DNA of 50,644 bases from a virus (IMGVR_UViG_3300030107_004028:1-50644); one strand, 5' to 3'; positions 1-50,644 are shown, counted from the stretch's first letter. Notes: generated by a model from the sequence alone, not told the origin. Numbers and translations: made by a program.

Positions 1-1
1 A

Positions 2-1321
2 GTTGCTTATCTCGTAGGACATCTTGATATGGGCGATAATGATATAGTCAAACTTGGTGATGGTGATGATTTACAATTTCATCATAATGGCTCTCACAAC
101 TACATAGATATAAATAATGGTAATCTTTATTTTAGAGATGATGCAGATAATAATATCTTTACTATTTATAGAGAGGGTGGTGGAGTTCAATTAAACGAGG
201 GCGATGTAAAAATACCTGCAACTTCTAAAATTTATTTAGATGGTGGTGGCGATACTTACCTACACGAGGTTGCTGCTAATTCAATAGCATTCAATACTGG
301 TGGTGCAGAAAGAATGAGATTAAATACTGATGGATTAGGTATAATGACTGCTGACCCTGGTGCTTACAATAATGATGGAGATGACTTTGTAATATATGGC
401 ACAGGTGATACTGGTATGTCAATAGCAAGTGGAACATCATCAGATGGTTCTTTAATATTTGCTGATGGAACAACTGGAACATCAGGATATAGAGGCAAAC
501 TTGTCTACGAACACGATAACGATGCTATGGTTATTTATACTGCTGCAGGAGAAAGAGTAAGAACAGACTCATCAGGTAGATTAGTAGTAGGTGCGACTGC
601 AGCAATCGCAAATGTTGCAGGAACAGGACATTTTCAAGTATTAGGAACTGGTGGTGGAGATTCTACATTAACCATAGGAAGATTTAGCAATAATAGTAGT
701 CCACCTACATTGGCTTTTTCTAAATCAAGAAATGGAACAATAGGTTCAAACACTATTGTTCAAGATGGAGATAATTTAGGACAAATAGTTTTTACTGCAT
801 CAGATGGTTCAGATATGATATGCAATGCTGCGAAAATAGAAGCAGAGGTAGATGGAACTCCTGGAAGCAATGATATGCCTGGAAGATTAGGATTTTATAC
901 TGCTGCAGATGGTGCAACAGGTGCTACAGAAGCATTAAGGATTGATTGCACACAAGATGCACACTTTGACCAAGATGTAATTGCATTTTCAAGCACTCCA
1001 TCAGACATAAGATTAAAAGAAAATTTTACAAAGATTGAAAATGGATTAGATGTAGTAAGCAAATTAGAAGGACATACATTTAATTGGAAAAAGGGTGGAG
1101 AAAGATTAAGTGCAGGATTTAAAGCACAAGAAGTAGAAAAGATTTTACCGCATTTGGTTGATGAGAAGAAACTTCCATTGAAAGCAGATGATGATAAAGA
1201 ATATAAGATTTTACGATATGAGGAAATGATACCTTATTTAGTAGAGGCAATAAAAGAACAACAAGAAGAAATAGAGTTGCTAAAAGCAAATCTATCTGAC
1301 TTAAAATACAATAGGAGATAA
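2..1321 (+). CDS. Tail fibre/spike protein, C-terminal part with intramolecular chaperone (peptidase S74-like) domain; 5' truncated
   Basis: Frame is open from the window start. Gly/Asp-rich beta-fibre repeats shared with 45310..49551. C-terminal SDIRLKENF...FNWK...GFKAQEVEKILPHLV...YEEMIPYLVEAIKEQQ is the S74 signature. Confidence 0.88.
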   Translation, partial: VAYLVGHLDMGDNDIVKLGDGDDLQFHHNGSHNYIDINNGNLYFRDDADNNIFTIYREGGGVQLNEGDVKIPATSKIYLDGGGDTYLHEVAANSIAFNTGGAERMRLNTDGLGIMTADPGAYNNDGDDFVIYGTGDTGMSIASGTSSDGSLIFADGTTGTSGYRGKLVYEHDNDAMVIYTAAGERVRTDSSGRLVVGATAAIANVAGTGHFQVLGTGGGDSTLTIGRFSNNSSPPTLAFSKSRNGTIGSNTIVQDGDNLGQIVFTASDGSDMICNAAKIEAEVDGTPGSNDMPGRLGFYTAADGATGATEALRIDCTQDAHFDQDVIAFSSTPSDIRLKENFTKIENGLDVVSKLEGHTFNWKKGGERLSAGFKAQEVEKILPHLVDEKKLPLKADDDKEYKILRYEEMIPYLVEAIKEQQEEIELLKANLSDLKYNRR

Positions 1322-1323
1322 CG

Positions 1324-1557
1324 ATGGCTAAAAAAATAGCAGAAAAAGCAAGTGATGCTTCAGTTAAAAAAGTTGAAATTCAACACCTTAAAGCAGGAAA
1401 AGACGATAAAGGTAATGATGTAAACTTTGTTGATAGAACTGAAGTTTTATTAGTAGATGTTGCGATTGAAGATGCAGAAGCACAATTAGTAAATGCAGAA
1501 GCAAGAGTAACTGAACTTAAAGCAGATATTGCTGAATATAAAAAGATTAAGGGTTAA
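1324..1557 (+). CDS. Small coiled-coil protein after tail fibre (possible fibre assembly/accessory protein); paralog of 49565..49804
   Basis: AGGAG RBS; C-terminus AEAQLV.AEARVTELKADI.EYKKIKG shared with 49565..49804. Confidence 0.7.
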   Translation: MAKKIAEKASDASVKKVEIQHLKAGKDDKGNDVNFVDRTEVLLVDVAIEDAEAQLVNAEARVTELKADIAEYKKIKG

Positions 1558-1559
1558 TT

Positions 1560-1853
1560 ATGGCTTTACCTAAAGTCCCAACAACGAATGTAGGAATATA
1601 TAACCATTTGAGAGTATCAACTGATTGCAATGAAACAACCAATTTAAGCTTGGGAAGTTTGTGCAATGGTGGAGATATTGGTGGAATTGACCATACATTT
1701 GGTGGTGAAGGTGGTCCAGCAAAAGACTTTGATGTGATTGGTGGAACAAACAATCCAATAACCACAACAGTAGATTCAACAAATTTATATGACGATACTA
1801 TAGGAGTTGCACCATATAATCTTGCTAATTGTATTGGTGGACAATATACATAA
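1560..1853 (+). CDS. Hypothetical protein (Gly-rich, possibly virion-associated)
   Basis: 97-aa ORF in the operon. Confidence 0.6.
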   Translation: MALPKVPTTNVGIYNHLRVSTDCNETTNLSLGSLCNGGDIGGIDHTFGGEGGPAKDFDVIGGTNNPITTTVDSTNLYDDTIGVAPYNLANCIGGQYT

Positions 1854-1905
1854 GGATAGTGGTGGAATCAAGTGATTTGTAGAGATAAAAAAAATAAAAA
1901 AAAGG

Positions 1906-1935
1906 TTGACAAAGATAAGAATAATTTAGTATTTT
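1906..1935 (+). promoter_or_regulatory. Sigma70-type promoter TTGACA-18 bp-TATTTT
   Basis: AT-rich intergenic region; same architecture as 32708..32737. Confidence 0.6.
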
Positions 1936-1998
1936 ATATTGGTGAAGTACATAAGGACATTCTTAATACTTTTTACCCTTTTCTTAAGAGGAGAAACT

Positions 1999-2487
1999 AT
2001 GGGCGTAAACGATAATCAAATAAAAGAATTAATTAAAGATGTTTGCGTGCAGTTAGGAGAGAAATATGCGAAACCTAAAGCACTGGACATTGTATATGCA
2101 ACTGGTCTTGTGGAAAGCAAGTATCAATACATTCAGCAAATTGGAGAAGGTCCAGCAAAAAGCTTCTGGCAGGTGGAACCAGAAACTGCTGTGGACAACT
2201 GTAAAAACTTTATATCAGCACGTCCTGAACTTCTTCAGAAGTCTGCAGATATTCTTGGTATCGACCCTTATTATTTTATTGACCCTGACATCGATGATTG
2301 GGACTGGATTCTTCGCACTAATATTGCTGCTGGTATATTGCATTGTAGAATTAAGTATTGGCGCATACCAGAGCCTATTGAAGATGGGCCTCAAGGATTG
2401 GCTAAATATTGGAAACAGCACTATAACACAGAACAAGGAGCGGGAAGCGTAGAGCATTTTCTGCACTTAACAGAAGGAAAATTATAA
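1999..2487 (+). CDS. Lysozyme-like/transglycosylase-fold peptidoglycan hydrolase (endolysin or virion lysin)
   Basis: GAGGAG RBS before ATG 1999; motif TGLVES...QIGEGPAKSFWQVEPETA...YWKQHYNT..GAG typical of small phage lysozyme-like proteins. Confidence 0.6.
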   Translation: MGVNDNQIKELIKDVCVQLGEKYAKPKALDIVYATGLVESKYQYIQQIGEGPAKSFWQVEPETAVDNCKNFISARPELLQKSADILGIDPYYFIDPDIDDWDWILRTNIAAGILHCRIKYWRIPEPIEDGPQGLAKYWKQHYNTEQGAGSVEHFLHLTEGKL

Positions 2488-3197
2488 TGGCAACATCATT
2501 TTATGATATATTGGGAGATTTACAAACTGGGATAGGTTACGGAAAAACACAAGGTCTTGTTAATTTAGGCTTTGATGTTCAAGACGAAAAAGACCATTTA
2601 GAAGGTCTTATAAGAGAGTATGAAAAAAATATTACAGATGCTGGGTATGACGTAGAAGATTATAAAGCAGGACAAACGAAGAGAGGAGCTCTTCCTCAGG
2701 CAGCAGCAGTTGCAGGAAAAATGCTTGGAAAAGGAAAATGGGCAACAGCAATTGCAGGAATGCACCCTATTGGACAGTTAGCTTTATTGGCTGGAATAGG
2801 ATTTGGCTCAAGAAGATTATTTGGAAAAAAGAAACCTAAAGTAGAACAAGTTGATTTTACACAAGGTCCAGAAGGAAGACAAGGTAGATTTTTATCTGAA
2901 TCAAGAAAAGATGCTACAATGGACCAAGAAACTTCAACAAGATTTATTAGTGAAGCATTAAAAGGTAGCAAAACAGCAGACCTTCTTGGTTCTGTAAGCA
3001 CAGCAGCAACGCTTCTTTCTCTAACAGGAGGAAAAGATTTTTGGAATATGGACGCTTCAACTCCTATAATTGATGATAAAATTAGACCTTGGTTTCAAAA
3101 CCTGTTTTCAGGAAAAGGAGGCGATGATACATCATTAATGAATAAGTCATTGCAATACTATCAACATCACTTACCAGGAAGACAAATAACAGGTTAA
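2487..3197 (+). CDS. Probable internal virion/ejection protein
   Basis: Gly/Ala-rich amphipathic segments; first of four genes of increasing size after the tail genes. Confidence 0.5.
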   Translation: MATSFYDILGDLQTGIGYGKTQGLVNLGFDVQDEKDHLEGLIREYEKNITDAGYDVEDYKAGQTKRGALPQAAAVAGKMLGKGKWATAIAGMHPIGQLALLAGIGFGSRRLFGKKKPKVEQVDFTQGPEGRQGRFLSESRKDATMDQETSTRFISEALKGSKTADLLGSVSTAATLLSLTGGKDFWNMDASTPIIDDKIRPWFQNLFSGKGGDDTSLMNKSLQYYQHHLPGRQITG

Positions 3198-3220
3198 AAT
3201 AACAAAAAAAGGAAAGTTAT

Positions 3221-3940
3221 ATGGCATTTTATGATGAAAGTTTTTTAGATACAAGTTTAGAAGATATATTTGAAAAGTATAGACCAAGTAGATATACTGG
3301 AGGATGGCAACAGGGATTTTTAGACCCAGGTTCTATGTACGGATATGGGGCAATGGGTCCTTATGGTGAATATTTTGACCAATTAAATCTTGACCCGTCA
3401 GAATGGATGCAAGGGAGAACTGCTTTAAAAGAAAGAGCTGGGAAAATGCACGGAAATATTGAAGCTCAATACGGTCAAGGATTAAGAGGATTGGGAGAAA
3501 AATCTCTTTTAGGAATAGAAAACATAAGAGGGTCTCAAGCAAAATCTGGTATGGTTGGAGGAGCTTCTGGAAGAATGCTTGAACAACTTCGTCGTTCTGG
3601 AGCAGAAGGAGTAGGAGATTTATCTCAGAGAAGAGGTTCTCAGCATATGACAGTCAGTGACCAAATATCAAAAGAATGGTCAGCTTATAAAGGACTAATA
3701 CCTTCATTCCTTTCTCAGGCAGCAAATATTGCTATGGGAATCAGAGAATCAAGCCCTACAGACCAAGAAATTAGATATGCAAATACTGATGATATTTATA
3801 ATCTTTCTAGACAATTATCTGGAGAAGCACAAACAGGATTTGTAGATAGAGCAAATCAATTAATAGGTGGAGGAAACTTTACTTACCAATCTCTTATAGA
3901 TTTATTAGCAGACTATCAAGGAGGAGGAACTTATGGCTAG
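3221..3940 (+). CDS. Probable internal virion/ejection protein
   Basis: Gly/Gln-rich helical ORF; position in module. Confidence 0.5.
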   Translation: MAFYDESFLDTSLEDIFEKYRPSRYTGGWQQGFLDPGSMYGYGAMGPYGEYFDQLNLDPSEWMQGRTALKERAGKMHGNIEAQYGQGLRGLGEKSLLGIENIRGSQAKSGMVGGASGRMLEQLRRSGAEGVGDLSQRRGSQHMTVSDQISKEWSAYKGLIPSFLSQAANIAMGIRESSPTDQEIRYANTDDIYNLSRQLSGEAQTGFVDRANQLIGGGNFTYQSLIDLLADYQGGGTYG

Positions 3941-5852
3941 AAATCCAGTTATACCAACAAGTATAGGAAAACAGGCTGTAGCTGACTTTCAACAAACTTT
4001 AGAAAGAATTATGTCTCTAAAATACCAGTCTGAACAAAATTCTATTAACCAAGCAAATAGAGAAGAAGATATAAAACGTAGGGCAGGTGAGAGAGAAGAA
4101 GAGATTGCGTATAGAAATAAAAGAGACAACATAACTGACACTAGAAATTATGAGAAGACCTTCTTAAGTCTGGTAGATACAGCAAATGAGTATCTAAATC
4201 TAGAAACGGGAAATTTTGAAACTGCATATCAAAGAGACCAGTATAAACTTGTGATGAAACAAGCTCTTGATTTCGCAGAGAATAAAGGTCTTACAGCCCA
4301 GCACAATGCTTATTCTCCTCGAATAAGTGATGATTGGTTAAGCTCAAAAAGTGCAGGACTTAACAAATTTATTGAGTTCAAAGATAACATTACTAATATA
4401 AACCCTGCAGTAAGAGAGTCAGGTGAAAATTTAATTTTTGATATAAATAATTCTTTAGCAAATAGCGAAATAACTCCAAGTCAATTTACAAAATTACAGC
4501 AACTTACAACTTCAAAGATAGCTAGTCAAGGTCCTTATGTTTGGGGTGACTTTGCACCAACATCAGGGGCATTAAAACAAGCTATGACAGCAGTAGGTAC
4601 TGCTGCAGCTTCCTACACATCTAATACGTGGGATGGATTATCGGAAGCAAGTAAAAATAGTGCTTTGAGTAATTATTCGGGCACTGTGGGAGACCCAGTG
4701 ATAGGAACGCAGAATAAAATGTCAGTTAGAAATGATGTATTTCAACAGTTTGGAGGTGATTTAATAAAGAAAGACTTAACTTCAGACAAGACGATTTCAA
4801 TTCAAAGTAGCAAATACTATGATAAAATGTCGCTAATAACAGGAAAGCCAGCTCATAGACTGTATTGGGAAGACCAAAATAGTTCTCTTGAAATAACAAG
4901 TGCTAAAGCATTTCAAGACACTTGGCTTTCTAATTTTTCAGGGTTTGACAAACCTGGAGCTCAAAAGTGGGCAATGGGAGAACTTCCAAAAAACGTACTA
5001 GAGAATGTTTACATACCTAAACTTATTCAATCTCTTAAAATCACTAATCCTGAATGGCATAATCCTGAGAATGGTGCGATTAGCGAAGATATGATAAATC
5101 ATATGGTTGAAGTATATGAAGTCCCTATGGCAAGTTTGAAAGAAATGACATCTGAATCTCCTGCAGGCGGTCCAAGTGGAAAAAGCGGTACTGGAGAAAA
5201 GAAAATTTTAGACCAGACATTAATCGACAACAAAACTGAATCTCTACACAAAGAGATAGTTTCTGATTCTAATAAAATATATGGAAAAAAATTAACAGAA
5301 TCAGAAGAAGTATCTTTTAGTAAAAAAATTAGAGATGTACAGTCACTTAATCCAGACCATCCATTCTTTTCAGCTATAAAATTCACAGAAAAAGATGAAC
5401 CTTATATTTCGGGAGAAGGATTTGTTTGGGCTCAAAAATTATATGACTTGCCTAATTCAACAGTGTGGAAAGGAAGAGCTTCTGTCATAAGAGGAAGATT
5501 GGCTGATTTAAAACGTTGGCCTGGAATTAATGAACCTGTTAAAGCAACTGATTCTTACAACCTCACGATTAAAAAAAATCAATACAGAAGATTGAATGAA
5601 AGAATTCTTAAACCTGTTCACACAGGTAGTATGGCGGGAGTATGGCAGACTAATCCAGAGATTAGAGATATAGTATTGAGTGGTCAAGACCCTTCAAAGG
5701 CATACAAACCAACTACTTCTGAAGGACACCAGAGCTTAAGACGATTTTATGATACAAAATTATATCTTACACCAGAGCTATTAAATCATATCAGTAGGAA
5801 AGAGCTAGAAGGTTCTCCTGAGATAGAGAGAGTTTTAACAGATGCCAGATGA
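3933..5852 (+). CDS. Probable internal virion/ejection protein (639 aa)
   Basis: N-terminal coiled coil; sits before the largest ORF, as T7 gp15 does. Confidence 0.5.
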   Translation: MARNPVIPTSIGKQAVADFQQTLERIMSLKYQSEQNSINQANREEDIKRRAGEREEEIAYRNKRDNITDTRNYEKTFLSLVDTANEYLNLETGNFETAYQRDQYKLVMKQALDFAENKGLTAQHNAYSPRISDDWLSSKSAGLNKFIEFKDNITNINPAVRESGENLIFDINNSLANSEITPSQFTKLQQLTTSKIASQGPYVWGDFAPTSGALKQAMTAVGTAAASYTSNTWDGLSEASKNSALSNYSGTVGDPVIGTQNKMSVRNDVFQQFGGDLIKKDLTSDKTISIQSSKYYDKMSLITGKPAHRLYWEDQNSSLEITSAKAFQDTWLSNFSGFDKPGAQKWAMGELPKNVLENVYIPKLIQSLKITNPEWHNPENGAISEDMINHMVEVYEVPMASLKEMTSESPAGGPSGKSGTGEKKILDQTLIDNKTESLHKEIVSDSNKIYGKKLTESEEVSFSKKIRDVQSLNPDHPFFSAIKFTEKDEPYISGEGFVWAQKLYDLPNSTVWKGRASVIRGRLADLKRWPGINEPVKATDSYNLTIKKNQYRRLNERILKPVHTGSMAGVWQTNPEIRDIVLSGQDPSKAYKPTTSEGHQSLRRFYDTKLYLTPELLNHISRKELEGSPEIERVLTDAR

Positions 5853-8800
5853 TAAAAAATGGTATCACATAGGAGGAGTATCTGATACTAATATTACTCC
5901 TACTGGACTTCCTTCTTTTGTAAAGTTAGAAGACAAAGAAGAGAAGGAGACTAAGTGGTACAACTTTGGTAGCAAAGACGATATAAAATCACTACCAACT
6001 ATAGATGCAAGATTTAGAGATTATCCCATAACAGAAGAAGAGCAAAGAAGTAGTTTTTGGGATTCTATGCCTACGTGGTATAAACAAGCATACAATAATT
6101 CAATAGGCGGATTAATGCACCAAATATCTACTGGAGAAACCTATTATGATATAAGTTCTGCTCCAGATAGCTTAACTCGAGATTTGGTATCTGGATTTCT
6201 TTCTTTCTTTGCATCTAAAGAAGATTGGGCCGCTTTATTAGCTGGAGGTGGGATAGGAGGAGCTGCTGTTAAACAAGTTGCAAAAGCTGGAATAACTGGA
6301 GCTGTAAAAAGAAGAACAGCTACCGTTCTTACAAGAAAAATGGCTCAGGAAAAAGGCTTGGATAAAGCAGCTAGAACTCAGGCATATCAAAGAGCGATGG
6401 GAAAGATTGATGACGTTATACAAAAAGGAGGTCCTCAAGCTTTTATTCTTGGTACTCACCAAGGTCTTTTTGAGGCCGCATCTCACGCAAGAGACGATTT
6501 GGTATCTGGAGGATTTAATACTGACGAATATAAAGATTTAAATCCATTGGAACAATGGGGTAAAGCTTTTGGAACAGTTATGTCTCACGCAAATCCTATG
6601 GATTTTTTAAAGATGGGTACATTAGGTTTTGTTGGAGGCTCTGCACAAGCATTGAGATGGTCAGGCAAATTGCCAGTAAGACTACAAGGAGATGCTACAT
6701 TAGGTTTAATATCTGAAGGTTTAGCATTTGGAGGAGCTGCTCCAGTTATTATGGAAGGAAGAGCTCCTACCTTTCAAGACTTTGTCATTGGCGCAGGTAT
6801 AGTTGGTGCAATAAAAACTCCTGGTGCTATAGCTGGAAGACTAAAGAAACGTAGAGCTCGTAAGTACGTTGATGAGATGGAAGGGAAAGAAACAAACATT
6901 CCAGCGGCGGCAGAAGAAAAATATCAAAAAGCTGTACGAGATTTTGATAACAAGAAGATAAGTAGAGCAGAATTTGAAGCAGCTAAAGAAGAATATCGTT
7001 CTGCAAAAAAGACTTTCTTAAGAGAGGCTGCTGAAGAAGCTGAATACGGACCTATACAAAAAGAAGTATATGAAGCTCAAGGAATGGACGGTAAAGCTGT
7101 TCTTGATTTAGGGCATTATGAACACAAAAGAATTAAGGGAGTTTCTCATATTGTTGACCCTGTAACTGGACAGACAGTTGTTTCTCTGTCTAACAAACAA
7201 TTCAGGAAAGCAATATCAAAGAAGGAATTTTCAGATTCCAGCAACAGATATTTAGAGATAGATATAATGGGAACATTTGAGAGGAAAAGACCTGGACAAC
7301 CAATAACTTATCAGGGAAGACAATTAGGAAGGTCTGAAGTAATTAAATATCAAAAGATGAAAAGTGGAACTGTAGAACCTGTTCCTTTTCTTGACGCAAA
7401 GCTTGTAAGTGGCTCTTTTTCAGCTTCAAAGGGTAAAACAATATCAATACAGATTCCTGGTTTAGGAAGATGGCATTTAAATGAAATGAATACAAATTTA
7501 TTTTTTAAATTCTGGAGAGGGAATGGAGAAAGGTTGAAATCATTTGAAAAAGGACTTCCTAGTTCTGAAAAAAGCTCTATAATGACAAGACAAAGAAGAA
7601 ATCAAATTCAAGATATTAAAAAGAAAATGGATAACAGCGAAGATGGATTTATTCCAGAAGACTACGCAAATGCTGTAAGAGATGTTGCGTCTAGATATGG
7701 TTTAAAATCTTGGGAAAAAAGCATAATTAAGGGAACACTTCCTGATGTAAATAAAATGACAGATTCTCAACTATATTACCTTTCAAGACATATGGAAGCT
7801 CAAAGAAATATAAGACATTGGATGAAAGTTCACAAAAGGGATTTTAACTCATATCTTACAGATGAAATAGCTGGAGCGAACAATCAGTCTTTATTCTCAA
7901 AAATGATGGGAGCTGCTAAGCCTTTTTACCATCAACTACAAAGCCCTGCTTCTAGAAAATCTTTGAGACTTTTACAGGTAGTTAATGAAAGAACAATGTT
8001 TAGAGCTTCTGAAAGATTAGGGCAACTAGGAGTATTAACAAGAGAGGGAGATAAGAGTCCATTTTGGTCTGGATATGTAAGAGGCTCCAAAAAAGATTTA
8101 CAAAAATATGGAATAACAGCTCATCAAGAATTTATACAAATGTCAAAGTTTATAGCCAAAAAGAGAAAAGAAAAACCAGGTTTAGATAAAGGCTCTTATG
8201 AACAAATGTATATTGACGATATTATTAGAAGGAAGAATAAGGCTAAAGAAGGAAACGTTACTAAAGAAGGAGAGACCTTTGAACATCTTCAAAAAAGAGA
8301 GATATTCTTAAAAGCTGTAAGACCTTTTCTAGATGAAATCTATAGAGATGCAAGAAAAGCTGGAGTCCCAGTGGAGAGATATCTTGAGGGGTATTTTCCT
8401 AGAATGTTTAAAAAAGATGTTTTAGATATTATGTTTAATACTATGAAAAGCTGGGATGAAAAATTATCTCAAATAGTTGGAGATTATGGCTTAACATTAG
8501 ATTCAACAAATTACAATGCAAACCAGTTGAATGCATTAAATAATAGAGTTAAAGAATTGCTTCGAGGATTTAAAGATGAAAAAGGTAATTGGAAGAATGC
8601 AACAGAAGAACAAAGAATAATGAAAGCAGTATGGCAGGCTGCAGAGGGAGAATTAGAAACAAAGATTGCAGCAGGTGGAGGCCCTGGACCTAGAGCTTTT
8701 GACGTTTGGGCTTTAATACAGATGAATAATTATACCAATACTTTTAAAAGATTTGCTCCTTTAGAAAAACAAAGAAAACTTGGTAGAACTGAGGTAGGCT

Positions 8801-10611
8801 CTCAAGATTTAATGAAAGCTATAGATAGGGCAGACAATACTCTTATGGAAACAAACGTAAGGGAATTATTAGGAGAGTATGTAAATGGGGCAACTAAAAG
8901 AATAGAGATGACAAAAGCTTTTGGACATAGAAATCAATATTTTGATAAATTATTAAAAGCCATACCAGAAGACGCTAAAATGCAAGGATTTAAACTCCCT
9001 GGAATTTTTGGAGGACAAGATTTGCCTTTAGGAGCAAGAACAGAAAGGGAAGCTCTTAGGCTTGTTATGGATACACTAACTGGGAATATAAATTTTGGAC
9101 GTATGCCTTTAAGTAAAACTTTGCAAACTGTTTCTAATTTAGAAATGTTAACAAAGATATCTTGGGGTTATGCTGTTGTTCCTAATTTATCACAAACTTT
9201 AATATCTACATCTTTGGCATACGGTAATGGTCTTGCATTTAAATCTATGTGGAAACTTTATGGAGCAAAAGGAGCTAAAGAAAAACAAAAATTTGTTAAG
9301 TCTACAGGAGCAACATTCTTGACAGCTTGGGACGAATTTCTTGTACAAGACCAATTTTTACAAATAGGAAAAGAGAAAATGTTAAAATCTCAAGCACCTA
9401 TTAAAGAAGTTGTATGGAATATGATGAAAACAGACAAAGGGTATAGAGATGGATTAACTGGAATAACAAGGTTTTTCTCAAAACCATTTAGTGCTGTCAA
9501 TGAGGTGAATCAGATGATTGCAGCTGCAACTACAGAAGAATTTGTAATTAAAGCCGCTGGTATATTAACAGGTAAAAAAGGGTATCTTCAAAATATGCCT
9601 CTCATAGGAAAGAAAAGAATTTCATATATCGAAAACAGACTAAAGAGATTGGGTATAGATGGTAAAGACGTTGTTAAGCACGCAGATGCTATAATGAATG
9701 GTAACTACAACACTAAAGCTGAAAAATTAATGAGAGTTAAAGTAAAAAGAGGAATGCAAAAATTTGCCCTAGATAGTCAGCTTCAAAGAAACTTTATGTT
9801 AGACCCATACTTGTTTAATGACCCTTTTATGAAACCTCTTCTTCTGTTTAAAAGATTTGGATACAGGCAAGCAATGTTTGCTGGAGATACAATTGAAAGA
9901 GAATTTTCAAGAGGAAATCCTATGACTATACTTACATTAGCTGTTAACGGTTATTTTGGTGGACAGTTCGTTATGTGGGCAAAGGAAAAATTAGATAAAA
10001 TTATTACTGGAGAAGAAAATTATTACGGAAGAAGAAATAGGCAGAAAATTTTTAAAGAAGACACTACATACCAAGATTTAATAAACTCAGCTAGAGCTAT
10101 TGGTTCTTTCGGAGCTCTTTCTGACATAATGGTAGACGATGACCACGCATCAGCTTTTAAATTCTTTTTAAAACCTGTAATTATTGATGACTTTCAAAGA
10201 CTCATTAGAGCTTATGACACTTTTTCTAAAAGTGGACAAACTCACTACCCAGAACAATGGGATGTTCCAATTAGAAAGGGACTTACAGTGGCAGCTCCAG
10301 TTTTAGGTGGCCCAGTTTCTAAAATGTTAACTAGAGGAGCTTTTGGAATTGCTCCAGGATTAGAAACTGAAGGAATGGAAAAAGATAGAGTAAGAGCTAG
10401 AAAAAGAGAAACATTAGAATTTGTTAGAGAAAGAATAATTTCTAACGATATTAAAGGAGCTGAAAGACATTGGGTAAACTTTAACTCTTTATATGGACAA
10501 AGATATCCAAGTCTTATGATATCTGGAAATGATATAAGTTGGGCTGAGATACAGAAAAAATTCTGGAGAAGACAAAAACAACAATATGAGGAAAAAACAT
10601 ATATACCTTAA
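5842..10611 (+). CDS. Large internal virion/DNA ejection protein (1589 aa)
   Basis: Size, N-terminal Gly/Ala hydrophobic segments, helical basic body; position analogous to T7 gp16. Confidence 0.6.
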   Translation: MPDDKKWYHIGGVSDTNITPTGLPSFVKLEDKEEKETKWYNFGSKDDIKSLPTIDARFRDYPITEEEQRSSFWDSMPTWYKQAYNNSIGGLMHQISTGETYYDISSAPDSLTRDLVSGFLSFFASKEDWAALLAGGGIGGAAVKQVAKAGITGAVKRRTATVLTRKMAQEKGLDKAARTQAYQRAMGKIDDVIQKGGPQAFILGTHQGLFEAASHARDDLVSGGFNTDEYKDLNPLEQWGKAFGTVMSHANPMDFLKMGTLGFVGGSAQALRWSGKLPVRLQGDATLGLISEGLAFGGAAPVIMEGRAPTFQDFVIGAGIVGAIKTPGAIAGRLKKRRARKYVDEMEGKETNIPAAAEEKYQKAVRDFDNKKISRAEFEAAKEEYRSAKKTFLREAAEEAEYGPIQKEVYEAQGMDGKAVLDLGHYEHKRIKGVSHIVDPVTGQTVVSLSNKQFRKAISKKEFSDSSNRYLEIDIMGTFERKRPGQPITYQGRQLGRSEVIKYQKMKSGTVEPVPFLDAKLVSGSFSASKGKTISIQIPGLGRWHLNEMNTNLFFKFWRGNGERLKSFEKGLPSSEKSSIMTRQRRNQIQDIKKKMDNSEDGFIPEDYANAVRDVASRYGLKSWEKSIIKGTLPDVNKMTDSQLYYLSRHMEAQRNIRHWMKVHKRDFNSYLTDEIAGANNQSLFSKMMGAAKPFYHQLQSPASRKSLRLLQVVNERTMFRASERLGQLGVLTREGDKSPFWSGYVRGSKKDLQKYGITAHQEFIQMSKFIAKKRKEKPGLDKGSYEQMYIDDIIRRKNKAKEGNVTKEGETFEHLQKREIFLKAVRPFLDEIYRDARKAGVPVERYLEGYFPRMFKKDVLDIMFNTMKSWDEKLSQIVGDYGLTLDSTNYNANQLNALNNRVKELLRGFKDEKGNWKNATEEQRIMKAVWQAAEGELETKIAAGGGPGPRAFDVWALIQMNNYTNTFKRFAPLEKQRKLGRTEVGSQDLMKAIDRADNTLMETNVRELLGEYVNGATKRIEMTKAFGHRNQYFDKLLKAIPEDAKMQGFKLPGIFGGQDLPLGARTEREALRLVMDTLTGNINFGRMPLSKTLQTVSNLEMLTKISWGYAVVPNLSQTLISTSLAYGNGLAFKSMWKLYGAKGAKEKQKFVKSTGATFLTAWDEFLVQDQFLQIGKEKMLKSQAPIKEVVWNMMKTDKGYRDGLTGITRFFSKPFSAVNEVNQMIAAATTEEFVIKAAGILTGKKGYLQNMPLIGKKRISYIENRLKRLGIDGKDVVKHADAIMNGNYNTKAEKLMRVKVKRGMQKFALDSQLQRNFMLDPYLFNDPFMKPLLLFKRFGYRQAMFAGDTIEREFSRGNPMTILTLAVNGYFGGQFVMWAKEKLDKIITGEENYYGRRNRQKIFKEDTTYQDLINSARAIGSFGALSDIMVDDDHASAFKFFLKPVIIDDFQRLIRAYDTFSKSGQTHYPEQWDVPIRKGLTVAAPVLGGPVSKMLTRGAFGIAPGLETEGMEKDRVRARKRETLEFVRERIISNDIKGAERHWVNFNSLYGQRYPSLMISGNDISWAEIQKKFWRRQKQQYEEKTYIP

Positions 10612-10620
10612 GGATAAAAA

Positions 10621-11073
10621 ATGGACATAATAGAAAAAATAAAAAATGCAATTTCAAAATATCAAAACAGTAATGTAGAGACATCCCAACCTTCCCTTGA
10701 AGAGATTCTAGGTAGGAATCGAAGACAACCAACAGAAGATGAACTTCTTTACGGAAGTATGAGACAAGGTTATACTGATGAACAAATGATGGAAGCTATT
10801 CTAAGTGTTTATGACCCTTCAGGAATTGCAGGTAGAATAAAAAATATTAGCAAAATTATCAAAGCTAATAGAAGGTCTGGGCCAAAACAAACATTAGACC
10901 CAGCCACAGACACTGGAAGAACTTTAAGAGAAATAAACAAAGTAGATAAAACATTAAAGACAGATAAGATATCTGGTCAACAACTTAGACAGGATATATT
11001 TGATGCAGCTGAAGAGCTTTCAGATGAAAATGCAGCAAAAGTAATAGAATTATTAAAAAATAAGAATTATTAA
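10621..11073 (+). CDS. Hypothetical protein
   Basis: 150-aa ORF with AAGGA RBS. Confidence 0.6.
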   Translation: MDIIEKIKNAISKYQNSNVETSQPSLEEILGRNRRQPTEDELLYGSMRQGYTDEQMMEAILSVYDPSGIAGRIKNISKIIKANRRSGPKQTLDPATDTGRTLREINKVDKTLKTDKISGQQLRQDIFDAAEELSDENAAKVIELLKNKNY

Positions 11074-11099
11074 AAAATATACAATAGAAAGGAAATAGA

Positions 11100-11507
11100 A
11101 TGGCAAATTTAACATTAATGGATTTATTGCAACAATTACAAGGTGATACGACAAACAAAGCTACAGATATTGGCAAACAAACCTTGAATGAGATATTTGG
11201 AAATAAATCTGCAGAAGCTGATTCTCTTCAACAAGACGCTATTAGACGTCTTCGAGAAGGAGGTCTGATTGGAAAACAAGGAAGAGCTCTTGTAGAAAGA
11301 TTAACCTTTGACCCTTCAGATACAGGACCTATGTTTGGAGAAAATCCTACAACTGAATTAGACTCTTTACAGAGAGATGCTGTTGACCGTCTTAGAAGTG
11401 GTGGAATGTTTGGCAAACAAGGTAGAAGCTTAGGAGAGTGGTTTAAATCACAAGACTGGAGAGAAATTTTTAAAACACTTGGAACTAATTTAGGCAATCT
11501 TGACTAA
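11100..11507 (+). CDS. Hypothetical protein with internal ~25-aa duplication
   Basis: DSLQQDAIRRLREGGLIGKQGRAL and DSLQRDAVDRLRSGGMFGKQGRSL. Confidence 0.6.
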   Translation: MANLTLMDLLQQLQGDTTNKATDIGKQTLNEIFGNKSAEADSLQQDAIRRLREGGLIGKQGRALVERLTFDPSDTGPMFGENPTTELDSLQRDAVDRLRSGGMFGKQGRSLGEWFKSQDWREIFKTLGTNLGNLD

Positions 11508-12454
11508 TGGCAAAAATAGATAATAGAGGATTATTTAATAGACTTTTTAAAGCAAAGAAAGCTATTACAAATCCTTTGAAAGATATTCCAGAGGCAGCTA
11601 TAAAATATGGAATAGCAAAACCTCTTGAAATGACAACAGGGCTTTTAGCAAACATTATAAAAGATTACGCGGAACGTCCTGTTCAAAATATTTCACTTGA
11701 TGTTGCTACTGGAGGAAGTGCGAAATTCGCCCCTCTTCTTGGTGGTTTAGTTAAAGGAGGAAAAGAATATCTTAGACTTTTTAGAGGGTTAAAAGATACA
11801 AGACCAGATGAAGTTTTAAGTCATTTAGATTCTTCCTATAAGAATATTGTCGGTAAGAGCCGTGGAGGAGCAGGACAGACTTTAACATACACTTCTCCAT
11901 ACAAAAAAGTTTCTGAGGGATATACTATTCCAGGCGGTAGTATTGAAGAACTAAAAACCTTAAAAGAGAAATCATCTACATTGCTTCGATTCGATGTTCC
12001 TTTGGATTGGGTAGATGAAGCCAATGCCGAAGCTATTTCTATTTTAAGAAAGCTTAAAATGTCTGATGATGTTGTTGATTTTGGAAAAGGTTATAGCCAA
12101 GGACAAATAGAAGACATATATAAGCTTAAAGATTTAACTAAAGTTTCAACAGTTCTTAGTAACTCAATTAAGAATAGAAGGATAGGTAGCCGTGTAGGAG
12201 GAAAAGAATATCTTTCTAGACATATTCCTAGCAGTATTAAATTGCCAGTTGATAGAAAAACATTACAAGATATAATTAAAAACGTTGAAGGCGCCGATAA
12301 TAGTATGTGGAATGCATACCATACAATTTTTACTGAAGGAGTTCCAGCAAGATTTTTAACTGGATTAGATGAATTATATGTTCCTGCACATAAAATGCCA
12401 ATGCGTAAAAAAGACATTAATTTTATTTTAGAAATGTTACAGGACCTTAAATGA
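11507..12454 (+). CDS. Hypothetical protein, possible ADP-ribosyltransferase-like fold
   Basis: LRLFRG...TYTSP...Y...LLRFDVP pattern resembles ART core strands; weak. Confidence 0.4.
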   Translation: MAKIDNRGLFNRLFKAKKAITNPLKDIPEAAIKYGIAKPLEMTTGLLANIIKDYAERPVQNISLDVATGGSAKFAPLLGGLVKGGKEYLRLFRGLKDTRPDEVLSHLDSSYKNIVGKSRGGAGQTLTYTSPYKKVSEGYTIPGGSIEELKTLKEKSSTLLRFDVPLDWVDEANAEAISILRKLKMSDDVVDFGKGYSQGQIEDIYKLKDLTKVSTVLSNSIKNRRIGSRVGGKEYLSRHIPSSIKLPVDRKTLQDIIKNVEGADNSMWNAYHTIFTEGVPARFLTGLDELYVPAHKMPMRKKDINFILEMLQDLK

Positions 12455-12462
12455 TTAAGAAA

Positions 12463-13788
12463 TTAAAAAGGAACATCATCCATAGGTTTAGCATCGGAAA
12501 CTTCCGCTTCTTCTACAGTATCATATAAAGTGCACGTATCGGGAGAAAACCCGACAGTAGCTTTTCCTGTAGAGCCGTATCTATTTTTAGCCACTACAAT
12601 ATCCAATCCATATCTACCATTTTTAGCATTCTCAAAGTCTATTGTCCAAGGGTAGTGAGTAAATGCTACAATCTCTGCATCTTGTTCTAAGTTTCCAGAC
12701 TCAGCAAGGTCACTCAATTTAGGAATACGTTCTGTTCTGTATTCTATATTACGATTAAGTTGTGAAACAAGAATAACTGAAATATTCTCTGACTTACACA
12801 ACCACTTATATCTTCTTGATGTATCACCTATTTTCAATCTTAAATCTCTTGTGTCATTATTTGGATATTCTATTAAACCGATATGGTCGTCTATAACGAT
12901 ATCAGGGTTTATACGTCTAATTTCCCTAAAAGTTCCCTCTAAATTACGAATGTTGTCATACATAAATAGTTTGTCAGTATACTTTTCTTTAATATTTTTT
13001 AAACTTTTTTCAATTAATTCCTTATTAGTGACTGCATTATGTCTTAACATATGATATGTAATACCTTCAGATTCCATAGCAATAAACTTTTTCATCATTT
13101 CTGTATTTGGCATTTCCCTGTTAAACATAACTACTTTCTTTCCTTGTAATACAAGATTTCTTGCTATGTTTGCAACTGTAGTCGTCTTAGCATTACCTGG
13201 ACGTCCAGCAAATATAGTAATTTCTCCTTTAGTCATTCCAGACACAATTTCATCAAGAGCCTTTAATCCAGTAGTTGTCAGATTCTTTTTAGTGAACAAT
13301 GAATCTTGAGTATCTTTAAGTAATTGGTCCAAGTCAAACTTTTGTCCTGGCTCAAGATTAATTAAAGAGCTTGCAGTGTCGTGAACATCTACCAAAAGAC
13401 TTGTTATATCATTAGTATGGTCAGAGGCTCTTCTTGCAATAGTTTCTGACTGAATAACTAACTTTCTTCTTAGCCAGTCTTGATTTAGCTGTCGAGCATA
13501 TGACAAAACATTAGCTGTAGTAGGTATAGAATCCATTAAGCCTGTAAGATAGTAGGTTAATCCGTCTGTTTTTGCTGACACATTAACTAAATCTACTGGA
13601 ATGTTTTCGCTTTTTAAAGATAATATTACTTCCCATATTTCTTGATGTTTTAATTTATAGAATACTTCTTTCTCAGGTATCCAGTCTTTTATTAAATCAA
13701 AACATTTCTCATCTACTAATAAAGAACCAAGAACAGCTTGTTCAGACTCTTCACTATGTATACCTAATGCTCTTTCAATTTGAGTCAT
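12463..13788 (-). CDS. dnaB: Replicative DNA helicase, DnaB family
   Basis: N-terminal HS.ESEQAVLGSLL; Walker A-like AGRPGNAKT; IVIDDHIGLI; SQLNR; PKLSDLAESGNLEQDA; VAKNRYG. Confidence 0.95.
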   Translation of the reverse strand: MTQIERALGIHSEESEQAVLGSLLVDEKCFDLIKDWIPEKEVFYKLKHQEIWEVILSLKSENIPVDLVNVSAKTDGLTYYLTGLMDSIPTTANVLSYARQLNQDWLRRKLVIQSETIARRASDHTNDITSLLVDVHDTASSLINLEPGQKFDLDQLLKDTQDSLFTKKNLTTTGLKALDEIVSGMTKGEITIFAGRPGNAKTTTVANIARNLVLQGKKVVMFNREMPNTEMMKKFIAMESEGITYHMLRHNAVTNKELIEKSLKNIKEKYTDKLFMYDNIRNLEGTFREIRRINPDIVIDDHIGLIEYPNNDTRDLRLKIGDTSRRYKWLCKSENISVILVSQLNRNIEYRTERIPKLSDLAESGNLEQDAEIVAFTHYPWTIDFENAKNGRYGLDIVVAKNRYGSTGKATVGFSPDTCTLYDTVEEAEVSDAKPMDDVPF

Positions 13789-14134
13789 TATCTCTCTCCT
13801 TGCATTCGTGACACAATCCTTTTACTAAAGGAATGTTATTATAAACTTCAGGGTCTAAGAAATTTGGTTCAAACTTATTTCTAACTCCTATTTCTATTGC
13901 CCAAGCTCTTCTACATTCAGGACACCTTGTAGGAATTCTTGTTGTAGATATTCTACTTTTATTTTTATTTTTTAGTAGTGCGTTATAGTATGGATTTTGT
14001 TTACTATGCACATATTTATCGACTGCTTCTTTATCAAACCATTCTTCGTCATCAAAATAGTAATACAAAGACATAAAATATGATTTTTCTATCTCCCAGT
14101 CTTCTTTAGACTTGTAATCGTAATTAACTCTCAA
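13775..14134 (-). CDS. Hypothetical protein with CxxC...CxxC zinc finger
   Basis: CPEC and CHEC motifs; TTG start after GGGAG. Confidence 0.6.
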   Translation of the reverse strand: MRVNYDYKSKEDWEIEKSYFMSLYYYFDDEEWFDKEAVDKYVHSKQNPYYNALLKNKNKSRISTTRIPTRCPECRRAWAIEIGVRNKFEPNFLDPEVYNNIPLVKGLCHECKERDNDSN

Positions 14135-14148
14135 AATAACTCCCTATG

Positions 14149-14490
14149 TTACTTATTTAATTGAAATGTAAGTTGGATTAACTCCAACAAATCTTTATAC
14201 CTTATTGTAGCGTATATCTCTCCTCTATCTTCTTTTAGTAATGTAATATCGCAATCGTCTGGTGGTAATAAGTATTGAGCAATGTTTTTTCTAACCTTAC
14301 ACTGCACTTTCATTGTCCTTGACATCTCTTCGTTTAGTAAATATTCTATAACGATATCAACCTCAGGAGAAAGTCCAAGACTTCTTCCGTCGCTACCCCA
14401 AGCTCTCTTTGAGCTAAATCCGTGCTGTTGTGCTACTTCAACACATTCTTTCTCAAACCTGTTCCCTTTTGCTTTTTGCTTGTTTGCCAT
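14149..14490 (-). CDS. Holliday junction resolvase, Hjc-like PD-(D/E)XK
   Basis: KAKGNRFEKE...RAWGS...VDIVI...VQCK. Confidence 0.75.
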   Translation of the reverse strand: MANKQKAKGNRFEKECVEVAQQHGFSSKRAWGSDGRSLGLSPEVDIVIEYLLNEEMSRTMKVQCKVRKNIAQYLLPPDDCDITLLKEDRGEIYATIRYKDLLELIQLTFQLNK

Positions 14491-14568
14491 ATTGATTAAT
14501 TAATCTCCTTCTTACTTTGGATTTTTCTTTTCCAAATTTTCTTCTGTTTCTTCCCATAATTTAATAGA

Positions 14569-14985
14569 TTATTCTCCCTTCTGTCCACATATTTTTTTGC
14601 CTGTCCACAAATCTAAATATCCTACTAATTTATTTATCTTATATTTTTTATCAAATTCAGTCTGTTTTGGCATTTCTCTCATTTCCCACTTATAATTATA
14701 ACGAGACTTATTAAGATTGGTAATATTAAATACATATATATCGTTAGGAGTTCCAACAATATATAAGAATTTTTTATTGAATAAATCTGAATACATAATG
14801 TTGTAAGCATACTTATCAAACTCAATAATATAATTTTCATACTCTTTGTTCCTATATTTAATTTCAATTATGTAATTATTGTTATATGCGTCAAACCTGT
14901 GATACTCATCTTTGCATAAAATAGGCTTATCTTCCTTGAAATGCTCATTTAAGTGCTTTAATACCAATAATTCATTTTTTTTCAT
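14569..14985 (-). CDS. PD-(D/E)XK-like nuclease family protein
   Basis: FDAY...IIEIKYR; very AT-rich. Confidence 0.55.
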   Translation of the reverse strand: MKKNELLVLKHLNEHFKEDKPILCKDEYHRFDAYNNNYIIEIKYRNKEYENYIIEFDKYAYNIMYSDLFNKKFLYIVGTPNDIYVFNITNLNKSRYNYKWEMREMPKQTEFDKKYKINKLVGYLDLWTGKKICGQKGE

Positions 14986-15101
14986 AAATCTCCAAAATTT
15001 TTATCTCGAGAATGCCCCTATAAGCGTGTTTAATTATTTTCCCGATATAACTATCGACTAAAATATGTTTCGTCCATATAGAGGCTATCTCGTTCTTTAT
15101 T

Positions 15102-15380
15102 TTAAAAATTCTCACTTTTTATAGCTTTTATACCTGAATATACATTTCCGTGATGATATGCTTTATATAAATCATCTAAATCTATATAATGATATTCAAG
15201 TTCTAATCCTAATATCTCTTCGTTTTTCAAACCAACATAAAAACCTTCCGAATTTAAGCTTTCGCATATTTTAGAAAGCTCTTTAGGAAATATGCCATAA
15301 TACCTTATTGCAGAAAATTGTCCAATTATTCCAAATTTTTTAAGGTGAGCGAGAATCCTTTTTTTGTTTCTCAATCTCAT
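15102..15380 (-). CDS. Winged helix-turn-helix protein
   Basis: KKRILAHLKKFG.I...AIRYYGI...L...G matches the common small phage HTH pattern. Confidence 0.55.
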   Translation of the reverse strand: MRLRNKKRILAHLKKFGIIGQFSAIRYYGIFPKELSKICESLNSEGFYVGLKNEEILGLELEYHYIDLDDLYKAYHHGNVYSGIKAIKSENF

Positions 15381-15564
15381 TTATCTCCCTATATCTTTTG
15401 CGAAGAATATGGACGAGATATTTTTCTTCCCGTCCAGAAATTTCTTCTATACCTTTTTTACCAAAGGCTAACCTTTTAGTTACGATTACTTCTGTAATTC
15501 CTTTACTCCAACCCATTAAGTCTTGGAATGAATTCATAATATTATTCCATTTAGAAATTTTCAT
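15340..15564 (-). CDS. Hypothetical protein
   Basis: ATG at 15564 downstream of GGGAG; co-oriented with neighbours. Confidence 0.5.
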   Translation of the reverse strand: MKISKWNNIMNSFQDLMGWSKGITEVIVTKRLAFGKKGIEEISGREEKYLVHILRKRYREINEIEKQKKDSRSP

Positions 15565-15707
15565 AATATATTTTATACTCCCTTCTCTATTAATAAAATT
15601 TTTAGCGCCAACCAAAAATCGTATTTGTTTATACGTTTAGTAATAGTATAACAGGATTGGATACCTGCCCGCTTCCTTCTAAAGCGTATTGTGAGAAGGG
15701 AATATAA

Positions 15708-15941
15708 TTAATCGCAACTGTCACAATGATTTGGACCAAATGCGGCTTTAGAATTTTCAATGACGTCTTGTTCAGTCATAGAGTCATTTTCTTTTTCTTC
15801 TGTATATTGAGACTGATATTGATTTTTTATAGACGTTCTAAGATTTACACACAATTCATTCTCTCCTTCACATCTATGTTCTTCTATCATTTCAATTAAA
15901 GCCTTTATTTGCTCTTTATCTAATGTAATATTATAGCTCAT
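15708..15941 (-). CDS. Hypothetical protein
   Basis: 77-aa acidic ORF in the operon. Confidence 0.55.
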   Translation of the reverse strand: MSYNITLDKEQIKALIEMIEEHRCEGENELCVNLRTSIKNQYQSQYTEEKENDSMTEQDVIENSKAAFGPNHCDSCD

Positions 15942-15944
15942 ATG

Positions 15945-16505
15945 TTAAAAAGGTAAGTCGTCTTCCTTCAAAGGTTTACTTACTTCCCTATTTGATTTGA
16001 AAACATTGACTGCAAGAGGAGTTACTCTTTCCTCTCCGTCACTTCCAGTCCACTTGTCGTGAACAACTTTGATATTAACAGGATTACCTGAAATATCAGA
16101 CTCCATTATGTAAGGTAGAAGATATCTTCCTTGCTTGTCTTTATCTATTTCATACCCACAAGCCTCGACAAAAATCATATACCCTTTGTTATTTCCTTGA
16201 TTGTCTTCAAGGTTTGGATATTTTTCTTTGTCAGGAGCTTTAAATCTAAAATAACCTTTAGATTTAACTTCTCTTCCTTTCAATTCAGGATATCTCTCGT
16301 CATCAATAGAATATGTTGCTTCGAATATATCACTAAGATAACTATTCTTCACAACTATGTCTTTCTTGATAATAAGTTTGCTAACAATAGCCTCATATGT
16401 TCCTTCTTCGATTTTATACGATTTATTCCCAGTCGTATCTTCTGAAGGATTATAATAAGCAACATTGCTATCAATGTCATTTAGTAAGTCATTAACATTA
16501 CTCAT
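15945..16505 (-). CDS. Probable single-stranded DNA-binding protein
   Basis: IEEGTYEAIV beta-rich start, acidic tail EDDLPF, adjacent to annealase. Confidence 0.65.
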   Translation of the reverse strand: MSNVNDLLNDIDSNVAYYNPSEDTTGNKSYKIEEGTYEAIVSKLIIKKDIVVKNSYLSDIFEATYSIDDERYPELKGREVKSKGYFRFKAPDKEKYPNLEDNQGNNKGYMIFVEACGYEIDKDKQGRYLLPYIMESDISGNPVNIKVVHDKWTGSDGEERVTPLAVNVFKSNREVSKPLKEDDLPF

Positions 16506-17079
16506 TTTCGTTCTCCTTAGTCACTTTTAGTTTAGACAATACTTTATCGTAATTGCCTTTATTTATTTTTCCAGACTTTAAAGCATAGTCCATTTTATCT
16601 GCGTCTTCTGTGCTCATTTGAGATATTTTAGTAACCAATATATTATATTGCTCTTCCGAAAGAGTGTTGTCAACATATTGTTTTCTATATACATCGTCCG
16701 CAACATTACACAATCTATTTACCGCAACTTTAAAGGCGTCTGAATTTGCTGCTTTTAAGTCATTACCTAAATCGACGTATCCACCACCACTTCTCGATAC
16801 AGCTATTCTGTGAGCAGCGACGGAATCAAAACTTCGAGGAATTCCCTCGTCCATAATTTTTAGACGTCCGTGCACTACTATTGCCTTATCTCCTAATGTT
16901 TCATACTTAATTACCTCCCAAGACCAAATTGGATAGTGTTGGTTTAGACGCCAACGCATATATCCTTCGTCTACATAGTCAAAACCATTTCTACTTTTAA
17001 CTACATCTTGAGGTGTAGATTGCTCTGAAACTTGTTGATGTTTAGATACAATCGTATCTACTTTTACTAACTCATTCAT
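16498..17079 (-). CDS. Rad52/Sak-family single-strand annealing protein
   Basis: YVD...RLN...WSWEV...V.GRL...DLKAA.SDAFK.A. Confidence 0.8.
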   Translation of the reverse strand: MNELVKVDTIVSKHQQVSEQSTPQDVVKSRNGFDYVDEGYMRWRLNQHYPIWSWEVIKYETLGDKAIVVHGRLKIMDEGIPRSFDSVAAHRIAVSRSGGGYVDLGNDLKAANSDAFKVAVNRLCNVADDVYRKQYVDNTLSEEQYNILVTKISQMSTEDADKMDYALKSGKINKGNYDKVLSKLKVTKENENE

Positions 17080-17953
17080 TTATACTCCCATTATTGTATG
17101 GACACAAGTGTCTGACTTCACAAAAAGCCTCGCATTTTCGTCCGTTCCAAGTTTGTTCTGTCGTGCATTTTTCAGGTAAATTGTCGCATTCTAATGCTTC
17201 AACAAGTTTATCTCTTGCACTTAAAAATTTATATTCCAATACTTCATCGTCATATCTTGGTATTTCTATAAGATATATATTCCTATCAAGCCCTCTATCT
17301 CTCGCAACAACAATTCCTCCGTCTCTCAAAGTAACTTGTATATACATTTTATCTACCTCTTGCCCTTTTCTCTCTAATAAATATCTATACCAGTTTAGCT
17401 GCCAACCCCAATCACCGTAGTCTGCTAATCCTTCGTCTCTATACCAATCCTTAACCATTTTAGGACTACCTTTTTTACCCCACTTACCAGACGATTTATA
17501 TTTAGCTCCCGACGGACAAGGTATTTTATTGTAAGTCATACCTAATAATTGAGAACATTTATAAGAGCCTGTATTCTTATAATCTATCAACATCTTTGTT
17601 TCCTTGTCATACAAGTCTACTATTCCCGTTATATCAAATCCTTCTAATTGTTCTTCAAGTAAATGTCTATCGTCTGAATGTTGCTCTAATCGAGCGTGGT
17701 GCATAGTTCCTGCTAATGAGAACGCCCTTTCCTGAGGATTTATATAATATTCTTCTCTCCTCTTTAAGTAAGCCTCACACGTCCCGATTAGCAATTCAGT
17801 CGTCGAAGGTTTTCTATTTACGTCTCTCTCTTTGGACATCTCCATAAGAGTAGGTAAAGTCATACCCATTTTTTCTATGTCTACTTTACCTTTCTTAACG
17901 TCTTCAAAACTTACTTTATCTCCACTTGGGTAGATGAAACCAACTGCTGCCAT
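17072..17953 (-). CDS. Cas4-like PD-(D/E)XK exonuclease
   Basis: GTMHH, ITGIVD...LIDYK, QLNWY, C-terminal Cys cluster C..FC....C. Confidence 0.8.
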   Translation of the reverse strand: MAAVGFIYPSGDKVSFEDVKKGKVDIEKMGMTLPTLMEMSKERDVNRKPSTTELLIGTCEAYLKRREEYYINPQERAFSLAGTMHHARLEQHSDDRHLLEEQLEGFDITGIVDLYDKETKMLIDYKNTGSYKCSQLLGMTYNKIPCPSGAKYKSSGKWGKKGSPKMVKDWYRDEGLADYGDWGWQLNWYRYLLERKGQEVDKMYIQVTLRDGGIVVARDRGLDRNIYLIEIPRYDDEVLEYKFLSARDKLVEALECDNLPEKCTTEQTWNGRKCEAFCEVRHLCPYNNGSINE

Positions 17954-18098
17954 TTTTATTCTCCTTACTATTAACGTAATCTAATATTAATCTATTCAGC
18001 GTTTCTTTCATAGAAACGCCCTCTCTTGCAGTTTTTGTTTTAAACTTTATCCATAATTCTCTATCGAGAACAAAAGATGTTTGAAATTTGTTTTTCAT
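17916..18098 (-). CDS. Ribbon-helix-helix transcriptional regulator (Arc/ParG-like)
   Basis: TSFVLDRELWIKFK...EGVSMKETLNRLILDYV; ATG 18098 lies just downstream of a -10 box. Confidence 0.7.
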   Translation of the reverse strand: MKNKFQTSFVLDRELWIKFKTKTAREGVSMKETLNRLILDYVNSKENKNGSSWFHLPKWR

Positions 18099-18103
18099 AC
18101 CTG

Positions 18104-18133
18104 AATTTAGCAACAAATACATACCTTTGTCAA
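18104..18133 (-). promoter_or_regulatory. Sigma70-type promoter TTGACA-18 bp-TAAATT for the replication operon
   Basis: Plus strand aattta at 18104 and tgtcaa at 18128. Confidence 0.6.
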
Positions 18134-18541
18134 CAAAAACTTTAAAACTTTATTTTATAGTTTCTTTCTCTATTGTTATTAAATCAATAGCATACCATAT
18201 AATATTCCTATAATACTTAAACTCTTTTTGAGATAGTTCAACATTGTCTAATATGTCTCCCAATTTCATTAATCCTTTTACAATTTCAGATATTTTCATT
18301 TTTTCTCTCCATTAGTTTGTCATTTACTTTTTTCATTTTTTTATAAAGCTCAATGTAGCTTTTGTCTTTAAATATAATATTATTTTTATTTAAATGTCCT
18401 TCGTGTTTTATACTCCAAGTTTTGTCTCTCATTTTTCCTCCACTTTTACATTATAGCCTAATTGTCTAAATAGTTTTAATACCTCTGACTTAAAAGATTT
18501 ATAGTCATTCTTTTTTACTTTAATTGTTATATAGTCTTTAC

Positions 18542-18733
18542 TCATTTTTCCTCCCATCCGTCATCAGACGGAGCTTCAAATGTGTCTGATTTTCTAATTT
18601 CAGACGCTATTCCATTATGAGTTAGTTTAAAGTCATAACCCAAGTCTTCTCTTAAAAACTTAACTAACGTCATAATATATCCTTGTATGTCTCTTGCTAA
18701 TTTATCTCTATCCTTTTTTAAGTTCATCGTCAT
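18542..18733 (-). CDS. Small early hypothetical protein
   Basis: ORF overlapping neighbours in the same orientation. Confidence 0.5.
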   Translation of the reverse strand: MTMNLKKDRDKLARDIQGYIMTLVKFLREDLGYDFKLTHNGIASEIRKSDTFEAPSDDGWEEK

Positions 18734-18905
18734 ACTCCTTTAATACGTAGCTTTTTAAATCCCATTTCTTTTGTAGTCTCTTCGCCCAGTCGTCCATTTC
18801 TTCGAGCGACATAGTTTGACTTAAATAAAAGTCTAAAAAGTTTGCAAAATCGTTCTTAACATTTTTCATTTCATAGTTTTTTTTGATATATTTAACTTGT
18901 TTCAT
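18708..18905 (-). CDS. Small early hypothetical protein
   Basis: AGGAG RBS. Confidence 0.55.
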   Translation of the reverse strand: MKQVKYIKKNYEMKNVKNDFANFLDFYLSQTMSLEEMDDWAKRLQKKWDLKSYVLKEYDDELKKG

Positions 18906-19140
18906 TTTCAGTCTCCTTGAAGTGTTCTTCTATCATTTTTAATATTATATAAGCCTCGTCTCTACCACCTTCCAATTTAGCAACTTCTTCACTTGCCTCG
19001 TCGTAATATCTTCCGTCATTGTCGCTATTTTCCCAAACATAATCTATATCTTTTTGATTATATTTTATTGTAAGTTTACAAGTGTCTTTTATTTTATTTA
19101 ATAATCTCCTATCTCTATTCATAGTTTTATTTTCGTCCAT
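18892..19140 (-). CDS. Small early hypothetical protein
   Basis: 82-aa ORF in tight operon. Confidence 0.55.
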   Translation of the reverse strand: MDENKTMNRDRRLLNKIKDTCKLTIKYNQKDIDYVWENSDNDGRYYDEASEEVAKLEGGRDEAYIILKMIEEHFKETENETS

Positions 19141-19142
19141 TG

Positions 19143-19424
19143 TTAATTTTCTTCGTCATATACTAAATCATTCGTCATATTGTCCATAGCGTAATCTAAA
19201 TTCTTCTCTCTAATAGCGTCCTCTATTCCTTCGTTAAATTTAGCAACCTCTGTCTGAATTATTCTAATTTCTTCTTCAAATTCCTTTAACATTTCTTCGT
19301 CGTCTAATATAATTTTATCAGTATTTTCGTCTATTCTGAAATATACAGAAGAAGGTTTTATCCATTTAATATCTCTATGGTTTAAAATTTCTCTTAACTC
19401 AATTATAAATTCTTGTTCAGTCAT
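19143..19424 (-). CDS. Acidic early hypothetical protein
   Basis: AGGAG RBS; Asp/Glu-rich. Confidence 0.6.
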   Translation of the reverse strand: MTEQEFIIELREILNHRDIKWIKPSSVYFRIDENTDKIILDDEEMLKEFEEEIRIIQTEVAKFNEGIEDAIREKNLDYAMDNMTNDLVYDEEN

Positions 19425-19447
19425 TTATTTCTCCTTTGCAATTATTT

Positions 19448-19470
19448 GGCGACGCCAATTTGACGTCGCC
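19448..19470 (-). other. GC-rich intergenic RNA stem-loop
   Basis: Minus strand GGCGACGUCA-AAU-UGGCGUCGCC, 10-bp stem with one G-U pair. Confidence 0.55.
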
Positions 19471-19495
19471 TATTAACACAATATATCCTAACTAT

Positions 19496-19699
19496 TTAAT
19501 CGTTGAGTTCATATTTATTGCAAATTTCGTCGAAATTATTTAACAAATATTTATACTCTCTTTTGTCAAGTCCTATCATTTTTCTTACGACGGGATTATA
19601 CATATTGTATTCTCCACTATCTCTTATTTCTATAAATTCAAGAACGTCTGACTTGTTTATGTTTATATTGTCATTTTCTATACTATTTTGTAGTATCAT
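19496..19699 (-). CDS. Conserved-type small phage hypothetical protein
   Basis: F.EIRDSGEYNMY motif; AGGAG RBS. Confidence 0.6.
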   Translation of the reverse strand: MILQNSIENDNININKSDVLEFIEIRDSGEYNMYNPVVRKMIGLDKREYKYLLNNFDEICNKYELND

Positions 19700-19741
19700 T
19701 TATCGTCTCCTATCTGTTTATACATTTACTAAATTTCTGAT

Positions 19742-20527
19742 TTAATTATCTTCTTCTTCACATACTAAATCAATTGACAGATGTTGTCTAAATTCTTCTT
19801 GCATTCTCTCTCGAACGTGGACATTATTTCTATCAAATTCATATCTATAAAATTGCTCTACTCTATCGTTTACTGGATTAGATTCATCTGCGTCTAAAAT
19901 TCTTCTCTCAATTTGAGTTTCGTCGCAAAATCCTTCAACTCCATTATTTTTATTTTGATTATCCGACGATAATTCGAGTTTTTTACTGATTACATTATTT
20001 AAAACCAATAAGGCATTATGTAATATATCTTTATTTATACTTACTTTCCTATCTTTATATATATTTTGTCCAAATGAATTATTCACAACATAAATACATA
20101 ATAACTTATTTATAAAAAGAATAAAACCTAACTTTACATTTTCTTCAATTCCCGTCGTTTTCGTTAAAACATCTCTAATAAAATTTGGTATTCTACTTAA
20201 AAACCTTTCAAAATATTTATCGTAATAGTCGTTATCTGTCCAATGCTCATAAAAACTCGACGGGATTTCCTCTTCGTTATATTCTTCGATTAAAGAGTCG
20301 TAAAAATGACTTAAAAAATCATTAATATTTTCTTCGATATTATACGTTCCTTCTGACAAATATAAATCTGCAAAGTCTTCACTTTTTCTTCTATCTTCTA
20401 ATCCTAAATTATAAAAAATATTTAATATTTCTCTATTTGTATTTACGGAATTATCTTCACTCAACTTAATTTCATTTTTTAAAGACGTTATAACGTCCAA
20501 TAGCTTGTAATCTTCTTTTTTAATCAT
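19742..20527 (-). CDS. Hypothetical early protein (261 aa, acidic)
   Basis: AAGGA RBS; long ORF. Confidence 0.65.
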   Translation of the reverse strand: MIKKEDYKLLDVITSLKNEIKLSEDNSVNTNREILNIFYNLGLEDRRKSEDFADLYLSEGTYNIEENINDFLSHFYDSLIEEYNEEEIPSSFYEHWTDNDYYDKYFERFLSRIPNFIRDVLTKTTGIEENVKLGFILFINKLLCIYVVNNSFGQNIYKDRKVSINKDILHNALLVLNNVISKKLELSSDNQNKNNGVEGFCDETQIERRILDADESNPVNDRVEQFYRYEFDRNNVHVRERMQEEFRQHLSIDLVCEEEDN

Positions 20528-20538
20528 CTGTTGTCCTT

Positions 20539-22401
20539 TTAATATGTAATGTAATTATTAATATATTCTAAATCTACTGGCTTAATTCTTCTCGACTGAT
20601 TATTTACGTTTGTGAAATCTGAAAGTCTTAATAGTCTATGGTTTAAATAGTCTATTGTCTCAAATCTGTTTTTGTTTTCGTCGAATTTTACTACTCTGTT
20701 GATTCTATTGTAACAATCGTATAAATGATTATTTTCTGTCATTTCACTATTGTTTATTTCGTCGAATCTATCTTCAAAATATTGTATGGTGTCAGTAGGT
20801 AATTCAATCATTTTATACATACTATTTTTAGTTATTAGAGGATGATTATCTCTCGACGACGTTCTTTTAAGTCCTAAATTAAGAACGGCTTGTGGAACGG
20901 CGATTAAATCATCTCTATCGTCCTCTGAAAATTCGAGTAAGTCCATTATACCATTCGAAACGTCCTTATACTCTTTTATTGATACGCTACTCCCATTTTC
21001 ATATCCGTTTATTGCTTTTTCATCAGCTTGATAATTATAGTGTTCGTCGTGTAAAAAGATTGCTCTCTCTGATAAATCTTCACTTGGTGAAATACCTTCT
21101 CTAATAGAATTTATATATTTGTTGTATCCTAAAATCGTTTTTGATACATCAAAATCATTTTCTTTTAAAATATTGTCTCCTATTCGTCGTGCCGTGTCAA
21201 ACATCTGTGTCCAAAATATATTCCAATGCAACATCTTTTTTGGATTTAACGTTCCACTATGGTATCTAATCTCGACGCCTCCATTCGCTTGGAATTTAGG
21301 GTGAAAATTTAGTCCGTGGTATCTTTTGTCGTTATACTTGTCGTTTGTATAATTTCCGTTGTCATACCAAAATTGTATAAACTCGTCTCTACTCGTCGCA
21401 TATTTAAACGAGTTCCAACCCTGACTTACGGGATAACTCCAACGTCCTTGTAATCTCGAAGACGGCAAACTTGCAAAAATATGGGGCTCTGATAACTTAA
21501 CAAGCGACGTTAATACTGAACAATGTATCCAATCAAAGTCTCTTGTGTCTATATGTATATGGTAACCACAACGAGAAGAAATAAATCCGTCGATATTGCT
21601 GTTCTTTAAAGTCGAAGTTATTGTCTTCATATCGTCGTAAAAAATATCTCCCCGACGGGGTTGTAACACTAACTCGTGTCCGTATGGACAATCTTCCGAC
21701 GTTATACTTCCGTCGTGTTCAATATGTCCAGTTCCTCTATCTAAACTTTCGTCGTGTAATCTATTTTTGGACGCTAAATTTTTATGTAATAATTTATCAA
21801 TAACGTCTGACGGCACTCCATTATGGTTAAATTCTATTTCGCTACCAACATAACGTTTCGATTTTATCTTTTTAAAGCTGTCTTTTAATTCGTTGTTTGT
21901 ATTATCTATAAAATCTTTTAAAGCGTCTTTATTTAAATTCATATTCTCTAAATTGCCTTGTTCGTCAAAATTATATAATTGTTTCGACGGGTGTATAAAA
22001 TCTCTGTTATTCTCTACAAATTCTTTTTCAAATACCTCCCATTCTGGATAATCGTCGCTATTTTCCATATAACAATATTCGCAAACTGGCTCGTCTCTAT
22101 GGTTAAAATGAATTTCGTCTCTATGAACCTCTGCGTCGCATTCTGCACAACTAGAAAAAGTATCTTCGTAACAATCGTCGCAATAATTTTCTCCGTGCAT
22201 TTCTGAATAACGGCTTGAATCGTTATGTATTTCATCCTGACAACCATAACAAGTAGTAAATTCTTCGTCATAACAATTCTGACAGACGTCTTCGCCGTTT
22301 GATACTCTTATCAAATCTTCTTCCAATACATTCACGTCGTCGCTACAACAATCGCAATTTACTATTCTTACTTGTGTCTCGTCGTTATTTCTTATTGGCA
22401 T
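20539..22401 (-). CDS. Amidoligase (COOH-NH2 ligase, glutamine synthetase-like fold) with N-terminal tandem zinc ribbons
   Basis: VGSEIEF, HDGSI, GHELV, CGYHIHID, RYHGLN, VEIRYHSGT; six CxxC-type pairs in the first ~110 aa. Confidence 0.88.
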   Translation of the reverse strand: MPIRNNDETQVRIVNCDCCSDDVNVLEEDLIRVSNGEDVCQNCYDEEFTTCYGCQDEIHNDSSRYSEMHGENYCDDCYEDTFSSCAECDAEVHRDEIHFNHRDEPVCEYCYMENSDDYPEWEVFEKEFVENNRDFIHPSKQLYNFDEQGNLENMNLNKDALKDFIDNTNNELKDSFKKIKSKRYVGSEIEFNHNGVPSDVIDKLLHKNLASKNRLHDESLDRGTGHIEHDGSITSEDCPYGHELVLQPRRGDIFYDDMKTITSTLKNSNIDGFISSRCGYHIHIDTRDFDWIHCSVLTSLVKLSEPHIFASLPSSRLQGRWSYPVSQGWNSFKYATSRDEFIQFWYDNGNYTNDKYNDKRYHGLNFHPKFQANGGVEIRYHSGTLNPKKMLHWNIFWTQMFDTARRIGDNILKENDFDVSKTILGYNKYINSIREGISPSEDLSERAIFLHDEHYNYQADEKAINGYENGSSVSIKEYKDVSNGIMDLLEFSEDDRDDLIAVPQAVLNLGLKRTSSRDNHPLITKNSMYKMIELPTDTIQYFEDRFDEINNSEMTENNHLYDCYNRINRVVKFDENKNRFETIDYLNHRLLRLSDFTNVNNQSRRIKPVDLEYINNYITY

Positions 22402-22422
22402 AAATTACTCCTACTATTTAAT

Positions 22423-23628
22423 TTAATATGGAATTTCTGTTTGCTCTTCGTCGATATAACAACCACAATGGTTTTTTATTATATCTTCGTCGCAATACAT
22501 ACACGTATCGTCGTATTCTTGCATATCTCCAAACGTTAAATCTTCTTCTTTTACTAAATCTCCGTTCTTTTTGACGTAATACCAACGTTCTTCTTGCTTG
22601 TCTTCAAACCAATTATCGTCGTTTTTTCTATAAGATACTCCATAGTATTGAGAACATTTTTGAAGTTTCCAATTGTTTTCTTCTTCTTTATATCCCTTCA
22701 CAAAATCGTCGTATTGATTTTGAACAACTTTGGAATAATCAAAATCTGACATATCTAATAATTCATTTTTTAAATTACCATTTTCGTCGTAATAATCGTA
22801 ATTATCGTCTCTATATGTCCACTTATCGTAGTCCGTTCCATTCCAAATTGATGAGTAAGAATTTAACTTACTATAATTCACTATCGATACAAACCTACTC
22901 TCATATTCAAATTCCGTCTTAACTCTATTCGTTCCGTTCTTATCGAATTTTGTAACGTCGTAACTATATAATGTATTAGTCTCTAATGGAAACGTATCTA
23001 TATCTAATTCCAATTCCATAAAAGCGTCCTCTAAAAAATCTTCTTCTGACGCATAAAATAATATTTGTCTATCTTCCCAATAACCTATATACAACGGACG
23101 ATTTTCTTCTCTACATAAATGTAATACGTTTATATCGTCTTTAACAAATGCTAATGCAAAGTCGCTATCAAAATGTTTAACGGCATTCTGAATATCTGAA
23201 TTAACGTCGATTGATTTAAATATTAATTGACTATCTACTGGACAATTCTTGCCTAATTTCTTTTGCATTTCGTCGATATTATAAACACAGCCGTTGTGCG
23301 TTCCTATTGTATTACCTACTTGGAACGGGTGTGCGTTGGCTACACTAATTGCTCCTTCCGTCGCAAAACGTGTATGTCCTAATAATATATTATTGTCTTT
23401 TAATTCTTTTAATGCTTGTCGAAAGTGTTTAGATTTCACGAATTTACTGCTTTCGTCTAACGTCTTATAAATCATTGAGTTCGTCCCAATAGTAGCAACT
23501 CCCGACGACTGATTACCTCTAATCTCACTATCTATTGCAATTAATTTAATTGCTTTTTTTAACTTGTTAAAGTCCTTATCTGATAAATCAGACGTCGGCG
23601 ATTTTGCTATTCCATAAATTCCACACAT
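22423..23628 (-). CDS. Class II (Ntn) glutamine amidotransferase with acidic C-terminal extension
   Basis: MCGIYG start, RG..SSG, GHTRFATEG, NAHPF, HNG, DS, RPL, FYASE. Confidence 0.92.
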   Translation of the reverse strand: MCGIYGIAKSPTSDLSDKDFNKLKKAIKLIAIDSEIRGNQSSGVATIGTNSMIYKTLDESSKFVKSKHFRQALKELKDNNILLGHTRFATEGAISVANAHPFQVGNTIGTHNGCVYNIDEMQKKLGKNCPVDSQLIFKSIDVNSDIQNAVKHFDSDFALAFVKDDINVLHLCREENRPLYIGYWEDRQILFYASEEDFLEDAFMELELDIDTFPLETNTLYSYDVTKFDKNGTNRVKTEFEYESRFVSIVNYSKLNSYSSIWNGTDYDKWTYRDDNYDYYDENGNLKNELLDMSDFDYSKVVQNQYDDFVKGYKEEENNWKLQKCSQYYGVSYRKNDDNWFEDKQEERWYYVKKNGDLVKEEDLTFGDMQEYDDTCMYCDEDIIKNHCGCYIDEEQTEIPY

Positions 23629-23656
23629 AATTTTATATCTCCCTATTTAATTTTTT

Positions 23657-23712
23657 TGACGTCGCAGGAAAAAGAGGAAAGTCAAAAAGAGGTAAAAAAC
23701 CTACGACGCCAA
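23657..23712 (-). other. 13-bp RNA stem in the 5' leader of the GATase/amidoligase operon
   Basis: Minus strand UUGGCGUCGUAGG...CCUGCGACGUCAA pairs fully using two G-U wobbles. Confidence 0.6.
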
Positions 23713-23770
23713 TTAATATTGTTTCGACGTTTAAAGTCGACATAATGTATTTTCTCTCTCCCACGCACAT

Positions 23771-23799
23771 AATATAATAATAAAATATGACAATGTCAA
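23771..23799 (-). promoter_or_regulatory. Early promoter TTGACA-17 bp-TATATT
   Basis: aatata 23771, tgtcaa 23794. Confidence 0.7.
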
Positions 23800-23828
23800 G
23801 GAAAAAATACAAAAAGATTTTATCCGTC

Positions 23829-24008
23829 TTAAAGGTATAAATCTTCGTCTTTTTTATCGAAACTCTCGACTAAATCTAACATATCATTATTACGTAATAT
23901 GTCTTTTATTTCGTCGCTCGATATAGCTTTAATAAGCATATCTAAAACCAATTCAGCGTCTAATAATCCACTATCTATTAGACGTAATAAAAGTTTTTTA
24001 TAGTCCAT
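23829..24008 (-). CDS. Small acidic early protein (59 aa, not in ORF track)
   Basis: AGGAG RBS; MDYKKLLLRLIDSGLLDAELVLDMLIKAISSDEIKDIL... Confidence 0.6.
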   Translation of the reverse strand: MDYKKLLLRLIDSGLLDAELVLDMLIKAISSDEIKDILRNNDMLDLVESFDKKDEDLYL

Positions 24009-24047
24009 AACTATCTCCTTCCTTCGTTTAATGTTAAAATTCGTTGC

Positions 24048-24272
24048 CTATAAATATACTTTGTCTTTTTTAATCTTCCAAAAAGTATCTTGTATTGACG
24101 GGATTAATTCCGTCTTCTTATAAATCCACTCCGTCTTTAAACAATACTTATAATCTCCTAATATAAAGTAATTAAAAGAGCTCGAAGAATCAACCTTATA
24201 CGACGATACGGGAAGACTATTTAATTTACTAAAAAATTCCTTTCTTGTAATAGTAATTTTATCTGTCGTCAT
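24048..24272 (-). CDS. Small early hypothetical protein
   Basis: GGAG RBS before ATG 24272. Confidence 0.5.
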   Translation of the reverse strand: MTTDKITITRKEFFSKLNSLPVSSYKVDSSSSFNYFILGDYKYCLKTEWIYKKTELIPSIQDTFWKIKKDKVYL

Positions 24273-24460
24273 AGCTATCTCCATAATCGTCTAAATACTT
24301 TTTAAATCTCGACGTTCTAAATCGTGGGTTAAAGTTACTAAACATAATACATAAGTCCTCGACTAATTCCGTCTTATTGTATAATTTATGCCTAATCAAC
24401 CAATTAGCAATTCCTATAAAATGTCGTTTCGTCATCTCTTACTCCTTTATTGTTTTAATT

Positions 24461-24489
24461 AATATACGTCTTATTTTTAACATTGTCAA
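24461..24489 (-). promoter_or_regulatory. Early promoter TTGACA-17 bp-TATATT
   Basis: aatata 24461, tgtcaa 24484. Confidence 0.7.
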
Positions 24490-24497
24490 GACGTTTA

Positions 24498-24962
24498 TTA
24501 TTTACTTTGTCTGTATAACTTATCGAACGTTGAATCGTTTAATAAATTAAATTTATTGTCCATAAACGTATTAATGTCGTCGCCAATATTTATATTAACG
24601 TCTCCATTTTGTCTGTTAATACGTCTGTGTCTTGTAATTGAATTATTATTAATTACGACTTGTAATAGTATATCTTCGTCGTTTTCTTCTAATAAATCGA
24701 CACATACATAACTAATCTGACGCTTTAAATAATCTTTAACGTCTTTTAAATTATACTTTGGTGACGCAGTTTCTACTGCCAGTCCTTCAATATAATACGT
24801 CGTTATAGTATCAAATGTCCCGTCGTCTCTTATTTGTATTTCAAAAGATAAATCAGGCGTTCCGTCTGTTAAGTCTTGTATGTCGTCTAATACTTTACCA
24901 GTTCCGTCACAACAAGAACAACAAACTAAATCCCTATCTTTTTTATAATCGTCGGCTTTCAT
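24498..24962 (-). CDS. Acidic early hypothetical protein, first gene of the leftward arm
   Basis: GGGAG RBS; downstream of promoter at 25017..25045. Confidence 0.65.
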   Translation of the reverse strand: MKADDYKKDRDLVCCSCCDGTGKVLDDIQDLTDGTPDLSFEIQIRDDGTFDTITTYYIEGLAVETASPKYNLKDVKDYLKRQISYVCVDLLEENDEDILLQVVINNNSITRHRRINRQNGDVNINIGDDINTFMDNKFNLLNDSTFDKLYRQSK

Positions 24963-25016
24963 ATTCTCTCCCGTCGGTTAATGTTCTAATTTTTAATGGT
25001 TTTTTGTCCATAAGTG

Positions 25017-25045
25017 AATATAGTAAATTCTACAATAAATGTCAA
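25017..25045 (-). promoter_or_regulatory. Early promoter TTGACA-17 bp-TATATT
   Basis: aatata 25017, tgtcaa 25040. Confidence 0.7.
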
Positions 25046-25086
25046 TAAAAGAATATAAATAAATTTTATCCGTCGTTTGCGACATT

Positions 25087-25161
25087 GCTCTATCTGGCTA
25101 ATATAAAAAACAATCGTCGAACAATATAGCTCTATCTGGCTTAAATAAAAGCTAATCGTCG
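25087..25161. repeat. Imperfect 42-bp-period tandem repeat GCTCTATCTGGCT...AATCGTCG (related copy GCTCTATCTAGC near 26167)
   Basis: Units begin at 25087 and 25129. Confidence 0.75.
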
Positions 25162-25206
25162 TTAAAAATTGCTATTCGTCGTAGAAAAAAAAAGATTATT
25201 TAATTG

Positions 25207-25387
25207 TTGACATTCTCAAAAAGTCTTCGTAAATTTCAAACTTTTTTAAAATAAATAAAAAAATACTTGCTTTTGTAATTTTAAATCGTTAAATTGCAGG
25301 GTGGACGTGGGCGGGTATAGTAGCTCTAAACGTCGTATAAATAAATATTTAAAAACACTTGCTTTTTAAAAATAACGTCAATATATT
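25207..25387 (+). promoter_or_regulatory. Three tandem sigma70-type promoters, all with 17-bp spacers
   Basis: TTGACA 25207/TAAATT 25230; TTGCTT 25267/TAAATT 25290; TTGCTT 25359/TATATT 25382. Confidence 0.65.
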
Positions 25388-25422
25388 ATAGGGTTACTTT
25401 AATTAATAAAAAGGATATACAT

Positions 25423-25920
25423 ATGAGTTTAATAGAAAAAGGCGTAGAAATAGAGGTAAATAAAACCAAGCCAATGAACACTACACAATGGAAAGAACAC
25501 TTGTCAGGGTTTGAAAGGCGTTGGGATGAGCTTGCTGAAGATAAAGAAGAGCTTAATCTTCTGAAATCTATGGACAAGATGCCAAAAGAAACCATCTCTA
25601 AAAAAGAGAAGAGGATTCAAAGAATGGAAGAGCGTTTGTTGAATGAGCAAGAGCTACATTTTGCCACTTACCACGAAAAAGGTAAGAAGAGAAGAGCATC
25701 ATCTTCCAAGATTGAGGCGTCGATTCTTACTATGTTAGAAGGTAAAGATAAAGAGAAATTGACTGAAATGATTTCAAAGCATAGAAGTCAGGGAATTGCT
25801 ATTACTAAATTCTTACGTGAGAAGAATGTAGTAACAACAAAAACGAAGAACGGAGGAGACGAAGTTGAGGCTTATCCTACGTGCTCTACTAAATGGGACA
25901 ACGATAACGAAGTTTCTTAA
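25423..25920 (+). CDS. Stand-alone charged coiled-coil hypothetical protein
   Basis: AAGGA RBS; own promoters and terminator. Confidence 0.75.
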   Translation: MSLIEKGVEIEVNKTKPMNTTQWKEHLSGFERRWDELAEDKEELNLLKSMDKMPKETISKKEKRIQRMEERLLNEQELHFATYHEKGKKRRASSSKIEASILTMLEGKDKEKLTEMISKHRSQGIAITKFLREKNVVTTKTKNGGDEVEAYPTCSTKWDNDNEVS

Positions 25921-25933
25921 GTAGAGAGAAGAG

Positions 25934-25964
25934 GACGGGACATATTTTTGTCCCGTCTTTTTTT
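25934..25964 (+). terminator. Rho-independent terminator
   Basis: GACGGGACA-tatttt-TGTCCCGTC followed by a T run. Confidence 0.85.
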
Positions 25965-25984
25965 GCCCTTTTTTTATTTTTTTA

Positions 25985-26092
25985 TTGACTTTGTCATTTT
26001 TAAGTGGTAAATTTGAGTAGGGCATACCATATTTTAAGGCGTAAAAAATAATTAAAAAAACACTTGCTTTTTATTTTTAAAACACGTAAATT
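25985..26092 (+). promoter_or_regulatory. Two sigma70-type promoters with no adjacent ORF
   Basis: TTGACT 25985/TAAATT 26008; TTGCTT 26064/TAAATT 26087; both 17-bp spacers. Confidence 0.6.
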
Positions 26093-26096
26093 GGAA

Positions 26097-26117
26097 GGGA
26101 GGTGAGGGAGGGAAGGG
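26097..26117 (+). other. Putative G-quadruplex-forming tract
   Basis: GGG-AGGTGA-GGG-A-GGG-AA-GGG in an otherwise very AT-rich region. Confidence 0.55.
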
Positions 26118-26130
26118 ATAAAATAATAGA

Positions 26131-26150
26131 TGTGGATAACTTGTGGATAA
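26131..26150 (-). promoter_or_regulatory. Two tandem perfect DnaA boxes (TTATCCACA)
   Basis: TGTGGATAA at 26131-26139 and 26142-26150. Confidence 0.75.
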
Positions 26151-26306
26151 CTTTTCGCCGAGTTTTGCTCTATCTAGCATAATTAAAAAATAATTATTAT
26201 AGCACCATCATCTATATAGCACCGTCTTTAGCATTGATTAGGGGTATTTTGATTAAACTCTACATTTTATAGGGGTCGAGGATATAAATAAAAATTACAA
26301 ATAGTA

Positions 26307-26347
26307 TTGACAATAGATAAAAGTATTATTAACTTGTGTTAATTTAA
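26307..26347 (+). promoter_or_regulatory. Promoter TTGACA-17 bp-TAACTT with 22-bp repeat, copy 1
   Basis: TTATTAACTTGTGTTAATTTAA at 26326, repeated at 26626. Confidence 0.65.
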
Positions 26348-26365
26348 CAAATAAAAGGAATTGAT

Positions 26366-26632
26366 ATGAAAGCAAAAGAATTAAAAGAGATACTAAAAAA
26401 TATTCCAGACGATAATCCAATAGGATTTTATATTGTAGGGGTAGAATGGACTGATAAATACGATATTAATTTAGGAAATCCAGAAGTTATTTGTTCTAAT
26501 GGAATAAATGATGAGGGTTGGGTAGATTTTGGATTTCAAATACCAGATTCTATAAATTCAAGAACGATAAACAAAACAAAAATGATATCTGAATTGAATA
26601 AAATACTTGATATTGAAAAAAAGCCTTATTAA
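26366..26632 (+). CDS. Hypothetical protein
   Basis: AAGGA RBS; MKAKELKEILKNIPDD is a common small phage protein start. Confidence 0.65.
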   Translation: MKAKELKEILKNIPDDNPIGFYIVGVEWTDKYDINLGNPEVICSNGINDEGWVDFGFQIPDSINSRTINKTKMISELNKILDIEKKPY

Positions 26633-26647
26633 CTTGTGTTAATTTAA
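26607..26647 (+). promoter_or_regulatory. Promoter TTGATA-17 bp-TAACTT with 22-bp repeat, copy 2
   Basis: Exactly 300 bp from copy 1. Confidence 0.6.
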
Positions 26648-26669
26648 TAAACTAAATTAGGAGTATGAT

Positions 26670-27257
26670 ATGATGTATGATAATGAAATTAATAGAGATG
26701 AACACTATGACGAAGGGAATAGAATGTCTACTATTGCGTGGCGTTGTGGCGACTTGTTGGAAGCTAACGGGTTTAAAGAGCTTAAAACGTCTATTCCGTC
26801 GTTTCGTCCTTACTTATTAAGTAAGTATAATGAAAAATTCTATAGCGACGAATATAAGGAATTTAAGTTAGATAATCCTTGTATAGATATATACTACAAT
26901 AAGCAATTAAAAGTATATGCTACGTTGAACGTAGATACTGAAGTAATATCCTTTGAATATAGAAGCGACAATAACGAGGCATATCTTGGATACTTTGATG
27001 TTGTTGAAAACATAGACGTTCATTGGTTGTTTGGAGATTGGAGGAAAAGAACAAACGATACGGATAGAGGTATAATGGAAGATGTATGTTGTGAACGTGA
27101 TGGTGACGGGTGTTATCACGATACTAATCTATATTGGGCAATAGATACAAATCTAATACGTAATGGACGTAACTTGTTGGTATGGGTTAAAGATAGTGGT
27201 GACTTTGAGAGAAGAATAGAGAAAATAGGAAGAAGTAAATATATGATAGTTAAATAA
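26670..27257 (+). CDS. Hypothetical protein
   Basis: AGGAG RBS; 195 aa. Confidence 0.7.
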   Translation: MMYDNEINRDEHYDEGNRMSTIAWRCGDLLEANGFKELKTSIPSFRPYLLSKYNEKFYSDEYKEFKLDNPCIDIYYNKQLKVYATLNVDTEVISFEYRSDNNEAYLGYFDVVENIDVHWLFGDWRKRTNDTDRGIMEDVCCERDGDGCYHDTNLYWAIDTNLIRNGRNLLVWVKDSGDFERRIEKIGRSKYMIVK

Positions 27258-27278
27258 TAGTCATATCATACCACGCTG

Positions 27279-27329
27279 AACGCCTTGCTTCGTCCCTAAC
27301 GGCTACTATGGGACGTTGTAGGGCGTTTT
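27279..27329 (+). terminator. Long imperfect hairpin, probable terminator
   Basis: AACGCC...CGTCCC...GGGACG...GGCGTT then T run, after ORF 26670..27257. Confidence 0.5.
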
Positions 27330-27690
27330 GTGTCAAATCCATTTTCGATTTTCAACGTAATTCTCTATTTTGCAAAATCTAAAAGACCCGACGCCCTTGT
27401 GAAATACAAGAGGCACACACAAAATCTTGCATTTTTTTGAGAATGGGATGTTTTTTTCAACTTTTCTGTAAAATTTCGGGGAAATACTCTGAAATAATAT
27501 TTTTTTCTTGATTAAAATTATTTTTTTTTGGAAAATTTGTCGCGTTACTCTGAGTATTGAGTATTAAGGATAAATAAGATAGTAAAGATTTATTTTTTTA
27601 AGAGCACCGAGTATTAAAGGTAAACATTTTCTTTTCCTTTTGTCAACATCTTTTTGAAATTATTTATTTTAAACTATTTTCATTTAGTTG

Positions 27691-27720
27691 TTGACTTGTG
27701 TATTAATATAAGTGTAACTT
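27691..27720 (+). promoter_or_regulatory. Promoter TTGACT-18 bp-TAACTT opening the rightward arm
   Basis: ATG 27730 follows after 9 nt with no SD sequence. Confidence 0.6.
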
Positions 27721-27729
27721 ACGTACACA

Positions 27730-27957
27730 ATGGCTGAAAAACCATCAAAAGAACAACTAATTGAAGAAGCAGAAGCTATCATAGAAAAGCACTTCGAACA
27801 AGTACCTCATCTGGGAGAACCAAACGAAGAAGCACTGAATGGTCTTAGAAGAGAAGTTTTGAACGGAAAGCTCAAAAAAGAAAGAAAAAAATATGAAGAT
27901 GCAATCGAATGGATAAGAAGAAAAACAAAGAAACGCTTCGAGAAGGGAGAAAAATGA
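27730..27957 (+). CDS. Hypothetical protein
   Basis: 75-aa charged ORF, ATGA-coupled to the next gene. Confidence 0.6.
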   Translation: MAEKPSKEQLIEEAEAIIEKHFEQVPHLGEPNEEALNGLRREVLNGKLKKERKKYEDAIEWIRRKTKKRFEKGEK

Positions 27958-28247
27958 AACTAAATATAGGTGGACACGAATATACTATAGAAGAAAGAAC
28001 ATTAAAAGCAAGTGACTCTACAAAAGAGCTATATGGCAGTCATTTAGTAAAAGATAATGTAATTTTTATTAATAAGGACATAGCACAATCAAGAAGGAGA
28101 GAAACCTTGATACACGAGGTCTTGCACGCCGTTTTTTACAACAGAGGCATAGAACACGATGAACCATTAATAGAAACCCTATCAAATGGGCTGCATCAAT
28201 TAGGAGTAGGAGACTATTTATGGAAAAAAGCACGAAAAAAATCATAG
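27954..28247 (+). CDS. HEXXH zinc metallopeptidase-like protein
   Basis: ETLIHEVLHA...HDE; ATG 27954 after GGGAG. Confidence 0.75.
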   Translation: MKLNIGGHEYTIEERTLKASDSTKELYGSHLVKDNVIFINKDIAQSRRRETLIHEVLHAVFYNRGIEHDEPLIETLSNGLHQLGVGDYLWKKARKKS

Positions 28248-28390
28248 AAGCTAAAAAATCAGGGAATAAAGAGCTTGTACAGAAATTACAGCAAGAATAC
28301 GATAAAGAGTTAAAAATAATAAGAAGTTTAGAAGATGTTAAGGATAAGGAGGATTTTCCGAAAGATGACACAAAAAACAACAACAGCTGA
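28220..28390 (+). CDS. Small hypothetical protein (56 aa, not in ORF track)
   Basis: AGGAG RBS; fills the gap between neighbours. Confidence 0.5.
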   Translation: MEKSTKKIIEAKKSGNKELVQKLQQEYDKELKIIRSLEDVKDKEDFPKDDTKNNNS

Positions 28391-28724
28391 AGATGTAGTA
28401 GCATATATTAAAGAAAATTACCCCGAAACAGAAGGAATGTTTCAAAAAGAGCTAAATAATATGTATATGACTTTTTGCAAGAAACAGTACGATTATGGCC
28501 CAAATAACATAGCAATGGGTACATTGTTGAAAAACGATAAAGAAATCAGCACATCTCTATTAGGTATAATAGTAAGGATGAATGATAAGATAAACAGACT
28601 ACTTAACCTATCAACCAAACACGACCTCAAAGCTCAGAATGAGCCAATTGAGGATGCGTTTTTAGATATAGCAATATATTGCATAATGGCGTTAATAGTC
28701 AAATCAAGGAAATGGAGCAAATAA
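28365..28724 (+). CDS. DUF1599 / nucleotide modification-associated domain 1 protein
   Basis: KKQYDYG..NI...RMNDKINRL...EPIEDAFLDIAIY; AGGAGG RBS. Confidence 0.75.
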   Translation: MTQKTTTAEDVVAYIKENYPETEGMFQKELNNMYMTFCKKQYDYGPNNIAMGTLLKNDKEISTSLLGIIVRMNDKINRLLNLSTKHDLKAQNEPIEDAFLDIAIYCIMALIVKSRKWSK

Positions 28725-28828
28725 TGGCTAAAAAGAAAACAAAAAAGAAATCTGTTAAAAAGCTAAACTTTTGGCAAAGAGTAGCTAATGGGTGGAAAAA
28801 GTTCTTTTCATCTGCTTGGAGCAAATAA
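28724..28828 (+). CDS. Cationic amphipathic micro-protein (34 aa, not in ORF track)
   Basis: MAKKKTKKKSVKKLNFWQRVANGWKKFFSSAWSK; TAATG-coupled on both sides. Confidence 0.55.
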   Translation: MAKKKTKKKSVKKLNFWQRVANGWKKFFSSAWSK

Positions 28829-29553
28829 TGGCTGCAATTAAATGGACAGAGGACGAAGTAAGAATCTTAGACCAATATGAACGTACAGCTAAGTCAGCGT
28901 TCGTATTATATCAAGAAGTAAGAAAAGCTGGATATAATAGAACGTATAAGGCTGTTACACGTAAAATTGAAAGTCTAGGATTAAGAAAACCAAAAAGGTA
29001 CGTAACAGGGCACGAAAAAACTATTGGATACTTAGATATTGAATCTACTGGATTTAGTGCTAATATAGACTTGATGTTGTCTTGGTGTATAAAACCAAGA
29101 GGAGGTAAGGTAGTTGGTGCTGTGATTACTAGAGAAGAGCTAATGTCTGATAATCAAGACGCTAGAATCGTGGAACAGCTTGTTGAAGAAATGAACAAGT
29201 ATGACGTTATAATGACGTATTATGGAACAAGGTTCGACATTCCTTTCATTAGAACAAGGGCTTTATATCACGGCACTCACTTTCCTATGTATAGACAAAA
29301 GTCTCATAAAGACCTATACTATGTTGTGAGGTCTAAGTTGAAGTTACATAGGTCATCTCTAATGGCTGCTACTGAATTTTTTGGCATAGCAGGGAAAACT
29401 CGCGTTAGACCTGAGTATTGGCAGAAAGCACGTTGGGGTGATGCAAAATCACTGAAATACATTTATGACCACAATGTTGCAGATGTAGCTATATTAGAAA
29501 GACTGCATCGTAAGATAGAAGATTACGCTGCACCAACAGTTAACCCAATTTAG
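28828..29553 (+). CDS. DnaQ/RNase H-like 3'-5' exonuclease with N-terminal HTH-like segment
   Basis: YLDIEST, YYGTRFDIPFI, HKDL, Y..HNVADV; KWTEDE N-terminus. Confidence 0.85.
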   Translation: MAAIKWTEDEVRILDQYERTAKSAFVLYQEVRKAGYNRTYKAVTRKIESLGLRKPKRYVTGHEKTIGYLDIESTGFSANIDLMLSWCIKPRGGKVVGAVITREELMSDNQDARIVEQLVEEMNKYDVIMTYYGTRFDIPFIRTRALYHGTHFPMYRQKSHKDLYYVVRSKLKLHRSSLMAATEFFGIAGKTRVRPEYWQKARWGDAKSLKYIYDHNVADVAILERLHRKIEDYAAPTVNPI

Positions 29554-29561
29554 GAGAAACA

Positions 29562-29807
29562 ATGAAGAAAAACTCAAAACAAGAGCCTAACAAAATCTTT
29601 TTCAATGAAAAAGAGTATGAGTTCAACACTAGTGACTTAAGCGATGAAGGACAAACTCAATACGCTAGAGCAAACCAACTTGCAGTAGAATTAATGCAAA
29701 TGGAAAGAGCAGCGGCTGAGAAACGCTTTATTATCAACAATTACATCCAATTCGTAGTAGATGAAATCGAAAAAGAAAAAGATGTTGACGAAGATGATAA
29801 AAAATAA
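29562..29807 (+). CDS. Hypothetical protein
   Basis: AGGAG RBS. Confidence 0.6.
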   Translation: MKKNSKQEPNKIFFNEKEYEFNTSDLSDEGQTQYARANQLAVELMQMERAAAEKRFIINNYIQFVVDEIEKEKDVDEDDKK

Positions 29808-29816
29808 GTATATTAA

Positions 29817-30578
29817 GTGAAGACTCGAACTGTTAGAGGAGTTGAACACCATTTGTATGAAAATGTCGCCGAGTTCAGAGAATACCATTCTAATATAGGT
29901 TTGGTTGAGAACTGGCGACATTCGAATAAAGGTAATTGGATTCTTACTGATGATGGACAGGTATGTCAAGTATTACATCTTGGAGTACTAAAAAAATCAG
30001 ACAGGAAAAAAGAAACTACTTTTATTAGAACTATTATTGGTTCTTTTGTATGTGGTGAGAATGTAAAGATGAAAGGACCTATGCGAACAAATATGCATAC
30101 GTTCTCATCTGAAGGAAAATCTCCTTCTGTTAGAAGAAGAGAGAGAAAGAATGCAACTAATTCAGAATTTTTGTTTGCAAAGTATGTAGCAAAAGGAGAA
30201 GACGTGGTGGAAGCCTATATGAAGTCTTTTCCTACAAAGAACGAAAAATATGCACAAGGGCAAGCAAAAATGCTGTTAAAAACAAGTAGGGTGAAAAATT
30301 TGATTAGAGAAGAAATAGATAAGTATTTAGAAGAAGCAGAAATTACTCCAAGGTATTTATTGGAGGAAATGAGAGCGTTAATTGACAAAACTGGTTCAAG
30401 CGATAGAGATAAGATTTCTGCTATAACAACATTAATGAAAATCTCTGGAATGATGGATACTGAGAAAAAATCAGAATCTATTACATTATTCCAAGGTTTT
30501 ACAAAGGAGCAATTAAATGCAATTCAAGGGACCGAAGTCAAAAAACTTCAAGAAGTTAAAAGAGATATCGAGGAATAA
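29817..30578 (+). CDS. Probable terminase small subunit with N-terminal extension
   Basis: FAKYVAKGEDVVEAY...A..LL...V...I HTH pattern; upstream of TerL. Confidence 0.65.
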   Translation: MKTRTVRGVEHHLYENVAEFREYHSNIGLVENWRHSNKGNWILTDDGQVCQVLHLGVLKKSDRKKETTFIRTIIGSFVCGENVKMKGPMRTNMHTFSSEGKSPSVRRRERKNATNSEFLFAKYVAKGEDVVEAYMKSFPTKNEKYAQGQAKMLLKTSRVKNLIREEIDKYLEEAEITPRYLLEEMRALIDKTGSSDRDKISAITTLMKISGMMDTEKKSESITLFQGFTKEQLNAIQGTEVKKLQEVKRDIEE

Positions 30579-30744
30579 AAGATGTCACATATGCGATTCA
30601 AAGCTTAGAAATTCTGGTGTATTTGTTTGGTCGAGAAGAAAAGAAGATGCAGTAGCAATTAAATGTTGCCATTGCTTAACTACATATTCGACTGATTTTA
30701 ATATATTAGATTTAGGTATACCAAGAGAAGTAGGATATGCATAA
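30517..30744 (+). CDS. Small zinc-finger protein (start uncertain)
   Basis: CHIC and CCHC motifs; TAATG coupling to the next gene. Confidence 0.5.
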   Translation: MQFKGPKSKNFKKLKEISRNKRCHICDSKLRNSGVFVWSRRKEDAVAIKCCHCLTTYSTDFNILDLGIPREVGYA

Positions 30745-31139
30745 TGAGATTAGCAGTATATGGAACTTTGAGAAGAAATCGTCCAGATATTGGAAAAGTA
30801 AAAGGTTTTAGCCTTGTATTCCCAGGAACACATTCATATCCAGCAATTATAAAAAACCCTCAAGGAAAGGGAGCTGTAGTTGAAATGGTTGATGTAGACA
30901 ATGAAGATTTAGAATACTACGACAGATATGAAAATGTAGATGGAGGACTTTATGTCAGAACTACAGTTGATGTTGAGTTTAAAAGAGGACAAACTGAAAA
31001 AGCTTGGATATATGTAGCTGGACCATTGCTTTGGGAAAAATCAAAAACTTTCACAGAGGTTCCTGATGCAGACTGGTTGTCTGAAAAAACATCAGAGTTA
31101 ATGGACAGAGTATATGAAAAAGAAATCTACCAAACCTGA
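30744..31139 (+). CDS. Gamma-glutamylcyclotransferase (AIG2-like) family protein
   Basis: LAVYGTLR, YPA, YDRYE...LYVR, AWIYV. Confidence 0.85.
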   Translation: MRLAVYGTLRRNRPDIGKVKGFSLVFPGTHSYPAIIKNPQGKGAVVEMVDVDNEDLEYYDRYENVDGGLYVRTTVDVEFKRGQTEKAWIYVAGPLLWEKSKTFTEVPDADWLSEKTSELMDRVYEKEIYQT

Positions 31140-32700
31140 AAATTTTAATATAATACCTCCTGACTTATCTCAAAAAGAAAAAGCTCTTGAGTTAGCAAAA
31201 AAGGATATTATAACTTTTGGTCAAATGTTTTTACCAGAAGACTTTATGAAATCTAGTCCAGCTCCGTATCAATACGAGTTAAGCGACTTGTTGTTAGGTG
31301 ATGAGAAAAGGGCTTGTATTATACTTCCTCGCGGTCACGCAAAATCTACTTTAGCAAAAACTGCTTTATTGTATAAATTATATTTTAACCCACCTGAAAG
31401 AAGAGAATTTATTGCTTGGGTATCTGAAGAACAATCTCAAGCAGTAGACCATATCAAATATATACAAAACCATATTGATATCAATCCTGCTTTAAATTAT
31501 TATTTTGGAGATTTAAAAGGTAGTAAATGGACAGAAAAAGAATTTACTACAGCAAGAGGAGATAGGGTAATTGCAAAAGGAACCACTCAAAGATTGCGTG
31601 GTCGTTCTCAATTAGGGTTAAGATATACAAATATTATTCTTGATGACTTTGAATCAGAGCTAAATACAAAGACACCTGAAAGAAGAATGGAAATTAAAGA
31701 ATGGGTTATGTCAACAGTAGAACCTGCTTTGGAAAATTCAAAAGGACAAGAAGGTTCTGTGTGGTTAATTGGCACAATTGTTCACTATGATTCATTCTTA
31801 CAAAGTATATACGATGGATATTTATCAGCTAAAAAAGAAGAAAGAAAATACGCTTGGTCTGTTATGTATAAAAAAGCTATAGACAATGGAGTTCCTTTGT
31901 GGCCTAACTACTTTAGCAAAGAAAAGTTAGATGATATTAGAAGAAGATTCTCCGATATGGGACTTGTTCATAAGTTTGCTCAAGAGTATTTAAATGAAGC
32001 AAGAGATTTAGAATCTGCTAAATTTAGAATTAAAAGAATAAATTATTATAAAGGAAATTTAGAATCAAGAAATGGTTTTAATTATATGATGATAGATGAA
32101 TCTGCTATTCCAGTAAATGTATATTTAGGAGTTGATTTAGCATATGAGGCAAATGCAAGGAGCGACTATCAAGTTATTATGGTTATTGCTATAGACAAAG
32201 AAAGAAATATATATGTTATTGACTATTATAGAGAACACTCTCCTTTATATGATATGCCTCATAAAATATTTGAATACGCAAAAAGATTTAGTCCTGTTAG
32301 AAGGGTGAATGTAGAGAAAGTCGGTGCACAAGGTGTTATTAAAGATTATGTAAATAAGCTAATAGGTAAAGATAGAAAAATGGCACCAGGTTTAGCTCAA
32401 GGAGTTAGACCACCAGCTGGAATTAAAAAAGAAGACAGAATAGAGGCATTGTTGTGTCCTATTGTAAATTCTAGAAAATTATTTATCAAAAGAGAACACA
32501 GTGATTTGGTTGACGAAATGTTTGAGTTTCCTAAAGGTAGAAATGATGACTTATTAGACGGATTATGGTATTCTGTAACGACCGCTAAGCCACCTAAAAG
32601 TTCAGCTATTGAAATAGATAAATTCAACGATATTGGCTCAAGTGACGAAAAAACGATGGGTTCTCAGGTAATATCTTGGATTACAGGACAAAAAAATTAA
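31114..32700 (+). CDS. terL: Terminase large subunit
   Basis: PRGHAKST Walker A, LRG, IILDD.E Walker B, GT, QEYLN, GVDLA, FPKGRNDDLLD. Confidence 0.93.
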   Translation: MKKKSTKPENFNIIPPDLSQKEKALELAKKDIITFGQMFLPEDFMKSSPAPYQYELSDLLLGDEKRACIILPRGHAKSTLAKTALLYKLYFNPPERREFIAWVSEEQSQAVDHIKYIQNHIDINPALNYYFGDLKGSKWTEKEFTTARGDRVIAKGTTQRLRGRSQLGLRYTNIILDDFESELNTKTPERRMEIKEWVMSTVEPALENSKGQEGSVWLIGTIVHYDSFLQSIYDGYLSAKKEERKYAWSVMYKKAIDNGVPLWPNYFSKEKLDDIRRRFSDMGLVHKFAQEYLNEARDLESAKFRIKRINYYKGNLESRNGFNYMMIDESAIPVNVYLGVDLAYEANARSDYQVIMVIAIDKERNIYVIDYYREHSPLYDMPHKIFEYAKRFSPVRRVNVEKVGAQGVIKDYVNKLIGKDRKMAPGLAQGVRPPAGIKKEDRIEALLCPIVNSRKLFIKREHSDLVDEMFEFPKGRNDDLLDGLWYSVTTAKPPKSSAIEIDKFNDIGSSDEKTMGSQVISWITGQKN

Positions 32701-32707
32701 ATAATTG

Positions 32708-32737
32708 TTGACAAAAGTAAGAAATAATTATTATTTT
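32708..32737 (+). promoter_or_regulatory. Promoter TTGACA-18 bp-TATTTT for head genes
   Basis: Intergenic; resembles 1906..1935. Confidence 0.6.
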
Positions 32738-32766
32738 AATAGTAAAAATAAAATTGGGAGTAGACC

Positions 32767-34764
32767 ATCGAAAAATACGAAGAAAACAAAAACAAAGGAC
32801 AGATAAATAGAGAGTTGTTCCGCAGGTGGAGAGACGCTAGACAGTCCTGGGATACAGAAGCTAGAGACGCTGTAGACTTTGTTTTAGGTAATCACTACAC
32901 AGCAGATGAATCAAATGCTTTACAAGCAGTTGGTCAAGCTGATTTCGTTATAGATAGGGTTTATGCAGCAGTTGATAAATTAAAATCTTTATTAACAGCT
33001 CAACCTGCAAGATTTTCTGCAATAGGAAGAGAAGATTCTGATAATAAACTAGCAAACGTTTGGAAAACAATACTTGAATACATATGGGACATTTCAAAAG
33101 GAGATGTTGTTTTTAAACAAATTGTTCACGACTATGCTGTTGCTGGTCTTGGATATGCTTATGTTTATGTAGACCCAGAAGCTGATTACGGAAGAGGCGA
33201 AGTAAAGTATACAAATGTTGACCCATTTCGTGTTTATGTAGACCCTGCATCAAGAGATAGGTTTTTTCAAGATGCGTCTGGTATAGTTTTGTCAACATAT
33301 CTTACTGAACAACAATTATTAGATTTATACCCAGAATTAAAAGAGGTTATAGATAAATTAGAACCAGGAGATAATTCTCTATATGGAGAAGATTATCCTA
33401 CATCTAATTTAAAAAACTCACAAAATGTGTTTACTCCAGCAGAAGCAAAGAATTTAGATTACAACACTAATGAAAAATATCAAATTTTAGATAGATTTTA
33501 TAAAGTAAGAGTTCCATACTATAGAATGTTTAATACTTTAGATGGTTCAGAAAAAATTATAGACGCAGAAACTTATGCGGAAATTGTAGAGCAACAAGAA
33601 ACTATTGAAGCTTTTGAAAGAGGAGCTATAGAGATAGAAGAAATTATGCAAACTAGAATTGCTCAATGTTCTACGATAGGAAATATTTTATTATTTGAGC
33701 GTACCTTAAGTACTGATATCTATCCAATTGTTCCATTTTCGAACATTTGGACTAACACTCCCTATCCAAAGTCAGATGTGAACAAGGTTAAAGACTCTCA
33801 AAGGCTTTTAAATAAGCTATTCTCTTTAACCTTGTCACACGCTCAGTCTGCAGCAGGATTAAAATTATTAATTCCTGAAGGAAGTATAGATAGCACAAGT
33901 CAGTTAGAAAAGGATTGGGCAAACCCTAATGCGGTTATTGAATATAACCCAGAATTTGGTGAGCCTCACTACCCACAACCAGCTCCATTAACAAGTGAGT
34001 TTTATTATTTGATTGATAGGGTAGAGAAATATATAGATTTAAATTTTGGTATTCCTGAATTATTACAAGGGTATAAAGACCAAGCTCCTGAATCAGTAAG
34101 AGGAACAATGCTTTTATCTGAGATGGGAGAATCAAGAGGAAAATCAAAATTAAGAGATGTAGAAGCAAGCTTAGCACAAGTAGGACAAGTAGTGTATAAT
34201 CTTGCTAAGGGACATTATCAGTTCCAAAAGACTTTTAAAATTGTACAGGCCAATAACGACTTAACAGAATTCACTGTCAATATGAGATTGTACGATGATA
34301 AAACAAACGAACTAGTGCAAATAGAAAATGACCTAACAATAGGTCAACACGATGTTCGTATAATATCAGGCTCAACTTTACCGAGTAACAAGGTTGCAGA
34401 ATATAATATGTACCTAGAAGCTTACAAGATTGGTCTGGTAGATGATGTCGAGGTTTTAAAGAAAAGTGAAATCTACGACAAAGAAGGTGTTCTTCAGAGA
34501 AAAAGCCAAATGGCTCAAATGCAAAGCTATATTGCACAACTTGAAGACCAAGTAAAGAAACTTAGCGGAGACTTGCAAACCTCAGAACGTGAAACTGTAG
34601 GAGCTCGTAAGAGAGTTGAAACAGAAAAATTCAAGTCAGAGTTAAATGCAGTTCTTCAGAATGCTAAGTATAACGAAAAAGAAAAGGCAATGAATTTAGG
34701 AAATGTAGTTGACCGTATGGAAGATTCTTTACTGCAAGAACAGAAAACAAAAACAGAAAAGTAA
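32767..34764 (+). CDS. Portal protein (P22-like podovirus type); probable ATC start at 32767
   Basis: Follows TerL; F..GNHY, VDPF.VYVDP, YPIVPF, VKDSQR.LNK, C-terminal coiled coil; GGGAG 6 nt upstream of an in-frame ATC. Confidence 0.85.
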   Translation: MEKYEENKNKGQINRELFRRWRDARQSWDTEARDAVDFVLGNHYTADESNALQAVGQADFVIDRVYAAVDKLKSLLTAQPARFSAIGREDSDNKLANVWKTILEYIWDISKGDVVFKQIVHDYAVAGLGYAYVYVDPEADYGRGEVKYTNVDPFRVYVDPASRDRFFQDASGIVLSTYLTEQQLLDLYPELKEVIDKLEPGDNSLYGEDYPTSNLKNSQNVFTPAEAKNLDYNTNEKYQILDRFYKVRVPYYRMFNTLDGSEKIIDAETYAEIVEQQETIEAFERGAIEIEEIMQTRIAQCSTIGNILLFERTLSTDIYPIVPFSNIWTNTPYPKSDVNKVKDSQRLLNKLFSLTLSHAQSAAGLKLLIPEGSIDSTSQLEKDWANPNAVIEYNPEFGEPHYPQPAPLTSEFYYLIDRVEKYIDLNFGIPELLQGYKDQAPESVRGTMLLSEMGESRGKSKLRDVEASLAQVGQVVYNLAKGHYQFQKTFKIVQANNDLTEFTVNMRLYDDKTNELVQIENDLTIGQHDVRIISGSTLPSNKVAEYNMYLEAYKIGLVDDVEVLKKSEIYDKEGVLQRKSQMAQMQSYIAQLEDQVKKLSGDLQTSERETVGARKRVETEKFKSELNAVLQNAKYNEKEKAMNLGNVVDRMEDSLLQEQKTKTEK

Positions 34765-34806
34765 CCTGGTTCGGCGCGTTAGAGCGAAATCAGGGAAGGA
34801 GAGGAA

Positions 34807-35571
34807 ATGGCAGAAAAACAAGAACAGGTTGAACAGCAAGACCCAATAGTGGAAGGCGTAGGAGAAGTTAATGAAACTATTTCTATAGAAGAACCACAAG
34901 AGCAAGTCGTTGAAGAAGAGATGGCTGAAGCTGTAGATTGGGAAGCAGAAGCTAAGAAGTTTCAGTCTATGTACGATAAAAAGACCGCAGACTATGAAAA
35001 TATGTCTAGGGACACTGCTCAATTATCAGAATTGAGAAACGTACTAGAATCGAATCCTAACTTAGTACAAGCAATGGAAAACGAACTTACTGGTCAATCA
35101 CAAGGAGTTGAACCTAAAGATTCAGATGTGTCACCAGACGCTTTTGACCCTTGGGACGCCTATTACAAGAAAGATTCACCATCTTACAAAATGAGGGTGG
35201 CGAATGAAGAAAAGCTTGTACACGACACTGTAGACCGTGAACTCGGAAAAATACAGCAGGCTATGGCAATTAATAATTTGAAAACTGAATTAGTATCCAA
35301 GTATAAACTTGGAGATGACGAAGCTTCAGATTTTATTGAATTTGCTACTACTCCACGAGGAAATCTTCCAGTAGAGACCTTAGTAAAGGTTTGGAAAGAA
35401 GAAAAAGGCGGGAAGAAAGTAAATGAAAATAAAGAGGCAGTCCAAAAAGCTAAAAGTATACCTAAACCAGCTGGAGTTCTTCAGGGTGGAGACATTCCAC
35501 AGAAGGATGAAGCAGACCAGGTTTGGGACTCAATTATGAGCGCTAGTGGCCAAAACAAATTAGCAAAATAA
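34807..35571 (+). CDS. Probable capsid scaffolding protein
   Basis: Acidic coiled coil between portal and MCP. Confidence 0.75.
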   Translation: MAEKQEQVEQQDPIVEGVGEVNETISIEEPQEQVVEEEMAEAVDWEAEAKKFQSMYDKKTADYENMSRDTAQLSELRNVLESNPNLVQAMENELTGQSQGVEPKDSDVSPDAFDPWDAYYKKDSPSYKMRVANEEKLVHDTVDRELGKIQQAMAINNLKTELVSKYKLGDDEASDFIEFATTPRGNLPVETLVKVWKEEKGGKKVNENKEAVQKAKSIPKPAGVLQGGDIPQKDEADQVWDSIMSASGQNKLAK

Positions 35572-35598
35572 TATAACAATTAGCTTAGGAGAAACAAT

Positions 35599-36972
35599 AT
35601 GGCTTATAATCAGAATCAATTAAAACAATCTGATATCAGCGTTTCAACGACTAGCATTAGTGGATTTCAGAATCCAGACCAAAGAAAATTGTATGACTTT
35701 TCTGACCGAGTTGCAGAACTTATGCCAGAGGAGTCACCTTTTTTCGTCTACCTAAGTAAAGTTGCAAAGAATCCAGTGGATGACCCTGTGTTCCGTTTCT
35801 TAGAAAACAGAACAGTCACTAACTGGACTTCGCGTAACTTTAGCTTAGCGGCTAATGTTAATGGTGGAAGTGCTGTTACAGCTGGTAACTCATACGACTT
35901 TACTGTTGACGACGGTTCAAGTGGCGCAATTTCATTCCTTACAAAAGGAATGGTTGTTGCTGTTAATACTGTTGACTCAACAGCAGGGTGGTCTCAAGCT
36001 CTTGTAAGAGTTGAAAGTGCTCCATCAATCGGTTCATCTTCTACTGCCTTCACAGGAAGAATAGTAGATGTATCTAATGCTAATGTTTCAGGATATAATG
36101 TTCTATCTAATAATGATGCTTGCCAAATCGTTGGTACATCATTTGAAGAAGGAACAGGTTCACCTGATACATTTTCAGATACGCTAGATGACGATTATGG
36201 GTATACTCAAATCTTTAAAACAGCTTGTGAGCTTACCAACACAGCGATAGCAACACGTCATCGTGGTTATGCTAACGAATTTGACAGAATCTGGGCTCAA
36301 AAACTCCGTGAACACAAAGTAGACATCGAAAGAGCTATGCTCTTTGGACAACGCGCACGTGTTAATGGAATTCAATACACTGAAGGTCTTGTAGGACACA
36401 TCGTAAAAAATGTCAACCCAACAGCTGACGATTCAGCATTAAGTTACTCTTCTGGTAGTGCATACTACAGAAGCGTTGCTCAAGCTGAATTAACTTACGA
36501 TAGATTACTATCTGACTTAGAAGTTATTTTTGACCCAGCAAGAGGTGGAGCAAGTGAAAGACTTGTTCTAGCTTCTTTACCCGTAGTAACATTCTTTAAC
36601 AAATTAGGCGACGGTGCTTTCTTAGACGCATCTATTGGCTCAGCGAGCAATATGCCTTACAGAATGAATTTTGATAAAGCAGACGGAGCTTTCGGGCACC
36701 AATTGCTTAACATCAATACAATTCACGGTAGCTTATACCTTGTTAAAGAGCCTCTATTTAGAGGAATGGCAAGTGGAATGATGCTTATGGCTGATATGTC
36801 TAATGTGGCATACAGACCATTAGTTGGAAATGGTTTAAATCGTGATACTCAAATCCAAACAAATGTACAAAGTGCAGATGAGGATTTAAGAAAAGATATG
36901 ATTCTTACAGAAGCAGGTCTTGAAATCACATTACCAGAAGTACACGCGCTTTACAATGTGGAGGGTATATAA
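35599..36972 (+). CDS. Major capsid protein (DUF5309/SU10-like)
   Basis: PEESPF, YTQIFK, KVDIERAMLFG, EAGLE..LPE.H; position after scaffold. Confidence 0.88.
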   Translation: MAYNQNQLKQSDISVSTTSISGFQNPDQRKLYDFSDRVAELMPEESPFFVYLSKVAKNPVDDPVFRFLENRTVTNWTSRNFSLAANVNGGSAVTAGNSYDFTVDDGSSGAISFLTKGMVVAVNTVDSTAGWSQALVRVESAPSIGSSSTAFTGRIVDVSNANVSGYNVLSNNDACQIVGTSFEEGTGSPDTFSDTLDDDYGYTQIFKTACELTNTAIATRHRGYANEFDRIWAQKLREHKVDIERAMLFGQRARVNGIQYTEGLVGHIVKNVNPTADDSALSYSSGSAYYRSVAQAELTYDRLLSDLEVIFDPARGGASERLVLASLPVVTFFNKLGDGAFLDASIGSASNMPYRMNFDKADGAFGHQLLNINTIHGSLYLVKEPLFRGMASGMMLMADMSNVAYRPLVGNGLNRDTQIQTNVQSADEDLRKDMILTEAGLEITLPEVHALYNVEGI

Positions 36973-36973
36973 G

Positions 36974-37405
36974 ATGAGAAGTAGTTATTTAGAAGTTAAC
37001 AGTGGACAAGGCGACTACAGAAAACACGTAGAGCACTTAACATCAGCAATCACATTAACAAATGATGATAGCGGTAAAGTGTATATGTGTTCATCTGCAG
37101 ACGGCGCGTTCTCAATTACATTACCTACAGCCTCAACAGGCTTAGATGGAGTGCATTATAGATTCATCGTTTGGGAGGAAACTCCTACCGCTGATATCAC
37201 AATCGCTGCTGGTAGTGCAATTGTTAGCTTGGTTAACAAAGATGCTGGCGGAGACGCTGCTAACTCAACAGCTGGTACTCAAATTTCAAACGTTATTCTT
37301 GACACAACTGCTCAACGCGGTGATGTTGTAGATATAATGTTCTGGGGTGGCGAGTATGTAGCTACTGCGTTAAGTGGTATCAACAATGGTATTCAAACAT
37401 CGTAA
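36974..37405 (+). CDS. Probable capsid decoration/structural protein
   Basis: LT.DDSGKVY...ITLP...G..Y.F beta-rich pattern directly after MCP; ATG 36974. Confidence 0.6.
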   Translation: MRSSYLEVNSGQGDYRKHVEHLTSAITLTNDDSGKVYMCSSADGAFSITLPTASTGLDGVHYRFIVWEETPTADITIAAGSAIVSLVNKDAGGDAANSTAGTQISNVILDTTAQRGDVVDIMFWGGEYVATALSGINNGIQTS

Positions 37406-37487
37406 TAATCTGTGAAGATTAGCAGTTTTTGGAACTGTGGGGTTGCTCGTATAAAGGTGTAACCCCGAAATCCAAAAGGAAAAAGAT

Positions 37488-37703
37488 ATGTGGAAAATAT
37501 TTAAAGACGAAAACGAATATAATGAAAAAGCAATCATTGGATTTATTTCCTTTGCTATTATGGTTATGTTTGGAATAGTAGATTTAGTGACAGGATTGAT
37601 GGGACAAGATTTAGTTATCAATGACAATGTATATAATTCATTTGTTTGGGTAACATTAGGAAGTTTCGGCATAGCTGGAGCAGAAAAAGTTTATAAGAAA
37701 TAA
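37488..37703 (+). CDS. Small two-transmembrane protein (holin-like)
   Basis: Two hydrophobic helices and basic C-terminus. Confidence 0.55.
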   Translation: MWKIFKDENEYNEKAIIGFISFAIMVMFGIVDLVTGLMGQDLVINDNVYNSFVWVTLGSFGIAGAEKVYKK

Positions 37704-37715
37704 TAGGAGAAAAAG

Positions 37716-37913
37716 ATGGCGAATTACAATACAACTACAAAAGTTATTATTAATGATATAAGCCCACAAGCAGATTCAGTTTCTGGCTCTTTGGCTAAAG
37801 AAATTAATGATTATATCCAAGGGCTTGATGATAGTTCTGGGGCTATAGTTGACATAAAAGCAGTCAAATTAGATAGAAGTAGATTAGCTTACATTATTGT
37901 TCATAAAGGATAA
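37716..37913 (+). CDS. Hypothetical protein
   Basis: AGGAG RBS. Confidence 0.6.
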   Translation: MANYNTTTKVIINDISPQADSVSGSLAKEINDYIQGLDDSSGAIVDIKAVKLDRSRLAYIIVHKG

Positions 37914-38197
37914 TGGCTAAGTGTCAACATTGTAATGAGCCCAACCCAGAGGGATTTTTTAATTGTCCCTCCTGTGGGCAGAGAGCTGCAAAGTCTAAGT
38001 GGAGCACGCAATTTGTTGTAAGGGAAAATAACCCTTGGGCAAGAGCTATAAGGCAAGATAAAGTTGATTTTAGTACAAAAGATATGAATCAACACGTAAA
38101 AGAATTGAAAAAAAAGAATTTAACTCCAAAGCTAGGCTCAGGAGACTTTGCTAAAGCTAAAGGAGTAAAACATAAAGATAGTGTTAAATTAAAATAA
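37913..38197 (+). CDS. Zinc-ribbon protein with basic tail
   Basis: CQHC and CPSCG motifs. Confidence 0.6.
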   Translation: MAKCQHCNEPNPEGFFNCPSCGQRAAKSKWSTQFVVRENNPWARAIRQDKVDFSTKDMNQHVKELKKKNLTPKLGSGDFAKAKGVKHKDSVKLK

Positions 38198-38207
38198 GGA
38201 GATAGTT

Positions 38208-38273
38208 ATGCCTAAAGGAGTACCATACGGCAAAGGAACGCCTAAGAGAAAGAGCAAGAAAAAGAAGAAGTGA
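38208..38273 (+). CDS. Lys-rich micro-protein (21 aa, not in ORF track)
   Basis: TAAGGAG RBS; MPKGVPYGKGTPKRKSKKKKK. Confidence 0.55.
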   Translation: MPKGVPYGKGTPKRKSKKKKK

Positions 38274-38443
38274 GAAGAAGATTATTTAACAATGTTTCTT
38301 CAAGGAAGAAAACATTAAAGAAAACAAGACAAGGAGAAAGCAAACACACTAGATTTGGAAGTATTCCAGACACTAGTCATATGTTTGTTTCAAAGAAAAG
38401 TTTAAAAAGATATAAAAAAGCATATAGAGGACAAGGAAAATAA
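38270..38443 (+). CDS. Basic micro-protein ending YRGQGK (57 aa, not in ORF track)
   Basis: GTGA-coupled start, TAATG-coupled end; K..RQG...YRGQG pattern. Confidence 0.6.
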   Translation: MRRRLFNNVSSRKKTLKKTRQGESKHTRFGSIPDTSHMFVSKKSLKRYKKAYRGQGK

Positions 38444-39066
38444 TGGCTGAAACATTTAAAAATCAAGTAGATGCACTAACAGGATTTGCTAGCACAGAAG
38501 ATGACGCATTATCTGACTGGCTAACTGCTGGGGCTAGGCTCGTATTGGATGTTATGAGTCCTACAAAGTTAATGAGAGTTGGAAGCAATACAAATTTTAC
38601 AGACTCAATAGATATTGAAGGTAAAAAAATAATTGCTGTGACTAGAAAAGACGCTAATAATAGCAATAGATATATGCCTTGTAGGCAATTATCTCCAAAT
38701 GAAATGGGAACAGTTCACGATTCATCTTATATGGAATATGCTACAACCAGTGACCCTGCTTATATAGTTCATAATGATGTATTAAACACATTCCCTCAAA
38801 GTGTTGCTTCTAATGATAGTCGTGTAACTTATATAGACACATCTATTACAGTAGCGCACGGAGACGGTGCAAGTGGAATATCAAATTTTCCTGACGAAGC
38901 AGAGAGAGGAGTTGTCCTTTATGCTGCAAGAAATGCTGTTGAAAGAAAGATATCAGATGCTAATGCAGACGAAGATGTAGAGTTAGTTTCAGGGTTGGCA
39001 GCTCAATACAAAATATTAGATGAGCAATATAAAGAACAAATACAAATATTACAAGGAAGTTTATAA
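38443..39066 (+). CDS. Probable head-tail adaptor/structural protein
   Basis: Position; helical N- and C-termini around a beta core (FPDEAERGVVLYAA). Confidence 0.55.
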   Translation: MAETFKNQVDALTGFASTEDDALSDWLTAGARLVLDVMSPTKLMRVGSNTNFTDSIDIEGKKIIAVTRKDANNSNRYMPCRQLSPNEMGTVHDSSYMEYATTSDPAYIVHNDVLNTFPQSVASNDSRVTYIDTSITVAHGDGASGISNFPDEAERGVVLYAARNAVERKISDANADEDVELVSGLAAQYKILDEQYKEQIQILQGSL

Positions 39067-39407
39067 TGGCAGCAATAGAATTTAGTGGAAAAGAAATATA
39101 CAGCAGAGTGAAACAAGCAGTTCCTGATGTGTCAGAGAACTATGTATTAAATTTAATTAATGAAGCATTAATTGATGTAGGAAGATATACAACTAAAATA
39201 GAAAATGCAAAAACAAATTTATATCACAATCAATTGTGGTATGCATTAGATGATGATGAATCTATAACGGTTAACAAGGTATTCAGATGTACAATATTAA
39301 ATTCAGATGGTGAATACATTAAGATTCCTAGATTGTCTAATGGAGAAATTAAACAATTCTACAACGAATCAAGTACAGCTTCAAATACTAATTGGACGGA
39401 GGTATAA
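39066..39407 (+). CDS. Probable adaptor-like structural protein (N-terminal-like half)
   Basis: EIYSRVK...VL.LINEALID helix pattern. Confidence 0.5.
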   Translation: MAAIEFSGKEIYSRVKQAVPDVSENYVLNLINEALIDVGRYTTKIENAKTNLYHNQLWYALDDDESITVNKVFRCTILNSDGEYIKIPRLSNGEIKQFYNESSTASNTNWTEV

Positions 39408-39859
39408 TGGCATACGTAAGCAGTTCATATACAGACCCTAATGATACTTTTGTATGGTGGATAGAAGGCGATAGGATAGCTATAGCAACCACAGACGGAG
39501 ACGGAAGTACTACAGAAACAGATGAAGGCAAATATAAAGCGGTTCAGTTAGGTTCAAGCAATGACCAAATGATTGGCGGGCTTTTAATATCTTATTATGC
39601 AGAGCCAGATAAATTAAGTTCTATAACAGGAACAATAGATATAGATAATTCTTTACAACCTGCTTTGATTGACTATGTAAAAGCTCAAGCACTTATGGAT
39701 GCAGCTGCTAGGGCTGATGACCCAAATTTGGCAATAATAAAATCTAAAGCAGCTGACAAATGTATGGCAAAATACAAAGAGTGCATTAGAAGATATGGTA
39801 TGAAGAAAAACGATAAGGTAGGAGGTACTAGAGCAGTTCTTCCAGCAGATTTAAGATAA
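39407..39859 (+). CDS. Probable adaptor-like structural protein (C-terminal-like half)
   Basis: GGAGG RBS; ISYYAEP...ID..LQPALIDYVKAQA. Confidence 0.5.
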   Translation: MAYVSSSYTDPNDTFVWWIEGDRIAIATTDGDGSTTETDEGKYKAVQLGSSNDQMIGGLLISYYAEPDKLSSITGTIDIDNSLQPALIDYVKAQALMDAAARADDPNLAIIKSKAADKCMAKYKECIRRYGMKKNDKVGGTRAVLPADLR

Positions 39860-40002
39860 TGTTTAGTGGACCAAATGGAGCAGGAAAAGGAGATAAACCA
39901 AGAATGGGTATTTCTCCAAATGAATGGGCTAAGCGTTGGGATAAAATATTTGGTAATAAAAAAGTAAAGGAAGGAAAAAAAGGTGGCACAAGAAGTAAGT
40001 AA
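39859..40002 (+). CDS. Small protein with GKGDKPR...WDKIF motif (47 aa, not in ORF track)
   Basis: TAATG-coupled start; fills gap. Confidence 0.6.
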   Translation: MFSGPNGAGKGDKPRMGISPNEWAKRWDKIFGNKKVKEGKKGGTRSK

Positions 40003-40276
40003 AGATAGCAAATTTACATTTAGTATAGAAACATTAGCTGGAATAGGTACAAGTATTTTTCTTATAGTGGGTATGTGGTTTACGCTTCAAGCAGATATTG
40101 AAGAAGCTAAAGAATTACCAGTACCAGAAGTAGGTCGAACAGAATATGATTTGAAAGACCAAATGATAAGAAATACAATCATCGAAACACAAAAAGATGT
40201 GGGAGAGATGAAAGAAGAACAAAAAGAAATGCGTAACGACGTTAAGAATATTGAACGTATGATGATGCAGAAGTGA
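39983..40276 (+). CDS. Single-TM coiled-coil membrane protein; paralog of 50090..50377
   Basis: Hydrophobic helix then coiled coil; near-identical C-terminal half to paralog. Confidence 0.75.
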   Translation: MAQEVSKDSKFTFSIETLAGIGTSIFLIVGMWFTLQADIEEAKELPVPEVGRTEYDLKDQMIRNTIIETQKDVGEMKEEQKEMRNDVKNIERMMMQK

Positions 40277-40359
40277 GGTGGAAAGATGAAATGGTTATAT
40301 GGTATGGTATATTTGCTTGGTATTTGTTTATCATTATCACCCTTATATGCGCAAGATAA
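40273..40359 (+). CDS. Putative out-of-frame transmembrane micro-ORF (28 aa)
   Basis: GTGA-coupled; MRWKDEMVIWYGIFAWYLFIIITLICAR; equivalent at 50374..50463. Confidence 0.4.
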   Translation: MRWKDEMVIWYGIFAWYLFIIITLICAR

Positions 40360-40687
40360 ATTAGAAAGTTTACAACAAGTACAATTCTTAAGTCAAAATA
40401 ATTGTGTTGTAATACAAGTAAATGCTGATTGGAATGCAAGAGCATCTCTTGATTTAGGAAAGATGAAAAATTGTGTTTGGTTTAATGCTAGCATAGATAA
40501 CCCAGAATATGGTGCTGTTATAGCAAGTGAATGGAAAATTGCTTCAGTTCCTACAATTATTATGTTTGAAAAGGGTAAAGAGATTAAAAGATGGGAAGCA
40601 GGATTATCATTCGCATTAAATGCAGATGATATTAAAAAAGAAATAAAGAATGAAATTGATGAAATTATGTTAAGGAGATTTCAGTAA
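40286..40687 (+). CDS. Secreted thioredoxin-fold protein lacking CXXC
   Basis: Signal peptide; VIQVNADWN in place of WCxxC; IASVPTIIMFEKGKEIKRW Trx C-terminal motif. Confidence 0.75.
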   Translation: MKWLYGMVYLLGICLSLSPLYAQDKLESLQQVQFLSQNNCVVIQVNADWNARASLDLGKMKNCVWFNASIDNPEYGAVIASEWKIASVPTIIMFEKGKEIKRWEAGLSFALNADDIKKEIKNEIDEIMLRRFQ

Positions 40688-40962
40688 TGAAAGCAATATC
40701 CGATAGCAGTTCTATGAAAATTTCACTTGGAACTTTAATCCAAGCTGTAGTTGGAATAGCTAGTTTAGTATGGATATATGCAAGTTTAACATCTGCAATT
40801 ATTACTATACAAAATAGATTAGACTCTATTGAGGCTGATGTTAAAGCTAATTTTGAATGGAGAGAAAGCTGGGAGAGTGGAGGGATTCTTCCATTAGATG
40901 TTTCTCAAAATGAAAAGATTGCTTACCTAGAAAAAGAAGTTGAAAGATTAAGAAATAAATAG
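40687..40962 (+). CDS. Single-TM coiled-coil membrane protein
   Basis: N-terminus resembles 39983 (ISDSSSMKISLGTL plus TM helix). Confidence 0.65.
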   Translation: MKAISDSSSMKISLGTLIQAVVGIASLVWIYASLTSAIITIQNRLDSIEADVKANFEWRESWESGGILPLDVSQNEKIAYLEKEVERLRNK

Positions 40963-40970
40963 GAGAAAAT

Positions 40971-42044
40971 ATGAAGAAATTACTATTAGGATTAATGTTA
41001 ATGTGCTCTTTAAGTGCTCAAGACTTTTTTAAGTTTAGCACTATTTATGGAGCATACAATTTAACAAGTCCTTTAACAAAAGACCAAACCTATCAAGTAA
41101 GCAACGGTGCTTTACAAGAAATACAAGAAGAGTTAGAAGACCACGGTTCTTTAACTTTAGGTATTAGAAAGTTAGCACGATTTGATTATGAGAATAAACC
41201 TGAAGTATGGTATACAGGAAAAGAAGCTCCTATCAATGAAAGTGTTATGATTGGTAATGGTATGGCACAAGGTTGGGAATATGTATTGGAATACTCTCAA
41301 CATCAACAATTCGGTGAAGAATTTGATAATCACGAATATATGCTACGATATTTAGCACCTAAGTTTATCTTTAAAGCTAACTACGATGCTAAAGGATTAG
41401 AAGATTTAGAGTTTGCAGCTGTTGATATGCGATTAAGGAAAAATGCAGGTAATTTAGATTTATCTATGGGTATAGCAGCTAGATTACATCCAGCATATTT
41501 AGATTTCCTACCTATTGATTTATGGTGGGATGAACAAGGGATAGATACAAGTGAGTATATTCCTTTTTGGTTATTTGCTTATGATAAAGGATATACAGAT
41601 GAATGGACACAACAGTATACTCAATATGGCTATGCATACTATGACTACCTATGGTGGGATGAAGAAGGAAATCTTGTAGCAACTACTGATGAAGAGTTTT
41701 ACACTTTAGTATATGGTGAATTAGTAGATGATTACAATGAAGATTATGCTCGTGATTTAGGTTATCAGTATGAATTATCTTTATCTTTAGGAATGGATTA
41801 CTATAAATATTTAGATGATAGTTGGATTCATATGTGGAGCACTATATATCCTTATAATAAAGGAATGTCAGATTATTCATTTAATTATGAAATAGCAGAC
41901 AATAAAATAGACTACGATATGGGAATAGTATTAGGATGGAAACTATCTCCTAAGTTCGGAGTATTTGTTCAAGGTCGTTACTTATCTATGTACGATGTAC
42001 AAAGTTATGAGGCAATGACAGGTATTAATTGGTTGATATATTAA
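40971..42044 (+). CDS. Secreted aromatic-rich protein, probable outer-membrane beta-barrel
   Basis: Signal peptide MKKLLLGLMLMCSLSA; alternating beta strands (DYDMGIVLGWKL, FGVFVQGRY); ends TGINWLIY. Confidence 0.6.
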   Translation: MKKLLLGLMLMCSLSAQDFFKFSTIYGAYNLTSPLTKDQTYQVSNGALQEIQEELEDHGSLTLGIRKLARFDYENKPEVWYTGKEAPINESVMIGNGMAQGWEYVLEYSQHQQFGEEFDNHEYMLRYLAPKFIFKANYDAKGLEDLEFAAVDMRLRKNAGNLDLSMGIAARLHPAYLDFLPIDLWWDEQGIDTSEYIPFWLFAYDKGYTDEWTQQYTQYGYAYYDYLWWDEEGNLVATTDEEFYTLVYGELVDDYNEDYARDLGYQYELSLSLGMDYYKYLDDSWIHMWSTIYPYNKGMSDYSFNYEIADNKIDYDMGIVLGWKLSPKFGVFVQGRYLSMYDVQSYEAMTGINWLIY

Positions 42045-42337
42045 TGACTTATATAATTACAGAACCTTGCGTAGGAACTTGCGATACAGCCTGTGTAGAA
42101 GTTTGTCCTGTTGATTGTATCCACGGACCAATAGATATTAAAGGAGCAGGGAAAGAAGTTAAAACATTAAAAACTCTTGATGGAATGCAATTATATATTG
42201 ACCCAGAAGAATGCATTGATTGTGGGGCGTGTGAACCAGAGTGTCCAGTAGACGCAATCTATGATGAGGATGAAGTTCCAAAAGAGTATAAAAAATTTTT
42301 AGAAATTAACGCAAACTTTTTTAAGGAGGTAGAATGA
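42044..42337 (+). CDS. Dicluster ferredoxin (FdxA/7Fe-like), auxiliary metabolic gene
   Basis: YIITEPCVGTCDTACVEVCPVDCI and YIDPEECIDCGACEPECPVDAI; ATG 42044. Confidence 0.92.
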   Translation: MTYIITEPCVGTCDTACVEVCPVDCIHGPIDIKGAGKEVKTLKTLDGMQLYIDPEECIDCGACEPECPVDAIYDEDEVPKEYKKFLEINANFFKEVE

Positions 42338-42447
42338 AATTATTTTTAATAGGAATGTTATTTGGACTAGGATTACATTTTGCTATATGTAAATATGGTG
42401 GATGTGTAAATGGATGTAGTTGTGAAAACTGGAAAGGTTTAAAATAA
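42334..42447 (+). CDS. Hydrophobic Cys-rich micro-protein (37 aa, not in ORF track)
   Basis: AAGGAGG RBS; ATGA/TAATG coupling; MKLFLIGMLFGLGLHFAICKYGGCVNGCSC... Confidence 0.6.
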   Translation: MKLFLIGMLFGLGLHFAICKYGGCVNGCSCENWKGLK

Positions 42448-42818
42448 TGCCAAAACTAAATGTAGTAGCTAACATTATAGATAAAGTAGCTGGTCACGTA
42501 GACAAGTTTACTTTAGATAAGCAAGAGAAAGCTGAGTTAATTGCAGAAATTAACAAAGCACAAATGGAAGTAAATAAAGTTGAAGCAGGACACACGTCTA
42601 TGTTTGTAGCGGGCTGGAGGCCATTTACGGGCTGGATTTGCGCTTCTGCATTAGCTTACCACTACATCTTACAACCTTTACTTACATTTGTTTTATACAG
42701 TTTTGGCAATGAAATAGTTTTACCAACATTTGATATGGGAACATTAACTACAGTACTTCTTGGGATGTTAGGTCTTGGAGGTATGCGTAGCTTTGAAAAG
42801 GTAAAGAGAAGTGCCTAA
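42447..42818 (+). CDS. Holin (3TM / gene-transfer-agent holin family)
   Basis: NKVEA.H.S.FVAGWRPF.GW.C...LLGMLGLGGMRSFEK. Confidence 0.85.
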   Translation: MPKLNVVANIIDKVAGHVDKFTLDKQEKAELIAEINKAQMEVNKVEAGHTSMFVAGWRPFTGWICASALAYHYILQPLLTFVLYSFGNEIVLPTFDMGTLTTVLLGMLGLGGMRSFEKVKRSA

Positions 42819-45310
42819 TGCCAAGACAATCTTTACAATTAAATGATTTCAGTGGAGGTTTAAACACTAAATCTTCTCCGAGGGATATTGCGCCTAATGA
42901 ACTATCAAAGGCAGACAATGTTGTAATATCTAATCCAGGTTTAATAGAATCTGCTTCAGATTCATCAGCAAAACTTGGGACAGCAAATGCACCTAATACC
43001 CAAACAACTGCAGGGTATGGAGCGTTTATGTTTAATTCTCAGTACAATACAGATAGTAGCGGAACTATTGGAGATTCAGTTCAAGTGTTTGCATACCCAG
43101 AAGATAATGCATCCACAACTACTACAAAAATTTTAACATATGCAAGAGCTTTTGGTAATAGTGGAAACTTTACACTAACAGAAGCAAGTGGAGATGCAAT
43201 AGTAGATATGCAAGTTACTGGCGGAGTTCATCCAGTATATTATTATGTAGATGGTTCATTGTATATTTCAGATGCAAAAGTGGTAGATGGAGACAATAGT
43301 ACAGAACCAAGAAAATTGCAATATGTTTCTAGTACTAGACTAGGTTCTTCTACAACTGTTGTTGGATGGTATGATACTACAATGAAAGTAGAGATACCAG
43401 GAACTTCAAATTTTGAAAGTATAGATTCTACAACAGATGGAAATTTCTCAAGCAATCCTGATAATGTAGGTGGTTTTGATGTTATATTAAGTACAGACCC
43501 TAGCACTGTATCTACAAATTTCTCAAACAAACAACAAGATTCAAGCAATATAATAACAACTACAAATCCAGGAGAAACAGCTCCTAGCCCTAATGAAGAT
43601 ATAAATGCAACAGACAAGACAATATATCTAAAAACTGAAGCTGGAGATGACAATATGACTGGAGCTTTTAGCGATGGAGATGAATTTTTTATTAATGGAG
43701 AAGGATTTAAAGTTAGAGGAATAAACGTTTTAAGTCCCAATACAGTTGTTCAATTAGTAGTAGATAGAGATGTATATGGAACTGGAGCTTTAATGCATCC
43801 AGCCAGTTCTAATGTAACAACTCAAAGCAGTAGCACTACAAGTGTTACTGGTGGTGGTTGGGAAGCTGGAACTTATGAATTTACACACACTATTATAGAT
43901 TTACAGGATAATGAAACATTGCCTCAGGCAATACAGTCTAATGTATTTAACATTACAGAAGGAAGTTATTTTACAAGAGTAGGATTAAGCGTTAAGTTTG
44001 AAGATTGGTCCAGCAGAAAGAATGAAAAAGGAGTTAGAATTTACACTAGAAAGAAAGGTGGAAATGGAAGATGGATTTTATTCTTAGATGTTGACTGGAG
44101 AAGAGGAGTAAGAAGTAATTTATTTGAAAAATATAAAGATGAGACAAATGGTTTTGGAAGTGCAGTCTCTACCAATTTTAAACAAGTCAAAAATTTAGAT
44201 ATTGTTAACCCTTCATTAGACAACTACGAAAGTATTAATGGATATTCACAAGATGAAGAAAGTATAGATTTCGGAACAGATGGTGGATATAAAGCAGCAA
44301 CAGTATGTGCAAGAAGAGCTTGGGTTGCAAATGTTAGAAAAAATGATGTAGTATATGATGATAGAGTATATTATACTCCAGTAAATAGATTTGGAACATT
44401 TCCAGATAGTTATTATTTAGATATAGGTATTAGCGACGGTGATGCATTTACAGCTTTACATAGTCTTGGAAATAGATTGTTAGCATTTAAACAAAAGAAA
44501 TTATATGTTATCAATGTGTCTTCTACGTCGGATGCTGGATGGTATCTAGAAGCAGAGTATGAAGGTATGGGATGTATAAATCAAAGTTCTGTTTCAAAAA
44601 CTCCATTTGGAGTAGCTTGGGTAAATAGTCACGGAGTATATTTATTTGACGGACAATCTATGCCAAAAGAATTAACATTAAAACTAGATGACAATCTCTG
44701 GAACCTTGGACAAGAAGCAAGCAATGTATTATATAATCCTTCAATAGGATATGACAATAAGTATAAACAATTATTTGTTTTACAAGATAGTGCTATTACT
44801 TCAAATTCTAATGTAGATACTGAAGATAGAGTGTTTGTTTTTGATTTTCCAACACAGTCTTGGACTACAAGAGATTCTATAGGAACTGCAGATATATCTA
44901 ATTTTGTTGATTCTTATGATGGAATATATTTCTTTAAACACTCTGATGATAAGATACATAAAGTAAATGGAGACACTGGAACTAAAACAATAGAATTAAT
45001 TACTAAAGATATAGATTTTGGAAATCCAGGTTTAGTTAAAAAAGTTAAAAAAGTTTATGTTACTGCTAGGGATGCAGCAGCTAATTCTACATTAACATTG
45101 TCTTATGCGCTTGATGGAAGCACAAGTTTTACAGCAGCATCTGTTCCAGGAAGTGGGCAAGCAACTATTAATAATGCACAGTATGAAGTTAATGCTTACA
45201 CTATTAATCAAAATTGTGAATCTGTAGCTTTGAAACTTGTAAGTAGTGGCAAGATAGATATTAACGATATAAATATAGATTTTAGATTAACTAATAAGAG
45301 ACCTTCATAA
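42818..45310 (+). CDS. Probable tail tubular/nozzle (packaged DNA stabilisation) protein
   Basis: NDFSGGLN...I..NE...ADNV N-terminus; beta-propeller-like body; TKDIDFG.PG..K.VKKVY. Confidence 0.75.
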   Translation: MPRQSLQLNDFSGGLNTKSSPRDIAPNELSKADNVVISNPGLIESASDSSAKLGTANAPNTQTTAGYGAFMFNSQYNTDSSGTIGDSVQVFAYPEDNASTTTTKILTYARAFGNSGNFTLTEASGDAIVDMQVTGGVHPVYYYVDGSLYISDAKVVDGDNSTEPRKLQYVSSTRLGSSTTVVGWYDTTMKVEIPGTSNFESIDSTTDGNFSSNPDNVGGFDVILSTDPSTVSTNFSNKQQDSSNIITTTNPGETAPSPNEDINATDKTIYLKTEAGDDNMTGAFSDGDEFFINGEGFKVRGINVLSPNTVVQLVVDRDVYGTGALMHPASSNVTTQSSSTTSVTGGGWEAGTYEFTHTIIDLQDNETLPQAIQSNVFNITEGSYFTRVGLSVKFEDWSSRKNEKGVRIYTRKKGGNGRWILFLDVDWRRGVRSNLFEKYKDETNGFGSAVSTNFKQVKNLDIVNPSLDNYESINGYSQDEESIDFGTDGGYKAATVCARRAWVANVRKNDVVYDDRVYYTPVNRFGTFPDSYYLDIGISDGDAFTALHSLGNRLLAFKQKKLYVINVSSTSDAGWYLEAEYEGMGCINQSSVSKTPFGVAWVNSHGVYLFDGQSMPKELTLKLDDNLWNLGQEASNVLYNPSIGYDNKYKQLFVLQDSAITSNSNVDTEDRVFVFDFPTQSWTTRDSIGTADISNFVDSYDGIYFFKHSDDKIHKVNGDTGTKTIELITKDIDFGNPGLVKKVKKVYVTARDAAANSTLTLSYALDGSTSFTAASVPGSGQATINNAQYEVNAYTINQNCESVALKLVSSGKIDINDINIDFRLTNKRPS

Positions 45311-48300
45311 TGCCAAAATCAGGAGAACATAAAGTCAATGGAATTGACTCATTCTTCAGAGTAAGACCATCTAGTTCTAACGTAAGAGAGGGAGAAACAG
45401 TATCATTTCTTGAAGATGGAGTATTAGTAAAACAAGAAAAAAGAAATGGTGTTATATACGAAACAAGACTTCCAGAGCAAGGAAAAAAAGAAGAATTAAA
45501 AACTACAACTACAACCACTGGAGGTGGAACAGTATTCTTTGGAAGTGGAGATGTAGATTCTATTGTTGCTGGAACGGGATTATCTGGAGGTGGAAGCTCT
45601 GGAGATGTAACATTAACTGTTGGAGCAGCTCAAACAAGTATTACCTCTATTTATGCTACTGATTTAATCATAGGAGAGGATTCTCAAACTGCTATCGACT
45701 TTGGAACAGCAAATGAAATAGATTTTAAGATAAATAATTCTGCAGAACTAACTTTAGATGCGTCTGCACTTTATCCAGTAACTGATGCTGGACTTGATTT
45801 AGGTACATCAACATTAGAATTTAAAGATGCTTTCTTTGACGGAACAGTAACTTCAGATGCATTCGCAGGTCCTTTAACAGGAGATGTTACAGGAACATCT
45901 TCTAAGGTAACAGTAACTAACAGCACAGCAAACACAGCTTTTCCAGTAGTATTTAATGATGAATCTGATGCTTTATTAGATGATACAAGTACATTTACAT
46001 ATAACCCAAGTAGTGAAACTCTTGTTGTTCCTAATTTAACAGTATCTGGAACAACTACTACAGTAGATACAACAAATCTTCAAGTAAAAGATAAAAATAT
46101 AGTTTTAAATTATGCTAGTGGAGATTCGTCTTCTTCAGTAGATGGTGCTGGTATTACAATACAAGATGCTGTTGACGCATCTAATGATGCTACTATGTTA
46201 TGGAGTGCTTCAAATGATAACTTTGTATTTTCACACGAAGTGGTTTCTCCAAGTTTAGATATATCTGGTAATGTAGATGTTGACGGAACATTAGAAACAG
46301 ATGCTTTAACAATCGATGGAACTGCATTAGGCACAGTAATTGCAGGAACGACTGTAACAAATGCTACTAATGCTGCTCACGTTACTGTAGCAGACAATGA
46401 AAGCACAGATGAAAATGATTTAATACCATTTATTGAAAATACTTCAGCGACAGGAAATGTAGGATTAGAATCTGATGGAGATTTTCACTATAATCCTTCA
46501 ACAGGAAGATTAACTGCAACGCAGCTTTCAGGAACTTTACAAACTGCAGCACAAGGAAATGTTACAAGTCTTGGAACATTAACAGCACTTACTGTAGATA
46601 ATGTAAGTATTAATGGTTCTACAATAGGACATACAGGCGATACAGATTTAATGACTGTAGCAAGTGGAGTGTTGACAGTAGCTGGAGAAGTAGATGCTTC
46701 AAGTTTAGATATTAGTGGAGATGCAGACATTGATGGAACTTTAGAAGCTGATGCTTATACTGTTGATGGAACTGCTTTAGCTACATATATTAGAGATACT
46801 GTTGGTACAAATATGTTATCAAGCAATACTGAAACTGGTATTGCTGTTACTTATGACACTTCTAATGATAATATTGATTTTGTAATAGATTCAGCACAAA
46901 CAGCTATTGCTTCTATATACAATACTTCTTTAAGAATGGGTAGAGCAGCTGATAGTGAGTATATAGATTTTGGAACAGATAATGAAGTAAGAATTGCAGC
47001 TGGAAATGTAACCTTTATGAAGTTTATTGATGATACCCAAGATAAAATAATTGTTGGAGACGGTTCTTCTGATATAGACTTTATTGTAGATGATAATAGT
47101 GGTGATGCAGCCTTTACTGTTCAGTCAAGCGATGGTGCTGTAACTATACCAGGTGCTTTATCAGCAGGTTCAATAGGTGGTGTAACAAATTATATTGGTA
47201 CAAATGTTATTGCTAATACTTATAAATATAATAATAGTGGTAGTGCTGGAGCTACTGCATTTACGATTGGTGCTAGTGGTGGTGTAACATTTACTGCAGC
47301 AACTGCTTTTGCAAATTCTGTATTTGAATCTTCAAGTGGAGGTATTGTATCAATTAAAAATTCAAGCGATGATGTAGATACAGGAGCTACTTTAGGAAGA
47401 ATTGATTTCTCAGCATCAGAAGAAGATGCAGGTAGTGATTCTTTATTATTAGCAGCATCAATAGAGGCAAGAACTTCAGCAGACTTTACAGCAAGTTCTA
47501 ATCAAACAGATTTAGTATTTTATACAGCTACTTCAGAGGCTGCTACAGAAAAAGTAAGAATTAAAAATAATGGTAATGTCGGTATAGGAATTGCCTCACC
47601 AGAGGGTAAACTTCATATATATCAATCTGATGCAAGTGTAGCTCCTGATAGCGATGGAGATGATTTAGTTATTGAAAGTAATGCTGATACTGGTATTAGT
47701 ATTTTAGCAGGAGAGAGTGATGGAGAAACTGGCTCATTAATCTTTGGAAGTGATAATGATGCCTATGGAGCAGGACTTGCTTATCATTATTACGATAAAA
47801 CACTTTCTTTAAAAACTGCACACTCTGATGGAATATTAAGATTAGCAAGTGCAAATAATTCAGAAGCTATGAGAATATTGGCTAATGGTAATGTCGGTAT
47901 AGGAACTACATCACCTACAGATACTTTACAAGTAGAGGGTAGTATTGGAGTAGGTGTAGGCAGAGATGGACAATTAACTTCTGTTAATAATGGATTGGTA
48001 ATGAGAAGTCTTGTATCTGATGCAGATATGTTTTTTTATGTTAATGATGGTGGTGTAGATACATTAGCATTAAAATTAGATGGAAGTTCTGCTGGTTCTG
48101 CTATTTTTAATCACGATATTGTTTTAGCAGATGGTGGTAAAGTTACTTTTGGAGCAGGTTCAGATTTACAAATTTATGTAAGTAGTGATGATGCTTACAT
48201 TGACAATCAAACTCAAGACAAAGATGTATACATTAGAGTAAACGATGGTGGCTCTATGATTAATGCTATCTATATTAATGCAGATAGTGAGGGAGATGTT

Positions 48301-49551
48301 TACCTACCTAATGATTATCAAAGACTGATAATGGGTGCTGGTAATGATTTACAATTTGTCCACGATGGAACTAATAATTATATGGAGGGCTATACTGGAG
48401 ATATTAGTATAACTAATTATGCAGATGATAAAGACATAATACTAAAATCAGATGATGGCTCTGGTGGAACAACTGCTTACCTAACATTAGATGGTAGTTT
48501 AGGGGCTTTATCTATACAAAAAGATATGTATAGAAATGATGGTGTAAATATCTATATGGGTTCACACTCGGACCAATATATGTATTATGATGGAACTAAT
48601 GATATAGGATATTGGAGAGCAACTACTGGGGATATTACAATAAGAAATGATGCAGATGACAAAGATATTATTCTTATGTCTGATGATGGTAGTGGTGGAA
48701 CTACACAATATATAAGAATTGATGGTAGTGCAGGATTAACACAAATTGATAAAGATATGAAGTTTGTTGATAGTGTTCAAGCAAATTTTGGAGATAGAAG
48801 TGGTGGTGATATGCAAATATACCACGATGGAAGTAATAACTATATCAATGCAAGTGAAGGACATTTAATATTAGAGCAAAATGAAAATGACCACGACATA
48901 TATTTAAAATCTGATAATGGAAGTGGTGGAACAGCAATCTATGTTCAGTTAGATGGAAGCACGACAGATTTATTATTAACACCACCAGGTAATGTTGGCA
49001 TAGGAACTAGTTCACCAAGATTACCACTTCATATAGCAAGTCCTGATGGAGATGATGATCCTGCAAGTGGTTCAGCAACTGGTGCATTTTTTGTTACTAA
49101 CAGTGCTGGAAGTTATGGTATTGAAATGGGAGTATCTTCAAGTGGTGATGCTTGGATACAATCACATTCTGTAACAAGTTCCAATGAATATAATTTAAAC
49201 TTAAATCCTATTGGTGGAAATGTCGGCATAGGAACTTCATCACCTGCAACTACATTAGAGGTAGATGGGATCTTAACAATGGAAGATGTATCTGCTCCAT
49301 CAGAAGGTGTTTCTGGACACGCACAAATGTTTTCTAATAGTGGAGAAATGAAAGTAAATGATGCAAGTGGTAATATAACCACAATATCTCCACACAATTT
49401 TGAATTAATCCCTGAAGGAGCATCAGAAGATATGGCTTGGAGTCATCACTCTGTAAAGGGAAATAAAACAGTTAATGTCGATATGATGAGATTGGCAAGA
49501 TTAGTAGAAGAACTTACTGGCGAGAAGCTAGTATATACAGAAGAAACCTAA
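45310..49551 (+). CDS. Long tail fibre protein with internal repeats
   Basis: Thr/Gly/Asp-rich; AGTGLSGGG; four GNVGIG motifs; three D.DI.L.SD.GSGGT repeats. Confidence 0.85.
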   Translation: MPKSGEHKVNGIDSFFRVRPSSSNVREGETVSFLEDGVLVKQEKRNGVIYETRLPEQGKKEELKTTTTTTGGGTVFFGSGDVDSIVAGTGLSGGGSSGDVTLTVGAAQTSITSIYATDLIIGEDSQTAIDFGTANEIDFKINNSAELTLDASALYPVTDAGLDLGTSTLEFKDAFFDGTVTSDAFAGPLTGDVTGTSSKVTVTNSTANTAFPVVFNDESDALLDDTSTFTYNPSSETLVVPNLTVSGTTTTVDTTNLQVKDKNIVLNYASGDSSSSVDGAGITIQDAVDASNDATMLWSASNDNFVFSHEVVSPSLDISGNVDVDGTLETDALTIDGTALGTVIAGTTVTNATNAAHVTVADNESTDENDLIPFIENTSATGNVGLESDGDFHYNPSTGRLTATQLSGTLQTAAQGNVTSLGTLTALTVDNVSINGSTIGHTGDTDLMTVASGVLTVAGEVDASSLDISGDADIDGTLEADAYTVDGTALATYIRDTVGTNMLSSNTETGIAVTYDTSNDNIDFVIDSAQTAIASIYNTSLRMGRAADSEYIDFGTDNEVRIAAGNVTFMKFIDDTQDKIIVGDGSSDIDFIVDDNSGDAAFTVQSSDGAVTIPGALSAGSIGGVTNYIGTNVIANTYKYNNSGSAGATAFTIGASGGVTFTAATAFANSVFESSSGGIVSIKNSSDDVDTGATLGRIDFSASEEDAGSDSLLLAASIEARTSADFTASSNQTDLVFYTATSEAATEKVRIKNNGNVGIGIASPEGKLHIYQSDASVAPDSDGDDLVIESNADTGISILAGESDGETGSLIFGSDNDAYGAGLAYHYYDKTLSLKTAHSDGILRLASANNSEAMRILANGNVGIGTTSPTDTLQVEGSIGVGVGRDGQLTSVNNGLVMRSLVSDADMFFYVNDGGVDTLALKLDGSSAGSAIFNHDIVLADGGKVTFGAGSDLQIYVSSDDAYIDNQTQDKDVYIRVNDGGSMINAIYINADSEGDVYLPNDYQRLIMGAGNDLQFVHDGTNNYMEGYTGDISITNYADDKDIILKSDDGSGGTTAYLTLDGSLGALSIQKDMYRNDGVNIYMGSHSDQYMYYDGTNDIGYWRATTGDITIRNDADDKDIILMSDDGSGGTTQYIRIDGSAGLTQIDKDMKFVDSVQANFGDRSGGDMQIYHDGSNNYINASEGHLILEQNENDHDIYLKSDNGSGGTAIYVQLDGSTTDLLLTPPGNVGIGTSSPRLPLHIASPDGDDDPASGSATGAFFVTNSAGSYGIEMGVSSSGDAWIQSHSVTSSNEYNLNLNPIGGNVGIGTSSPATTLEVDGILTMEDVSAPSEGVSGHAQMFSNSGEMKVNDASGNITTISPHNFELIPEGASEDMAWSHHSVKGNKTVNVDMMRLARLVEELTGEKLVYTEET
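48421..48960 (+). repeat. Three ~77-aa tandem repeats within the tail fibre
   Basis: DDKDIILKSDDGSGGTTAYLTLDGS / DDKDIILMSDDGSGGTTQYIRIDGS / NDHDIYLKSDNGSGGTAIYVQLDGS. Confidence 0.8.
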
Positions 49552-49564
49552 AAAGGAGAATACG

Positions 49565-49804
49565 ATGGCTAAGAAAATAGCAGAAAAAGCAGTAGAATCA
49601 GCAAGTGCAGTTAAAATGGTTGAAATCAAACATCTTCGTTCAATGAAAGATGAAGCAGGTAAAGATGTATCTGTGGTAGATTGGACTGAATCAAAATCAG
49701 TAGATGAAGCAATTTCACAAGCAGAAGCACAATTAGTAGATGCAGAAGCAAGAGTAACTGAACTTAAAGCAGACATTGTTGAATACAAAAAAATAAAAGG
49801 GTAG
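49565..49804 (+). CDS. Small coiled-coil protein after tail fibre; paralog of 1324..1557
   Basis: Shared N- and C-termini. Confidence 0.7.
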   Translation: MAKKIAEKAVESASAVKMVEIKHLRSMKDEAGKDVSVVDWTESKSVDEAISQAEAQLVDAEARVTELKADIVEYKKIKG

Positions 49805-49806
49805 TA

Positions 49807-50079
49807 ATGGCTATTACATACAGGGGTATAAGATTCAGAGGTTATAATAAACCGAAGCGTACCCCTAAACACCCTAAGAAGTCACACGCTGTATTGGCTA
49901 AGTCTGGTGGAAAGATTAAGTTGATTCGTTTTGGACAACAAGGCGTAAGGGGTGCAGGGAAAAATCCACGATCAGCAGCAGCGAAAGCAAGAAGAAGAGC
50001 ATTTAAAGCACGACACGCTAAGAATATTCGCAAAGGGCGTATGAGTGCAGCATATTGGGCGAATAAAGTAAAATGGTAA
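49807..50079 (+). CDS. Highly basic small protein
   Basis: GYNKPKRTP.HPKKSHAVLAK.G...KLIRFGQQG...FKARH.KNI.KG.MSAAYWANKVKW. Confidence 0.75.
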   Translation: MAITYRGIRFRGYNKPKRTPKHPKKSHAVLAKSGGKIKLIRFGQQGVRGAGKNPRSAAAKARRRAFKARHAKNIRKGRMSAAYWANKVKW

Positions 50080-50089
50080 GGAGTTAAAG

Positions 50090-50377
50090 ATGGAAGTCGG
50101 AAAAGATAGCAAATTAACGCTAACGATAGAAACTATTATCAGTATAGGGGTTACTTTAGTTATGGTTGTCGGAATGTGGTTTACTTTACAAGCTGACATT
50201 AAAGAAGCAAAAGAATTGCCTAAACCTGAAATAGGTAGAACAGAGTATGATTTGAAGGATCAAATGATTAGAAATACAATTATTGAAACTGAAAAAGATG
50301 TACAAGAGATTAAAGAACAGCAAAAAGAAATGCGTGAAGATGTAAAGAACATTGAACGTATGATGATGCAGAAATGA
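50090..50377 (+). CDS. Single-TM coiled-coil membrane protein; paralog of 39983..40276
   Basis: VGMWFTLQADI.EAKELP.PE.GRTEYDLKDQMIRNTIIET shared. Confidence 0.75.
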   Translation: MEVGKDSKLTLTIETIISIGVTLVMVVGMWFTLQADIKEAKELPKPEIGRTEYDLKDQMIRNTIIETEKDVQEIKEQQKEMREDVKNIERMMMQK

Positions 50378-50463
50378 GAGATATAGATGACAAAATTTTA
50401 TGGACTATATGGTGTATTATTTGGATTGGCTTTATTATTATCACCAGTATTATCGCAAGGTAA
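50374..50463 (+). CDS. Putative out-of-frame transmembrane micro-ORF (29 aa)
   Basis: ATGA-coupled; MRDIDDKILWTIWCIIWIGFIIITSIIAR. Confidence 0.4.
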   Translation: MRDIDDKILWTIWCIIWIGFIIITSIIAR

Positions 50464-50644
50464 ATTAAAAAATTTACAACAAGTACAACTATTATCTCAA
50501 GACGAGTGTGTAATAGTTCAAGTAAACGCAAATTGGAATATATCTGCATCGCTAGATTTAGATTATATTAAAAATTGCAAATGGTTTAATGCTAGTATAG
50601 ATGACGAAGATTATGGTGCTATTATAGCTACTGAATGGAAAATT
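50387..50644 (+). CDS. Secreted thioredoxin-fold protein, paralog of 40286..40687; 3' truncated
   Basis: MTKFYGLYGVLFGLALLLSPVLSQGKLKNLQQVQLLSQDECVIVQVNANWN...WFNASID. Confidence 0.75.
   Translation, partial: MTKFYGLYGVLFGLALLLSPVLSQGKLKNLQQVQLLSQDECVIVQVNANWNISASLDLDYIKNCKWFNASIDDEDYGAIIATEWKI

What the first reader, a model, noticed from the sequence alone, without database searches (positions are those of the whole stretch)
15700..27400. Early arm is saturated with the tetramer GACG/CGTC, independent of reading frame
Seen: by manual count the 1.2-kb GATase gene (22423-23628) has about 23 GACG/CGTC and only 1 GATG/CATC. A simple base-composition estimate gives roughly 3 and 7. I saw no GACG/CGTC in 43021-44220 of the tail nozzle gene, where GATG is common. 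The motif occurs on both strands, in several codon positions (GAC-G, AAG-ACG, GCG-ACG) and in non-coding DNA (4 in 25061-25190). Density appears to rise from the helicase toward about 25 kb and drops after about 27.4 kb. Inference: codon bias or simple site avoidance does not explain this. It looks like a positively selected sequence code on the probable first-injected DNA. Possible roles are binding sites for a co-ejected or host protein that protects or pulls the genome, dense methylation/modification targets that mark the DNA as self, or decoys for a defence system. I know of no described system that matches.
Basis: partly seen in the sequence, partly recalled or inferred. Interest (0 to 1): 0.82.

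Follow-up and report, generated by a model that had tools for sequence, protein, structure and literature searches.

The report
Periodic CGWCG lattice in early operon
The early genes of this marine phage are overwritten with a short palindrome, CGWCG, placed about every 22 bases like rungs of a ladder, which looks like a docking lattice for a DNA-coating protein and matches no described system that I found.

Summary
The counts are right: 176 GACG/CGTC in 15700-27400 against 28 expected from the rest of the genome. Codon usage, regional CpG level, GATG loss and a foreign block do not explain this.

The selected unit is GWCG/CGWC and, in its full form, the palindrome CGWCG. There are 51 copies in 20539-25422 against 6 in 32.5 kb of late DNA.

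New here: the sites form a quasi-periodic lattice of about 21.7 bp that runs through genes and non-coding DNA. It starts at the divergent promoters near 25.0-25.2 kb and fades along the leftward operon.

Relatives:
- The closest relative has the same lattice.
- Most other clade members carry the motif at about 18 bp, even in the orthologous GATase gene.
- A sister clade and one sub-lineage lack it.
- Site positions are conserved: 77% against 57.5% for all tetramers.

Best reading (about 0.5): a tiling array of binding sites for a symmetric DNA-binding protein that coats the early operon. The binder and its purpose are unknown. The conserved Arc-like protein is an unlikely binder. Early entry of this DNA was not testable.

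The parts
20539..25422 (.). Core of the lattice. It covers the amidoligase gene, the GATase gene, five small ORFs and the divergent intergenic region. There are 51 CGWCG, 33-35 GWCG/CGWC per kb, and a spacing peak at 21-22 bp.
16498..20538 (.). Middle of the gradient: 18.1 sites per kb and 14 CGWCG. The best period in 16498-19742 is 21.25 bp, a weak signal (z 3.5).
12463..16497 (.). Tail of the gradient, down to the end of the leftward operon (helicase gene): 7.7 sites per kb, with no periodicity detected.
25423..27257 (.). Right shoulder, covering the first rightward genes: 10.9 sites per kb. CpG is raised, but only 43% of CpGs lie in the motif.
25017..25045 (-). Promoter-like site for the leftward early operon: TTGACA, 17-base spacer, TATATT (11 of 12 consensus positions).
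25207..25235 (+). Promoter-like site for the rightward genes: TTGACA, 17-base spacer, TAAATT (10 of 12). Five motif sites (25073-25179) lie between the two promoters.
25084..25167 (+). Two 42-bp direct repeats between the promoters. Each holds GCTCTATCTGGCT and AATCGTCG.
22423..23628 (-). It carries the 21.75-bp lattice here and an 18-bp lattice in 53 other orthologs.
20539..22401 (-). Amidoligase_2 gene with N-terminal Cys-rich repeats; it lies inside the lattice.
17916..18122 (-). 68-aa Arc-like (ribbon-helix-helix) protein. It was considered as the binder, but it is also present in the lineage that has no array.
26131..26150 (-). Two perfect tandem DnaA boxes (TTATCCACA, 11 bp apart), the only perfect ones in the genome. 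They lie in a 445-bp non-coding stretch just right of the lattice.
9344..27722 (.). Zone free of GTAC. It overlaps zones almost free of CTAG (12228-26174, one site), GGTC/GACC (16922-26274) and CCWGG (13346-30822).

Best explanation
The leftward early operon carries a second, DNA-level code laid over its protein code: the palindrome CGWCG, or four of its five bases (GWCG/CGWC), placed about every 21-22 bp. I think most likely that each site docks one two-fold symmetric DNA-binding protein. On this reading the spacing equals that protein's footprint, so the sites tile the DNA and let the protein coat the operon from its promoter outward. The coat would shield or silence the first-expressed DNA.

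Shown:
- the motif and its strand symmetry
- selection at synonymous sites
- the periodic spacing
- the sharp start at the promoters and the decay along the operon
- two lineage-specific lattice constants (about 21.7 and about 18 bp)
- positional conservation

Inferred:
- that a protein binds the sites
- that it coats the DNA
- what the coat is for

The binder is unidentified. It may be a host protein. Arrays occur only in genomes that also lack GATC, and every conserved phage backbone gene, Arc-like gene included, is also present in an array-less lineage.
For: 1. Excess beyond composition.
- With the amino-acid sequence kept and codons drawn from late-gene usage, the genes of 19742-24962 hold GACG 71 against 18.2, CGTC 28 against 2.3, CGAC 48 against 7.0 and GTCG 21 against 1.9. 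Both orientations are raised, as expected for recognition of double-stranded DNA.
- CGWCG: 51 in 4,884 bp against 6 in 32,528 bp.
- 68% of CpGs in 20539-24962 lie in the motif, against 26-29% in 1-12462 and 30579-50644.

2. Periodicity.
- Of 128 nearest-neighbour spacings, 21 are 21 or 22 bp, and only 12 fall in 4-17 bp.
- The autocorrelation peaks near 21.5, 43.5, 65, 87, 109, 131 and 153 bp.
- The spectral score is 6.4-6.9, against a maximum of 5.1 in 300 phase-keeping randomisations. Ten control words reach at most 3.4.
- Against random subsets of the 372 positions where synonymous codons could make a site, the score is 5.8 against a null maximum of 5.48 in 500 subsets. Spacings of 20-23 bp number 24, against a null mean of 7.6 and maximum of 16.
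- No tandem repeats explain the pattern.

3. The pattern is not caused by protein structure.
- The GATase family shows 18.0 bp in 53 other clade-A orthologs (z 11.8, inflated by relatedness).
- It shows 21.75 bp in the window plus its closest relatives (z 8.7).
- 15 of the 28 spacings of 20-23 bp are not multiples of three.

4. Non-coding DNA between the two promoters also carries sites.

5. Conservation. 136 of 176 motif tetramers are identical in relative L081, against 57.5% of all tetramers and 58.8% of other CpG tetramers.

6. Family-wide pattern.
- 54 loci have at least 75 sites in 5 kb, and 26 of them have a score of 4 or more. The best period rounds to 18 in 20, to 17 in 3, to 19 in 1, to 22 in 1 (L081) and to 6 in 1.
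- The onset at the operon start is sharp, for example L163 with 3 2 5 5 then 38 24 30 19 13 sites per kb.
Against: - No binding protein was found. Pfam and PHROGs give nothing for the small ORFs in the lattice.
- The clade-specific Arc-like protein, and all other conserved backbone genes, are also present in the L190/L013 lineage. That lineage has no array.
- An 18-bp spacing is not a whole number of helical turns, so 'same face of the helix' cannot hold for most relatives.
- Coherence over the whole 5.7 kb is not significant in the window. The Rayleigh value is 10.9 against a null maximum of 12.3, so the lattice is made of local runs with phase slips.
- No conserved feature was seen in the spacers, nor at the midpoints of the 42-45-bp gaps.
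- A close relative by helicase (L162, 98% identical) has fewer sites and no clear period.
- In a crude ORF call on relatives, GAC was raised even when not followed by G: 0.52 against 0.64 when followed by G.
- Many loci come from the same or near-identical contigs, so counts of loci overstate independence.
Confidence: 0.5

Rival explanations
1. The sites are substrates of an enzyme rather than docking sites. That is, CGWCG is the target of a methyltransferase, a hypermodifying enzyme or a nicking enzyme, from host or phage. The dense marks or nicks would label or prepare the early DNA.
For: - A 5-bp palindrome with a W centre is a typical Type II recognition site. CGWCG is the Hpy99I site (search listing and abstract of PMC2699513).
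- The genome encodes a DUF1599 'nucleotide modification associated domain 1' protein.
- It also encodes an amidoligase, a GATase and a gamma-glutamyl cyclotransferase.
- Site positions are conserved.
Against: - Enzyme targets need no fixed spacing and no exclusion zone, yet both are strong.
- No methyltransferase or nuclease family matched any protein scanned, but not all 66 ORFs were scanned.
- The amidoligase, GATase and DUF1599 genes also occur in the array-less lineage, and the first two in the sister clade.
Confidence: 0.15
2. The lattice is a protein-free mechanical code. Isolated G+C clamps every 18-22 bp in 75-80% A+T DNA would limit melting or set bendability. That could matter for packaging the last DNA, for ejecting the first DNA, or under transcription-driven supercoiling.
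For: - Spacers are 73-80% A+T with no other signal.
- Other G+C-rich palindromes are absent from the same zone, which leaves few 'safe' clamps.
- The density gradient points to one end of the operon.
Against: - A clamp would not need one exact palindrome. The CGWCG density is about 57 times that of the late DNA, while non-motif CpGs are hardly raised.
- Two discrete lattice constants in close relatives fit a protein ruler better than DNA physics does.
Confidence: 0.1
3. The signal acts in the early mRNA. The motif would be cleavage or binding sites for an RNase or RNA-binding protein, or small hairpins that set the lifetime of early transcripts.
For: - The array coincides with one transcription unit and decays along it.
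- The mRNA-sense word GACG is the commonest.
Against: - Both orientations are enriched after controlling for the protein sequence, and the full unit is a palindrome.
- Five sites lie between the divergent promoter-like sites, upstream of both.
- Neighbouring sites are no more complementary than chance: 13 against 12.1 in the window and 18 against 14.8 in L081.
- There is no Rfam match.
Confidence: 0.07
4. The excess is a by-product with no function of its own: regional codon usage or CpG level, avoidance of GATG and other restriction words, mutation bias, or a recently acquired foreign block.
For: - The same zone avoids many words (GTAC, CTAG, GGTC/GACC, CCWGG, GATG).
- Its proteins are richer in Asp.
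- A trinucleotide Markov model already predicts 106 of the 153 GACG/CGTC in 16498-25422.
Against: - The excess depends on context at synonymous sites.
- GATG loss (41) is far smaller than the gain in motif words (139).
- The spacing is periodic.
- Positions are conserved.
- The motif is kept over non-homologous genes across a clade, while orthologs in the sister clade lack it: GATase 25.3 against 2.2 sites per kb.
Confidence: 0.03

Closest known systems
Phage phi29 protein p6 nucleoprotein complex
   Same: An early phage function that organises DNA at a fixed repeat. One p6 dimer binds per 24 bp, and the DNA wraps around a protein scaffold. The complex is involved in the early-to-late switch (PMC10899789, passages read).
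   Different: - p6 reads a bendability pattern, not a sequence motif, and nucleates at the genome ends (same passages).
- Here a discrete palindrome marks each position, the repeat is about 21.7 or 18 bp, and the array lies in coding DNA.
- No Pfam or PHROG family was assigned to most proteins scanned, and none was a p6 family.
Operator and centromere arrays of ribbon-helix-helix proteins (Arc, MetJ metboxes, ParG, ParR, omega). Recalled, not read here.
   Same: Short 4-8-bp boxes repeated at fixed spacing and bound cooperatively by dimers. The metbox AGACGTCT even contains GACG/CGTC (recalled). An Arc-like protein is encoded in the operon.
   Different: - Those arrays are tens to a few hundred bp of non-coding DNA. 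This one has more than 150 sites over 5-9 kb of genes.
- No partition ATPase was found among the proteins scanned.
- The Arc-like gene is also present where the array is absent.
SeqA on arrays of hemimethylated GATC (recalled)
   Same: A filament-forming protein reads a short palindrome repeated at helical-turn spacing.
   Different: - GATC is absent from this arm and nearly absent from the genome.
- The motif differs, and no methylation is known here.
First-entering arms of T5 (first-step-transfer DNA) and T7 (early region)
   Same: - An early arm with its own sequence rules. The zone here lacks GTAC, CTAG, GGTC/GACC and CCWGG.
- T5 first-step DNA is the part exposed to EcoRI and CRISPR. Its stop region holds paired DnaA boxes (10.1101/866236: abstract and sections 18 and 26).
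- Here two perfect DnaA boxes flank the lattice.
   Different: - Those arms are known for what they avoid and for non-coding repeats, not for a positively selected periodic motif inside genes.
- The order of entry of this genome is unknown.
Hpy99I restriction-modification site CGWCG
   Same: The same five bases (listing and abstract).
   Different: A phage facing such an enzyme should lose the site, not multiply it. No such enzyme was found here.
Plasmid and phage iterons (17-22-bp repeats, often 22 bp apart). Recalled.
   Same: The repeat length is in the same range, and putative DnaA boxes lie nearby.
   Different: - Iterons are whole conserved 17-22-bp units, few in number and non-coding.
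- Here only 4-5 bases per unit are fixed, and Tandem Repeats Finder sees no array.

Membership tests
Restriction-site avoidance (pure loss of GATG or other words) | The excess word is only the synonymous alternative left after an avoided word is removed | tested here: not met
   GATG is 8 against 49 expected, a loss of 41. GACG, CGTC, CGAC and GTCG together are 168 against 29.4. NCG codons and non-coding sites are also raised.
Regional codon usage or CpG level | The enrichment disappears after controlling for codon usage and regional CpG | tested here: not met
   The third-position C preference appears only before G. 68% of CpGs are in the motif against 26-29% in 1-12462 and 30579-50644. The spacing is non-random against synonymous potential sites.
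Foreign compositional block | The donor-like bias travels with the genes and is not maintained in relatives | tested here: not met
   Backbone orthologs are motif-rich in clade A and motif-poor in clade B. The genes in the core differ between relatives, yet the motif stays.
phi29 p6-type genome-organising complex | Fixed repeat of binding along the DNA | tested here: met
   Lattice of about 21.7 bp (window, L081) or about 18 bp (most relatives), seen in sequence only.
phi29 p6-type genome-organising complex | A p6 homolog and recognition without a sequence motif | tested here: not met
   A discrete palindrome marks the sites. No p6 family was among the family hits of the proteins scanned.
Ribbon-helix-helix operator or centromere array | A cognate RHH protein whose presence goes with the array | tested here: not met
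   The Arc-like gene is present in 34 of 39 clade-A and 0 of 41 clade-B helicase loci. It is also present in the array-less L190/L191/L085 lineage.
Ribbon-helix-helix operator or centromere array | The protein binds the boxes cooperatively | not testable with these tools
   No protein-DNA prediction or assay is available. The monomer model has pLDDT 63, and fold matches to RHH proteins all have E above 0.5.
Iteron or tandem-repeat array | Head-to-tail repeats of a conserved 17-22-bp unit | tested here: not met
   Tandem Repeats Finder reports only short 2-copy arrays and none that spans the lattice. The spacers have no conserved signal.
Restriction-modification target (Hpy99I-like, CGWCG) | A cognate methyltransferase or endonuclease, and modification of the site | not testable with these tools
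   No such family is in the scans. The host is unknown, and no raw reads or kinetics are available.
First-step-transfer arm (T5-like) | This DNA enters first and entry pauses at a defined stop | not testable with these tools
   Only assembled contigs of the runs are held. Site-free zones and DnaA boxes are suggestive only.

The most novel reading that the evidence does not exclude
An abundant clade of marine phages writes a kilobase-scale, quasi-crystalline lattice of a 5-bp palindrome into the coding sequence of its first-expressed operon. The lattice constant is lineage-specific (about 18 or about 21.7 bp). It templates a protein coat, possibly recruited from the host, that shields, times or reels in the incoming DNA. 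This would be a new class of sequence-encoded phage chromatin.
Probability: 0.35. Interest if true: 0.92.

Novelty: categorically new. Interest (0 to 1): 0.86.

Why it matters
If the lattice docks a protein, three things follow.
- Selection on hundreds of synonymous and even amino-acid positions can impose a structural DNA code on top of genes at kilobase scale.
- It would reveal an unrecognised step in the first minutes of infection in phages that are common in ocean metagenomes. 338 stretches of IMG/VR contigs encode a relative of the terminase, and the 80 loci kept are at least 81% identical.
- The two lattice constants offer a natural experiment on how a DNA ruler and its reader co-evolve.

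Short, periodic, frame-crossing motifs of this kind are invisible to gene callers and repeat finders. Similar codes may therefore exist elsewhere.

Tried and rejected
Searches that gave no useful lead:
- Cultured relatives. There was no DNA match of the region and no protein match of the portal in the phage collection. The terminase matched at under 30% identity. Protein homologs carry no organism names.
- A single-protein search with the GATase found only one locus.
- No tRNA genes and no Rfam family.
- ESM Atlas for the first leftward gene (24498-24962) gave only one unnamed viral cluster at score 0.77.

Tests that were negative or weak:
- Longer motif: there is no information beyond position -1 of GWCG, and Markov analysis of 5- and 6-mers shows nothing stronger.
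- Degenerate sites at the midpoints of 42-45-bp gaps: none.
- Spacer composition signal: none.
- RNA hairpins between neighbouring sites: no excess.
- Global phase coherence: borderline in the window, clearer in L081. Distances of 1-2 kb still favour 21.75-21.8 bp.
- Another motif in relatives: the sister clade and the array-less lineage show only 2-5-fold enrichment of TAGA/AGAGA-type words and no lattice.
- A pattern scan of public collections for the lattice was not run. Strict three-site patterns are rare even in known loci.

Arc-like protein as binder:
- AlphaFold model with pLDDT 63 and two helices.
- Foldseek hits to RHH proteins all have E above 0.5.
- The homodimer job gave no verdict: score 0.36, mark 0.42.
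- The gene is present in the array-less lineage.

Sequencing runs:
- 18 runs were listed, all kept as contigs. No RNA holder was listed.
- Read laying was not used, because contigs cannot show ends.

Literature:
- I found no paper describing such an array.
- These were word searches of an open-access library only. Supplementary files were not consulted.

Full report
**What the window is.** The window is the whole 50,644-bp contig. It is a phage genome.
- Identified genes: large terminase, portal, major head protein and tail fibres; a DnaB-like helicase, a class II glutamine amidotransferase and an amidoligase; a small-terminase-like protein, a DnaQ-like exonuclease, a DUF1599 protein and a gamma-glutamyl cyclotransferase.
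- No tRNA genes were found.
- Genes run rightward from 25423 to the end and from 1 to 12454. One arm, 12463-24962, runs leftward.
- In the 460-bp gap between the arms, a consensus scan finds a leftward promoter-like site (25045-25017, 11 of 12) and a rightward one (25207-25235, 10 of 12).

**The observation.**
- 15700-27400 holds 176 GACG/CGTC and 40 GATG/CATC. The other 38.9 kb holds 93 and 399.
- The density in the rest predicts 27.9.
- CpG as a whole is raised: 412 against 161. The odds ratio is 2.00 in 19742-25422 against 0.44 in the late DNA.

- *Codon usage.* In genes of 16498-27257, C is chosen over T at third positions 46% of the time when the next base is G, and 18-21% otherwise. Late genes show 16% and 20-24%. 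For Asp before G the choice is 85 C to 17 T, against 62 to 249 in late genes. For Asp before other bases nothing changes. So the effect is one of sequence context, not of codons.
- *Markov model.* A trinucleotide model leaves 153 observed against 106 expected.
- *Protein sequence kept, codons drawn from late-gene usage, genes of 19742-24962.* GACG is 71 against 18.2, CGTC 28 against 2.3, CGAC 48 against 7.0 and GTCG 21 against 1.9. GATG falls from 49 to 8. The gain is more than three times the GATG loss, and it holds in both orientations.
- *Reading frame.* 54 of 71 sense-strand GACG are GAC|G. 'Frame-independent' is therefore too strong for that word, though not for the set.

**The real unit.**
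- The four top words are one degenerate word, GWCG, and its complement.
- In 20539-24962, 68% of all CpGs lie in it, against 26-29% in 1-12462 and 30579-50644. CpGs outside the motif are hardly raised.
- In 16498-25422, 53% of GWCG carry C just before, against 10% in late DNA. No other flank carries information.
- That makes the palindrome CGWCG: 51 copies in 20539-25422, 14 in 16498-20538, and 6 in the 32.5 kb of late DNA.

**The lattice.**
- The 129 site centres in 19742-25422 are not scattered. Nearest-neighbour spacings pile up at 21 (13) and 22 (8). Spacings of 4-17 bp are rare (12 in all), and 42-45 bp is a second cluster.
- All pairwise distances show peaks near 21.5, 43.5, 65, 87, 109, 131 and 153 bp.
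- The spectral score is 6.4 at 21.5 bp and 6.9 at its harmonic of 11.0 bp. The maximum over 300 randomisations that keep codon phase is 5.1. Ten control words stay at or below 3.4.
- The strictest null draws the same number of sites from the 372 positions where synonymous codons could create one. It gives at most 5.48 in 500 draws against 5.8 observed. It gives a mean of 7.6 (maximum 16) spacings of 20-23 bp against 24 observed.
- Runs cross gene borders and the 5' untranslated region, for example 24658, 24679, 24700, 24720, 24742 and 24764.
- 15 of the 28 spacings of 20-23 bp are not multiples of three.
- Tandem Repeats Finder sees no array.
- Phase is kept locally. Over the whole 5.7 kb, coherence is not significant in the window: 10.9 against a null maximum of 12.3. 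Distances of 1-2 kb still favour 21.75 bp.

**Relatives.** The terminase and the helicase bring in IMG/VR contigs from many marine samples.
- *Clade A* has a helicase at least 71% identical. It shows the CpG- and motif-rich block at the same place.
- *Clade B* has a helicase about 50% identical and shows nothing.
- For the same backbone genes, sites per kb in clade A against clade B are:
  - GATase: 25.3 against 2.2
  - amidoligase: 21.8 against 4.3
  - exonuclease: 14.4 against 3.3
  - helicase: 8.5 against 3.2
- Most small genes in the core are found only in the window and one contig. The motif is therefore maintained over changing gene content.
- In loci centred on the Arc-like gene, the density jumps at the start of the operon and then decays, for example L163 with 3 2 5 5 then 38 24 30 19 13 9 per kb.
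- The closest relative of the core, L081, has the same 21.75-bp lattice (score 9.8).
- Nearly all other clade-A loci have about 18 bp. Of 26 loci with a score of 4 or more, the best period rounds to 18 in 20, to 17 in 3, to 19 in 1, to 22 in 1 (L081) and to 6 in 1.
- Pooled periods are 21.7 and 17.9 bp, each with its harmonic.
- Within the GATase family alone, 53 other orthologs give 18.0 bp, while the window and its closest relatives give 21.75 bp. A repeat in the protein therefore cannot be the cause.
- These scores are inflated by relatedness, and several loci share a contig.
- Between the window and L081, which are about 81% identical in DNA, 77% of motif tetramers are unchanged. The figure is 57.5% for all tetramers and 58.8% for other CpG tetramers. 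There is also turnover: 39 sites occur only in the window and 78 only in L081.
- One clade-A lineage (L190, L191, L085, L013, L014) has the whole backbone but no array. Unlike the others, it has GATC sites.

**Surroundings.**
- The inter-promoter DNA holds five sites and two 42-bp repeats.
- Just to the right lies a 445-bp non-coding stretch. It begins with a G+C-rich hairpin followed by a T run (my reading of the sequence).
- This stretch holds the only two perfect DnaA boxes of the genome, in tandem.
- The arm sits in a zone that lacks words common elsewhere:
  - no GTAC from 9343 to 27723
  - one CTAG from 12228 to 26174
  - no GGTC/GACC from 16922 to 26274
  - no CCWGG from 13346 to 30822
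- CATG and CCGG are absent from the whole genome. GATC occurs four times, all after 49 kb.

**How it most likely works.**
- A palindrome enriched on both strands points to recognition of double-stranded DNA by a two-fold symmetric protein.
- An exclusion zone plus a preferred spacing points to a footprint.
- A spacing that differs between lineages while the motif stays points to a protein ruler.
- The start at the promoters and the fade along the operon point to a role tied to the first DNA expressed, and perhaps to the first DNA to enter.
- I therefore favour a tiling array that lets a protein coat the operon (about 0.5).
- What the coat does is open: shielding from nucleases, shutting early genes off, or holding the entering DNA.
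- The binder is not identified. The 68-aa Arc-like protein has weak ParG and Arc-like repressor matches, a two-helix model and non-significant RHH fold hits. It goes with the clade but also occurs without the array.
- Arrays are seen only in GATC-free genomes, so a host factor or a host-specific pressure is as likely as a phage protein.
- The rivals are enzyme targets (0.15), a protein-free mechanical code (0.10), an mRNA signal (0.07) and a by-product (0.03).

**Comparison with what is known.**
- phi29 p6 binds at a fixed 24 bp per dimer and helps the early-to-late switch, but it reads no motif (PMC10899789, passages).
- RHH operator and centromere arrays, SeqA on GATC, and iterons share the logic of spaced short boxes (recalled). 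They are small and non-coding.
- T5's first-step DNA is the exposed part of that genome and carries paired DnaA boxes at its stop signal (10.1101/866236: abstract and sections 18 and 26). The site-free zone and the DnaA boxes here echo that, but entry order is untested.
- CGWCG is known as the Hpy99I site.
- Three word searches found no description of such a lattice. Supplementary files were not seen.

**Limits.**
- The host is unknown.
- There are no raw reads and no RNA data.
- Gene calls are my own ORF picks, and not every ORF was scanned against families.

Noticed in passing
whole window; GATC at 49057-49970: CATG (about 115 expected) and CCGG are absent from the whole genome. GATC occurs only 4 times, all in one 0.9-kb stretch near the right end, where G+C is higher. 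That stretch may be a recent insert. GATC is 0 in nearly all clade-A relatives, while CATG and CCGG vary between them.
   Followed up: partly
window 9343-30822: There are nested zones free of GTAC, CTAG, GGTC/GACC, GGCC, GCGC and CCWGG around the leftward arm. This looks like restriction-site avoidance limited to the early DNA.
   Followed up: partly
window 25921-26365: A 445-bp non-coding stretch. It holds a hairpin plus T run (about 25935-25965), a GGAAGGGAG repeat, and two perfect tandem DnaA boxes (26131-26150). It also holds a third copy of the GCTCTATCT element seen in the 42-bp repeats. It could be a replication origin or a DnaA-dependent control site.
   Followed up: partly
window 20539-23628, 28335-28724, 30744-31139: Amidoligase_2, a class II GATase, a gamma-glutamyl cyclotransferase (GGACT) and a DUF1599 'nucleotide modification associated' protein all occur in one genome. 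The first two also occur in the sister clade. Together they could make a gamma-glutamyl-type modification of a protein or a base.
   Followed up: no
L190, L191, L085, L013, L014: This clade-A lineage has the full backbone (helicase 84% identical) but no GWCG array. It has 24-28 GATC sites per locus, which suggests a different host or the loss of the pressure that maintains the array.
   Followed up: partly
window 14149-17953: A recombination module: a RusA-like resolvase hit (14149-14490), a 193-aa protein of an unknown PHROG (16498-17079), and an exonuclease hit with four C-terminal cysteines (17072-17953). No DNA or RNA polymerase was found among the ORFs scanned.
   Followed up: no
window 18150-20527 and 23633-27957: Gene content of the lattice core is hypervariable. 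Most small ORFs have a homolog only in one related contig, while the flanking backbone is 75-98% identical. Several are very acidic.
   Followed up: partly
clade-B loci L122-L160 and L190, first 8.5-10 kb: Early arms without the lattice are 2-5-fold enriched in TAGA, AGAGA and CTCTA words relative to their late genes. No periodicity was seen. This may be codon and amino-acid usage.
   Followed up: partly
L162/L082 (helicase 98% identical to the window): This very close relative by backbone has a different, less dense core (7 CGWCG in 5 kb) and no clear period. The core can evidently be exchanged between close relatives.
   Followed up: no
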